A stretch of DNA of 64,000 nucleotides from Squalus acanthias (Eukaryota): the NCBI GenBank assembly GCA_030390025.1, contig CM059432.1:98768001-98832000 (forward strand), given 5' to 3'. Positions within the stretch are counted from its first letter, which is position 1. Each line of letters opens with the position of its first letter. The position numbers and the translations under genes were made by a program. The notes below the pieces were generated by a model. That model was given only the letters and a program-made list of their open reading frames with translations, was not told where the DNA came from and searched no databases. Shown one piece after another: positions 1 through 64,000 of this stretch.

Positions 1-189
1 TAACCACCATTACAAATTTAACTCTGGCTGATCGGGTTTCTCAGGCATCAGGGACCCCGCCAGTTAAAATAAGACGAGGACTGCTGTATCAAGGAGGTAA
101 GTGTCTTTACACTTGCCTCCTGGATCCACTGTCACTGCCTCAGCCACCCTCGTGATCAGAGACCCGCCACGAGACCACCGATCCCGCCC

Positions 190-1000
190 CCCACGATGCC
201 TCTGATCAGCTTCCCAAGGCCGCCGACCCCTCCTCAAGGCCTCCGATATACCCCGCATGATACCTCCAATCCCCCCCACGAGGCCTCCAATCCCCCCCAC
301 GAGGCCTCCAATCCCCCCCACGAGGCCTCCAATCCTCCCCACGAGGTCTCCAATCCCCCCCACGAGGCCTCCAATCCCCCCCACGAGGCCTCCAATCCCC
401 CCCACGAGGCCTCCAATCCCCCCCACGAGGCCTCCAATCCTCCCCACGAGGTCTCCGATCTCCCCACGTGGTCTCCGATTCCCCCACGAGGTCTCCAATC
501 CCCCCCGCATGATACCTCCAATCCCCGCCACGAGGTCTCCGATCCCCCCACGAGGTCTCCGATCCCCCCACGAGGTCTCCAATCCCCCCCACGAGGTCTC
601 CGATACCCCCACGAGGTCTCCGATACCCCCACGTGGTCTCCGATCCCCCCCACGAGGTCTCCGATACCCCCACGTGCTCTCCGATCCCCCCCACGTGGTC
701 TCCGATCCCCCCACGTGGTCTCCGATCCCCCCACGTGGTCTCCGATCCCCCCCACGAGGACTCCGATTCCCCCCACGAGGACTCCAAACCCCCCCACGAG
801 GTCTCCGAACTCCCCCATGAGGTCTCCAATCACCTTCCAAGGCCTCCGACACCTGCTCGAGGGCTCTTATACCTCCACGAGGCCTCCAATCAATTTCTTG
901 AGGCCTCCAATCCTCCCCCCGAGGCCTGCGATAACTGCCCACCCCCCGCTCGAGGCCTGCGATCGCCCCCATGAGGCCTCCGATCGCCTTCCCAGACTTC
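190..1000. repeat. C-rich minisatellite, ~21-23 bp unit (CCCCCCACGAGGCCTCCAAT / ...GGTCTCCGAT)
   Basis: Direct tandem repetition visible in the sequence. Confidence 0.95.
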
Positions 1001-4000
1001 CCCCTCCAGCCCCGATCCATCCAGCCCCCCGATCATTACACACCCCGATCCATCCACCCGCCGATCCATCCACCCCCCGATCCATCCACCCCCCGATCCA
1101 TCCACCCCCCGATCCATCCACCCCCCGATCCATCCACCCCCCGATCCATCCACCCCCCGATCCATCTACCCCCGATCATTACACCCCCCGATCCATCCAC
1201 CCCCCGATCCATCCACCCCCTGATCCATCCACCCCCCGATCCATCCACCCCCCGATCCATCCACCCCCCGATCCATCCACCCCCCGATCCATCCACCCCC
1301 CGATCCATCCACCCCCCGATCCTTCCACCCCCCGATCCTTCCACCCCCCGATCCATCCACCCCCAATCCATCCAGCCCCAAATCCTCCCACCCCCGATCC
1401 ATCCACCCCCCGATCCATCCACCCCCCGATCCATCTACCCCCGATCATTACACCCCCCGATCCATCCACCCCCCGATCCATCCACCCCCTGATCCATCCA
1501 CCCCCCGATCCATCCACCCCCCGATCCATCCACCCCCCGATCATTACACCCCCCGATCCGCCCACTCCCCGATCCATCCACCCCCCGATCCGCCCACCCC
1601 CCGATCCATCCAGCCCCAAATCCATCCACCCCCCGATCCATCCACCCCACGATCTGCCCACCCCCGATCCATCCACCCCCCGATCCATCCACCCCCCGAT
1701 CCTTCCACCCCCCGATCCTTCCACCCCCCGATCATTACACCCCCCGATCCTTCCACCCCCCGATCATTACACCCCCCGATCCGCCCACCCCCCGATCCAT
1801 CCAGCCCCCGATCCGCCCACCCCCCGATCCATCCACCCCCGATCATTACACCCCCCGATCCATCCACCCCCGATCCATCCACCCCCCGATCCATCCACCC
1901 CACGATCTGCCCACCCCCCGATCCATCCACCCCCCGATCCTTCCACCCCCCGATCCTTCCACCCCCCGATCATTACACCCCCCGATCCTTCCACCCCCCG
2001 ATCATTACACCCCCCGATCCGCCCACCCCCCGATCCATCCAGCCCCCGATCCGCCCACCCCCCGATCCATCCACCCCCGATCCATCCACCCCCGATCCAT
2101 CCACCCCCGATCCATCCACCCCCGATCCATCCACCCCCGATCCATCCACCCCCGATCCATCCACCCCCGATCCATCCACCCCACGATCTGCCCACCCCCC
2201 GATCCATCCACCCCCCGATCCATCCACCCCCCGATCCATCCACCCCCGATCATTACACCCCCCGATCCATCCACCCCCGATCCATCCACCCCCCGATCCA
2301 TCCACCCCACGATCTGCCCACCCCCCGATCCATCCACCCCCCGATCCATCCACCCCCCGATCCATCCACCCCCCGATCCTTCCACCCCCCGATCCTTCCA
2401 CCCCCCGATCCATCCACCCCCAATCCATCCAGCCCCAAATCCTCCCACCCCCGATCCATCCACCCCCCGATCCATCCACCCCCCGATCCATCTACCCCCG
2501 ATCATTACACCCCCCGATCCATCCACCCCCCGATCCATCCACCCCCTGATCCATCCACCCCCCGATCCATCCACCCCCCGATCCATCCACCCCCCGATCA
2601 TTACACCCCCCGATCCGCCCACTCCCCGATCCATCCACCCCCCGATCCGCCCACCCCCCGATCCATCCAGCCCCAAATCCATCCACCCCCCGATCCATCC
2701 ACCCCACGATCTGCCCACCCCCGATCCATCCACCCCCCGATCCATCCACCCCCCGATCCTTCCACCCCCCGATCCTTCCACCCCCCGATCATTACACCCC
2801 CCGATCCTTCCACCCCCCGATCATTACACCCCCCGATCCGCCCACCCCCCGATCCATCCAGCCCCCGATCCGCCCACCCCCCGATCCATCCACCCCCGAT
2901 CATTACACCCCCCGATCCATCCACCCCCGATCCATCCACCCCCCGATCCATCCACCCCACGATCTGCCCACCCCCCGATCCATCCACCCCCCGATCCTTC
3001 CACCCCCCGATCCTTCCACCCCCCGATCATTACACCCCCCGATCCTTCCACCCCCCGATCATTACACCCCCCGATCCGCCCACCCCCCGATCCATCCAGC
3101 CCCCGATCCGCCCACCCCCCGATCCATCCACCCCCGATCCATCCACCCCCGATCCATCCACCCCCGATCCATCCACCCCCGATCCATCCACCCCCGATCC
3201 ATCCACCCCCGATCCATCCACCCCCGATCCATCCACCCCACGATCTGCCCACCCCCCGATCCATCCACCCCCCGATCCATCCACCCCCCGATCCATCCAC
3301 CCCCTGATCCATCCACCCCCCGATCCATCCACCCCCGATCCATCCAACCCCGATCCATCCACCCCCCGATCATTACACCGCCCGATCCTCCCACCCCCCC
3401 GATCCATCCACCCCCCGATGCATCCACCCCCCGATCCATCCACCCCCCGATCCATCCACCCCCCGATCCATCCACCCCCCGATCCATCCACCCCCCGATC
3501 CATCCACCCCCCGATCCATCCACCCCCCGATCCATCCACCCCCCGATCCATCCACCCCCCGATCCATCCACGCCCCGATCCATCCACCCCCCGATCCATC
3601 CACTCCCGATCATTACACCCCCCGATCCATCCACCCCCCGATCCATCCACCCCCCGATCCATCCACCCCCCGATCATTACACCCCCTGAGCCATCCACCC
3701 CCCGATCCATCCACCCCCTGATCCGCCCACCCCCGATCCATCCACCCCCTGATCCATCCACCCCCCGATCATTACACCCCCTGAGCCATCCACCCCCGAT
3801 CCGCCCACCCCCCGATCCATCCACCCCCCGATCCATCCACCCCCCGATCCATCCACCCCCCGATCCATCCACCCGCCGATCCATCCACCCCCGATCCATC
3901 CACCCCCCGATCCATCCACCCCCCGATCCATCCACCCCCGATCGTTACACCCCACGATCCATCCACCCCCCGATCCATCCACCCCCCGATCCATCCACCC

Positions 4001-5460
4001 CCTGATCCATCCACCCCCCGATCCATCCACCCCCCGATCCATCCACCCCCTGATCCATCCACCCCCTGATCCGCCCACCCCCCGATCCATCCACCCCCGA
4101 TCCATCCAACCCCGATCCATCCACCCCCCGATCATTACACCGCCCGATCCTCCCACCCCCCCGATCCATCCACCCCCCGATCCATCCACGCCCCGATCCA
4201 TCCACCCCCCGATCCATCCACTCCCGATCATTACACCCCCCGATCCTCCCACCCCCCGATCCATCCAACCCCGATCCATCCACCCCCCGATCATTACACC
4301 GCCCGATCCTCCCACCCCCCCGATCCATCCACCCCCCGATCCATCCACGCCCCGATCCATCCACCCCCCGATCCATCCACTCCCGATCATTACACCCCCC
4401 GATCCTCCCACCCCCCGATCCATCCACCCCCGATCATTACACCCCCCGATCCATCCACCCCCCGATCCATCCACCCCCGATCCATCCACCCCCCGATCCA
4501 TCCACTCCCGATCATTACACCCCCCGATCCTCCCACCCCCCGATCCATCCACCCCCGATCATTACACCCCCCGATCCATCCACCCCCCGATCCATCCACC
4601 CCCGATCCATCCACCCCCCGATCCATCCACCCCCCGATCATTACACCCCCTGAGCCATCCACCCCCCGATCCATCCACCCCCTGATCCGCCCACCCCCGA
4701 TCCATCCACCCCCTGATCCATCCACCCCCCGATCATTACACCCCCTGAGCCATCCACCCCCTGATCCGCCCACCCCCCGATCCATCCACCCCCCGATCCA
4801 TCCACCCCCCGATCCATCCACCCCCCGATCCATCCACCCGCCGATCCATCCACCCCCGATCCATCCACCCCCCGATCCTTCCACCCCCCGATCCATCCAC
4901 CCCCCGATCCATCCACCCCCCGATCCATCCACCCCCCAATCCATCCACCCCCCGATCCATCCACCCCCGATCCATCCACCCCCCGATCCATCCACCCCCC
5001 GATCCATCCACCCCCCGATCCATCCACCCCCTGATCCATCCACCCCCCGATCATTACACCCACCGATCCATCCACCCCCCGATCCTCCCACCCCCCCATC
5101 CATCCACCCCCGATCGTTACACCCCCCGATCCATCCACCCCCGATCGTTACACCCCCCGATCCATCCACCCCCCATCCATCCACCCCCCGATCCATCCAC
5201 CCCCCAATCGTTACACCCCCGATCCATCCACCCCCCGATCCATCCACCCCCCAATCCTCCGACCCCCCAATCGTTACACCCCCCGATCCTTCCACCCCCC
5301 GATTGTTACACCCCCGATCATTACACCCCCGATCCATCCACCCCCCGATCCATCCACCCCCCGATCCATCCACCCCCCGATCCTCCCACCCCCCGATCCA
5401 TCCACCCCCCGACCCATCCACCCCCCGATCGTTACATCCCCGATCCATCCACCCCCCAAT
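1000..5460. repeat. 16-bp minisatellite (CCCCCCGATCCATCCA and variants) with higher-order duplications
   Basis: Hundreds of units with variants GATCATTACA, GATCCTTCCA, GATCCGCCCA; variant patterns recur at a 1057-bp offset. Confidence 0.97.
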
Positions 5461-5828
5461 GCTCCAGCCCTGATCTTTCCACCCCCGATGCTCCGACCCT
5501 GATCCGTCTACTCCCTGATGCTCCGGTCCCGATCTTTCCACCCTCCGATGTTCCGGCCCAGATTCTTCCCTCTCCCCAATGCTCCTCCGGCCCCCGGCCC
5601 CCACCCGATCCCTCCTTCCCTCCTCTCTGCAGCCTACAGGCTTGCCCACCCACAGCCAGCCAGCCTCTCCATCTGACTGGCTGTGGGTGGGAAAGAGAGG
5701 TTTGAAATTAAAATCAGGCCCTGCCGTTAAATTCAGCATGGCCTGGGGGGAACCCATTCTTCCGGGTTTCCCGACCGCTTTCTAGCCCCCCGCTCCAAAC
5801 CTGCCTCCATAATAACATTCAGTCCATT

Positions 5829-5905
5829 AGGTTATGTGCTCAAGTCCTGGAGTGGGACTTGAACCTGCAACTTCTGACTCAGAGGTGACAGTGCTACTAA
5901 ATGAA
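5829..5905 (-). mobile_element. tRNA-derived SINE head fragment (similar to the head at ~24790)
   Basis: Minus strand reads GTAGCACTGTCACCTCTGAGTCAGAAGTTGCAGGTTCAAGTCCCACTCCAGGACTTGAGCAC, which includes a B box. Confidence 0.7.
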
Positions 5906-6179
5906 AAATATTGACACTTCAGGAAAACTTTTACAAGATCAAACTCTTGGCAGGGTACATATCAGGACCTCAGTCATACACTCCCAATTAGGATTGCGAT
6001 TTCATATATTTACTCCTTATAGCTCAATTTCCCACCTATTGAATATGAATTGATGGAAATTTAGTCCTGTAGAAAGTCACTGCTTTTCAACGTTTAGATA
6101 TGAGACCACCAGCAAAATATTATATGTGTTGATGCTTTCTGCGAAGTACTCAGGACAAGTAAATGGCACCTATTCTATT

Positions 6180-6980
6180 ACAACAATGGCAGCTGCATAC
6201 TTTGGGTGCTTCTCTTCTCATTTATCCAGGGACAGGTGCAAGATTTAATGAATATGATAAACAGAAGAGGACCCATCACCAAACCCTGGGGAATGCCACT
6301 GTGCCTGGACCCTATTAGGAAACTAACAATTTAAAACCACCCTTAATTTACAATCCCTTAGCCAATTTGTTGTCCCTCTTGCCATTTCACCTTTCACACC
6401 ATTGGAGCTCATTTTCGTTCACCATCCCTCATAATGCACTTTATCACTTGTCTGGAAATCCAAGTAGATGATGTCAACTGCATTTCCTTGATCCAACATT
6501 CTAGTGGCCTCAAAGAAAACTAGATCAGGTTTCTCAAACATGACTACTGCTTTCTGAAGCTATGTTGGATATTTCCCCCATCAGCCATGCACATTCTAGG
6601 TAACCATTTATAGAATCTCTAATAATGCTTTCAATTAACTTCCCTACCACAGAGGTTAGACTCGCTGGTCTATCATTTCCTTTTGAATTTAACACTTTTT
6701 AAATTGGGGAATCGCATGCATTTTTCTCTACTTACTTGGTTCTAACCCAGTTCTTAGCGAGCTATCAAAAATATTCAGCAAGGAATCCCACAAGACCTCT
6801 GCCATTTATTTCAGTACCCTAGGATAGATTGCCTGCTGCTTTTTCTACCTTGAGTCCTTTCAATGTAGTTAACACCATTTCCCTCGAGATCTGTAAGAAA
6901 CCTTTATGATTTTTAGTCTCATCTCCTATGGACAGATCCAACCTTCTTACAGTTAGAAATAGATACAAGTACTTGTTCAG
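6180..6980 (-). mobile_element. Old degenerate CR1 LINE RT remnant (probably continues ~8265-8555)
   Basis: Minus strand retains SGIPQG and degraded CLxNL/FFE and YLDF-like motifs. Confidence 0.65.
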
Positions 6981-6981
6981 G

Positions 6982-8260
6982 ATTTATGAAAGGGAAATCA
7001 TGTTTGATGAATCTGTTAGCGTTTTTTGAGATTGTAACTAGCAGAATAGATAAGGAGGAACCAGTGGATGTGGTGTATTTGGATTTTCAGAAGGTGCCAC
7101 ACAAGAGGTTATTAAACAAAATTGGGGCTTATGGGATTGGGGGCAATATACCAGCATGGATTGAGGATTGGTTAACGGACAGAAAACAGAGAGTAGGAAT
7201 AAACAGGTCATTTTCGGGTTGGCAGGCTGTAACTAGTGGGGTACCGCAAGGATCAGTGCTTGGCCCTCAGCTATTCACAATCTACATCAATGATTTGGAT
7301 GAGGAGACCAAATGTAGTATATCCAAGTTTGCTGATGATACAAAGCTAGGTGGGAATGCAAGTTGTGAGAAGGATGCAAAGAGGATTCAAGGGAATATAG
7401 ACAGGCTAAGTGAATGGGCAAGAACATGGTAAATGGAATATAATGTGGAGAAATGTGAAGTTATCCACTTTGGTAGGAAAAATAGAAAAGTAGAGTATTT
7501 TTTAAAGGTGAGAGATTGGGAAATGTTGGTGTTCAGAGGGACCTGGGTGTCCTTGTACACGAATCACTGAAAGTTAACATGCGTTACAGCAAGCAATTAA
7601 GAAATCAAATGATATGTTGGCCTTTATTACAAGAGGATTTGAGTATAAGAGTAAAGATGTCTTACTGCAATTATATAGGGCCCTGGTGAGACCACACCTG
7701 GAGTATTGTGTACAGTTTTAGTCTCCTTACCTAAGGAAGGATATACTTGCCATAGAGGGAATGCAACGAAGGTTCACCAGACTGATTCCTGGAATGGGGG
7801 GATTGTCCTATGAGGAGAGATTGAGTAGACTAGGCAAATCTTCTCTGGAGTTTAGAAGAATGAGAGATGATCTCCGTGAAACATACAAAATTCTTACAGG
7901 GCTTGACAGGGTAGATGCAGGAAGGATGTTTTCCCTGGCTGGGGATTCTAGAACCAGGGGTCACAGTCTCAGAATAAGGGGTCGGCCATTTAGGACTGAG
8001 ATGAGGAGAAATTTCTTCACTCAGAGGGTGGTGAATCATTGGAATTCTCTACCCCAGAGGGCTGTGGAGGCTCAGTCGTTGAGTATATTGTGAAGACAGA
8101 GATCGATAGATTTTTGGATATTAAGGGAATCAAGTGATATGGGGATAGTGCAGGAAAGTGGAGATGAGGTAGAAGATCAGCCATGATCTCATTGAATGGT
8201 GGAGAAGGCTTGAGGGGCCGAATGGCCTACTCCTGCTCCTATTTCTTATGTTCTTATGTT
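6982..8260 (+). mobile_element. CR1 LINE, 5'-truncated, disrupted RT, intact 3' end
   Basis: [33 protein letters not shown] and RNFFTQRVV motifs; (TTCTTATG)n tail. Confidence 0.95.
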
Positions 8261-8556
8261 TAGCAGTTTAGCCCTGTCCTTGTAATCACATATAATCCAC
8301 CCAAGTCCTGTTGTAATGTTCCTATTAATTCCCCAACCGACCTTTATCTTTTAACATAAGCAAAAGATGATTTCTCTTATTTTGACTGCTTTCTATGCTG
8401 CTTTTCTCTAGATTTATATTAGCTTGCCTAATATTTTTTTCTGTTAACTCTAAGTCTTAAAATATCTCTTTTTGATTGCTATTTGCAATTTGCCAAATGA
8501 GATCCCCGTATAGCCTTTGTGACTTTCTCACATCATATCCTATTTGACTTCTCTTA

Positions 8557-9040
8557 GGGAAATAAAAGGGCTTTTACCAGCGTAAGAGTTCAAATGGATA
8601 TAAAAATATATATTTTTTTCAATTATTGAAACATTAAAATACCTTTAAAATAAGTTAAGGTCATTTTTAGCCCCTTTAAAATATTTAAATTTATTTTTCA
8701 AAAAATTAACTTTTTGGTTTAAATGTTTAATTAAATTGTATTTTAATTAATTTTAATTAATTTTAATTTATTTGGTATGTAAATGTGTATTTTATGTGAT
8801 CCCCATTCATGCTTATGGAGATGTACGGAATCCCCATAAGCATGAATGGGGATCCCCCTTCTTTCATTCGTTGGGCCGGCCCACGTGATCCCAGGGGCGC
8901 TTGCGAACCGTATGCACCCCTGGGATATGTGGGCCTCTACACATGTCTATGTGTAGAGGCCCAGGAGCGCGAGTCTCTGTGGGTCCCGAGGTAGAAGGTA
9001 GGCACGGATTTTATTTGCGGATCGGAGGCATTTCCCCACA
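8557..9040. mobile_element. Harbinger-type MITE, partial, related to 47928-48678
   Basis: Shares GGCCCACGTGATCCCAGGGGCGC, CTTTTACCAG-CGTAAGA and an AT-rich core with the 47928 element. Confidence 0.7.
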
Positions 9041-9559
9041 GGAATATGATAGAATATGTGTATGATAGAATAACCCAGGGGTGTAACAATAGTATCCCCT
9101 TGTGGTCTGAGCCGACTACTCATGTACTTCTTCAATGAACCGAATAAACATTAGTGAGATGAAGGCTGATACAAATTTATGTCTCTTTTTTCACAGTAGG
9201 AGGAACATACAGAACAACAGTTATGATCAGACTCACTTATTCCAATCATACATTTTGTCTTCACATAATAATGCAAAACAATGCACATGCTGCACTTCCA
9301 CATATCAGTGAGTCATCTTGCTTGATGCAAACGAATCACTCCTAATGACTTTTCTTGCATTTCATCCTTCTGCCACACTTGTGCTGTCTTACAGTATTCT
9401 ATTTCAAAAAACTTAATTGACTACCTTACATGTTTGTATATTATATTGTTTGTTGTTCACAACCAGAAAGGGATCAAAGGATTTACTAAAAATAACTCTT
9501 TTCCAAATCCTTTTTGTGGAAAAAGTGTCAATCGAACCTGAAACATGACAACACAGCTA

Positions 9560-9870
9560 CATAAGGACATAGGAATAGGAGGAGGCCATTCAGCCCCTCC
9601 AGCCTGTTCCACCATTCAATGAGATCATGGCTGATCTGCGACCTAACTCCATTACCCGCCTTTGGTCCATATCATTTAATACCTTTGGTTAACAAAAAGC
9701 TATCAATCTCAGATTTAAAATTAACAATTGATCTAGCATCAATTGCCATTTGCGGAAGACAGTTCCAAACTTCTACCAGTGTGTAGAAGTGTTTCCTAAT
9801 TTCACTCCTGAAAGGTCTGGCTCTAATTTTTAAACTATGCCCCCTAGTCCTAGAATCCCCAACCAGCGGA
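9560..9870 (-). mobile_element. CR1 3' fragment
   Basis: SRTRGHSLKI...FKSEIDSFL on the minus strand plus the CR1 tail. Confidence 0.9.
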
Positions 9871-9952
9871 CTATGCTCCCTTGGTGTGGTAGTCTTATAG
9901 CACAGTTCTAGAAGCACTCTGGTATTTCTGATTAATTCCAGTTGAATCCAAA

Positions 9953-11552
9953 GGCCTTGAAATTGGATATGGCCCGAAAACGGGCGGTGTCACGGGCCAA
10001 CGCTATTTGCCTGTGTCCATTCAAAGTGGTGCAGGCAGCACGCAAATTTGGTGCTGCGTTCTCATTATAATGATTGAAACGCTGATCTCAGCGCTAAACG
10101 CGCTGCTGATTAGTTTAGCGCACAATGGGGGTGGGGGTCCAATATCGGGTGCAGTCTAATGGCCAATAAAGTTTGGCCTAGGCTCTCTTCACTACTTAAA
10201 GGGGAGGTGCTTTGTTGCAGAAGCACCTCATTGTCATTGTGCAGCAAGCTATGACACAACAACCTATGGAGCGAGCAAGGACGTTTACAGATGCTGCACT
10301 GGAGGCCTTGGTCCTGGCAGTGCAACAAAAGTGGGCCTTTTGCCTCCCAGCACCAGCAGGGAGACAAAAGGCCATCCAAGGCCATTTGCAGAAGGTTGTG
10401 GGGGGAGATTGCTGACTCTGTCACGGTTACCAGTGTTGTCCCAAGGACCTGGATCAAGTGCCAAAAAAGTTTAATGACCTCACACGGCAGGTCAAGATGA
10501 GTGAAGGCTTCAGCAAATGCCATATCCCACCATCTGCAACACAAGCCTCACACACTGCTCAATGCACCACACCCCCAGCACTCACCTGTCAACAATCTCT
10601 ACCTTTGACCACTCATAGCTCACAATCATGGCTTAACTTCACCCTCACAACCTTACCACTGCTGCAACACTCACACCCACATCTCACACCTTGCACACAC
10701 TGACAGCTATTCAACTATGGCTGACACACTTCCCTTTTTCTTGCAGGCCAAGATGGCATATGACAGGGGGGAGCAACGGCAGACAGGAGGCAGCCAAACT
10801 GCAATAGAGAACCTGACCGACCTGGAGGAATCGGTGCTTGAACTTATTGGAGGGGCAGTGACAGAGTCCGTAGCCAGCGGAGAAGTTGAAGCTGTTGCTG
10901 ATAATGATGATATGCTCATACATAATCCTTCTTCTCACATCCCACTTCCTCCTCATCCCACAATCTCTTCACACTTACAGGCTGCTGATGGTGTATGCAT
11001 AGATATCTTGCTTTCTCCCCTCCCCTCACCACAACCTGACCCCTGTGCCTTTCTGCTTTCAGATACCCAAGAACTACCAGCGGCCCAGCCTGTCTCTCAC
11101 GTTGAGCAAACTGAAGGAGGAGACGAACGAGAAGAAGACGAACCACCAGCATTGCATTTGACACTCGCAGACATCAGTTCAGAAAAAGGCACTGTGTGAA
11201 ATTTAGTATAGAGGCGGGATCTGCACATGATGAGTCACCAGGCACAAGCGGGCTGCAGCCAGGCCAGAGTTAAAGGGTAGCTCGGGAGCCAGCTCCCCGG
11301 AGGCTGAGATTGCGCACGGGTTCTGCTGCACAGGACTCAGATGATGACCTCAATAGGGCGGCCTTCTGAAGAAGGGTGATGGGCATTCACACGGAGGATG
11401 GCGTTGCACGGAAGGTGAGCGCTGCGCCACCTATCTCCATGCCCCCCCAGGCCAATTTCACTCGGTTAGCGTTGCAGCCATTTCCAGCAGCCATTAACTG
11501 CAGTTGCCGATAACACCGGCAACTTTGCTGGCAAACACGAATTTTTCCCCCT
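9953..11552 (+). mobile_element. Harbinger deletion derivative carrying a decayed Myb/SANT-like gene
   Basis: MERARTFTDAALEAL..W..RTWIKC(P)KKFNDL (Myb/SANT, MSANTD-like); TTGCAG and TTTCAG acceptors; degenerate GGCCTTGAAATT...GAATTTTTCCCC ends. Confidence 0.8.
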
Positions 11553-12837
11553 CTATGTGCCAACAGATTTTTAAATGAACTGACATACAATAAAGATGTT
11601 GAAAACTAATGTCGTTTTGTTATTTTAGATCAGTGACTGGTTTTGTTGCTGCATTCCTGTTCTTATTAATGCTAATCTGTACTGACGAACGAATGTGAAT
11701 TGAAATGACCACAGGGAACACACGCAGAAATAGGTTAGAAGTAAACAAGTGTACTTACTGATTCATACTGACTTAGGTATGCACAGAGTCTTACAGTTAT
11801 TACAATATCAGTTGTGTCATGTCTTATTAACCTTTGAAGTAATTGTCCTTCTAGACAAGTAAGTAAGGTGTTACTTACTGAGATGAGGCAGCAAGCTTTT
11901 CATGAAAATACATGTTTAAACCGTTCAATTTTCAGTACAGATTAATAGATTCATGCAATGTTATGACTGACATTACCAAGTTGTTTATAAAAATTCAATT
12001 CTTTATTTATCAAATGAATGCTCCATAAATTAACATTTCATAAATCTTGTATTTAATGGCAAAAGCTTGAGAAACTTCTCAAAGGCTCAGTGGTAACTAT
12101 ACGACCCAATGTGGTACTGAGCTATAAAGATCAGAAAGGTCCCAGGTTTATTCCCTGGTGTTGAGCTAGCAGATTTCAGCTGGTGAAGCAATAGGAGTAC
12201 AATCCAGTTTAATCAAGACATTTTGATTGCTTTAAGCAGAACAGTCCCAATCCCCTGATCTCTCCTCCTACCATTTACTAATCCTTTAATTAAAAGTTGA
12301 TCTTTTAAGTTATTTTTTCTTAGATGAAATGTGCATCATATGTAGGGGGCGGATTGCTCTGATCACTATGTGTAATTATGCATTATACACTAATGCATTA
12401 TAAACATTTTATTTGCCAATGCATTTACTTAGCATCCAGAGTTTGGTGCCAATTGGCTTCTATCCCAACAGTATAGTTTAAAGGTTCAGTTTAGTTCCAG
12501 AAACTTCTGTTTGAGAGATGAATTAAAAACAAACTGATGTACCTTGTTTAAAAACACACGCTATTATTTTCCATAGACTTCTTCTAATTTTTCACTGTAA
12601 TTTTGACAGGAGATCAACGGACACGATATTCACTTGTTTTTCCAGGATTTCGCTGGATCTTCTGCCAAAGGTGGAAAATCGGAAGAATCCCCATGGAAAT
12701 TCAGCCCCATATTATTGCAAACAATAATTACAGTCCAGAATCTCGATCATTTCAAGATGCTTTATTTTAGTAAAAGTTCTGAGAATACAGTGAAGCTCTT
12801 TGGGCCCCAGTCACCACTGCAGAAAACTGGTAAACAT

Positions 12838-13130
12838 GAAATAAAAACAGAAAATGCTGGAAACACTCAGCAGGTCAGGCAGCATCTGTGGAGAGAGAAA
12901 CAGAGTTAACGTTTCAGGTCGATGACCCTTCGTCAGAACTGGAAAAAGTTGGAGATAGAACAGGTTTTTAAGCAACTGTAGGGGCAGGGAAAGGGGGAGG
13001 GGAGGAAAGAACAAAAGGGAAGGTCTGTGATAAGGTGGAAGGCAGGAGAGATTAAGAGACAAAAGGGATGATGGTGCAAGGCAAAAGGAGATGGTAATGG
13101 GATAAGTAAGAAACAAAAGATGACACTAGA
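12838..13130 (-). mobile_element. Penelope-like terminal repeat fragment with hammerhead motif
   Basis: Same family as 25079-25423 and 47560-47824. Confidence 0.75.
12904..12940 (-). ncRNA. Minimal type I hammerhead ribozyme candidate
   Basis: AGTT-CTGACGA-A-GGGTC atc GACCT-GAAA-CGTT-AACT. Confidence 0.7.
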
Positions 13131-13334
13131 CATGGTTGGATTGAATTTTGCGGGAGCTCTCCCAATTGTCCACTGAAACTCAGCAGAAGATCTGTGGAAG
13201 CATTTTTGAAATTCCTCCAGGATTTCTGCAGAAGTTATGATGGACAGTCAGGAGAACCACCGTGGAAACTAATGGCAATAACGTGCAATGGATGAGTCAA
13301 TTCTGATCTCTCTCTCTGGTCGAGAATTTCCTTG

Positions 13335-13700
13335 ATTGCAGCCACCAAAGTGGGCAGTGATCACCTTCAAAACCACTGAGAAAGCAGTGCAGGCAGATGA
13401 GCATGGCTGCAGGTCTTCATGGAGCAGGGATTCCCTATTGCCTCTTTGGTAGAATGTACTCTTTTATGCAAAAGTTCCTCAGAGAGATCAAAATATGAAC
13501 TGTGCTGCCTGTATATTCTTTGGGTGAGGGGGGTATTACCTGGTGGGCTATATCTTCCTTGAAAGGTGCTGACTGTCCTTAGCTGTATCCTGTGCAGCTC
13601 TGCCTCTTCCTCCTCTATGATAATGGCATAGAGTGATATGTCCATTGGAAAAGCCATATTGCTCCTGAGATGCAGGTAGCGGAGGGGAGATTTGAAACTC
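13335..13700 (-). pseudogene. Harbinger (HARBI1-type) transposase N-terminal remnant
   Basis: QRIYRQHSSYFDLSEE...KEA matches the N-terminus of the 58896 transposase; TIR-like GAAATTCAGCCC at 14129-14140. Confidence 0.7.
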
Positions 13701-14729
13701 TTATATCGTGGGGTGACCCTGTGAGAGGCAGTCAGAAGCAACAAAAATAAGCAAGTTTAGAAAGCATCTCCAAGCTGCAGAAATTACTACATAAAATTTC
13801 CAGATTCTTCAGCTTCATAAACTTTTCACTTCTGTCTTGGTCAGATGATCCTGGCAGATACCGCGCCTCAGTCTAAGCTATAACATTGCAATAACAATGA
13901 CTGCCAGGAAACCCACAGCTGTTATGCTACTGCTCCTCACTCTGACATATGGGAAATGAGGCCAGTGGTAACTCAATGCGTGAATTATGGGAAGGCTCAA
14001 AATGTACGATGAAACCCGGGGGAAGCATTTTGAAGGTGCACAAGCATAGATGCAGCATTTTCCCAAATTTTCTAGCTAAAATAATTCCTGTGCTCCTCCT
14101 ACACAGTAAGTACACCGAAAATGGTGAGGAAATTCAGCCCTTGCTCTCTCTCTCTCCCTTCTTTCTCTCTCTCTCTCTCACACACATGCATATTAGTTTT
14201 ACTGGTTCACTTAAGTGGAATCTTCTGATCCCATGACAGAAGAAAAAAAAATATCGCCTATTGGAATGGATTAAGTTCTTTATTTTGATTCACTTAATCA
14301 GGATCATTCTTTAACAACTGATTCACTTAAACAGACTTCTCTGTACGACAATTGACATCAGTGCCCATTGACAAAAACAGTTAAAAATCAGCCAGGACCC
14401 CTACTCTTGATTGCTATCAAGTGACCCCTGTTGGAAAGATTGCATATGTGGTTGTCCCATGAGGATAGGATGAGACTTGGCATATTAATACAAACTATGT
14501 TTTGTATCTAGAATTCGCACAGTCTGATCAGCAATAATAAAATCAAAAGTGCTTCAAATATCCATCAACATTTGTTTTGATACAAAAGTGAATCTAACAA
14601 TTTGAAAATGTTCTAACTACCTTTGACATAACAGAAAATGGATGGAAATTCTTTCACATTATACAACGTGAAGGTGCTTGTAATATTTTTGAAACACTGC
14701 CAGAAAATAGAGCACCACTTGTAGTTGTG

Positions 14730-14945
14730 CAAATGTTCGATAAATATTTTATAGCAAAAAAAATTGAATGTGAATCTCTGTTCCAGCAGAACAAACGAAA
14801 ACCTCCAGAGATGTTGGACATGTACCACACAAGGCTCAGTGAGCTAACAGTCATGTACAAATTTATCAGCATGGATAACGAGATCAAATCTCAAATGATC
14901 CGAAGTCACAAATCTTTATGCGTACACAGATGTGCAATGCAAGGC
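14730..14945 (+). pseudogene. Decayed Ty3/Gypsy gag remnant
   Basis: YFIAKK..E..FQQ....E.LD.YHTRL.EL...F...DNEIKSQMI fits the retrotransposon gag pattern. Confidence 0.6.
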
Positions 14946-15044
14946 ACGCTATAAGTTTTGTTTGTCTTACTGGACTGGATTCAAAAGAACATTTGAAATG
15001 CTCAAATTCTAGACTTCAAGCATTGAACAAACATTTCAAATAAG

Positions 15045-15680
15045 TGGGGTTGGTTTTATCTGGAGGCACATTTGTGGTGGGCAGGGTCGGGGGGACGGAA
15101 GGAAACCCTCACGAGGAACTCAGCGCAAGGTCCAGGCCATTTTAACCCCCGAGCATCATATAAATAATCTAAGATGTCTCCTGTCCAAAACCGATGGGAG
15201 TGACATCAGGACCAACAGGTGGAAGCGAAAATGGGGTTGGGAGCCTGAGGGAATGGCCCCCGGCATAAAGTTAGTGCTGGACAAGGGCATGGTAGCTGAT
15301 GCCGGCGTTGGGAGGGAGAGGCAAGGCTGGTGCTGGGGAGGCCCAAGGACTTCTTGCGGGGCTTATCTTGGCCTCTTCTGATCTCTCCGTGCCTCCCGCC
15401 ATGGGATGGCAGTAAAGATTGGCTCCATGCAGACCTCCCGAATCTGGAAGTTAAAATGTCATTGAGGTGCCAATGATGTAATTGGGCATGATTTTCAAAG
15501 TAACGTAGGCCCCTACCTGCCGCTGGCAGGCGGCCCACCTGTGCCTGAATTAAAGTAAGTAAAGTTGGTGGATGGAGCAGGATCACATCGGAAATGAGGC
15601 ATGCCTCGCTCTACCATGTTGGCCACCCCACCCACACCATTCCCGCCGGGCGGGAGGGCGGGGTTGTTAAAATCCACTCC
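15045..15680. mobile_element. Harbinger-type MITE (older)
   Basis: Imperfect TIRs GGGGTTGGTTTTA...TAAAATCCACTCC around a GC-rich body. Confidence 0.6.
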
Positions 15681-15944
15681 TGTGATGGAAATGATACTGA
15701 GAGAAAAACCTCACACTCAGCAAAAACAAACAGTAAATATTGAAATCTGTGGATAGCGTGAACAAAAGATGGGATACTAACTGACTACAAAGAGTTATTA
15801 CGATCAAGAAAATGAGTGTTCTTAGCAACTCAAACAAAATCAGAAGCAGATCACTGCCAGATTCAAACAAACTTTGCAAGAATTACACAACAGCTACGTC
15901 TAATGCGAAGCTGGGAAACAAGTAACTTGAAACACTGAAGGGCT

Positions 15945-16190
15945 ACTTAATCAGCAATACCTACTTTGATCAAAAGAAAACAATGGAAATTACTGTAGAT
16001 GCTAGTCCTGTTGGCCTTCGCATTATATCTACCTATCCAAAGGGACATAGAACACAAACTGGTTATTAGCTTACACCGCACAGCATTATCAGCTGTTGAA
16101 CACACAGAATGGGAGGTGTTATCTATCATAAGGGCCTGCAAATATTTGCTTCTATATCTCTATGGCACTCAGTTTACAATGATCAGCAAT
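15945..16190 (+). pseudogene. Decayed Ty3/Gypsy RNase H remnant
   Basis: YFDQKKTMEITVDASPVGL, then RTALSAVE..E.EVLSIIRACKYLLLYLYGTQFTMISN. Confidence 0.8.
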
Positions 16191-17792
16191 CAACAACAAC
16201 TTGTATTTATAGAGCCTTTAACTTAGTAAAACGTCCCAAGGCGTTTCACAGGAGCGTTATAAAACAAGATTTGACACCAAGCCACATAAGGAGATATTCG
16301 GGTAGGTGAGGTCAGTTTTAAGGAGCGTCTTAAAGGAGAAAGTCAAGTCTAAAGGTAACAAAAGCATGGATGAGGGTTTCAGCAGCAGATGAGCTGAGGC
16401 AGGGGTAGAGTCGGGCGGTATTCCGGAGGTGGAAATAGGCGATCTTAGTGCTAGCAGGAAGTTTATTTCGGGGTCAAATATGAAACCAAGGTTGCGAACA
16501 GTCTGGTTTAGCCTCAGACAGATGCCAGGGAGAGGGATGGAGTTGATGGCTAGGGAACGAAGTTTGTGGCGGGGACTGAAGACCGTGGCTTCGGTCTTCC
16601 CAATATTTAGTTGGAGGAAATTTCTGCTCATCCAGTACTGGATGTCCGACAAGCAGTCTGACAACTTAGAGACTGTGGAGGGGGTCGAGAGAGGTGGTGG
16701 TGAGGTAGAGCGGGGTGTCATCAGCGTACATGTGAAAACTGATGCTGTGTTTTCGGGTGATGTCGCAGAGGGGCAGCATCTAGATGAGAAATAGGAGGGG
16801 GCCAAAGATAGATCCTTGGGGGACACCAGAGGTAATGATGCGGGAGCAGGAAGAGAAGCCATTGCAGGTGATTCTCTGGCTATAATTAGATACATAAGAA
16901 TGGAACAAGGCGAGTGCAGTCCCACCCAGCTTCACGTCAGTGGAGAGGCGTTGGAGGAGAATGGAGTGGTCAACCGTGTCAAAGGCTGCAGACAAGTCAA
17001 GAAGGACGAGGAGGGATAGTTTACCTTTGTCACAGTCACATAGGATGTCATTTGTGACTTTGCTAAGAGCCGATTCCGTACAGTGGCGGGGCGGAAACCT
17101 GATTAGAGGGATTCAAACATGGAGTTCCGGGAAAGATGGGCACGGATTTGGGAGGCGACAACACATTCAAGGACATTGGAGAGGAAAAACAGGTTGGAGA
17201 TGGGGCAGTAGTTAGCAAGGACGGAGGGTTCATGGGTTGGTTTTTTGAGGAGAGGGGTGAAGACGGCAGATTTGAAGGAGAGTGGGACAGTACCTGAGGA
17301 GAGAGAACCATTAACAATATCTGCTAACATGGGAGTCAGGAAAGGAAGTTGGGTGGTCAGCAGTTTAGTGGGAATAGGGTCAAGGGAGCAGGAAGTGGGT
17401 CTCATGGACAAGATAAGCTCGGAGAGGGTATGAGCAGAGATTGGAGAGAAACTGGAGAAAGATGCGAGTTCAAGGCTAGAGGAAGTTTGGCTCAGTGGGC
17501 TAGGGGAAGGGAGGGAAGTGGCAGGGGAAACTGGATCAGATGGTCTCAATCTTAGTGACAAAGAATTCCAAGAGCTCCTCGCACTTGTTAGAAGTGAGGG
17601 CAGAGGAGTGAGGGAGAGGGGTTTAAGAAGACGGTTTGCGGTAGAGAAAAGAAGCCGGGGGTTATCTTTGCATTCCAGAATGATGCTGGAATAGTGAGCA
17701 TATTTGGTAGAGGTGAGCAGGACCCAATAGTGCTTTGTGTGCTACAGCCAGATCTGGCGGTGAATGGCTAAACCCGTTGTCCGCCGCCATAT
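16190..17792 (-). mobile_element. L2 LINE, partial
   Basis: CSLDPIPTKLL, SAAFDTVDH, GVPQGSIFGPLLF; (GTT)n tail at the left end. Confidence 0.92.
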
Positions 17793-17794
17793 TT

Positions 17795-19486
17795 TTGTTT
17801 AAATTTGTTTAAGGGATGTGGGCGTCGCTGGCAAGGCCAGCATGTATTGGCCATCCCTAATTACCCTTGAGAAGGTGGTGGTGAGCCGCTTTCTTGACCT
17901 GCTGCAGTCCGTGTGGTGAAGGTACTCCCACAGTGCTGTTAGGTAGGGAGTTCCAGGATTTTGACCCAGCGATGATGAAGGATCAGCGATATACTTCTAA
18001 GTCAGGATGGAGTGTGAGTTGGAGGGGAACTTCGAGGTGGTGGTGTTCCCATGTGTCTGCTACCCTTGTCCTTCTAGGTAGATGTTGCAGGTTTGGGAGG
18101 TGCTGCTGAAGAAGCCTTGGCGAGTTGCTGCAGTGCATCTTGTAGATGGTACACACTGCAGCCACAGTACGCCAGTGGTGGGGGGAGTGAATGTTTAAGG
18201 TGGTGGATGGGGTGCCAATCAAGTGGGCTGCTTTGTCCTGGATGGCGTTGAGCTTCTTCAGTGTTGTTGGAGCTGCACTCATCCAGGCAAGTGGACAGTA
18301 TTCCATGACACTCCTTACTTGTGCCTTGTAGATGGTAGAAAGGCTTTGGGGAGTCAGGAGGTGAGACACTCGCCACAGAATACCTAGCCTCTGACTTGCT
18401 CTTGTTGCCACAGTATTTATGTGGCTGGTCCAGTTAAGTTTCTGGTCAACGGTGACCCCCAGGATGTTGATGGTGGGGGATTCGGCGATGGTAATGCCAT
18501 TGAATATATAGAAGCGGTGGTTAGGCTCTCGCTTGTTGGAGATAGTCATTGCCTGGCACTTCTGTGGCGCGAATATTACCTGCCACTTATCAGCCCAAGC
18601 CTGACCATCGTTCAAGTCTTGTTGCATGCGGTCATGGATTGCTTCATTATCTGAGGAGTTTTGAATGGCACTGAACACTGTGCAGTCATCAGCGAACATC
18701 ACCGTTTCTGACATTATGTTGGAGGGAAGGTCATTGATGAAGCAGCTGAAGATGGTTGGGCCTAGGACACTGCCCTGAGGAACTCCTGCAGCGATGTCCT
18801 GGGGCTGTGGTGATTGACCTTCAATCACCACAACCATCTTCCTTTGTGCTAGGTATGACTCCAGCAAGTGGAGAGTTTTCCCCCCGATTCATATTGACTT
18901 CAGTTTTACTAGGGCTCCTTGATGCCAGACTCGGTCAAATGCTGCCTTGATGTCAAGGGCAGTCACTTTCACTTCTGCTCTGGAATTCAACTCCTTTGTC
19001 CTTGTTTGGGCTAAGGCTGTATTGAGGTCGGGAGCCGAGTGCTCTTTACGGAACCCAAACTGGGCATCAGTGAGCAGGTTATTGGTGAGTAAGTGCTGCT
19101 TGATAGCACTGTTGATGACCCCTTCCATCACTGTGCTGATGATTGAGAGTAGACTGATGGGGCGGTAATTGGCTGGATTGGATTTGTCCTGCTTTTTGTG
19201 GACAGGACATATCTGGGCAGTTTTCCACATTGTTGGATAGATGCCAGTGTTGTAGCTGTACTGGAATAGCTTGGCTAGAGGCGCAGTTAGTTCTGGAGCA
19301 CAAGTCTTCAGCACAACAGCTGGGATGTTGTCAGGGCCCATAGGCTTTGCTATATCCAGTGCGCTCAGCCGTTTCTTGATATCACGTGGAATGAATCGAA
19401 TTGGCTGAAGACTGGCTTCTGTGGTGGTGGGGACCTCAGGAGGAGGCCAATATGAATCATCCACTCGGCACTTCAGGCTGAAGATA
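17795..19486 (-). mobile_element. 5'-truncated copy of the SINE-headed LINE family (see 35432)
   Basis: High identity to 37035-38733; [25 protein letters not shown]. Confidence 0.95.
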
Positions 19487-20303
19487 GTCATAGCCCTTTT
19501 CGGGCCACCCCAGATCAGGCGTATTCCCCAGATGTTCACCTTCAACTAAAGTTAGAGGTAGCTGAATCCTATAAGATGCTTAATTGGGTCTAAAGGTTCA
19601 GACTATCTCTCCCTAAAGGAAAGGAACATCCTGAAGATGTTACCGTCCTCCGGATAGCACTTTTAACAAGTTTAACTAGACTGTAACCTTCCGGATATTA
19701 TGAGGGTCCGGAATACCCCCCAGAATTCTGCAACTCCTTTGTGAAGAGTGTACAGAAATTGAGTTCGTGAGATTGATACAGAAATACTCTGTGAGACAAT
19801 TTTAAAAATATATAGATTTATTAAAGAACCAACATTTAGTTAACAGCTGGTATGGCAATCGCAACTTTAACCGTTCAAAATACAAATAGCTTACATTTCT
19901 TATCAGAGATCCTTATTCTCAAATCTTAACTTCGCTACATTTCCACACTTCTACTTATTTCTTAATCCAGAATATCCACCAAAATCAAACACCTTGATTA
20001 CCCGAAACTCAGAGTTGTAGGCCTAAAGAGTGGTTCTGAAGGCGAGAATCGCTTGCCTTTCCAGCAACTTCTGACTCTCTATCTGGAAAGCTCTATTTTT
20101 ATACCTTTTTTTAGTGGTTTATTCTTTGAAGTTTTCTGCTGATGTAAGCTAATTGTCTCTAGTGATTCTTTATTGAATTCTTTTCTATTCTTACTGTTAA
20201 TTCAGCTGTCAGCTTTCAGAATCCTGTCTGCTGTATAGGTGTTTCAAAAACTTATCATATCCTGGTTATTACAGATTTATCTCTTTGATGCCATTCTTTC
20301 ACA
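19485..20303 (-). mobile_element. LTR related to 27283-28497, last ~15 bp missing
   Basis: Minus strand starts TGTGAAAGAAT; TATA (GGTATAAAAA), AATAAA and R/U5 align with the 27283 LTR. Confidence 0.85.
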
Positions 20304-20393
20304 GGTCTTTCATTTCAATTCTTAATATCACCTTAACTGCTTGTTAGCAGATGTTATGTCTCCTAACTATTCCATTTTCAATACAAACACAAT

Positions 20394-21115
20394 GGGCTGG
20401 ATTTTCATTGACCCATGGAGGCGGGTTTGGAGGCGTGTGGGGGGTTAAAATTGCAAAAACTGGCAGGCGGGCACAAGCCCGCCTCCACGCAATTTTCATT
20501 AAATCATGTCTGCTGGTCCCGACTCCATTCCACCTCTAAGAGGCGGGATAGGCTGTTAAGGCCCTTAACAAGCACTACATTGCCTCTATAATGCCATTTT
20601 GAAAGGCCTTTGTGATTTTAACCCTTTTTTCTGTGTGAAGCACGCCTGTTCTTAACCACGAATGTGAAACCTGGCGGGAGCACATTTGGATAGCTGATGC
20701 TGATGCATGCAGGCATGCATGCATACATGCTGGCTGGCTATGGGGATGCATATATGAATGGCTATGTGGATGGATGCATATATGGGTGGATGGGGAGGAA
20801 CCATATCTGGGAGTGGTGGTGTAAAAATATCTGGGAGCAGACTTAGGGCTGCTGCTGCTCATTTTGCATCCAGGTCCTCTCACAGCAAAGGCCAGGCAGT
20901 CTCTGAAGACCTTCAATGCAGCAGCAATGATGACATCATCAGAGGTGACTTTCAGACTGAAAACACTAATTGGTTCATGGGTTCCCACATGCTGGAACTC
21001 AATTGCCCAATTAGGTGAAAATTGCATCAATCTCCCACATCCAATTGTAGTCGGGTGGATAACATGAAAAGTGGATGACACGACCCCAACCCGCCCCAGT
21101 ATCAAAATCCAGCCC
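20394..21115. mobile_element. Harbinger-type MITE
   Basis: Perfect 12-bp TIR GGGCTGGATTTT/AAAATCCAGCCC; 3-bp TSD AAT. Confidence 0.9.
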
Positions 21116-22879
21116 AATGTGATTGCTTGATGCATCCATTGATATGATATCTTCAAAGTGTTCTGTTTGTACCTTTTATAACATGTAAATTAAAAACAAT
21201 TCATCTAGAGTGTTCTTTGCATTTCTTATTTACTTCAATTGGTTATATTAAGAATCATGTCTCCTTGTTCTAAGTTTAACATAAAACTATTTTACGGCAG
21301 GTATTTCTTTTACTTGATGTCATTTTTTCAAAGGCACTTGTTTTTTTAATGTGCTGTGCACCAGTTCGACATGTTAGATTTTAACACTTTCAACTGGGTA
21401 ATGGTATTGTGTTGTTCCAAACTGTAGACATCTCGGAAGCAAGCCTTTGCTTTTTCAATGAGGCCATTGTGTCAGTGTCACTAACCATTTCCCATTTCAA
21501 AGCTTGTTTGGTGTTTACAGCTTTTGTTATCAACTGTTCTTATCTCAAAAGTCTGTATTGTGTTTGCAGCCTGTGTCGCCGAGGCTTTCCAGACTTTTAA
21601 ACCCAGTATGTCAAGTATTAATATCAGAAATCTGTTCATAGGATGGTGTATTTTTCTGAAATATGGCTTATTCCTTCACAGTTATTCATCCCTAGTGATA
21701 AGACCATACTCAGAAACTGTACCTGTAGTGTTAGACTTCGCAACCTAGACAGAGGAGAAAAATCAAGCAAGGCCAACTGCACAGCTCGTGGGACACCTCC
21801 TGCTGAATGACCATGATCCTAAATCATGTTGTGTCTCTCTCAGGAGCAAATAACATGTTAACTGCAGACAGCAGGATATAGTGGAAGGATGAATAAATAA
21901 ACACTATGATATGTGTTAATTATTCATTTATAAATCCTATTCAAGCCTATCTGCTGAGGTGATTTTCAGTTACAAGAACAAACACATGGCTATATTAAAA
22001 TTTAATATTTCCGAAGGAATGATTTACCTGATAAGTTATTTTACGTTTTTAATTTAAATGTAAATTGAATTTTATGAGGTAATGCTTATCTAAATTTGAT
22101 CCAAAACAGAGCCCACATTAAAACATGAGAAAGTCCTGTACCATTCTCCAGCATATATTTCATGCGTACTGTTTTAATCTTTTTATTTTTTGCCGTATTA
22201 AAATGAATAACAAATAAATCAGCATTTGAAAATGTTTTTAAAGATAGAGGGAGAAATGGAGAGGTGGAAGTGTTTAGGGAGGGAATTGCAGAGAGCATGA
22301 GAGAATGGAGCTTAAGGCTTTGCCATTAACTGTAGGGTGAAGGGAGGCGGGGTTGACGAGGTAAAGAGCTGGAAGAGGTTCTTGGCATGGGATGGGGTAA
22401 GGCTGTGGAGGAATTTGAAGATGAGGACAAAGATTAAAATCCAATGTGGTTCAATGAGAACAGGATTGATTGGCGAGCCACTTACAGTCACTCTGTGTTG
22501 GAGTGAATTGCTTACGATCAATTCCCTTTACATCCCAACCTTCACCTGGAACCGTTCCTTCCCCTATAGCCTTATGTGCAATAATGTACAACAGTCTCAA
22601 ATAGGGGGTAAAATTGGTCTTCAGCATTCTATTTGCCTTATACCCTGACCAATTTTTTATTCTATTGAAGTCATTGTGGGTAATTTTAATTTGGGGCAAT
22701 GGTGTAAAACTGGTAATATTGAATCAACTCGCCTGATTTTCCTTTCCATTGAAATCAAAAGAAGGGAAAATAGAGCGTGGTGTATAATGGGCGGGCAATT
22801 CGATATCTCAGTTTTACACCATTGCCTAAAGTTAAAATTATCACTAACGGGTGTACTCTTTTGATGCACACTATAAACA

Positions 22880-23310
22880 AATAAATTGTAACTAAAAAAA
22901 CCATTAAAGAAACCTTAGCAACTAAAATTAAAATTGGTCCCCGGGGGTGATGATGCACTCCTGTCCCTGCGGTGCCCACCGGTCGCAGAAGGCCTTGAGC
23001 GTGCCGGCGGACACCGCGTGCTCCATCTCCAGGGCCACCTGAGCGCGAACATGGCTGCGGAAGAGAGGCAGGCAGTCAGGACGAATGATCCACTCGACCG
23101 CCCACTGCCTGGGCCAGTTGATGGCATCTTTGGCCAGGCCCAGGAGCAGTCCTACGAAGAGGTCCCCCGATCTGCCCGCTCCCATCCGCACCGGGTGACC
23201 GAAGATCAGGAGCATGGGACTGAAGAGCAGCCAAAAATTGAGGAGCAACCCCTTCAAATAATGGAAGAGGGGCTGCAACCTCTCATATTCGATATTTCCA
23301 TGGAACACGG
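22880..23310 (-). mobile_element. Tx1/L1-type LINE 3' fragment
   Basis: RLQPLFHYLKGLLLNFWLLFSP...LLLGLAK.AI C-terminus; a second copy lies at ~26215. Confidence 0.75.
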
Positions 23311-23439
23311 ACTCTCCCTAATGGGTTTAAATCAGGCTGCCGATTCACTATTGCCCATTTTGCAATACTACCAAAGACCAATTTTACCTCACAGACTCTA
23401 ATTGCATGGTGCATCACATTAATTATGGGCTGCTTACTT

Positions 23440-23960
23440 ACAACTCATTGTTGCACACTATCAATAAATGTAAAGGTCAGGCTAACAGTCATCAGAAATG
23501 CCACAGGTGGCCTGTCAGGAAAACAGGCATTTACTTGCATGACGCAATGCTGCTGGTCACAAATGAGCTACACATTGAGAGAATGAAATCCTTTCCTGTT
23601 GACATAAGTGATAGCATTGATGAAGGAAGCACACACAGCTACCTGAATGTAATTTATGACTCTTTGTACATTGGGAAATGCTGCCACTCTGGAATGTTAG
23701 TGCCCCAGTCATACTGCGGCTAATTATCCATGGAAAAGGTCATGAACTGACCAATCAATACATTGGTGTTTTGCTTTATGCATCTATGTTGACTGATTAA
23801 TGTTGCTGATGTCCCCAGTGGCCTAGAATGACTCTGAGGCATAAAAGTTCGAGACGTTTGTGACTTTCACAGCAATTGGCAGTGCTGTTCTAATGGTGGG
23901 AGCAGTTGTGTTTCAACATGTGGCATAATTCAATGATTCGTTCCTTTGTGAAGTCTAGCC
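23440..23960 (-). pseudogene. Harbinger transposase (DDE_Tnp_4-type) remnant
   Basis: Minus strand gives ALPIAVKVT..NFYAS.SF and YVNRKGFHSLNV*LICD. Confidence 0.85.
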
Positions 23961-25078
23961 AGCAACAACGGACAAAGTAATTTCACATGAACTCAATTGC
24001 CCTAAAATTCCAAGGGGCTACCACTGGTGTCCCAGCATAACTTTGGCAGGAGATCTGTGGAAACCCCAAAGAAATTACATAAATGCCTGTTTTCAGCCAT
24101 TTATGTAATTCTCTGGGGTTTCTGCCAATCTCCCTCCAAATTTACAATGGGGAACATGTGATCGCCCCACAGAATTTCAGGGCCAATGTGTTTGTTGCTA
24201 ATATTGCACAGTGCAATTTCAAACCAATTATCTGTTTACAAAATTTCCTAAACTTTGCTATGCTTTAGAGAAGCCTAATCCCACATCAGCCACAGTAGAA
24301 TTGGATACTGTACTTTGCGTTAACCCAGATTAGCCCCCAATGGACTTGATACTGCTGAAATGACTATGTTCCATAGTAGTAAGGTTGAGATTTGTTGGTT
24401 TAGGTCCAAGTCTCGTGAGTAGAAGAACTAGAGAGCCAATCTGATCCACCAACTAAGTCCAGTCAAATTGCTTAAAATGATAGTTATTACCATGTTGTTA
24501 CTGTACATTTAGGTGAAGGCACACTTTTCCTCCTGTTATCTTTTTAGCAGGGCTTTCAACCTTGTATAACACAATCATAAGAGAGTCAAGTGGATAGTGA
24601 CAAAGGTGTGAGAGCTTCCTGCCATTCAATAGCACAGCCAATAGAGTGGGGCACAGCCGATGGAGTGGATCAGCTCCAATATCGTTGGGATTTTTTTTAA
24701 GCTATTTCACCAGAACTCATTATCATCTGAAATAAAGTGAACATGGTTTAAATTTCAGGAGAAAAAGAGATCCAATAATTCATTTATTTAGTTTAGTTGG
24801 TAGCATTCTTGCCTCAGCATCAGGAGGTTTTGGATTCAAGCCCTCCTCCCCCATCCAGGACTTATGCTCATAATATAGACTGACATTTAGTGAGTACTGA
24901 AGGAGTGTTGCACTATCATAGATGTTGTCTTTCAGATGAGATGTTAAATCTAGGCCTCGTCTGCCTGTATAGGTAAAAGATCCTATGGATGAACCTCACT
25001 ACTTGAGAAGAGCAGGAAAGCCATTCTTGGTGTTGTGGCTAACATCCAACATGACCAAAACAAGTTAACATTATTTAT

Positions 25079-25423
25079 TCCGCCAGCGCATTTCACACTT
25101 CATCTAGCCTCAATCTGTCACATTACCACCTCCTCTTGCCTTGAATATCTCTTAATGTCTCTCAGTGTCTCTTAATCTCTCCTGCCTTCTATACTACCAC
25201 TGACCTTCCCTTTTGTTCTTTCATCCCCTCCCCCTTTTCCCAGCATTATACTTGCTTTAAATCTATTTCATTTCCTGCTTTTTTCCAGTTCTGACGAAGG
25301 GTCTTCGACCTGAAACGTTAACTCTGTTTCTCTCTCCACGGCTGCTGCCTGGCCTGCTGAGTTTTTCCAGCGTTTTCTGTTGTTGTTTCGGATTTCCAGC
25401 ATCCGCAGTATTTTGCTATCGTA
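25079..25423 (+). mobile_element. Penelope-like terminal fragment with 14-bp TSD
   Basis: TSD TTAACATTATTTAT at 25065-25078 and 25424-25437; contains a hammerhead motif. Confidence 0.8.
25287..25323 (+). ncRNA. Minimal type I hammerhead ribozyme candidate
   Basis: AGTT-CTGACGA-A-GGGTC ttc GACCT-GAAA-CGTT-AACT. Confidence 0.7.
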
Positions 25424-25679
25424 TTAACATTATTTATCTTGTTTGCTGTTCATTGGACCTTGCTGTACACAAATTGAATGCTGTGTTTACCTATGAAATA
25501 ACAATAACTCACTTCAAAAAGTAATTGATCAGCTGTAAAGCACTTTGGGATGTTCCCAGGATGTGAAAGGTGTTAAATAAGTGCAAATTCTTTCTTTCAT
25601 ATTTACTTCTTGAATAATGAACGATTGTGGACAAAATACACAGTTTTGGAGTTACCTCCAGTCACTCTCCAGCTGGCCA

Positions 25680-25960
25680 TTCTTCAAACCTGGGCCTTGC
25701 CAGCAGGGCATTCATCAGAATATCACAGCCGAGCTTAATCCTGTCCTCATCTGTGTATTCACATTAGTGAATGGGTCACTGGATAGTAACTGAGACTTGG
25801 AATTCTAGTTAATTTTGTATTCCCTAATCTAAGAGCCTTAAAGCCAGTTGTAGCCCCCTTGCTGTTTCCCCAGCTGAGATCAATTAATTCAGCATAGACC
25901 AATGATTATGGTTAGGACCTTTCAGGTCAGTATGACTTAACCAATCACTGGCTTAACCAG
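25680..25960 (-). mobile_element. Unclassified SINE-like repeat (related pieces at ~12085-12200, ~14385-14480, ~50500-50730)
   Basis: Shared motifs GAGTTAGCTGATCTCAGCTGG and GCTATCCAGTGACCC among the copies. Confidence 0.55.
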
Positions 25961-26214
25961 ATGATTGCTCAGAGGAGCTCTTGAACCCCCTTTTTGTTAC
26001 CAAGTTCAAATGAAATGTTGAACACCGTTTAGTAATACAAAAACCAACTACTGAGGCACAGAAACATATTAACAATCAGGTCAGCAAGCAGATTTTTAAT
26101 GACATAGAATTACATAGAATCTACAGCACAGAAACAGGCCATTCAGCACAACTGGTCTATGCCAGCATTTATGCTCCACATGAGCCTCCTCCCACTCCTC
26201 TTCATCTAACCTTA

Positions 26215-26475
26215 ATAGGTCCAGGCAGCAGGCGGTCGAGGGGGTCGTTCGGCCCGACTGCCTGCCTCACTTCTACGGCCACGTTCGTGCCTGGTTGGCC
26301 CTGGAGTTGGAGCACGCGGTGTCTGCCGGCACACTCGAGGCCTTCCGCGACCGGTGGGCACCGCGGGGACTGGAGTGCTTCATCAACCCCATAACCAAAT
26401 TTTAATTTAATTTGTTAAGTTTCATTTGTTGTATTTTTTGTTAAGTTACAGTTTTAGTTGATCGCACCAAAACAG
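26215..26475 (+). mobile_element. Tx1-type 3' fragment inserted in a CR1 tail
   Basis: Homologous to 22930-23110; CTAACCT occurs on both sides. Confidence 0.7.
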
Positions 26476-27109
26476 CACCTAACCTGATCAGCATATCCTT
26501 CTATTCCTTTCTTCCTCATGTGCTTATCTGGCTTTCTGTTAAATAATGGATTAAACCGAGCAGTAAATTTAATTGTGTCTATTTCAGTACAGAGCACTCT
26601 ACATGGAATTGAGTAAGATCATTTTAATCAAGTAAGTACATTTTTTCATTCACAGCAGCATCTTAAATTACTGGTATACAACTTACTTGGAAAGAGCTGT
26701 ACAGCACTGGTTTGGGAAAGGTTAAATCAGAATACTATTTTAAATTAAACCATGGGACTAGAATAAGGGGACACAGGTTCAAAATAATAAAAAGTAACTT
26801 TAGGCATAATATCAGGAATTTCTTCTTCAAGTAGAGAGTGATGAACACTTGGAATGGACTTCTGGGCAGAGTGGTGGAGCTGAAAGCTCTGGAGTAATTT
26901 AATAAACAATTAGATGCAACAATGAGACGATGGGTGGATGGATGAATTAGAAGGACCAAATGGTCTTCCTCATCCAGAAGTGTTTTGTGCTCTTGTAATC
27001 TCAGAGGGGACTCACTGGCAGATATAGAGTCATGCCCAGCCTCCATGTCTCATGCATGACAGGAAGCAATTCTTAACTTAATTGTAGTTGAGGAGCTGAG
27101 GGTAAGCAG

Positions 27110-29770
27110 ACAGCAAAGTTAAAATGGCCACATTATCCTATATTCAAGACGGGGGATAGACTTTGTCCAGGGAATTATAGACCAGTCCGCTTAACATCGG
27201 TGGTTGGAAAAATAATGGAATCCCTACTAAAGCAGAAAATAGAAGAACATCCAGAAATCAAAAAACATAATAAGGAACAGTCTGTGAAGGAATATGCTAT
27301 ATAACCTTTTCAGAAAAATATACAATATGGCCTTTTTAGAAAAATAAACTATTTTATGAAAGAATTCTGGCCATGTTGAGATAAGACAGTGGTTGACCCT
27401 GAAGAGTACCTTATAAGGAACTGTACCTTATACATTCTTTAAAACATGACAAACTGGGGTTGGAAATTTAGAAACCTAACTATGAAATAGCTATGAAAGA
27501 ATTCTGGCTATTGAAACATTACAAGTTGTTGACCCTGAATAAATAACCTTATTCAAACAGAAGAATGGATGGCTCCGAGTGGCTGACCTTTTGGGAACAA
27601 AACAATGGTCAACCCTGGATAAGTGATATAAATTAAACCTCTTAAAGATGGCACATAAAATAAGGAACATCTGCCCTCGTAAAGATGACACATGAAATAA
27701 GGGACATCTGCCTTCACACCTATATGGTAAAAACTCCCAATAACTATTGCCGATGTAGCAGGAAGAATTGCAAGAGGTCGGCAGAAAGATGAATAGTGAT
27801 AATTAACTTGGATCAGCAGAAACCTTATGGGATACAACTGAAAAGGGTATAAATATTGAGTCTCAAATGGGATATCAGAGTCGCTTTAATCGGGCAAAGC
27901 GATTCTCGACTACAGAGGCGACTCTGTGGTCTTCCACTCTTTGTACCTTGGGGATTGAAGGTAATTTGATATTGATGGATATCCTGTATAGAAAATTTTA
28001 AGAACTGTAATACTGTAGCGAAGTTAAGATTTAAAAGTAAGATTCTCTGTTAAAAATAAGATCGTATTTTTTCTCTTTTTAGAACTGTTAATGTTGCGAT
28101 TGACTGATCCACCAACTGTAAATTGCATGTTGGTTCTTTTAATAAATCTCTCTATATATTTTTAGAATTGTCTCACATAAGTCTTCTATGTCAATAACTT
28201 GCAAACCCAATCTCTGTACACTCTTTGGTGGAGAGGTACATTTCTGAAGGAGATCTCCGGACCCTCATAATATCCGTGACGCTACAGTCTAGCTAAACTT
28301 ATTAAAAGTGCTATCTGGAGGACGGTAACATTCTCGGGTTGCTCCTTTCCTTTAGGGAGAGATAGCCTGGACCTTTAGACCCAGTTAAGCATCTTTAGGA
28401 TTCGGCTACCTCAAACTTTAGTTGAAAGTGAACATCTGAGAAATACGCCTGATCCGGGAAAGCCCAAAAGGGGCTCGGACTAGTAAATAGCCTTTCAAGT
28501 CAGTATGGATTTCAAAAGGGAAAGTCTTACTTGACCAACCTCATTGAATTTTTTGAAGAGGTAACAGAGAGAGTAGACAATGGTAATGCAGTAGATGTAA
28601 TTTATCTAGATTTTCAAAAAGGCCTTCGATAAGGTACTGATGAAAAAGGTCAGAGAATGCAAAGTCAGGGGACAAGTAGTAGAATGCATAGCTGGCTTCA
28701 AGACAGAAAGCAGAGAGTAGGGGTAAAAGGTAGCTATTCAAAGTGGCAGAAGGTGGGCAGTGGTGTTCCACAAGGATCAGTGCTGGGACCACTGTTGTTC
28801 ACAATTGACATTAACGATTTAGATTTTGGAATCAAAAACACAATTTCTAAATTTGCGGATGATACCAAATTGGGGGAGGGATAGTCAATACTGAGGAGGA
28901 CTGCAACAAATTACAGGAGGACATTAATAAACTTGCAGAATGGGCATATAATTGGCAAATGAAGTTCAACACAGATAAAAGTGAGATATTGCATTTTGGT
29001 AGGAAGAATAGGGAGGACACTTATTACTTGGAGGGTGCGAGTCTAGGTGGGGTAGAGGAACAAAGGGATCTTGGAGTACAAATACACAAATCACTAAAAG
29101 TTGCGATGTAGGTTAGCAAGGCCACAATAAAGCAAACTAAGCACTAGGGTTTATTTCTAGAGGGATAGAATTGAAAAGTCGGGAAGTTATGCTAAACCTG
29201 TATCGAACCTTAGTTAGACCACACTGCATACAGTTCTGGTCGCCATATTATAAAAAGGCTATAGAGGCACTGGAGAGGGTGCAGAGAAGATTTACAAGGA
29301 TGATACCAGAAATGCGAGGGTATACATATCAGGAAAGGATGAACAGGCTGGGTCACTTTTCTCTTGAAAACAGAAGGCTGAGGGGTGACTTAATAGAGGA
29401 CTTTAAAATTATGAAAGGTTTTGATAGAGTGGATACAGAGAGAATGTTTCCACTTGTGGGGAAGAGCATAACTAGAGGCCATCAATATAAGATAGTCACC
29501 AAGAAATCCAATAGGGAATTCAGAAGAAACTTCTTTACCCAAAGAGTGGTGAGAATGTGGAACTTGCTACCACAGGGAGTGGTTTAAGTGAATAGTATGG
29601 ATGCATTTAAGGGGAGGCTAGACAAGGGAGAAGGGAATAGAGGGTTATGCTGATAGATTTAGATGAGGAAAGACGGGATGAGGCTCGAGTGGAGCATAAA
29701 CGCCGGCATGGACTGGTTGGGCCGAATGGCCTGTTTCTGTGCCGTATATCCTATGTAATCCTATGTAATC
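27110..29770 (+). mobile_element. CR1 LINE, 5'-truncated, split by a solo LTR
   Basis: NYRPVRLTSVVGK before the insertion; GFQKGKS, FADD and RNFFTQRVV after it; (ATCCTATGTA)n tail. Confidence 0.92.
27283..28497 (+). mobile_element. Solo LTR (1215 bp)
   Basis: TG...CA ends (TGTGAAGG/CCTTTCA), 4-bp TSD AGTC, TATA ~27847, AATAAA 28141, tandem duplications in U3. Confidence 0.93.
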
Positions 29771-30269
29771 CGACAGGTTTGACTGAGCTTACAAAAATGT
29801 TTTCTGGTACCAGTCTGCTTTTCTTGTAGTATTACCAGTCATGTTAGTCAAGTGAAGAACAAATCCTAGTAAATCAGCAAAGCCACTAGTGCTGACACTG
29901 GAAGTGTCCAGTTCTTGTTAGTACATGTTTTGTGTCCTTTGGTTTCAGCAATCAGGTCAAGGCAGGGGAAGTTAAATTTACATAAGCAGGGTAATTCAAA
30001 CAGCACAGATTTAATAATTCAGAAAAACTGGCATAAGTCCTTACATTAAATTAAATTAGGATCTCCTTAAAACCTACCTCTTTGACCAAGCTTTTGGTCA
30101 CCAGCCCTAATTTCTCCTTATGTGGCTCGGTGTCAATTTTTTTGTCTTATAACACTCCTGTGAAGTGCCTGGGAACGTTTTACTACGTTAAAAGGCATTA
30201 TATAAATACAAGTTGTTGTTGTTGTTGAAATTGATCTTGTCGTTTAAAAAAATAATTCTGATGATATTT

Positions 30270-31007
30270 GTGTCACTGGCAAGGTTGTAATTTATTGCCC
30301 ATCCCTAGTTGTCCTTGAGAAGGTGATGGGTCTTCTTCTTGAACGCTGCTGTTCACATGGTGAAAGTGCTCCCACAGTGCAGTTAGGTAGGGAGTTCCAG
30401 GATTTTGCCCCAGCAACGGTAAAGGAACAGTGATATATATTCAAGTTGAGATAATGTGAGACTTGGAGGGGAATTTGGAGGTGATAGTGTTCCAATGCAT
30501 CTGCTGCCTTTGTCCTTCTAGGAGGTGGAGGTAATGGGTTTGGGAGTGGTGCTGAAGAAGCCTTGACGAGTTGCTGCAATGCATCCTGTAGATAGTACAC
30601 ACTGCAGCCATGGTACACCAGTGGTGGAGGGAGTGGATGTTTAAGCTGGTGGATGGAGTGTCAATCAAGCGGGCTGCTTTGCCCTGGATAGTGTTGAGCT
30701 TACTAAGTGTTGTTGCTGCTGAACCCATCTAGGCAAGTAGAAAGTATTCCATCATAATCCTGACTTGTGGCTTGTAGGAGAGGCTTCGTGGAGATAGTCG
30801 TAGTCATTGTCTGGCACTTATGTGGTGAGAATGTTACTTGCCACTTATCACCCCAAGCCTGGATGTTGTCCAAGTCTTGCTGCATGCGGGCATGGACTGC
30901 TTCATTATCTGATGAATTACCTGAACACTGTGCAATCATCAGCAAATAGCCCCATTTCTGACATTATGATAGAGGGAAGGTCATTGAGGAAACAGCTGAA
31001 GATAGTT
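30270..31007 (-). mobile_element. Truncated, internally deleted copy of the SINE-headed LINE family
   Basis: SDNEAVHARMQQDLDNIQAW, CTIYRMHCSNS and the shared 3' tail. Confidence 0.88.
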
Positions 31008-31806
31008 GGGCTAGAAATTCGGCTGTTTTGTTTTGAAATTGCCATCCATGCCACGTGCCCACCCTTTTGGTGAGGGTGGTAGGGTGGGCGTTCGGAGCGT
31101 GCGCTGGAAGTATGTAGAGTAGGCAGAACGTGACGTCAATCAGCGTGCAATGCTGATTTGATGCCCTGCTGCCATTTTCATCCTCAACCCTAGAGCTAAT
31201 GCCCTGTCTTAACCTTGTACAGATAAACACGCGTTCAGTAACAGCAAGGACCACTCCCCCCCACCACCAGCGTTATTTTAAGTGATCATCAACCAATCTC
31301 ATTAGTTGCTAATTAATTTCTAATGGGAATGTGTAAGTTTGTGGAAGTGTTTGGTGCTTTCTAGAGTTGTTTAAAGTTGGTGAGGTGACAGGGAGTGGAG
31401 AAGGCCTTCGTTCTGACTTCAAGGGTTCTGGTCAGACCACTTGCTCCCAGTCATGGGTGCTCTAGTTGTCATCCCCCTTGGCCTGCAGCATGACAGGAGG
31501 ATGGAACGGAGACAACAAAGAAAAGAACAAGCTTCTCGTAGAGGGGGAGGAAGAGGAAGAGGAAGAGGAGGAGGAGCAGGAGGAAGAGAGGAAGCAACCA
31601 GCACATCCAATCTCTGGCAGGGCTGTCTGTGATTGCCTCATTCGATTACGGTTTCACTGAACACAACCCAAAATCCCCATTGAACAACAATCACAGACCT
31701 TGCCATCCCTCTGTTCTGGACCATCACAGCATCCTCTTGGCCACAATGCTGAAACAAAAGCCACCACAAAAGAAATATTCTATCCAATATTACATAACAA
31801 AGTCAA

Positions 31807-34417
31807 CTAATAATCCCTGTGCATTCCTTTAGTGCCTGTCTTTGATGTGCCTTTGCCTGTCCTAGTGCTCCTACGGAGTGCTACCCCAGTGGCTGCAGCA
31901 TGGCTGGTGGAAGGCTGCTGACCTTCAATGGGGGGAGACTGCAGATGGCCTTGCAGGATGTCCTCCAGCAGCTCTGGGCCCAGAAGACCCGGCTGCGGAC
32001 TGCACCACCTTGCCATGGGCGGCAGTGTCAGCAGTCTGGGCTGGCTGACAGGCAACATCAAAGGCTCTGGCGGAGTGGCAGTGGTGGGAGGACAAATGAT
32101 GTCATCCTGGGAGAGGACAGCAGGTTCATGCTCCACAGAGCCACTGCCACTCCCCCGGGGCGGCGCCTCAGCAATCCTAGTAATCTGTTGGAGGACAGAT
32201 TGCTGGACTGCTGTGAAACACTGCAAGTCTCTTTCCACACTAGTAAACGCAGCCACGATAGGAGCAGTCTGAGCTTGCATGGCAGAAGTCTGAGCTTCCA
32301 CTGCAGCACTTATGCCGCAGTGGAAGCTGAGACATCAGCCATCAGATGCTGCATCATGGTTGGGTCCACAAGTGCACAAATGGAATTGCCCACCGTTTCC
32401 ATGCTGGAAATCATGGGCTCCAAGCTCTTCACATAGCCCTGTGCAAGGTTGGTGCCAGACTCTTCCGTGCTCCTTGACATTGCACTCTGGCTTTCTGGTG
32501 GGCCTGCCAATGCACCAAGCATTTCATTGTGCATACCCATCAGCCTCCTTTTGTAGCCCACCCCATCGACGTCCTCATCTGAGTCCTGTTCAGCAAAACT
32601 TGTGTGCGACCTTGCTCTCCACGGAGCTGGCATCTGCACTACCCTTTGCCCCTGCCCTGGCTGCAGGCCACTCATGCCTGGTGTCTCACCACATGTAAAT
32701 CCCGCCTCTATCCTATCCTCTAAAGTAGGCAGAGTGTCAGTATCTGAGCTGGTGGCTGTGAGTGTGAAATTGAGTGACGGAGCTGTTTCATCATCATCAA
32801 TGTCTTGTTACTCTTCAATTTCCTGCTCCTCCACCAGTGCCTGGCCAGTTGGCAGTTCTTGGCTATCTGAACGGAGAAAGGTACAAGGATAAGGTTGTAG
32901 TGAGGGGAGGCAGGGGAAAGCAAGAGGTGCATGCTTACACCATGTGCAGCTTGTAAATCAGAAGAGATTGTGGTATGAGGGGGAAGTGGAATGTGCGAAG
33001 AAGGATTATATATGGGGATAATGTCATCTGATATTGTTTCAGTCCCGCCGCTGTCCACAGGCTTAGCGATTGCCCTCCGAATAATGACCAACTCCATCTC
33101 CTCCATAGGGGTTAAAACATGCAGGCATGCCTGTCCCCTGCTGGTTAGGTCCTGCTTCCTCCGGTTGTGAGCCACCTTGTCCTGCAAGGTAAAGGGAAGT
33201 GTGTGAGTGATGTAACACTTTCTCTTACTACTGTTCGGACCTGGAGAATTATGAATTAGCTTAACAATGACAGACAAGGATGCGATCAATAAAATTGGTC
33301 TTTATTCACACTATAGTTCAAAATTTGAGTGTGCATAGAAGAAACTTTGGCAATAAATTCAAAGAACTCTCGGCAATAAATATACCTGCAACTTATTAAT
33401 TCAAAGTATATAAAAGTGCCCCTTTAACAATATCTAAGCTTATATCTGATTCCCATACATACTCCTTCATCTCTGGGTCATCTCCCTCCTGTGCTGTCTT
33501 CGGTGTTCTTCTTCTGTGTTCTCTGATGTTCTTTCTTCGGAAAACTTGAAAACTCCCGCCCCTGGGTTATCGTAAATCACACTCTGCCTCCCTCTGACAG
33601 GTCAGTCCCACTCCAAGCCTTCCCTGATTGGAGTTCCTTCCGCATGACACGTTCCTGTTCCTGTGAGATGTAGGGGGGCGGGACTTCCTTGTCAATCATT
33701 GTCCAGGTGGCCTCTCAAACAAAGAACACATACTGACCACCATTTTGTGTTTTCACAAACAAAGAACACATACTGACCACCATTTTGTGTTTTCACAAAC
33801 AAAGAACACATGCTGATTTCTTACATTTTAAATCCGTCCGTTATAATCTTACAATTCGTTCGCAATTTCGATCTCCACACGGTAGCAGCGGTTTTATTAC
33901 ACTTTTCAGAATCTTACAGTGAGTGTGGTGCAATGTGCTTGGGTGATATGCCTGTCATGGTTGAATAGCTGGCAGTGTGTTCAAGCTGTGAGGTGTGGGT
34001 GTGAGGCTTGCAGCAGTGGTAAGTGTGTGCAATTGAAGTGAAGCTATGAATGTGAGGTATGAGTCATGTTTGGTAGAGATTGTTGGTAGGTGAGTAATGG
34101 GGTGTGGTTCAGTGAGCAGTGTGTGAGGTTAGTGGTGCAGATGTTGGGATATTGCATTTGAAAATTAATTCACTGACCTTGGCCACTCGTGTGAGGTCAT
34201 TAAACTTCTTCCTGCACTGAGTCGAGGTCCTCAGGGCTACACTGCTGGCATTGACCACGAAGGCTATCTGCTCCCTTTGCCTTTTCCGAGTTTGCCTGGA
34301 GGGTCCCCATGCCCCCTTTGGAAACAGGACCTCTCTCCTCCTGTCCACCTTCTGCACAAAGGCTTCCAGTGCTGCATTGGATAACCTTGGAGCATGCTCT
34401 CTCCTCTGTTGTGCCAT
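31807..34417 (-). pseudogene. Harbinger Myb/SANT-like DNA-binding gene, 3 exons, frameshifted
   Basis: MAQQRREHAPRLSNAALEAFV...QCRKKFNDL; donor AAG|GTCAGT (exon ends 34178); acceptor TTGCAG|GAC (33181). Confidence 0.85.
33211..33918 (-). mobile_element. Solo LTR (708 bp) in Myb intron 1
   Basis: TGTAA...TTACA ends, 4-bp TSD GTGA, 40-bp tandem repeat at 33716-33810; orientation inferred from minus-strand AATAAA and CCAAT. Confidence 0.88.
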
Positions 34418-35176
34418 CAGCAGTACTTTTTCCTGCTCAGACTCTGTTCCCCAGCCAGAAAGCACCTCCCGTTTAAGAAGTGCAGACTGCCTTTAAGAAG
34501 TGCAGGCTAGCTTTAATTGGTGCTAGCCTCGCACAAACTTGGACCCTCTGCTGACAGTGCAGCCACTCAGTGCTGGGCTGCACACCACAATCATGTTAAT
34601 CACCAGGCAGCACGACGTTGGCATGCTGCCTGCATTACTTTGAACGTGCACCCACTTTCTGGGGCAATTGAATTTCCAGCCACACATGTTTTATGCTGGA
34701 AATTCAATAACATTCATATGGGCATTTTGACAGGGAATGTAATGAATAATTAATTGAAGTTTGGGATGCAGAGGCTATTCCTTTTGCTTTATATATAATT
34801 TATTTTTGAGATTTATAAGTCATAGCACAACATCCAGTTCACATTATTTTTTAGCAGTAGGTTAAGCAAAATCTCACATGAAACCAATTAAATAATGTGG
34901 GTGTGATAATTGCATCTACCATGTTGATTAAATAGTGTAAATCATTTTTAATGGTAGCACTTGCTGATGAATGAGAATTCCATCATTCTTTTTAAGCAAA
35001 TAACAAACATTTATGTACTGATCCAATTTGGTAGTAATGGACCTGTAAGTGCCGAAGAACTGGACAAGCTCACAAAGGTGTTCTCCCAGACATAAAAATA
35101 TTCTCGGTGCATTCTTTTGTATGTTTAACTGAAGTATGAATATCCATATCACATTCATATTTGTAACTTTGTAACT

Positions 35177-35262
35177 TTACCTGAGGAAGGGGCGATAGCT
35201 CCGAAAGCTTGTAATTTTAAATAAATCTGTTGGACTATAACCTGGTGTTGTGCGACTTCTCA
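35177..35262 (+). ncRNA. Second Penelope-type end with a minimal hammerhead candidate
   Basis: TTAC-CTGAGGA-A-GGGGC gata GCTCC-GAAA-GCTT-GTAA; sister copy at 49063. Confidence 0.68.
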
Positions 35263-35431
35263 TTTTATTTTTTACATTCATATTTTGAACAGTGTTATGG
35301 TTCGTCAGGCTCTGTAAAATCTTTTATTATGAGCTTTAATGTGTTTCCATATAGAACGTATATTTTGTGCCATTCTTTGACATTCAAATCTCTCTGTTCT
35401 CAACATGGTCATGTTGGGGCAAACAAACTCA

Positions 35432-38400
35432 CCGCATAGTGGTAATGTCACTGGGCTAGTAATCCAGAGGCCTCGACTAATGATCCAGCGATGTGAGTTC
35501 AAATCCCACCACGGCAGCTGGGGAATTTAAATTCAGTTAATTAAATAATCTGGAATAAAAAGCTAGTATCAGTAATGGTAACCATGAAACTATCGGATTG
35601 ACATAAAAACCCATCTGGTTCACTAATGTCCTTTAGGAAAGGAAATCTGCCATCCTTACCTGGTCTGGCCTATATGTGACTCCAGACCCACAGCAATGTG
35701 GTTGACTCTTAACTGCCCTCTGAAATGGCCTAGCAAGCCACTCAGTTGTAACAAACCGCCACGAATCACAATAATAAGAATGAAACCGGATGGACCACCC
35801 GGCATCGACCTCGGCACCGGCTTCGGACACGGAAACGGCACACCCAGCCCAGTCGACCCTGCAAAGTCCTCCTCACCAACATCTGGGGATTGTGCCAAAA
35901 TTGGGCGAGCTGTCCCACAGACGAGTCAAACAACAGCCTGACATAGTCATACTCACAGAATCATACCTTCCAGCCAATGTCCCAGAATCCTCCATCACCA
36001 TCCCTGGGTATCTCCTGTTCCACCGGCAGGACAGACCCACCAGAGGTGGCGGCACAGTGGTATACAGTCGGGAAGGAGTGGCCCTGGGAGTCCTCAACAT
36101 TGACTCTGGACCCCATGAAGTCTCATGGCTTCAGGTCAAGCATTGGCAAGGAAAGCTCCTGCTGATTACCACATAGCGCCCTCCCTCAGCTGATGAATCA
36201 GTACTCCGCCATGTTGAACACCACTTGGAAGAAGCACTGAGAGTAGCAAGAGCACAGAATGTACTCTGGGTGCGGGACTTCAATGTCCATCACCAAGAAT
36301 GGCTCGGTAGCACAACTACTGACCGAGCTGGCCGAGTCCTGAAGGACATAGCTGCCAGTCTGGGCCTGCAACAGGTGGTGTGAGAACCAACACGAGGGAA
36401 AAACCTACTTGACCTCATCCTCACCAATCTACCTGTCGCAGATGCATCTGTCCACAACAGTATTGGTAGCAGTGACCACCGCACAGTCATTGTGGAGACA
36501 AAATCACGTCTTCACACTGAGGACACCCTCCATCGTGTTGTGTGGCCCTACCACCGTGCTAAATGGGATAGGTTCAGAACAGATCTAGCAGCTGAAAACT
36601 GGGCATCCATGAGGCGCTGTGGGTCATCAGCAGCAGCAGAATTGTATTCCACCACAATCTGTAACCTCATGGCCCGGCATATCCCTCACTCTACCATTAC
36701 CATCAAGCCAGGGGACCAACCCTGGTTCAATAAGGAGTGTCGAAGAGTATGCCAGGAGCAGTACCAGGTGTACCTAAAAGTGAAGTGCCAACCTGGGGAA
36801 GCTGCAACACCGGACTTACATGCATGCTAAAAAGCGGAAGCGGCATGCTATAGACAGGGCTAAGCGATCCCACAATCAACGGGTCAGATCAAAGCTCATG
36901 CAGTCCTGCCACATCCAGTCATGAATGGTGGACCATTAAACAACTAACGGGAGGAGGAGGCTCCATGAATATCCCCATCCTCAATGATGGTGGAGCCCAG
37001 CATGTGAGTGCAAAAGACAAAGCTGAAGCGTTTGCAACCATCTTCAGCCTGAAGTGCCGAGTGGATGATCCATATTGGCCTCCTCCTGAGGTCCCCACCA
37101 TCACAGATGCCAGTCTTCAGCCAATTCGATTCACTCCACGTGATATTAGGAAATGGCTGAGCGCACAAGATACAGCAAAGGCTATGGGCCCCGACAGCAT
37201 CCCGGCTATCGTGCTGAAGACTTGTGCTCCAGAACTAGCCGTGCCTCTAGTCAAGCTGTTCCAGTACAGCTACAACACTGGCATCTATCCGACAATGTGG
37301 AAAATTGCCCAGGTCCGTCCTGTCCACAAAAATCAGGACATTTTCAATCTGGCCAATTACTGTCCCATCAGTCTACTCTCAATCATCAGCAAAGTGATGG
37401 AATGTGTCATCGACAGTGCTATCAAGCGGCACATACTCACCAGTAACCTGCTCACTGATGCCCAGTTTGGGTTCCGCAAAGACCACTTGGCTCCCAACCG
37501 CTTTACAGCCTTGGTCCAAACATGGACAAAGGAGTTGAATTCCAGAGGTGAGGTGAAAGTGACTGTTCCAGACATCAAGGTAGCATTTGACGGAGTTTGG
37601 CATCAAGGAGCCCTAGTAAAACTGAAGTCAATGGAAATCGGGGGGGAAAACTCTCCACTTGCTGGAGTCATACCTAGCACAAAGGAAGATGGTTGTGGTG
37701 ATTGAAGGTCAATCATCGCAGCCCCAGGACATCGCTGCAGGAGTTCCTCAGGGCAGTGTCCTAGGCCCAACTATCTTCAGCTGCTTCATCAATGACCTTC
37801 CCTCCATCATAAGGTCAGAAGTGGGGATGTTCGCTGATGACTGCACAGTGTTCAGTGCCATTCACAACTAATCAGATAATAAAATAGTCCATGCCCACAT
37901 GCAACAAGACCTGGATGATGGTCAGGCTTGGGCTGATAAGTGGCAGGTAACATTCGCACCACAGAAGTGCCAGGTAATGACTATCTCCAACATGCGAGAG
38001 TCTAACCATCGCCCTTTGACATTCAACGGCATTACCATCGCCGAATCCCCCACCATCAACATCCTGGGGGTCACCATTGACCAGAAACTTAACTGGACCA
38101 GCCACATAAATACTGTGGCAACAAGAGCAGGTCAGAGGCTAGGTATTCTGCGGTGAGTGTCTCACCTCCTGACTCCCCAAAGCCTTTCCACCATCTACAA
38201 GGCACAAGTAAGGAGTGTGATGGAATATGCTCCACTTGCCTGGATGAGTACAGCTCCAACAACACTCAAGAAGTTTGACACCATCCAGGACAAAGCAGCC
38301 CGCTTGATTGGCATCCCATCCACCACCTTAAACATTCACTCCCTCCATCACCGGTGTACCGTGGCTGAAGTGTGTACCATCTACAAGATGCATTGCAGCA

Positions 38401-38733
38401 ACTCGCCAAGGCTTATTCAGCAGCACCTCCCAAACCCACAACCTCTTCCACCTCAAACGACAAGGGCAGCAGGCACATGGGAACACCACCACCTCCAAGT
38501 TCCCCTCCAAGTATCACACCATCCTGACTTAGAAGTATATCGTTGATCCTTCATCATCACTTGGTCAAAATCCTGGAACTCCCTCCCTAACAGCACTGTG
38601 GGAGTACCTTCACCACACGGACTGCAGCGGTTCAAGAAGGCGGCTCACCACCACCTTCTCAAGGGCAATTAGGGATGGGCAATAAATGCTGGCCTTGCCA
38701 GCAATGCCCACATTCCATAAACGAATAAAAAAA
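35432..38733 (+). mobile_element. Near full-length CR1/L2-group LINE with a tRNA-like SINE head and no ORF1
   Basis: A-box-like CCGCATAGTGG (35432-35442), B box GAGTTCAAATCCC (35495-35507), EN+RT coding region, A-rich tail. Confidence 0.88.
35860..38546 (+). pseudogene. APE endonuclease + reverse transcriptase ORF with stops and frameshifts
   Basis: PDIVILTESYL, RQDRPTRGGG, DFNVHH, LDLILTN, SDH; then [25 protein letters not shown]. Confidence 0.92.
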
Positions 38734-38744
38734 GTATTCAAAGT

Positions 38745-39825
38745 AATGAAGGAACAGCTTACAAACGTGGATGGGCAAAATTTGTTTGACAATACAATTG
38801 GAACACCTTTAAAGGCATAACATTTAGGATGATTCGCTGAGTCAAATTCATGGTCACTGGGTCAAGTTCCTGGAAGTCCCTACCTAATAGCATTGTGGGA
38901 GTACCTTCACCACATAGAATGCAGCAGTTCAAGAAGAAGGTCCACCACCACCTTTGCCGGTAGGCATGGGCAATAAATTCTGGCCTTGCTAGTGATGCCC
39001 ATAGCCCCAGAATGCATTTTTAAAAATTATTATAAATACATACTTAGAATCAGAACCTCAGACTAAACAAGCGTGACCCCAAATTAATTAACAAACTAAA
39101 CCTCTAAAGAGAAAGATGATAAGGTTCATTGGGATTACAATAAAAACACATAAAAACACATTAAAAGTTGCAATGGGAGACCTGTAAAAAAGCATAGCTG
39201 CAGAGGCAAAAGGTAACAGTACGAATTGTTTAAGTACTACACCAGTAAGTGGGCAGTCAAAGAAGAAGTGAGAATCATAAAAGATACAGCAGACTAGGAA
39301 GAGGAGGATGAGTTTAAGTTAGTAAATATTCTGAATGTTTATTTTGTCCAAGTATTCACATGGGAAGATATTAGTCATGTATCCTCCCCATTAACTTAGT
39401 CAAAATTAATAACTTCAATATAAATGAGTTGCAAGGCCTAGACAGGCCAAAAACACTCATAATAAATAAATCCCCAGGATTAGATGGCATTGATCCCATA
39501 GTGCTGAGACTAGTGAGGGATTTGTGAGGCAATAACAATAATAATGAGAATCACTAGATGCTAGGAATGGGTTTCTATGACACAATATTCTAAAAGGGTG
39601 ACAAAACAGACACAAAGAACCACAGATTCATTACTCATACTTCATTCCATGGAAAACAATACAATGAAATATTAGGAGTAAATTTGAGGATTATCTGTAC
39701 AAAAACACGCTAGTAAACAACAGTCGATATGGATTCAGAAAGGGGAGATACTATCTGAACAACATCCTTCACTTTTTTGAGGAAGTCACAATACAAATAC
39801 ACTGTGGAAAGTCCTACAACAGGGC
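38745..39825 (+). mobile_element. Old degenerate CR1 ORF2, with a short LINE/SINE tail inserted at ~38845-39020
   Basis: KSPGLDGIDPIVLR, YGFRKGR, FFEEVT remnants. Confidence 0.75.
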
Positions 39826-39937
39826 ACTGCTTCACCTCACCCTCACACACTTAGCACTGTTGCAAGCCTCAAACCCACATCTTAAGCTTGCAGACATTGG
39901 CAGCTATTCAATCATGACAGCCACATCACTCAAACAG

Positions 39938-40548
39938 ATCATAGAATCATAGATATTTACAGCACAGAAGGAGGCCATTCAGCCATCTTGTCCGTGCCGG
40001 CCGACAAAGAGCTATCCAACCTAATCCCACTTTCCAGCACTTGGTCCATAGCCTTGTAGGTTATGGCACTTCAAGTGCATATCCAAGTACTTTTTAAATG
40101 TGATGAAGGTCTCTGCCTCTACCACCCTTTCAGGCAGTGAGTTCCAGACCCCCACCACCCTCTGAGTGAAAACATTTTTCCTCAAATGCCCTCTAAACTT
40201 CCGACCAATTACTTTAAATCTATGCCCCCTGGTTATTGACCTCTCTGCTAAGGGAAATGGGTCCTTCCTATCTACTCTATCTAGGCCCCTCATAATTTTA
40301 TACACCTCAATTAGGTCTCCCCTCAGCCTCCTCTGTTCCAAAGAAAACAACCCCAGCCTATCCAATCTTTCCTCATAGCTAAAATTCCCCAGCCCAGGCA
40401 ACATCCTCGTAAATCTCCTCTGCACCTCCTCTAGTGCAATCACATCCTTTCGGTAATGTGGTGACCAGAACTACACGCAGTATTCTAGCTGCAGCATAAT
40501 TCATGTTTAATACAGTTCAAGCATAACCTCCCTGCTCTTATATTCTAT
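39938..40548 (-). mobile_element. CR1 3' fragment
   Basis: ALEEVQRRFTRMLPG...GYGPSAGKWD; (TCTATGAT)n tail. Confidence 0.95.
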
Positions 40549-42988
40549 AAGATTGACCATAACATGGTTGAATTCCATATTCAATTAGAGGGTGAGAAGG
40601 TTGGATCTCAAACAAGCGTGCTAAGCTTGAATAAAGGTGACTATGAAGTTATGCGAGCCGAATTGAGTAGAGTGGATTGGGAAAATAGATTAAAGGGTAA
40701 GACGACACATGATCAGTGGTGTACATTCAAGGAGTTATTTTACAACTTCCAAAAAAAATATATTCCACTGAAAAGAAAAGGGTGTAGAAGAAAGGACAGT
40801 CATCCGTGGCTAAGTAAAGAAATTAAGGATAGTATTCGACTAAAAACAAGGGCATATAAGGTAGCGAAATCTAGTGGGAGGACAGAGGATTGGGAAAACT
40901 TTAAAAGGCAGCAAAAAATAACAAAAAGATTGATTAAGAAAGGGAAGATAGATTATGAAAGTAAATTAGCAAAAAATATAAAAACAGATAGTAAGAGTTT
41001 TTATAGTTATATAAAAAGAAAAAGGGTGGCTAAAGTAAATGTTGGTCCCTTAGAGGATGAGACCGGGAAATTAATGGTGGGAAATATGGAGATGGCAAAA
41101 ACACTGAATGAATATTTTGTATCAGTCTTTACAGTAGAGGACACTAAGAATATCCCAACACTGGACAAACAGGGGGCTATAGGGGGAGAGGAGCTAAACA
41201 CGATCAAAATCACTAAGGAAGTGGTACTCGGTAAAATAATGGGACTCAAGGCGGATAAATCACCTGGACCTGATGGCTTACATCCTAGAGTCTTGAAGGA
41301 AGTGGCGGTAGGGATTGTAGATGCATTGGTAATAATTTTTCAAAACTCCCTGGATTCCGCTAAGGTCCCGGCAGACTGGAAAACTGCTAATGTAACACCC
41401 TTATTTAAAAAGGGCAGTAGACAGAAGGCTGGTAACTATAGACCGGTTAGCCTAATATCTGTGGTAGGTAAAATTTTGGAGTCCATTATTAAGGAAACAG
41501 TAACAGGACATTTGGATAATCATAATTTAATAGGATAAAGTCAGCATGGTTTTACGAAGGGGAAGTCATGTTTGACAAATTTGCTGGAGTTCTTTGAGGA
41601 AGTAACATATAGAGTGGATAAAGGGGAACCAGTGGACGTAGTGTATTTAGACTTCCAAAAGGCATTTGACAAGGTGCCACACAAAAGATTATTGCTTAAG
41701 GTAAAAAATCACGGGATTGGGGGTAATATTCTGGCATGGATAGAGGATTGGCTATCTAACAGAAAGCAAAGAGTTGGGATAAATGGTTCATTCTCAGACT
41801 GGCAATCAGTAACTAGTGGTGTTCCACAGGGGTCAGTGCTGGGTCCCCAACTCTTCACAATCTATATTAACGATTTGGAGGAAGGGACCAAGTGTAACAT
41901 ATCAAAATTTGCAGATGATACTAAGATGGGAGGGAAAGTAGTGAGTGAGGAGGACATAAAAAACCTGCAAGGGGACATAGACAGACTAAGTAAGTGGGCA
42001 GAGATTTGGCAGATGGAATACAACACTGGAAAGTGTGAGGTGATGCACTTTGGCAGGAAAAATCCTAGAGCAATTTATTATCTTAATGGCAAGAAACTGG
42101 AGAGTACTGAAGTGCAAAGGGATCTGGGGGTCCTGGTGCACGAAACTCAAAAGGTTAGTATGCAGGTGCAGCAAGTGATTAAGAAGGCAAATGGAATGTT
42201 GGCTTTCATTGCTAGGGGGATAGAATATAAAAATAGGGAGGTATTGCTTCAGTTGTACAAGGTATTGGTGAGACCGCACCTGGAATACTGCATACAGTTT
42301 TGGTGTCCTTACTTAAGGAAAGACATCCTTGCTCTCGAGGCAGTGCAAAAAAGGTTCACTCGGTTAATCCCGGGGATGAGGGGGTGGTCATATGAGGAGA
42401 GGTTGGGTAGATTGGGACTCTACTCATTGGAGTTCAGAAGAATGAGAGGCGATCTTATTGAAACATATAAGATTGTGAAGGGGTTGGATCGGGTGGATGC
42501 GGGGAGGATGTTCCCGATGACGGGTGAGACTAGAACTAGGGGACATAGTCTTAGAATAAGGGGCTGCTCTTTCAAAACTGAGATGAGGAGGAACTACTTC
42601 ACTCAGAGGGTGGTAGGTCCATGGAATATGCTGCCACAAAAAGCTGTAGAAGCTACATCATTAAATAAATTTAAAACAGAAATAGACAGTTTCCTAGAAG
42701 TAAAGGGCATTAAGGGTTACGGGGAGCGGGCAGGAATTTAGACATGAGTCTAGGTTCGGATCAGTCATGGCCCTGTGGGTAGTGGAGCGGGCCCAGGGAC
42801 TGTGTAGCCTGATTCTGCTCCTATTTTGTGTGTGCAATTCTGTTAGATGCAGGAGATGGTTCTGTGATAGTAGATAGTAGATTGGCGGTTAGGATCAGAT
42901 CAGCCATGATCTTATTGAATGGTGGAGCAGGCTCGAGGGGCCGATTGGCCTACTCCTGCTCCTATTTCTTATGTTCTTATGTTCTTAT
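40549..42988 (+). mobile_element. Young CR1 LINE, truncated at the end of the endonuclease
   Basis: Continuous ORF2 frame; (TTCTTATG)n tail. Confidence 0.96.
40564..42741 (+). pseudogene. CR1 ORF2 RT, open except for one TAA at 41536-41538
   Basis: ORFs 40564-41538 and 41572-42741 share a frame (NLIG*SQHGF). Confidence 0.93.
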
Positions 42989-44779
42989 TGCACGACACTC
43001 ACTGACATTCTTCCCTTCCTCTTGCAGGAGAAGTTGGCGCGCAACTGGAGGCAGCAGAGTCTAACCAGAGAGGGAGAGGTGGCCTGCATGTTCTAACCCC
43101 TATGGAGGAGACGGGGCTGGGCTGGCCATTATGGGAAGGGCCATTGCTGAGGCCGAGGCCACCAGCGATTGAAGATAAGAGTATCCGCATACCCAATCCT
43201 CCTTCTCTCATCACACTCAGAGGGTTGTGAATCTTTGGAATTCTCTATCTGAAAGGGTTGTGGATGCTGAGTCATTGAGTATGGGCTGAGATAGATAGAT
43301 TTTTAGACTCTAGGGGAATCAAGGGATATGGAGATCGGGCGGGAAAGTGGAGTTGAGGTCGATGATCAGCCATGTTCTAATTGAATGGCGGAGCAGGCTC
43401 GAAGGGTCGTATGGCCTACTCCTGCTCCTAATTCTTATATTCTTATGTTCGCCCTCATCCCAAAATCTCTTCTGATTGAGAAGCTGCCAATGGTGGAAGC
43501 ATGCACATCTTACTTTCTCCTCTCCGCTCACCACAATCCTTTCAGATACCCAAGAGCTGCAACCTTCCCAGGCAGTGGAGGAAGAACAAGAAGACTGTGA
43601 GGATGACGAGGTACCATCACTCAATCTCACAGTTGCAGGCACCAGTTCAGATACTGACACTGCGTGTAATTTAGAGGATAGGATAAAGGTGGGATCTGTC
43701 TGTGGTGAGACACCGGGCACAAGTGCACTGCAGCCAGGAGAATGAGGTTGCATACTAGTTTTGCTACAGAGGATTCCAATGATGACTTTGATGGGCCAGG
43801 CTACAGAAGAAGGCTGATGGGTGTACACACCCAAATGCTTGGTGCACTGGAAAGCTTGCCAGAAAGCCTGCGTTCAATATCAAGGAGCATGGAGGAGTCA
43901 GGCAGCAACTTGACACAGGGCTTTGCGCAGAGCTTGAAGCCCATTCTTTCCAACGTGGAATGGGTGGCTACCTTCAACAGCACACCATGGAACCAACCCT
44001 GCTGCAGCATCTGGTGGCCGATGTCTCAGCTTCCATTGCAGCACACACAGCATCTACCCAATGTCTGAGTGCCGCAGTGGAAGCTCACCTGCTGTCATGC
44101 AATCACAGCTTGCTGCCATGGAAGCTCAGACTGCTGCCATCATGGCCATGCATACCAGTGTGCAAAGGAGCTTCCAGGGCATCACAGCACTCCAGCAATC
44201 TGGCCTCCTCCTGAGAGCCCTTCTCCCCCTCCTGCTCCTCCCTCTTCTAGCAGCTTGTCCTGCTATGCGTGGCCTCTGCTCATTCTCCCAGTCATGCTCA
44301 ATGTCAAGAGAAAACCCTAATAGGCCACCCATGTCTGGAAGCAACTGATTCACCAAAAATGTACTTCAGCACCAGCCACACCACTCCCTGTAGACTATTG
44401 AAAATTTTAACAAGTATGGCAAAGCATCCAAAATGCATAGAATAGCAGCAACTGCCGGAAGAAATAATCCAGCAACTAACCTGTAAGTAGTTGATGATAC
44501 CTTTAAATAGCCTGGTGGGGGGTCCTTCATGTTGTTGAATGCTTGTTTAGCTGTGGGAGGTTAAGAAAGTGCATAGGCTGGAGTGTGGAGTTCCAAAGTG
44601 TCAACGTTGTTTGCCGATATGATCTACCTGCTCTGCATGCTGCAAGTGGTCTTTAAGTGCATGCGGGCTACCCCCTTTACAAATATGGCACCCGGCAAAC
44701 TTGCCATTGGAATTGTGTGTGCATGTCGTGGTCGCCATTTTGGTAGTTTAAGAGGCTTCGTAGTTTTGTCCCTGTTGGT

Positions 44780-45165
44780 TTTAAGGAGTGTTTTAATGGT
44801 CGAAAGAGTGGTGAAGAGGCACAGAGGTTTAGAGAGGGAATTCCAAAGCTTCGGGCCTAAACAGCTGAAGGCACGGCCACCAATAATAGGGCGAAGGAAG
44901 TTCAGGATGCACAAGAGGCCAACATTAGAGGAATGCAGAGCACTCAGAGGATTGTTAGGCTCGAGGAGGTCACAGAGAAAGGGAGGAGTGAGGCCAGGAG
45001 CCAATATAGGTCAGCGAGCACAGAGGTGATGGGTGAATGGGACTTAGTGCTAGTTAGGATATGGGCAACAGAGTTTTGGATGAGCTTAAATTTATGGAGA
45101 GTGGAAGATGGGAGGCTGGCCAAGAGAGCATAGGACTTGTCAAGGCTGGAGGTATCAAAAGCATG
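44780..45165 (-). mobile_element. L2 3' fragment
   Basis: IGGRAFSCLGPKLWNSL...KTLLKT. Confidence 0.8.
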
Positions 45166-45189
45166 GTAACAAAATCAATGCCAACATGA

Positions 45190-45680
45190 CAGATCACTGC
45201 AATATTACCAAGTGGCAGGATTCCCCATGGCCCAATGAGTGATAAATGTCAGTAACGTTCTCTCCGTATCAAAATGTCCAGATATATGTCACAGAAAAGG
45301 ATACCACACTCTGTGTCCAGCTTATTTGCGGCCAGCGACAGACCATCATGCAAGCGAATGTAAGCTTTCCTGACAGCTGCCACAATGCCTTTATTTGAGG
45401 GAGCTCCATAGTACCAGTACTCTTTAACCTGGCAATGCAAGAGTCTGCATGGTTCCTTGGAGATAAAGGCTATCTTATACAACCTTGGCTGTTGATATAT
45501 CTAACCAGCTCGATAATCGGCTCATTTATCCATCAAAATTATCACTAAACACACCACAGGCAAGCTGAAGGTGCGGCCTAGGTATCTGAATCAACCTGGA
45601 GCATCCTACAGTATAGTTCAGCAAAGGTCTCTCAGACCATGCTGGTGCGCTGCATGCTGACTACTTTGCCTGATAAAAAG
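45190..45680 (+). pseudogene. Harbinger transposase remnant
   Basis: VAGFP, LGDKGY, PWL and QYSSAKVSQTMLVRCML motifs. Confidence 0.72.
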
Positions 45681-45884
45681 TCATTGTCATTGGAGGATCT
45701 GGTAGATTACATAGAATGTACAGCACAGAAATAGGCTAACTGATCTATTATGATATTTATACTCCACACAAGCCCCCTCTCACTCTAATTACTAAAAGAC
45801 TTCTGATAATACCTGCCCTTTAAGCTGAAGCAGGCATTTGAAGCCTGTAGCAGCGCACTATTTCCCATCGACAAATGGGTGAGC

Positions 45885-46852
45885 CAATAATCTTCAGCTG
45901 CTTCATCAATGACCTTCCCTCCATCATAAGGTCAGAAGTGGGGATGTTCCCTGATGACTGCACAGTGTTCAATTCCAGTCACAACTCCTCAGATAATGAA
46001 GCCGTCCATGCCCGAATGCAACAAGACCTGGACAACATTCAGGCTTGGGCTGATAAGTGGCAAGTAACATTCGCACCACACAAGTCCAGGCAATGACCAT
46101 CTCCAACAAGAGAAAATATAACCACCTCTCCTTGACATTCAGTGGCATTACCATCATCAAATCCCCCACCATCAACATCCTGGGGGTCACCATTGACCAG
46201 AAACTTAACTGGACCAGCCACAGAAATACTGTGGCTACAAGAGCAGGTCAGAGGCTGGGTATTCTGCAGTGAGTGCCTCACCTCCTTACTCCCTAAAGCC
46301 TTTCCACCATCATCAAGGCACAAGTTAGGGGCGTGATGGAATACTCTCCACTTGCCTGGATGAGTGCAGCTCCAACAACACTCAAGAAGCTCGACACCAT
46401 CCAGTACAAAGCAGTCTGCTTGATTGGCACCCCATCCACCACCTTAAACATTCACTCCCTCCACCACTGGCGCACTGTGGCTGCAGTGTGTACCATCTAC
46501 AAGATACACTGCAGCAACTCGCCAAGGCTTCTTTGGCAGCACCTCCCAAACCCGCGATCTCTTCCACCTAGAAGGATAAGGGCTGCAGGCGCATGAGAAC
46601 ACCACCACCTCCAAGTTCCCCTCCAAGTCACACACCATCCTTACTTGGAAATATATCGCCGTTCCTTCAGTGTCGCTGGGTCAAAATCCTGGAACTCCCT
46701 ACCGAACAGCACTGTGGGAGTACCTTCACCACATGGACTGCAGCGGTTCAAGAAGGCGGCTCACTACCACCTTGTTCAAGGGAAATTAGGAATGGGCAAT
46801 AAATGCTGGCCTTGCCAGCAATGCCCACATCCCATAAACGAATAAAAAAAAT
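45885..46852 (+). mobile_element. 5'-truncated copy of the SINE-headed LINE family
   Basis: High identity to 37765-38733, including the tail. Confidence 0.94.
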
Positions 46853-47559
46853 CGGAGGTTTTTCCAATCGCTTGCCCCGATTATTCAAGTGAACCTGACC
46901 TCAGAAATTAAGGTAGAGTTAGCACTTACCATGTTAGGCAGGTAGGAGTCCTGCTTTGCTTCACTTTGGAAAGCGGATTGTGTCTATCTATGCTGATATA
47001 TCCGAAATATGTTACATAGAATAAAGGATATAGGGAAGGATGTTGGAAAGGGCTACTCATAAAATTATTACACCCAAAATGAAATTATAGCTTTATAATC
47101 CTGTCATGGTATCTGTTATTTAATGTAATAATAATTTGCATTTACTGTGTCTCACTAATGTGGCTTCTCCTGTGATTTTTCTTGTGTGTGAAAGGAGCAA
47201 TTTTGTTTGGTAGCTTTCATTTTTGTCAACTCTGAAGTACTATTATTTATATGATAAAAGGAAAGAATCTGACCAGTTTGGTGAAATAAAATATTGCGAT
47301 AACATGCCTGACAAAAATGTTGCAGTGATTTTACTCCAGCAAATGACTGAGAATTATTGGCGTCAAATGTACAGACTTTACTCCAGCGTCATAGATTGAG
47401 GTTTGGACTGCGTGTGATTTTTATCTCCAGTGGAGTAAGCCACATAGCTATTCAGAATGTGCAGCATGGCTAAAATCAATTGGATCCAACTTCACCCACT
47501 TTCCAATAATTGGCAGCATTCGTGGGGTTTTTAGTTTAGTTAAACCTATGTCCAAATTT

Positions 47560-47824
47560 GTTCTGACGAAAGGTCTTCGACCTGAAGCGTTAACTCTGTT
47601 TCTCTCTCCACAGATGCTGCCTGACCTGCTGAGCAATGATTCCTCTAAGCTGTGCGGCTGCATGGCTGCGCAGCTCTGTGCCAGTCCCATGCTGCCCAGG
47701 ACTGGCTTTTCCAATGTTAAATTTCACGCATGCGCAAAACTGTGAATGGGCCACGCACCCAAAAGAAAATTTGGGGGAACATTGCTGCTGAGTATTTCCA
47801 GCATTTTCTGTTTTTATTTCAGAA
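47560..47824 (+). mobile_element. Penelope-like terminal fragment, hammerhead core mutated (GAAG)
   Basis: Same family as 25079-25423. Confidence 0.75.
47634..47784. mobile_element. hAT-type MITE (151 bp)
   Basis: 8-bp TSD CTGCTGAG; TIR CAATG(A)TTCC...GGAACATTG. Confidence 0.85.
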
Positions 47825-47927
47825 TTTGTGGATCAACCTGGGGCATCCTGCAGAATAGTCCAGCCAAGGTCTCACAGATTATGCTGGTGTGCTGCATGCT
47901 GACTACTTTGCCATATAGAAAGGCATT

Positions 47928-48678
47928 GGCCCTGAATTTCCAATCGGCAGCTTCCTGAGGGCGGATGCCTCCGATCAGAAAAAATTCTACGAACCTACCT
48001 GCTGGTTCCGTAGCTACCGAGGCTTCCGCTCCTGGGCCTCTCCTCTTCAAAATGCACAGAGGCCCACGTGATCCCAGGGGCGCATGCGGTTCGCAAGCAC
48101 CCTGGGATCACATGGGCCAGCCCAACCAATGGAAGAAGGGAATCCCCCTTCATACTTTTGACAGTTCCGTACGTACAGAACTGTCAAAAGTATGAATGGG
48201 GATGACTGCAAAAATGCACCAACACACTGAAATAAATAAAGAAAAACCATTACATATATAAAATTAATAAAAATGGCATTTGTTAAACAAAAATGTAATT
48301 TTTTGAAATTTTTAAAAATATTTTTTAACGGGGCTTAATAGAACCTTACCTTATTGGACAGGGTTTTTAATTTATAAGTGAGTGATAAAATCTTATTTTT
48401 CTCTTTTTTTAAACTCTTATGCTGGTAAAAGCAGGACTTATGCCTGCTTTTACCAGGCGTAAGAATTCTACGGCCTTTCAGCAGGCGGAAGTTGAGAAAA
48501 TAACACAACTCTCCACCTGCAGAGGCACTTTTCTTGGGCATGCAGATGATCTGTCAAGAGAATTCTTGACAGATCGCAAGTTCCGGGTTTTAACACATGC
48601 CTAAATCTGGAACTTGCGTGGCCCCTATGGGCGCGTACATACCTCGTATGCACCCGTGGGGGACGGAAATTCAGGTCC
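47928..48678. mobile_element. Harbinger-type MITE
   Basis: TIR GGCCCTGAATTTCC/GGAAATTCAGGTCC; TSD ATT; paralogous empty site at 45683. Confidence 0.92.
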
Positions 48679-49062
48679 ATTGTCATTGGAGACCTTGGAG
48701 GATTACATAGAATCTACAGCACAGAATACGGCCAACTGCTCTCTTCTGATGTTTATGCTCCACACAAGCTTCTTCCCATTCTAATTACCAGAAAACTTCT
48801 GATAATGCCTGCCCCTTTAATCTGAAGCAGGCATTTGACAGTCTACTGCAACTTAATGACTGGACTGCTGTTTTTCGCATGCCAGTAAACCTATATTAAA
48901 ATTAGTAACCAGGCTGAATATGCCCTCAATATTTTTAGTTTATTGCAAACATCCTGCAAATGAAGCATTGTTTTAGGATTAATTCCTTCAATTGCATCTA
49001 TAAGGTCCTAAATTACACAATGATAGGAAATGTTTTACAGATGTTAAAATGGCTGGAAATGG

Positions 49063-49145
49063 CTGACGAAGGAGCAGCCGCTCCGAAAGCTTGTGATTTC
49101 AAATAAAACTGTTGGACTATAACCTGGTGTTGTGCGACTTCTCAC
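49063..49145 (+). ncRNA. Penelope-type end with hammerhead core, stem I 5' arm lost
   Basis: CTGACGA-A-GGAGC agcc GCTCC-GAAA-GCTT. Confidence 0.62.
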
Positions 49146-52100
49146 TTTTTTACTTTCAAAGCTGTAAAGAACAATTGGTGACAAAGGTCAACTTTGCCAT
49201 ACGCTTTAGGCACAATTTGACCTCCTCAGTACAAAACGTAACAAAAGCTTCACATCAGTGTACACAATCTCACTGACTCTGCTTGAGACTAATAGAGAGG
49301 GAAGATAATTCATCATTCACAGAACTGAAAATTAATCCACATTTTTTTCAAAGGATGAAATATGACATTTCTGGCTGCTTCAGCAATTACTTTTTTAAAC
49401 TCCAGCTATTGTTGATAAAGTTCATAACCTTTGAAATATGACATTATTTTATTTAGACAAAAAGGTCACATTTGATTTTTAATTTAAGATTAGCATCAGT
49501 TGTCTCTTGAACGGAACAATAAAATGTAAAAAGATTTTAAATACTTAACCTACTACCTGTGTAACATCTCACCAAGCTTATTTTATCCTGTAGAAACACT
49601 CAGGAAAAACAACCTTTGGAGTACAGTTCTGTTTCCAAGAGAACTACATCACCAGATAAATTGAATAAATCATCAATATACATTGTTACAACACAAGTAT
49701 TTGTCAGAACAGAATGATGGTTATTATGGCCAAAATGCTTCATTTTCTTTGATTTCTGTAATAAATTTAATGATGAAAGTATATTTCTGTTCAAAATCTT
49801 ATTTTAATAAAGAAAAACTCACCACAAGTTTGACTATTTACTATTATTTAAATATTTTAGCCTGAACTCATCCAACATCTCACAATATTCCATTAAAATA
49901 ATTACCACAAAACAAGTGCAAACAACATTACTTTCAGCTCTTGTTCAAATCAATCAGGCATATTTAATGACTTACTTGGTTGTGCAATTATAGGTTATTC
50001 AATTGTTAGTTCTCATATTTTGGTAATTTGGAGTAATTATTCTTCAGTTTGTGAATCTTAGCGGAAAGGTAAATATGAGTAAAGATTGATGGATAAATAA
50101 CCCATGTTTATCACTGTTCTGAGCATTCCTATCCCTCAAGAATAGGAGTTAAAACACTCAAAGAAAAGCTAAAAATAGCCAATTAAGCTTAAGGCCTTGT
50201 CAAAGATAATTACGGAGAAACTCAGGCAGCATTTAGGTCGAAGACAACCTGGAGTATTGTGATAAAAACAAAATTGTGAACACAGAAGAGCAATGAATAT
50301 CACAAAAGCAAATAAGTTTGTCATTGCAGGTGCACGACACTTGGCAACTACTTTTTCATTGTTGCTACCAAAATTTGTTGGTGTTTGACGAAGATGTTTT
50401 ACTTCCTTTTTTTTAAGAAAAGGGGAATGTCAGCCCTTTTCTAAGCTAAGCAATAACTTTGAGCTCTTTGGTGGATCAGAAAGTTTATAACTGAAAGCAA
50501 ATAACTGAACCATGCCGATCAGGAAGCTCCCACTTGAGTTAGCTGTTCTCAGTCAGAGTGGTGGTTAGAGCGCCATGATTAGAGAGAAGATTGACCGAGA
50601 TATCTGCTCCTGATGGCTATCCAGTGACCCCTGCTGGAAGTGTGTCTGGCTGATTTGAGTGAGGACAAGATCAGGCTCCATTGTGATGCCCTCCAGGCTG
50701 ACGTTCTTTGTCAAATCTTAGACCAGATTGATTGGCACCTGTGGAAACATAGAAACATAGAAGATAGGAGCAGGAGTAGGCCATTTGGGCCCTCGAGCCT
50801 GCTCCGACATTTAATGAGATCATGGCTGATCATCCAAATTCAGTACCCTGTCCCTGCTTTCTCCCCATATCCCTTGATCCCTTTAGCCTTAAGAAATATA
50901 TCTAACTCCTTCTTGAATATATTTAATTAATTGGCCTCAACTGCCTTCTGTGGTAGAGAATACCACAGGTTCACCACTCTCTGGGTGAAGAAATTCCTCC
51001 TCATCTCAGTCCTAAATGGCTTACCCCTTATCCTTAAACTGTGACCCCTGGTTCTGGACTCCCCCACCATCGGGAACATCCTTCCTGCATCTAGTCTGTC
51101 TAGTCCTGTTAGAATTTTATAAGGTTCAATGAGATCCCCTTTCATTCTTCTAAACTCTAGCGAATACAAGCCCAATCGACCCAATCCCTCTTCATACGTC
51201 ATTCCTGCCATCCCAGGTATCAGTCTGGTAAATCTTCGCTGCACTCCCTCCATGGCAAGAACATCCTTCCTCAGATAAGGCAACCAAAACTGCACACAAT
51301 ACTCAAGGTGTGGTCTCACCAAGGCCCTGCACAACTGCAGCAAGACATCCTTGCTCCTGTACTCGAATCCTCTCACTATGAAGGCCAACATACCATTTGC
51401 CTTCTTAACCGCCTGCTGCACCTGCATGCTTACCTTCAGCGACTGGTGAACAAGGACACCCAGGTCTCGTTGCACTTCCCCTTCTTCCAATCTATTGCCA
51501 TTCAGATAATAATCTGCCTTCCTGTTTTTGCTACCAAAGTGGATAACCTCGCACTTATCCACATTATACTGCATCTGCCATGCATCTGCCCAATCACCCA
51601 GCCTGTCCAAATCATACTGGAGTTTCTCTGCATTCTCCTCACAGCACACACGCCCACCCAGCTTTGTGTCGTCTGCAAACTTGGAGATATTACATCTAGT
51701 TCCCTCATCTAGATCATTTATATATATATTGTGAATAGCTGGGGTCCTAGCACCGATCTCTGCGGTACCCCACTAGTCACTGCCTGCCACTCGGAAAAAG
51801 ACCCGTTTATTCCAACTCTTTGCTTCCTGTCTGGCAACCAGTTCTCTATCCAAGTCAGTACCTTACCCCCAATCCCATGTGCTTTAACTTTGCACGCTAA
51901 TCTTTTATGCGGGACCTTGTCGAAAGCCTTCTGAAAGTCCAAATACACCACATCCACTGTTTCTCCCTTATCTATTCTACCAGTTACATCCTCAAAAAAT
52001 TCCAGTAGATTAGTCAAGCATGATTTACCTTTTGTAAATTCATGTTGACTTTGTCCGATCCTGTCACTGTTTTCCAAGTGCTCTGCTGTTACATCTTTTA

Positions 52101-52273
52101 TAATGGACTCTAGCATTTTCCCCACTACCGATGTCAGGCTTACCGGTCTATAATTCCCCGTTTTCTCTCTACCACCTTTTTTAAATAGTGGGGTTACATT
52201 AGCTACCCTCCAATCCATGGGAACTGTTCCAGAGTCTATAGAATTTTGGAAGATGACCAGCAATGCATCTATT

Positions 52274-53015
52274 GGCCCAGAAATTAAAGACTGAGTGTTG
52301 ACGCGGGGGTAAGGCTTCCCCGCGATCTCTCACTCCGCGTTGGCTTTTTCAGATCCAGCTCGCACGAACTTGATGTTCTAGACATCAGCTGGGCAGTGCT
52401 TGCGTATCCCACCGGTGTAGTGAATTCATGCGAGCTGTGGGATCACGTGACTCAGTAAGAGCCAATGGCAGCACACCATCTTCCATTCATAAGTTTCACA
52501 TAAGTGCTGTGAAAGCTATGAATCTTACACACCCCCAAAATAACAGCTAAACCTCAATTAAATTTTAAAAAACCCATCACATTAATAAAATAAGTATAGT
52601 TAAATAAATTAACCATTTTAAATAAAAAATTAAATTTTTGAAAAAATTTAAAATCTTTTAAAAAGTTATAAAAATAAACTTACCTGTCTTTAAAGTCTCT
52701 AAAAAAGATATACCTGTTAAAAAAAATTCAATATAATACTTAATTCACTACTTACCTTGTTAAAAGTGGGTCTTACTCCTCCTTTTTTCATTTCTAAAAT
52801 CTTCCGTCCTTACCTGCGCGTCCAAAGCACTAAGTGCACAGCGTGCGTGCAGCCTGTAGCGCGCACGCGGTGCACCGAGGAACCGCCCCCTTTTCCAAAA
52901 ACCAAGTGCCGGTTTTCAGCGCATGCGCAGTGCATGCAGAAAACCAGCAATTGGAGACAGAATACGCGAGAGTACGCAGTGCGTACTCTCGCGTCGCGGG
53001 ACTAATTTTTGGGCC
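52274..53015. mobile_element. Harbinger-type MITE
   Basis: TIR GGCCCAGAAATTA/TAATTTTTGGGCC; TSD ATT; interrupts CR1 ORF2 cleanly. Confidence 0.93.
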
Positions 53016-54412
53016 ATTATTTCTAGGGCCACTTCCTTCAGTTCCCTAGGATGTAGATTATCAGGCCCTGGGGATTTATCGGCCTTCAATCCCATCAATT
53101 TCCCTAACACCATTTCCCTAAAAATACTGATTTCATTCAGTTCCTCCCTCTCATTAGACCCAATGTTCCCCAACATCTCTGGGAGGTTATTTGTGTCCTC
53201 CTTTGTGAAGACAGAACCAAAGTATGTATTTAATTGGTCTGTCATTTCTTTGTTCCCCATTATAAATTCCCCTGATTCTGACTGCAAGGGACCTACGCTT
53301 GACTTCACCAATCTTTTTCTCTTCACATATCTATAGAAGCTTTTACAGTCAGTATTTATGTTCCCTGCAGCTTACTCTCATACTCTATTTTCCCCCTCTT
53401 AATTAATCCTTTTGTCCTCCTTTGCTGAATCCTAAACTGCTCCCAATCCTTAGGTTTGCTGCTTTTTCTGGCCAAATTATATGTACTCTCCTTGGATCTT
53501 ATGCTATCCCTAATTTCCCTTGTTACCCATGGTTGCACCATCTTTTTTGTTTTATTTTTATTCCACACAGGGTTGAACAAATTCTGTGGTTCATCCATGC
53601 AATCTTTAAATGTTTGCCATTGCCTATCTACCGTCAACCCTTTAAGTAACATTCCCCAATCCATCCTAGCCAACTCGCGCCTCATACCATCATAGTTTCC
53701 TTTATTTAAATTCAGGACCCTAGTCTCTGAGTCAACTACTTCACTCTCCATCTTAATGAAGCATTCTATCATATTATGATCGCTCCTCTCCAAGGGGCCT
53801 CGCACAATAAGATTGCTAATTAATCCTTTCTCATTACATAATACCCAGTCTAAGATGGCCTGATCTCCAGTTGGTTCCTCGACATATTGGTCCAGAAAAC
53901 CATCCCGTATACACTCTAGGAATTCCTCTTCCACAGTATTGTTACTAATTTGGTTAGCCCAATCTATATGTAGATTAAAGTCACCCATGATAACTGCTGT
54001 GCCCTTATTGCACGCATCTCTAATTTCCTGTTTAATGCCATCTCCAACCTCAGCATTACTGTTTGGGGGTCTGTATACAACTCCCACTAACATTTTCTGC
54101 ACCTTCGTATTTCTGAGCTCTACCCATACAGATTCCACATCATCAGAGCTAATATCCTTCCTAAGTATTGTGTTAATCTCTTTAACCAGCAATGCTACCC
54201 CACCTCCTTTTGCTTTTTGCCTGTCCTTCCTGAATATTGAATACCCCTGGATGTTGAATTCACAGCCTTTGTCACCCTGGTGCCAAGTCTCCGTAATCCC
54301 AATTATATCATATCCGTTTACATCTATTTGCAGAGCTAATTCATCCATCTTATTACGAATGCTCCTCGCATTAAGACACAAAGCCTTCAGGCTTGTTTTT
54401 TTAACACTCTTA

Positions 54413-55309
54413 GGGGGAGAAATTCAGTATCGCCCCATTTGGGGCGCAATTATCGGCCGGGCGCAAAGATTAGCGCCTGGCGCTAATTATCGCCACCGAC
54501 TGCAAACTTGACTTTTAACGCCCCTGGAGTTGATTGGAGCGCTAAATCAAGCGCTTCACACCTGTCTTAAGGCGCAAAGGCCGAGGAGCGAGGCGCTACC
54601 TCAGAGCGTTGGCGAAGCTCATGTAATGTCAGTCAGCAATGCAACACACACACAATGGCACGGGCCAGTTCTTAAAGGGGATGGTTGATCTTGCTTTCCA
54701 TCCACATCCTGCTCATTGCAGCCTTGAATCTCGGCCTGGAGAGACCTGCACGTCAAATCTGCTGGAAAGAACAATGGAGAGTACCAGGCAAAGAGCTCAG
54801 AGTGCAGCCCCCACAGTCTCTTCTAAATCGATACAAGGAATGGCAAATCAAAATGAACCTGCAAAGTGCTGCTCAGTACCCAAAACTCCTTCACACAACG
54901 TTGAATCTCTCCAGAAGTCTCTCTCTCTCTCTCTCTCTCAGAATGCGTAGTTCAAAAATGGCACCAACAATAAAAGGCAGGAAGCGGTCACCTTTAAATA
55001 GCACTCCCCCTTTCCCTTCATGACTGCAGAACGCTCCCCTCAACCTATCGTTGCTAGCGTCAGGTGGTAAGGCAGGGGGCGCCACTCAATATCCGCTCTG
55101 GGGCGATACCGGGGCGTTGCGCACTCGACTGACGTCACGATCTGCCGGTGCAGCAGATCATGGCGGTAGTGTTTAGCGCCGCTGCAAAATGTCTAGTTAA
55201 TTTCGCGAGCGGCGCAAACTTCGCCGCGCCTGGGCGCTAGATGCTTTGCACCCCATTAGCGCCCTCTTAAGGCGCTAACGGGAGGCGCAACCAACTGAAT
55301 TTTCCCCCC
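54413..55309. mobile_element. Harbinger-type MITE, copy 1
   Basis: 16-bp TIR GGGGGAGAAATTCAGT; TSD TTA. Confidence 0.93.
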
Positions 55310-55329
55310 TTAGTCCTTTTAGAATTATT

Positions 55330-56222
55330 GGGGGAGAAATTCAGTATCGCCCCATTGGGGGCGCAATTATCGGCCGGGCGCAAAGATTAGCGCCTGGCAC
55401 TAATTATCGCCACGGACTGCAAACTTGACTTTTATCGCCCCTGGGGGTGATTGGAGCGCTAAATCAGGCGCTTCACTCCTGTCTTAAGGCGCAAAGGCCG
55501 AGGAGCGAGGCGGTACCTCAGAGCGCTGGCGAAGCTCATGTAATGTCAGTCAGCAATGGAACACACACACAATGGCACGGGCCAGTTCTTAAAGGGGATG
55601 GTTAATCTCACTTTCCATCCACATCCTGCTAATTGCAGCCTTGAATCTCGGCCTGGAGAGACCTGCACATCAAATCTACTGGAAAGAACAATGGAGAGTA
55701 CCAGGCAAAGAGCTCAGAGTGCAGCCCCCACAGTCTCTTCTAAATCGATACAAGGAATGGCAAATCAAAATGAACCTGCAAAGTGCTGCTCAGTACCCAA
55801 AACTCCTTCACACAACGTTGAAACTCTCCAGAAGTCTCTCTCTCTCTTTCTCAGAATGCATAGTTCAAAAATGGCACCAACAATAAAAGGCAGGAAGCGG
55901 TCACCTTTAAATAGCGCTCCCCCTTTCCCTTCATGACTGCAGAACGCTCCACTCAAACTGTCGTTGCTAGCGTCAGGCGGTAAGGCAGGGGGTGCCACTC
56001 AATATCTGCTCCGGGGCGATACCGGGGCGTTGCGCACTCGACTGACGTCACGATCTGCCGGCGCAGGAGATCGTGGCGGTAGTGTTTAGCGCCGCCGCAA
56101 AATGTCTAGTTAATTTCGCGAGCGGCGCAAAAATCGCCGCGTCTGGGCGCTAGATGCTTTGCGCCCCATTAGCGCCCTCTTAAGGCGCTAACGGGAGGCG
56201 CAACCAACTGAATTTTTCCCCC
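55330..56222. mobile_element. Harbinger-type MITE, copy 2
   Basis: Same TIR; TSD ATT; highly similar to copy 1. Confidence 0.93.
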
Positions 56223-56362
56223 ATTATTTTCTGTGGCCCTGTTTGATTTACACCCTTAATTTCTCTGCCATCCACTTTTGCTTTTCTCCTACCTGTCTTT
56301 TGCTTCTATCCTTGCTTCCCTTTCCTCTGTCTCCCTGCACAGGTTCCCAACCCCCTGCCATT

Positions 56363-56543
56363 TTAGTTTAAACCCTCCCCAACAGCACTAGCAAACACTC
56401 TCCCTCGGACATCGGTCCCGGTCCTGCCCAGGTGCAAACCATCCAGTTTGTACTGGTCCCGCCTCCCCCAGAACCGGTTCCAATGTCCCAGGAACTTGAA
56501 TCCCTCCCCCTTGCACCATTCCTCTAGCCACGTATTCATCTGA
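56363..56543 (-). pseudogene. CR1 ORF1 C-terminus, SGNH/GDSL esterase-like
   Basis: MNTWLEEWC..EGFKFLGHW..FWGRRDQYKLDGLHL (DxxH motif). Confidence 0.85.
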
Positions 56544-57164
56544 AATATCCATAACAAAATCAGGAATAAATGCTTTCTGGAGAGGGAAGTAGGGGGAAAA
56601 AAATAGAAAAATAAATGCTGTAATTTCATTGTCTGAGGCTCTATGCAGCAACAAATAACTTGCATGTGATTATACGGTAGCCTTTTCCACTTCAGTGATC
56701 CTGACACATGCCAGAAAAACATATCCGAAAATTGTACCTTCCTATGCTGTAATTGTACATCCATTTCAATTGCACACCCTTTAAATACCAAGGCATTCAT
56801 CAAAATGCAAGATCTATTTACCTATTTACTGTGGAAGTTTTTTTTAGTCAAAACAGTGATTATTGCTATTATGTGATCATTTAAGAATTAAAGTCTTAAC
56901 AATTATGCTTTAAAATGAGCAGGATGGTTTTTGACAATTTAGACCATTAAACTGTCTTCCACTCTAATTCATTCTTCCCCAAAATTTCAAAACTATGGAA
57001 TTCCTTACCATCCTCCGTTTTCACTTTCTCGTACAATCTAAAGACTTATCTAACCCAAGTTTCATGTCGCCTGACCACAAACTGATTTACTTTGTTTTTT
57101 CATTTATTGTCTTCAACTTCAGTGCTATTTGCACTTTGAGCTTTGATCTTTCACCCAGATTTTT

Positions 57165-58495
57165 CAATAAGAAAAAGGGAGAAAGGGATAGATCAAGTAA
57201 TTACAGGCCAAACAGCCTAACCTCAGTGGTGGGCAAATTATTGGAAAAAATTCTGAGGGACAGCATTAATCGTCATTTAGAAAGGCACAGATTAATCAAG
57301 GACAGTCAGCATGGATTTGTTAAGTGAAGGTCGTGTCTGACTAACTTGATTGAATTTTTTGAGGTGGTAACGAGGAGGGTCAATGAGGGTAGCACATTTG
57401 ATGTAATCTACATGGATTTTAGCAAGGCTTTTGACAAGATCCCACATGGCAGACTGGCCAGAAAAGTAAAAGCCCATGGGATCCAAGGGAAAGTGGCAAG
57501 TTGGGTCCAAAATTAGCTCAGTGGCAGGAAGCAAAGGGTAATGGTCGACGGGTGTTCTTGTGACTGGAAGGCTGTTTCCAGTGGGGTTCAGCAGTACTAA
57601 GTCCCTTGCTTTTGTGGTATATATCAATGATTTAGACTTCAATGTAGGGGGCACGATTAAGAAGTTTGCAGATGATACGAAAATTGGCCGTGTGATTGAT
57701 CGTGCAGGAAGATATCAATGGACTGGTCAGGTGGGCAGATACACAAGAAATGGTAGGATACTGAGAAGTGTAGACGGACAGAGGGACCTTGGAGTGCATG
57801 TCCACAGATCTCTGAAGGTAGCAAGACAGGTAGATAAGGTGTTTAACAAGGCATACGGGATACTTTCATTTATTAGCCGATGCATAGAATATAAGAGCAG
57901 GGAAGTTATGGTAGAACTGTATAAAACACTAGTTAGGCCACAGCTAGAGTACTGCATGCAGTTTTGGTCACCACATTACAGGAAAGATGTGATTGAACTA
58001 GAGAGGGTACAGAGGAGATTTAAGAGGATGTTGCCAGGACTGGAGAATTTTAACTATGTGGAAAGATTGGATAAGCTGGGGTTGTTTTCTTTGGAACGGA
58101 TGAGGCTGCGGGGACACTTAATTGAGGTGTATAAAATTATGAGGGGCCTAGATAGAGTGGTTAGGAAGGTCCTATTTCCCTCAGCAGAGAGGTAAATAAC
58201 CAGGGGGCATAGATTTAAAGTAATTGGTAGAAGGATTAGAGGGGAGTTGAGGAGAACATTTTTCACCCAGAGGGTGATGGCGGTCTGGAACTCACTGCCT
58301 GGAAGGGTGGTAGAGGCAGAAACCCTCATCACATTTAAAAAGTACTTGAATATGCACTTGAAGTGCCGTAACCTACAGGGCTACGAACCAAGAGCTGGAA
58401 AGTGGGATTAGGCTGGATAGCTCTTTTTCGGCTGGCATAGACATGATCGGCTGAATGGTCTCCTTCTATGCCATTAATTTCAATGATTCTATGAA
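57165..58495 (+). mobile_element. CR1 LINE, truncated and internally deleted
   Basis: NYRPNSLTSVVGK, FADD, LERVQRRF and tail. Confidence 0.92.
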
Positions 58496-58895
58496 GAAAC
58501 AACACAATGATGAATAAAGAGTGTACGTATGGTGAGAGCTATATGACACTGGTGTTCTCTCCCCCGCTGGTTGCGCATAAGCCCCTTGGGAAAGGCGGGT
58601 TAGTGATTTTAAATATGCAAATTGCTCAACAGCAGCAATATTTCAACCCAGTTCCAAACTTAACAGTGCATCTACAAGTTTCCCAGGCTTCCTGAAACCA
58701 TTGGAGCTTGCCATTGGAACCAAGGCAAGAACTCAACGGCAATTCAAGGGGCTCATTAAAATTCAGGCAAATACTCCAATAAATACTCAGTGATCACAGT
58801 GGCTTTTTTACCTAAGAGTGGGAAAGGGTTTGTTCACAGTACATGTACTGAGAGGTTACTTTCTACACTTTGGAGGTTTTTAGAATCAGATGAGG

Positions 58896-60064
58896 ATGGG
58901 TGGCACCTTGGCTCCCTTAGATTGGACCTCGGACAAGGAACAATATGTACATCAGCAGCTGCTGTTGACAGATCTGCAGCTGAACAGTACAGAGAGGAGC
59001 AGCTCGCAGGAGGCACTACCTGAAAAACAGGGTGTACAGGCAGAGGCTGAGTTTCCTTGACCTGTCAGAAGAGCAGTGCTTCTGGAGACTCAGGTTGTCA
59101 ATCAGGTGATGGCAGATATCTGCAGCCTCCTAGAAGAAGACCTGCTTCCTGGTGGCCATGCATTACCTGTAACTGTGGAAGTGACCACCGCCCTCAAATG
59201 TTTTGCCTCCGGATCCTTCCAGGGCTCTGCCGGAGTCATATCCAAGATCTCCCAGTGTTCGGGATACAAATGCATAAGGCAGATGTCTGGTGGGTTGTTT
59301 GCCAGTGCCGGCAATTATGTCAACTTTGCCTGTGATGATGCCAGTCAGAATGAGCGGTCGCTCGGGTTTGTGTCTCTGGCTGGCTTCCCACAGGTGCAGG
59401 GTGTCATCACACTCCCAGATCAACCAGGAATATTCATAAACTGCAAGGGTTGCCACTCCATCAATGTGCAGATGCTGTACAACCACCAGAAAAGATATTT
59501 ATGCAGGTGTGCACTAGATTCCCGGGGAAATGCTATGATGCTTTCATCCTGTAGCAGTCCAAGCCCCCTGATGCCTTTGGACCTGTAAGCAGACCTAAAG
59601 GGTGGCTACTGGAAGACAAAGGATACCCCCTTCAGACTTGGCTGATGACGCTCGTGAGAAACCCAACCAATGAAACCCAAGAGCAGTACAATGAATGCCT
59701 TATGACCACCAGATGTGTCATTAAGCAAGCAATTGGCATGTTCAAGATACGCTTCAGCTGCCTGGACAGATCTGGAGGTGCCCTTCCACATGCACCAGCC
59801 AGGGTCTCCAGAATGACTGTGGTGTACTGCGCTCTGCCAAACATTGCGCTGCAGCGAGGATTGGAGCTGCAGGAAGATCAAGGTGCTGAGCGCACATTGT
59901 CTACAGAGGAATCTAAGGAGGAAGAGGTGGAGGAGGAAGAGTTGGAGAAGCAAGAGGAAGAGGAAGAGGAGGAGGAGGAAGATGATTATGCCAGTGCAGC
60001 ACCCGGTGCTCACACTACTGTCCAGGATGCCAGGGATTCCCTTATTACTACAAGGTTCACTTAG
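58896..60064 (+). pseudogene. Harbinger transposase (HARBI1-type), frameshifted
   Basis: ALKCFASGSFQ, AGFPQVQGVI, FINCKGCHSINVQ, DKGYP, TRCVIKQAIGMFKIRFSCLD; acidic tail. Confidence 0.92.
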
Positions 60065-60419
60065 TTGCCACCAGTGGATCGATTTAACAACCACATCAAT
60101 GGCCACTCTGCTCCCCCCGCAGCCCCCTCCCCACCCCCCACTCCAGTGCCACTAACACAAAGCAGTCCTGCAAACAACCATCTACCCATTGCACATCCCT
60201 CCCTCCACCTCCCCCCCGCCACACCCGCCATTGGTCCCCATCAATTCATGTCTTCCCATTCATCAATAAACAAATGAAATGCCAAGTTGCCGGCCAGCAA
60301 ACAAGAATGGGTAACACGGGAAAGTGGTGCAAAGTAATACATTTTATGTGATTCTACTGAAGAACGGAAACTTCATAACATAACATTTTGTCATACACCC
60401 ATGTGCATACCCTTGTGCA

Positions 60420-62211
60420 ACTGCAAAGCGTTGCTCTTCCTTTTCCTAATGCTCTAACATGGTGCAACCCCTGTGGCTTCAGCAGAGGTATAGGCAGGCT
60501 GCTCAGATCCCTACTCTGACTGCTCAGATGCTTTTGGCCAACAACCACTCAGGCTTGAGGTGGACTCCTCCATTCTGGCTGCAATTATGGTCAGTGTGCT
60601 TGGAAGGCCTGTCAGTGCATCGCACATTGCCTGCTGCTGCTCAATGATTCTTCTTTTCATCGAGGCCCCCAGGGTCCAGCATCTTTGTCCAGCTGAGCAG
60701 CGCTTGGAGAGGGCCGCGCCCTCTGACACGGACTCTTCCAATTCTGTCCATGACTCCATCATCCGCTCTTGTTCACTTGTGAAGTGTGAGTCACCGGGTG
60801 AAAACCCAAATATCTGTCTAACTGGACCAACCGATGTGCGAGTATCTGAGCTGGTGCATGGTAAGCATGAGTCCTGTGATGGTGCACCCTCACAACGATT
60901 CAGCTCCTCTGAGGATTCTTTGTCTGCAAGGTCCAGCCACTGCTGCTGCACATGTGAAGGCCCTGGAGGAGAGAAAAGATATGAATTAGTATTGGCAAGG
61001 TAAGAAGATGAAGATGATCATATTTCACTCACTGCTGAAATCAAGTCAACATGACTGAATGTTGTATGACGTGTGTGGAATATATTTGATTCTATCATCA
61101 GGTAGCTGGGAGGTCACCATCTCCCCATCTCCGATGGTCAGGGACGCCGAGATGCCACTGATCGGCAGCACTTCCTCCTCACCAGTTATCAGTTGTGAGA
61201 TCTGTGGAGGACCACCTCCGATCCTCTCCCTCTCCCTCGTGTTAAGTACTCTCCTCTCCTGCAATGAGGGAAAGAACAGACCTATGAGTGACAGAAATGT
61301 GTTGATCCAATGGATGCAGTGCATTTGATGAGGGTGACTATCAACAACAACAACAACTTGTATTTATATAGCACCTTTAATGTAGTAAGATGTCCCAAGG
61401 CGCTGCACAGGTGTATTTTAAGACAAAAAATTTGAAACCGAGTCACATAAGGATAAATTAGGGCAGGTGACCAAAAGCTTGGTCAAAAAGGTAGGTTTTA
61501 AAGAGCGTTTTAAAGGAGGAAAGAGAGGTAGCGAGGTGGAGAGGTTTAAGCAGGGAATTCCAGAGCTTAGAGCCTAGGCAACAGAAGACACGGCCACCAA
61601 ATGTTGAGCGATTATAATCAGGGATGCTCAAGAGGGCAGAATTAGAGGAGCGCAGATATCTCGTGGGGTTGTGGGTCTGAAGGAGATTACAGAGATAGGA
61701 AGGGGTGAGGTCATGGAGGGATTTGAAAACAAGGATGAGAATTTTGAAATCAAGGCAGGGAAAGCAATGAAATTGCATAAGGATGTGTGTGAGTGGCAGT
61801 GGTGGATGGATAGAGGGTGATGTGAGGAAGTGCATAGAAAGAGAAGAATGGGTGCGCTTTCAAGGTAAGTGGATGTGCAGAGTGATGTGATGGAGTAGGC
61901 TTGACAAGGCAGAGTGAGGGGGTGGGGGGATGCACACAGCAGGATGTAGGTGAATGTGGAACTGTACTCACCTTTTCTGACCTGGTCAGGTCATTAAAGC
62001 ACTTCCTGCACTGAAACCAGAAATGTTGAACAATGCTCCTGCTGCTGACCTTCTTAGCCACCTCCAGCCATGCCTTCTTTGTACCAGCAGTAGGTTTCTT
62101 CCTCCCATTGTTGGGGAAGAGTATCTCTCTGCTGCTCCTCACTGTCCACAGCAGTTCATCAAGGGAAGCGTCATTAAAGCGGGACGCAGCCTTTGTCCAT
62201 CCTGAATCCAT
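60420..62211 (-). pseudogene. Harbinger Myb/SANT-like gene, spliced, with an L2 fragment (61343-61755) in its intron
   Basis: SRFNDASLDELL...KKAWLEVA...QCRKCFNDL; acceptor TTGCAG at ~61260. Confidence 0.87.
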
Positions 62212-62939
62212 TCTGAAACTTCTTCCTCTCTGACTTCCAACTCCCAACTTCTCCAAATCCCATCTTTGGATTGACCCTTTAAATACTGGAGTTGAGATCG
62301 CATCATGTGGGTCCGCACCATCCCCGCTGCCACGCATTAGATGTCAATCCTGGAAGTAAAATGATAATGAGGTGGCTGCGTTAAAATGCCCGAGACAGAT
62401 GCGCTGAAATAACATCCGGGTTTCCCATGTGATATCAGAACCCCAACGCCTCTCGCAGTTAATATCGAGGCCATTGTTACCATTATGTCAATTATTCCCC
62501 AACAATTTACGTGCTAAAATTTCCAATGTGTAAGTGCTAAGAGTGGTAAATTTGACCTTTACTGCCTAACCTTAACAGACAAATGTTCACTTTTGTAAAT
62601 CCAATAAAAGATTAAATTATGCAAATGAATAAGTATAACAATAAGAAATGAGCCACTTGATTAAGTCAGGTGTTATTTCTGCTGTGAGTAATTTGAGTGT
62701 TAGGAAATGAACACTCAGAAGGAACAATCCATATTTCTGTGATGCAAACCATGACATTTTAGTTCAGTGTGGAGACCACTTTCAAGTTGGCCTTGAAAGC
62801 TCAAATACCTTTGAACCAAGCAACATATAAATTAGTTTAATTATTTCTCATCCAACTCCAATCCGCTCTCAGATGTCATTATTACAAAGATATCTGTCAA
62901 CTTTAATCCAGATTCAGTGGATTAACCTTTTAGAAACTT

Positions 62940-63860
62940 CCAGCTACATGGCACCATTTCACAATTTGACGATGACACGAAACTCGGAAGTGTAGTAAAC
63001 AGTGAGGAAGATAGTAATAGATTTCAAGAGGACATAGACAGGCTGGTGGAATGGACAGACTATTGGCAGATGAAATTCAATGCAGAAAAATGTGAGGTGA
63101 TACATTTTGTTAGGAAGAATGAGGAGAGACAATAAAAGCTAAATGTTACAATTTTAAAGGGGGTGCAGTAACAGAGAAACCGGTGGGTTTTTGTGCACAA
63201 ATCTTTGAAGGTGGCAGGACAGGTTAACAAAGCAGTTAATAAAGCATGTGGGGTCCTGGGCTTTATAAATAGAGGCAGAGAGTACAAATGCCAGGAAGTT
63301 ATGCTAAATCTATATAAAACACTAGTTTGGTCCCAGCTGGAGTATTGTGTCCAATTCTGGGCACCACACTTTAGGAAGGACATGAAGGCTTTGCAGAGGG
63401 TACAGAAGAGATTTACTAGAATGTTACCAGGGATGAGGGATTACAGTTACGTAGATAGACTGGAGAAACTGGAGTTGTTCTCCTTAGAGCAGAGAAGGCT
63501 AAAAGGAGATTTGATGGAGGTGTTTAAAATCATGAAGAGTTTAGATGGAGTAAATAAAGAGAAACTATTTCCAATGGCCAAAGGGTCGATAACCAAAGGG
63601 CACAGATTTAAGGTGATTGGAAAAAAGAACAAGAGGAAACATGCGGAAAAACTTTTTTACACAACGAGTGGTTAAGATTTGGAATGCACTATCTGATAGG
63701 GTGGTGGATACAGATTCAATAGCAGCCTTCAAAAGCGAATTGGATAAATACTTGAAGGAGAAAAAATTGCAGGGATATGAGGAGAGAGCAGGGCGCTGTC
63801 TCGATCGGGCCGAATGGCCTCCTTCTGTGCTGTACTATCCCATGATTCTATGATTCTGTG
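62940..63860 (+). mobile_element. CR1 3' portion
   Basis: DDDTKLG, WQMKFN, LEYCVQFW and (TTCTATGA)n tail. Confidence 0.92.
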
Positions 63861-64000
63861 ATGACCATGCAATGCTTCAAGGCAATACACAGGAAGTTAC
63901 GATAGTTAGCCTTGCAACACTGTAACATCAGTTCCGCTTCCCTGACATCAGTAGTAGGAAAAATGCTGGAATCCATTATTAAGGAAGTGGTAACGGGGCA

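Follow-up and report, generated by a model that had tools for sequence, protein, structure and literature searches.

The inactivated copy and its tRNA-derived head

The window, i.e. the whole 64,000-nt stretch of Squalus acanthias contig CM059432.1 that was analyzed, contains a nearly full-length, inactivated copy of an elasmobranch Zenon LINE (35434-38733, forward strand, as are all of its parts; family length about 3.3 kb). It is 95.2% identical to the family majority sequence and lacks the first 10 nt. It begins with a tRNA-derived head (35434-35517), nearest to the host tRNA-Ser(GCT) among the two tRNA types compared. The head is followed by a SINE-type body (35518-35749), which is common to SINEs of this genome and to all seven elasmobranch Zenon consensuses. 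Head and body, the latter of about 230 nt, make up about 315 nt and end at 35749. The 10-nt clip at the 5' end falls inside the A box, of which a remnant without its first two letters is left (35434-35442); full-length copies start with GGG about 8 nt ahead of an intact A box. The B box, GAGTTCAAATCCC, is located at 35495-35507. Both boxes were assigned by comparison with the standard box consensus. A SINE-like 5' region with an A-box-like sequence and a clear B box had been proposed in a preliminary description of this locus and was confirmed.

The body ends at a stop codon (35749-35751), and a single long frame follows directly (35752-38672). It comprises 973 codons and is open in the family majority. 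Neither a SINE tail nor a target-site duplication (TSD) lies between head and frame; as had been reported, the head abuts the APE+RT frame. An endonuclease motif was recognizable from near 35863. A short ATG-started frame (35780-35926, 48 codons in the majority) overlaps the start of the long frame in another phase. For domain detection the least broken sister copy, L046, was used. It was recognized by Pfam PF03372 (E 3.5e-10), PF14529 (E 7e-14) and RVT_1 (E 3.3e-34), which places an APE-type endonuclease domain at approximately 35863-36480. In the frame fragments of the window copy itself Pfam did not detect the endonuclease domain; the reverse transcriptase domain (approximately 37331-38078) was detected by RVT_1 in three of them. 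In the PDB only distant L1 and R2 matches were obtained for the protein. The 3' end, which is common to SINEs, extends from 38637 to 38733 and consists of the last 11 codons, the stop codon (38670-38672), the 3' UTR with an AATAAA at 38681-38686 and a short A-tail up to 38733. The window copy is dead: the frame is broken into four segments with five in-frame stops.

The three further truncated copies noted earlier in the window were found, plus one tail fragment. Two are 5'-truncated and similar to the family (17789-19488, reverse strand, 90.6%; 45884-46850, forward strand, 89.5%), and one is older, again 5'-truncated (30276-31011, reverse strand, 81-83%). An older family tail fragment (80%) lies just downstream of the window copy (38847-39007, forward strand).

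How tRNA-like is the head? With Rfam the tRNA score was 20.2 bits (E 0.2), below the gathering score of 29, and ARAGORN reported no tRNA in the 64-kb window. Relative to shuffles, the in-register alignment of the head with host tRNA-Ser(GCT), which begins at +1, reached z 5.6-6.9, compared with z 1.5-2.0 for host tRNA-Arg; these were the only two types compared and the alignment search was built to find such a register. Hairpins corresponding to the anticodon arm and the variable arm are kept, and the acceptor stem could not be paired by eye. The 5' end of the family is sharp and coincides with tRNA +1. Among copies the B box has decayed as much as the spacer (divergence 0.071 versus 0.076), which is expected after insertion and does not support transcription by Pol III. 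The predicted fold of the 5' 485 nt was no better than that of shuffles (z 0.65), and the same was true for four heads, except one at z -1.8.

The conservation of the head was examined in published Zenon consensuses, the first 400 nt of each being compared by eye. The consensuses of white shark, whale shark, catshark and stingray and three from dogfish all showed A and B boxes at their 5' end; the spacer differs. In the first 400 nt of approximately 1000 CR1-group consensuses, three body words and three B-box 10-mers matched only these seven elasmobranch rows. The head was absent from the first 400 letters of the hagfish and coelacanth Zenon consensuses, the coelacanth start being of low confidence. 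Outside sharks, blastn with the head found no match in 94 loci of relatives, many of which lack a 5' flank and most of which are distant. No tRNA was reported by ARAGORN in 25 non-shark relative loci or by Rfam in 14 relative loci; the latter included one shark copy, so this test is insensitive. The nearest non-shark relative with a 5' flank is T-rich.

Head and frame as family structure

The preliminary description proposed a genome-wide search with the junction. A 301-nt junction query against the 3.7-Gb genome gave 4322 first-look candidates, and 40 places were scored. All 40 covered nearly the entire query, the 39 places elsewhere at 94-96% identity; hence the junction is not unique to this locus. 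Thirteen of the 39 fetched copies span the element from head start to poly-A in 3.1-3.3 kb, barring internal indels. Upstream of these copies the flanking sequences are unrelated, except for other repeats and for the pair L005/L012. These two have 62 nt in common upstream of a truncation point at which both are cut, and so depart slightly from the single 5' end.

Copies were then sampled from two sides such that the junction itself did not select them. From the endonuclease start the first 30 of 6186 exact matches to a 20-mer were taken. The first bases of the head were reached by 17 of these, 16 within a few bases of +1 and one with a deletion in the head; the other 13 were 5'-truncated at scattered points from nt 100 to 409, two of them representing one duplicated locus. 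None of the 30 copies had an ORF1, and, barring one duplicated pair, none had an alternative shared 5' region next to the frame. From the body end, the first 30 of 5214 exact matches to a 22-mer were taken: 15 proceed into the frame, whereas in the other 15 the body is joined directly to the 3' tail. Six of the 30 endonuclease-start loci were identical to places in the body-end sample. Taking 17/30 of 6186, we estimate that head and frame start occur together in no fewer than about 3500 copies. This demonstrated that the head-frame junction is a feature of the family and not a chance insertion. The presumed abundance was thus borne out by thousands of junction-bearing copies (4322 candidates; 5214 and 6186 word matches), and full-length members with an ORF1 and another 5' UTR did not turn up (0/30). 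The preliminary description also suggested counting copies with head, ORF and tail inside one TSD. TSDs were not found in the 31 copies with both ends, in which the longest flank match had a mean of 5.0 nt compared with 4.6 nt in mismatched pairs. Copies are about 93-97% identical to the majority. One piece (L082) is only 70% identical; considered as a separate subfamily, it proved to be a single old copy and the subfamily was dismissed.

Which family is this? The first 104 nt of the majority are identical to those of SquAca_Zenon-1, and its length is 3314 nt compared with about 3317 nt. Because of these matches the element is assigned to the elasmobranch CR1-Zenon LINEs, for which Stuart et al. 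(2026; PMC13343379) give consensus sequences as supplementary material. Whether the family was catalogued had been left open; it is, and the main text of that paper does not mention the tRNA head. The elasmobranch entries (SquAca_Zenon-1, -2 and -3 and the CarCar, RhiTyp, ScyCan and HypSab Zenon-1) represent the same family, with a single APE+RT frame, no ORF1 and a poly-A tail, which is what was found here, the A-tail being present in the window copy and in full-length copies. According to that paper, Zenon occurs in hagfish and coelacanth besides five elasmobranchs, and the vertebrate Zenons do not form a monophyletic group. Five species have retained the frame at 84% identity or more, and all Zenons lack ORF1 and have poly-A tails (PMC13343379). 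Therefore, the missing ORF1, which had been considered unusual, is ordinary for Zenon. In a quick RT tree, in which no named Zenon was included, the element was separated from the canonical CR1 of the same window and grouped with unnamed relatives (100% SH-aLRT). Canonical CR1/L2 elements have an esterase ORF1, or cluster with elements that do, and a microsatellite tail; membership there was ruled out by 27% identity with that CR1, the separate clade and the poly-A tail.

SINEs with the same head and tail had been anticipated, and they exist. One SINE junction, from the body end to the last 11 codons and the tail, had 155 exact matches; the other SINE junctions were each single. In 12 copies of this SINE the body differs from the LINE majority at three positions past nt 60, and differences before nt 60 coincide with truncated copies. 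Their tail has three differences from the LINE before the A-tail. The tail of the SINE corresponds to the 3' end of Zenon, with the last 11 codons included. Judged from these sequences, the SINEs look like internal deletions of the LINE. In a tree of 28 head rows, mostly unresolved, SINE and LINE heads were not separated. The body of the element presumably is the Deu domain of SacSINE1, and we take the SINEs which share head and tail with the LINE to be SacSINE1. SacSINE1-type Deu-SINEs were reportedly described by Nishihara and colleagues in 2006.

The coding frame and the Pol III terminators

The family majority was built from 32 copies. In addition to the 973-codon frame directly after the body it contains only the overlapping 48-codon frame and no ORF1. 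The ATG of the latter at 35780 is ATA in about 30% of copies. The first methionine of the long frame is residue 287. Every copy examined is broken, the best with three stops. Has the frame been under selection nevertheless? In 130 aligned pieces (225.6 kb; 11 loci fetched twice or duplicated were left out) rare non-CpG variants had a dN/dS of 1.0, as expected after insertion. Variants of more than 10% frequency had a dN/dS of 0.19-0.41 and contained no stops. With the 32 copies alone the signal was weak (0.4-0.9 for shared variants). Since shared variants have a low dN/dS without stops, the head-bearing copying lineages kept a working protein, i.e. the frame was under purifying selection in the copying lineages, and these carry the head. 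Of the four frequent non-CpG variants in the leader, three do not change the protein of the long frame; differences in the leader between species, as seen by eye, are confounded by CpG decay. A protein-coding APE+RT frame, as claimed at the outset, was thereby verified. Contigs from four putative RNA runs cover the family over its whole length; such contigs give neither starts nor strand.

Next, Pol III terminators were counted, as T4, TnTTT, TTTnTT and TTnTTT; according to PMC8466645, Pol III stops in cells at TTTT and at TVTTT (TCTTT, TATTT, TGTTT). On its sense strand the 3.3-kb majority has no TTTT, compared with 14 AAAA, 11 CCCC and 9 GGGG. The element resembles a SINE in starting with a tRNA-derived head that contains A and B boxes and in having no internal Pol III terminator (0 sites in 3.3 kb); only the 430-nt derivatives, not the 3.3-kb element, are also short and non-coding. 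Base shuffling predicted 8.0 terminator sites and none of 1000 shuffles was as low. First-order Markov resampling predicted 3.9 (P 0.018), as did a synonymous-codon shuffle of the frame (P 0.008). A-runs were at expectation. For TTTT alone P was 0.017 by base shuffle and 0.027 with redrawn codons; when codon use was kept by shuffling codons, 0 versus 1.8 was only modestly rare (P 0.11). The sense strand is T-poor (19.6% T), and the test represents one majority sequence from one genome.

Other LINEs were compared. Of 67 non-shark relatives, each with a coding match of at least 1.5 kb, none was free of TTTT, and the ratio of observed to expected terminators was 0.55 at the lowest with a median of 1.06. 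Five relatives which are equally T-poor had 4-13 terminator-like sites. Within the window, 7 TTTT occur in the 1857 nt of the canonical CR1 and 1-19 in four further LINE pieces. Individual copies of the family, 92.5 kb in all, had 11 TTTT, no two of which coincide in position; in a larger set a few sites recurred, the commonest in 4 of 74 copies and another in 3 of 88. The terminator depletion goes beyond the initial observations and lends further support to a transcription by Pol III.

Transcription and origin of the family

The reading which we favor, with somewhat better than even confidence, is that the family is a Pol III-transcribed autonomous LINE, whose 3.3-kb RNA is predicted to be both message and template. 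It is suggested by the family structure, the sharp 5' end at tRNA +1, the selected single frame, the absence of sense-strand terminators and by SINEs that equal the element minus its middle. TFIIIC would bind the A and B boxes of the head and Pol III would read through to the first T-run in the flank, giving a single 3.3-kb RNA. The endonuclease-RT would be translated from this RNA and would also copy it. Uncapped, it would be translated from a non-standard start, either from a non-AUG codon after the body or by coupling to the short upstream frame. R2 is translated independently of a cap and without AUG. The protein would bind the 3' end of the RNA and insert it by target-primed reverse transcription, the standard route of CR1-group LINEs. 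ORF1 would not be needed for mobilization; Pol III transcripts require no ORF1p for L1-driven retrotransposition, as shown by Kroutter et al. (2009; PMC2666806). Against the favored reading stand the T-poor sense strand, the codon-preserving result for TTTT alone, the few recurring TTTT sites, the B-box decay and the fold of the 5' end, which were given above, and two further observations. Other Zenons have neither a tRNA head nor an ORF1 (PMC13343379), and the locus L180 is one without the head, therefore the loss of ORF1 is not explained by the head. Further, an uncapped 3.3-kb RNA without an in-frame methionine before residue 287 needs an unusual translation route.

The requirement for a cap would be circumvented if two polymerases were involved: Pol III makes the RNA which is copied, and the protein is produced from capped Pol II transcripts of the same copy or of others, which arise by host read-through or start at a cryptic promoter within the body. 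This would retain the terminator depletion as a consequence of Pol III transcription, and it is compatible with the coverage of the whole family in the putative RNA runs and with the many copies in host genes of the whale shark, as given in a preprint (10.1101/443036). Yet selection on the frame in head-bearing lineages is easier to understand when the copied RNA is the message, and under Pol II the frame would still be without AUG. We consider such a division of labor conceivable, though distinctly less probable than a single Pol III transcript.

Less probable still, and in our view rather unlikely, is that the head is a captured 5' UTR which now acts as a Pol II promoter or through its RNA structure. 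The boxes and the scarcity of T-runs would then be leftovers or by-products of base composition. In PMC5786205 LINEs are regarded as transcripts of Pol II, the sense strand is T-poor, the codon-preserving test on TTTT alone was not significant, and the element has a poly-A tail with AATAAA, a signal near the tail which is compatible with Pol II as well as with Pol III (PMC8466645). However, the depletion is specific for T-runs, includes interrupted terminators and is missing from the 67 relatives and from LINEs of the same genome. In addition, five species of sharks and rays have retained the boxes, and the 5' end is positioned at tRNA +1.

Could the element be a giant non-autonomous SINE which acquired a LINE frame and is moved in trans by another LINE? 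All copies examined are broken and internally deleted forms are common, as such an origin would have it. This possibility is largely refuted, and we give it very little credence, because the majority frame is open over 973 codons, shared variants are under constraint (dN/dS 0.19-0.41), the frame is kept in five species at 84% identity or more (PMC13343379) and no head-less parent appeared in the 30 unselected copies (first 30 of 6186). Chance nesting of a truncated LINE behind a SINE, for which nothing speaks beyond a look at the single locus, is refuted by a junction that is common to thousands of copies and stands in the published consensuses of five species (PMC13343379).

To return to the autonomous Pol III LINE, how did it obtain its head? 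SacSINE1-type SINEs with a common head, Deu body and tail occur in sharks, skate, chimaera and coelacanth, according to Luchetti et al. (2017; PMC5499810). Because the SINEs of chimaera and coelacanth have a like head, body and tail, the head is probably older than the head-bearing LINE form. Such SINEs occur where no head-bearing Zenon is known, therefore capture of the head from an older SINE is more economical than a LINE-first origin of the Deu SINEs. Possibly, a Zenon LINE gained head and body of a resident SacSINE1-type SINE by a template switch in the ancestor of sharks and rays, and the headed LINE would later have shed new SINEs by internal deletion. A bolder proposal places the LINE first. 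Since the shark-ray ancestor there would have been an autonomous, Pol III-transcribed coding retrotransposon which is translated without cap or AUG. Its head and Deu body would be promoter and leader for translation, and SINEs of the Deu type in jawed vertebrates would have arisen from it by deletion. It would explain the conservation of the Deu SINE body; we regard it as doubtful.

What are the implications? The division into LINEs, which code and use Pol II, and SINEs, which are non-coding and use Pol III, is treated as a rule; in PMC5786205 SINEs are said to be unable to encode protein. A headed coding LINE would cross this line. If true, it would represent a natural long Pol III message which needs an unusual translation start. 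The function of the conserved SINE body is an open question in the SINE literature (PMC5499810, PMC4824008), and a headed LINE with several thousand copies would offer a direct assay for it. It also suggests promoter capture by a LINE from a SINE. The partner of the shark SINEs would be reassigned to Zenon; in the literature the partner is an L2-type LINE, L2-2_CM, with 78.6% tail similarity (PMC5499810), or is given as 'CR1-4_DR-like' (PMC3747384). Should the element prove to be transcribed by Pol II, the finding would reduce to a chimeric 5' UTR that had gone unnoticed in a known family.

Finally, we compare the element with known systems. The family itself is catalogued and its lack of ORF1 is ordinary for Zenon. 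What appears to have gone unremarked is that the tRNA head, which sharks and rays have retained, is combined with a coding strand free of terminators. In their main text Stuart et al. (2026) do not comment on the head, the depletion of terminators, the lack of an AUG or the relation to SINEs; the words tRNA, promoter, polymerase, Deu and translation are absent from it and likewise from the preprint. The whale shark preprint names CR1-Zenon once (10.1101/443036). No description of a tRNA-headed or Pol III Zenon was found in the literature searched, with Repbase, Dfam and most subscription papers lying outside this search.

SacSINE1, SacSINE1-CM and LmeSINE1 have a tRNA head, a conserved body and a LINE-derived tail in about 430 nt, and the SINEs of this genome fit the description. 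Those elements are treated as non-coding, whereas here such a head and body lead into a full coding frame. Kojima (2018; PMC5786205) considers LINEs to be transcribed by Pol II and names RTE, Ingi, Vingi and R2 as the only LINEs that give rise to bipartite derivatives. Similar to the SINEs discussed here, these bipartite non-autonomous LINEs and SINEs (Bov-A/Bov-tA; RTE, Vingi, Ingi, R2) combine 5' and 3' LINE ends by internal deletion. There, the tRNA head was added later to a short form; here a CR1-group LINE appears to give rise to such forms, and the full coding LINE is already headed. Also comparable are R2, RTE and Ingi elements with 5' ribozymes, likewise single-frame LINEs with an RNA that lacks a normal capped Pol II 5' end (PMC5786205). 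They free their 5' end by self-cleavage of another transcript, whereas the shark element would rely on a tRNA-type promoter and a coding strand that avoids terminators.

Copies, relatives and database proteins

Two genomic copies of the elasmobranch CR1-Zenon LINE located on different contigs, L005 and L012, had an identical 5' truncation point, equivalent to window position 35566, and the 62 nt upstream of it were common to both. Either a duplication took place here, or the two copies represent a minor chimeric subfamily. A relative from the same clade, L181 (13-2664), is poor in T and its sequence came without 5' flank; it contained a single TTTT across 2.65 kb, but its number of interrupted T-runs was ordinary.

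Among the non-shark relatives, loci L180-L193 were contigs from prokaryote genome bins, several of bivalve symbionts, which encoded eukaryote-type LINE proteins. Likely, these contigs are host DNA inside prokaryote bins. Shark database proteins carrying ordinary gene names also contained pieces of the Zenon frame, with 56-87% identity in P0011, P0026, P0036, P0042 and P0045 and 37% in P0052. These pieces are either annotation artefacts or exonised copies.

Tandem arrays in the host genome and the window

At about 39.0-41.9 Mb of G000:C26 in the host genome (L297-L300), tandem arrays with a period of ~1.62 kb were present. Each unit carried a tRNA-Ser(GCT) gene and, where checked, tRNA-Arg(TCG) as well. 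Most of the first 100 listed among 310 pattern matches were located in these arrays. The window itself has long C-rich tandem arrays at 263-5486, one of ~27 copies of a 21-nt unit, the other of ~283 copies of a 16-nt unit (4.5 kb).

A canonical CR1 and possible Harbinger frames in the window

A young, 5'-truncated canonical CR1 at 40551-42988 (+) served as the terminator control for the Zenon LINE; copies elsewhere in the host genome match it at 98-99% identity. The frames at 34109-34492 (-) and ~43700-44350 presumably resemble the Myb/SANT-type protein of Harbinger transposons.

Follow-up and report, generated by a model that had tools for sequence, protein, structure and literature searches.

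A tRNA-headed Zenon LINE of Squalus acanthias is poor in T-tracts on its coding strand and may have been read by RNA polymerase III

We analyzed a window of 64,000 nucleotides from the Squalus acanthias genome (contig CM059432.1, positions 98,768,001 to 98,832,000 of the forward strand). The window holds a near full-length retrotransposon, referred to here as the focal element, and several partial copies of the same family (Table 1). Judged from its sequence, it is a decayed copy of a Zenon LINE of the elasmobranch type. Zenon elements are recognized by a single frame for endonuclease (APE) and reverse transcriptase (RT), by the absence of ORF1, and by poly-A tails. The focal copy lacks ORF1 and carries one APE-RT frame, and family tails end in A7 (38727-38733) and A8 (46844-46851). 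Pfam detected Exo_endo_phos_2 in the focal copy and RVT_1 in the sister copy. In a quick tree without a named Zenon RT, the focal RT grouped within a clade of 16 rows (SH-aLRT 99), separate from the CR1 in the window. No target-site duplication was seen by eye around the focal element.

Table 1. Features of the focal element, its family copies, and a control element in the window.
Feature	Position	Strand	Remarks
Zenon-type LINE (CR1 group), decayed but nearly complete	35434..38733	+	family 5' end short by ~10 nt
tRNA-like head	35434..35509	+	Rfam tRNA 20.2 bits, E 0.15, below the gathering score of 29
5' region common to the short head+tail (SINE-like) form	35434..35756	+	junction contigs, run X1
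Conserved AUG, offset from the endonuclease frame	35780..35782	+	same offset by eye in the HypSab consensus
Endonuclease and reverse transcriptase, one frame broken by stops and frameshifts	35860..38672	+	tblastn with intact relatives
TTATT, the sole terminator-type motif besides T4	38413..38417	+	family form TTCTT, a weak terminator in vitro
AATAAA (38681-38686) and A-tail (38727-38733)	38681..38733	+
Sister copy, 5'-truncated, 91% identical	17789..19488	-	no T4; 3 T3 in ORF; T3 before the tail As
Older copy, 5'-truncated, 81-83% identical	30246..31011	-	T7 (30246-30252) directly before the As; body without motif depletion
Tail-only family fragment	38847..39026	+	T5 (39017-39021), then A5 at the end
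5'-truncated copy, 89% identical	45884..46851	+	no T4
Canonical CR1, control outside the family	40549..42988	+	T-runs at chance level

The 5' end of the focal element resembles a tRNA. SINE2 elements characteristically begin with a tRNA-derived head that contains A and B boxes, and we found such a head here at an Rfam score below the gathering threshold; ARAGORN gave no tRNA in 35434..35509. We take 35434-35442 to be an A-box remnant and 35497-35505 to be the B box; the motif positions were located in the sequence and the box consensus is assumed. About 350 nt of further 5' sequence lies between the head and the APE-RT frame (~430 nt of 5' sequence in all). The possibility that the focal element is an ordinary short, non-coding SINE2 was ruled out by its 3.3-kb length and its APE-RT frame.

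The family has published relatives. The supplement of Stuart et al. (2026, PMC13343379) contains 10 Zenon consensuses, of which 7 come from elasmobranchs (5 species, 2.9-3.3 kb): SquAca_Zenon-1/2/3 and the CarCar, HypSab, RhiTyp, and ScyCan elements. Zenon is also recorded in the whale shark genome (10.1101/443036). We compared the first 400 nt of the supplement's consensuses by eye. The same tRNA-like head opens 7/7 elasmobranch consensuses and 0/3 from hagfish and coelacanth, and the B box GTTCRAATC is present in six of the seven. The SquAca_Zenon-1 consensus appears nearly identical over these 400 nt to the 5' end in the window, as compared by eye without alignment.

Public RNA runs were available as contigs of guessed type. 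In one of them, X1, 462,030 contigs were placed, with depth in 30/30 bins; from another, X24, no reads were placed. Loose ends preceding position 35434 in 563 X1 contigs provide the ~10 missing 5' letters, which agree by eye with the start of SquAca_Zenon-1 in the published supplement. Among the X1 contigs listed, 35607-35955 and 35653-35968 link the 5' region to the start of the ORF, and none covers the whole element. A short form made of head and tail was seen in many contigs, with several differing breakpoints. Ten of the 15 joints listed for X1 connect 35716-35756 to 38607-38670 and correspond to this form. The arrangement suggests that SINEs were born repeatedly from the focal LINE or exchanged tails with it. 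Shark DNA was not found in the metagenome contigs or viral contigs searched.

Other repeats surround the family. Control elements in the window are called CR1 and L2 here, labels that we presume to be correct. Positions 200-5500 hold a G+C-rich satellite of 21-nt and then 16-nt units that is T4-free on both strands; it was left out of the tile controls described below. A direct duplication with a spacing of about 915 nt and 93-95% identity occupies 54400-56134, and decayed frames at 59061-60064 resemble what we take to be a Harbinger-type transposase.

A sequence-only reading of this window had drawn attention to runs of four T residues (T4), at which Pol III terminates, and had proposed that the ORF is selected to be readable by Pol III from end to end. 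Its counts were correct. The forward strand of 35432-38733 contains a single T4, at 37341-37344, and the sense strands of 17820-19486, 30270-31007, and 45885-46852 contain none. The CR1 at 40549-42988, said to hold at least seven, has eight. The same reading spoke of a SINE-headed LINE family and found no T4 in the bodies of these three copies. Their bodies are T4-free, but the head is carried by only one of the four larger family copies in the 64-kb window, and two tails beyond the stretches it had scanned contain T5 and T7. The copies in the window are not independent of one another.

The single T4 was attributed to a change after insertion, and our data agree. The site reads GACAAATCC in the sister copy, encoding KQDKSNPANYRP, and KNQDIFNLANYCP in the focal copy. 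The sister's KQDKSNPANYRP is near the relatives' consensus HKKxxRSDPxNYRP and fits it better than the focal protein does. Because one sister copy and a conserved protein motif both point away from the focal form, the focal T4 is probably derived. The 40 of 197 X1 differences listed do not show the site at 37341-37344. The first 400 nt of the published consensuses were also scanned by eye: T4 is absent from 7/7 elasmobranch Zenons, and T4+ runs occur in each hagfish and coelacanth one (PMC13343379, supplement). Since ~310 of these 400 nt are common to the SINE form, this absence is not independent evidence about the ORF.

We compared the T4 count with several null models. Base shuffling of the whole element gave an expectation of 5.1 runs against the one observed (p 0.018), and the same test on the LINE-only part, from which the SINE-shared ends were removed, gave p 0.077. 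Shuffling dinucleotides or trinucleotides gave expectations of 2.2 (p 0.28) and 1.1 (p 0.72), respectively. For the 928 in-frame codons the expectation was 2.8 with synonymous permutation (p 0.18), 2.0 when T or C was redrawn at their third positions (p 0.33), and 1.4 with a CpG-aware codon redraw (p 0.59). The claimed T4 depletion is not significant after control for codons and dinucleotides (1 vs 1.4-2.8, p 0.18-0.59), and on the terms that the sequence-only reading had set for itself this refutes it. With just 1.4-2.8 runs expected, the test has little power even at zero, and a complete absence of T4 would still give only p 0.16 under the dinucleotide null. We dropped T4 as a test statistic for being underpowered and non-significant under the dinucleotide, trinucleotide, and codon nulls. 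The strand and CR1 contrasts drawn by that reading are partly compositional because the A4 and CR1 T4 counts match composition. A4+ runs are indeed frequent on the sense strand (16 in the element) but equal the expectation (15 vs 15.1); the CR1 has 8 T4 runs against 7.1 expected, at a T content of 0.25 compared with 0.21 in the focal element. The A4-versus-T4 contrast was dropped as evidence.

That codon and dinucleotide nulls account for T4 is what would be expected if the element were an ordinary Pol II unit. Its captured SINE head would then be a 5' UTR or a Pol II promoter, and T-tracts would be scarce for other reasons: low T, low Phe, C-ending codons, or lineage-specific avoidance of U-rich sequence (splice acceptors, cleavage elements, instability). 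We consider this explanation unlikely, in view of comparisons with other elements that are given below.

Pol III termination is not limited to T4. For human Pol III, Orioli et al. (PMC3141230) report that isolated T3 is inactive in vitro and that T3VT, TVT3, T3VT2, T2VT3, T2AT2, and T2CT2 terminate partly, with 15% termination at T2CT2 in vitro. We defined a terminator set as T4 plus these non-canonical motifs; the efficiencies are human and may differ in shark. The set was chosen post hoc, after T4 had failed and after the absence of T3VT and TVT3 had already been noticed. Because the p-values for this set are post hoc, the rank among control ORFs is the safer evidence.

The focal element contains two terminator-set sites in 3295 nt. 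Mononucleotide shuffling predicts 14.3 (p <0.001), dinucleotide shuffling 8.5 (p 0.002), and trinucleotide shuffling 5.7 (p 0.027). Codon permutation of the coding region gave 7.25 against 2 (p 0.006). On the antisense strand the motif count is as expected (35 vs 36.6). Analogues of the set built on A or C occur at normal frequency, and the one built on G falls short under the dinucleotide null alone (p 0.03). Depletion in the LINE-only part was significant under the mono- and dinucleotide nulls (p 0.0003 and 0.021) and non-significant under the trinucleotide null (p 0.109), a result that favors the Pol II explanation. The sister copy gave p 0.052 (codon) and 0.139 (dinucleotide), and the older copy at 30246..31011 shows no depletion (4 vs 4.8 expected). 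At 38415, within the TTATT site, A is replaced by C in 98% of X1 depth, and C is found in the three other window copies. Both focal sites are probably derived, the T4 from no terminator and TTATT from the weak TTCTT. Internal canonical and strong non-canonical terminators, which a Pol III unit should lack, are absent apart from these two probably derived sites. The proposal that the ORF is selected for Pol III readability, which fails on the T4 statistic, finds post hoc support in this wider set.

We compared the focal ORF to control ORFs from related elements. Eighty CR1-group loci were taken from metagenomes; 59 with an ORF of at least 1500 nt were kept (54 clusters at 60% identity) and 21 were dropped. 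Terminator density is 0.61/kb in the focal element and at least 4.3/kb in 59/59 controls. The four controls with T at 0.20-0.22 have 4.3-6.7 motifs/kb, and L002, a composition-matched close relative, has 6.7/kb. The ratio of observed to codon-expected motifs is 0.28 in the focal ORF, and the control minimum is 0.57. In the window itself, three CR1s and one L2 carry 9-14 motifs/kb. These CR1/L2 and control-ORF densities argue against the Pol II explanation. L065 and L014, the two controls with the fewest terminator motifs relative to codon expectation (0.57 and 0.67), pair as sisters in the quick tree (SH-aLRT 99). No tRNA gene was predicted by ARAGORN in the 50 of 80 control loci scanned, and no Rfam match was found in 20 of 80. 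However, ARAGORN overlooks the shark head as well and Rfam scores it low, and 4/59 controls have a B-box-like motif close to the start of the ORF. Absence of the head in controls is therefore weak evidence.

Composition remains a point in favor of the Pol II explanation. Phe is low in the focal ORF (2.4%), and this is common to the sister clade, in which the closest invertebrate proteins have 2.1-3.3%. These nearest invertebrate-type RT relatives (P0005, P0009, P0012, P0033, and P0043) were compared as proteins. Another Zenon-like subgroup has 5-6.5% Phe. The CR1 in the window likewise favors TTC for Phe (p 0.01).

The depletion extends to shorter tracts. T3+ runs number 9 in the focal ORF, compared with 14.3 under codon permutation (p 0.029), 19.8 from base composition, and 17.7-19.3 under the redraw nulls (p 0.001-0.002). 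The sister ORF has 3 against 8.0 (codon permutation, p 0.006). Observed/expected ratios for T3+ are 0.45 (focal) and 0.26 (sister); all 59 control ORFs have at least 0.84, with a median of 1.11. In both copies, no non-CpG trinucleotide is more strongly depleted than TTT. Within the stretch that the sister covers, only three of the eight focal T3+ runs are common to both. All pure T3 runs in the focal element (10/10) are isolated. In the LINE-only part, the T3+ deficit gave p 0.20 under the dinucleotide null. T3+ runs and interrupted T-tracts are rarer in this ORF than chance predicts and rarer than in all controls.

A single SINE-LINE fusion could in principle have a low T-tract count as a fluctuation that a post hoc statistic then inflated. 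One lineage is involved, several statistics were tried, and the pre-stated T4 test failed. Against this, the focal ORF ranks 1/60 against the control ORFs on both T3+ and the motif set, and when 228 window tiles are ranked, family copies take the five lowest places, with a minimum of 0.62 among the 207 non-family tiles. We regard chance as very improbable. The data support selection against T-tracts in the coding strand of this one lineage; depletion by itself does not identify the polymerase.

On balance we think it probable, though by no means certain, that RNA polymerase III, whose normal products are only short non-coding RNAs, transcribed an active ancestor of the focal LINE over its whole length. 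TFIIIC/B would use the internal A and B boxes, so that every full-length insertion would bring its own promoter. Variants with T4 or interrupted T-tracts would be truncated ahead of the 3' RT-recognition tail; because such RNAs would lack the tail that the RT needs, the variants would leave no copies and the motifs would be purged. Transcription would end at a terminal T-run, and the RNA would be polyadenylated in an AATAAA-dependent manner, as in mammalian T+ SINEs. Internal deletion of the LINE would yield the head+tail SINE. Preservation of the A and B boxes in 5 species counts against the Pol II explanation, with which AATAAA and poly(A) are also compatible. A second AATAAA at 35554-35559, ~120 nt from the 5' end, lies at the same place by eye in the CarCar, HypSab, ScyCan, and SquAca consensuses. 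This signal would be awkward in a Pol II transcript, counting against that explanation, and harmless in a Pol III transcript.

The weakest step in the proposed Pol III pathway is translation. A 3.3-kb RNA without a cap serves poorly as mRNA, a problem that a Pol II mRNA would solve. Translation of the Pol III transcript would need a non-AUG start or a frameshift, or else occasional Pol II transcripts would have to supply the protein. The first Met of the APE frame occurs only at about residue 247. Between 35780 and 35890, the short frame opened by the offset AUG and the endonuclease frame are both open up to the start of APE, and the same is seen by eye in the stingray (HypSab) consensus. Given this offset frame, initiation at a non-AUG codon or a -1 frameshift is possible. 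No stable RNA fold was predicted in 35740-35900 (z +0.52), so neither an IRES nor a ribozyme is supported.

The lack of an in-frame AUG ahead of the endonuclease domain could instead reflect a division of labor, in which Pol III RNA serves as the RT template and most of the protein is supplied by other copies through Pol II read-through transcripts. Such an element would act as a giant coding SINE mobilized in trans, and ORF2p alone is reported to mobilize Pol III RNAs in trans (PMC2666806). Retention of a full-length ORF is easiest to explain if the protein-encoding RNA is also the copied RNA, and we consider this division improbable. The fullest form of the Pol III proposal, an autonomous coding LINE of sharks and rays that is Pol III-transcribed throughout, translated uncapped without an in-frame AUG, and converted to a SINE by deletion alone, is more tentative; we judge it to fall somewhat short of an even chance.

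Tails of the family vary. Of the five in the window, T7 or T5 immediately precedes the As in two, T3 is present in one, and no T run is seen in the remaining two, one of which is the focal tail; 3/5 thus have no T4+ terminator. Mammalian T+ SINEs such as B2, Dip, and Ves (PMC8466645) likewise combine AATAAA, a T-run terminator (here T5/T7 in 2/5 tails), and an A-tail. The none/T3/T5/T7 series, from five tails only, resembles the terminator loss and regain described for them. Those SINEs are short and non-coding, unlike the 3.3-kb coding focal element.

We compared the focal element to other described systems. The elasmobranch Zenons of PMC13343379 match it in length (2.9-3.3 kb), lack of ORF1, single APE-RT frame, and poly-A. 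All Zenons in that source, with and without the head, lack ORF1; its absence is therefore not diagnostic, and we dropped it as support for Pol III. The terms "tRNA," "polymerase III," and "promoter" do not occur in the main text of that paper, which describes neither the head nor the terminator depletion. The lepidopteran Zenon/Persaeus pair (PMC6740152) also comprises a Zenon LINE and a poly-A-tailed internal-deletion derivative with its 5' and 3' parts. Persaeus shows neither homology to tRNA nor a Pol III promoter, whereas the shark 5' part is tRNA-like. Bov-tA/BovB and SINE2-1_ACar/Vingi (Kojima 2018, PMC5786205) share a short form with a tRNA head and LINE-derived ends. In those systems the head is found only on the non-coding derivative and the LINE is taken to be a Pol II unit, whereas the shark coding element is itself headed; the same source describes SINEs as unable to encode protein and treats LINEs as Pol II units. 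SacSINE1 and the Deu-SINEs (PMC5499810), compared by description only, include a shark SINE that joins a tRNA head to the tail of a CR1-group partner, but the reported partner of SacSINE1 is L2-2_CM.

The Zenon family is already catalogued, and the promoter type and terminator purge proposed here appear to be new in the literature searched. That search, whose coverage mostly excluded subscription papers and Repbase Reports, found no tRNA-headed or Pol III-transcribed coding LINE. If true, transcription of a coding LINE by Pol III would break down the division between LINEs as Pol II units and Pol III elements as non-coding. It would be a natural test of the elongation range of Pol III and of uncapped RNA translation, and it would provide a one-step route from LINE to SINE.
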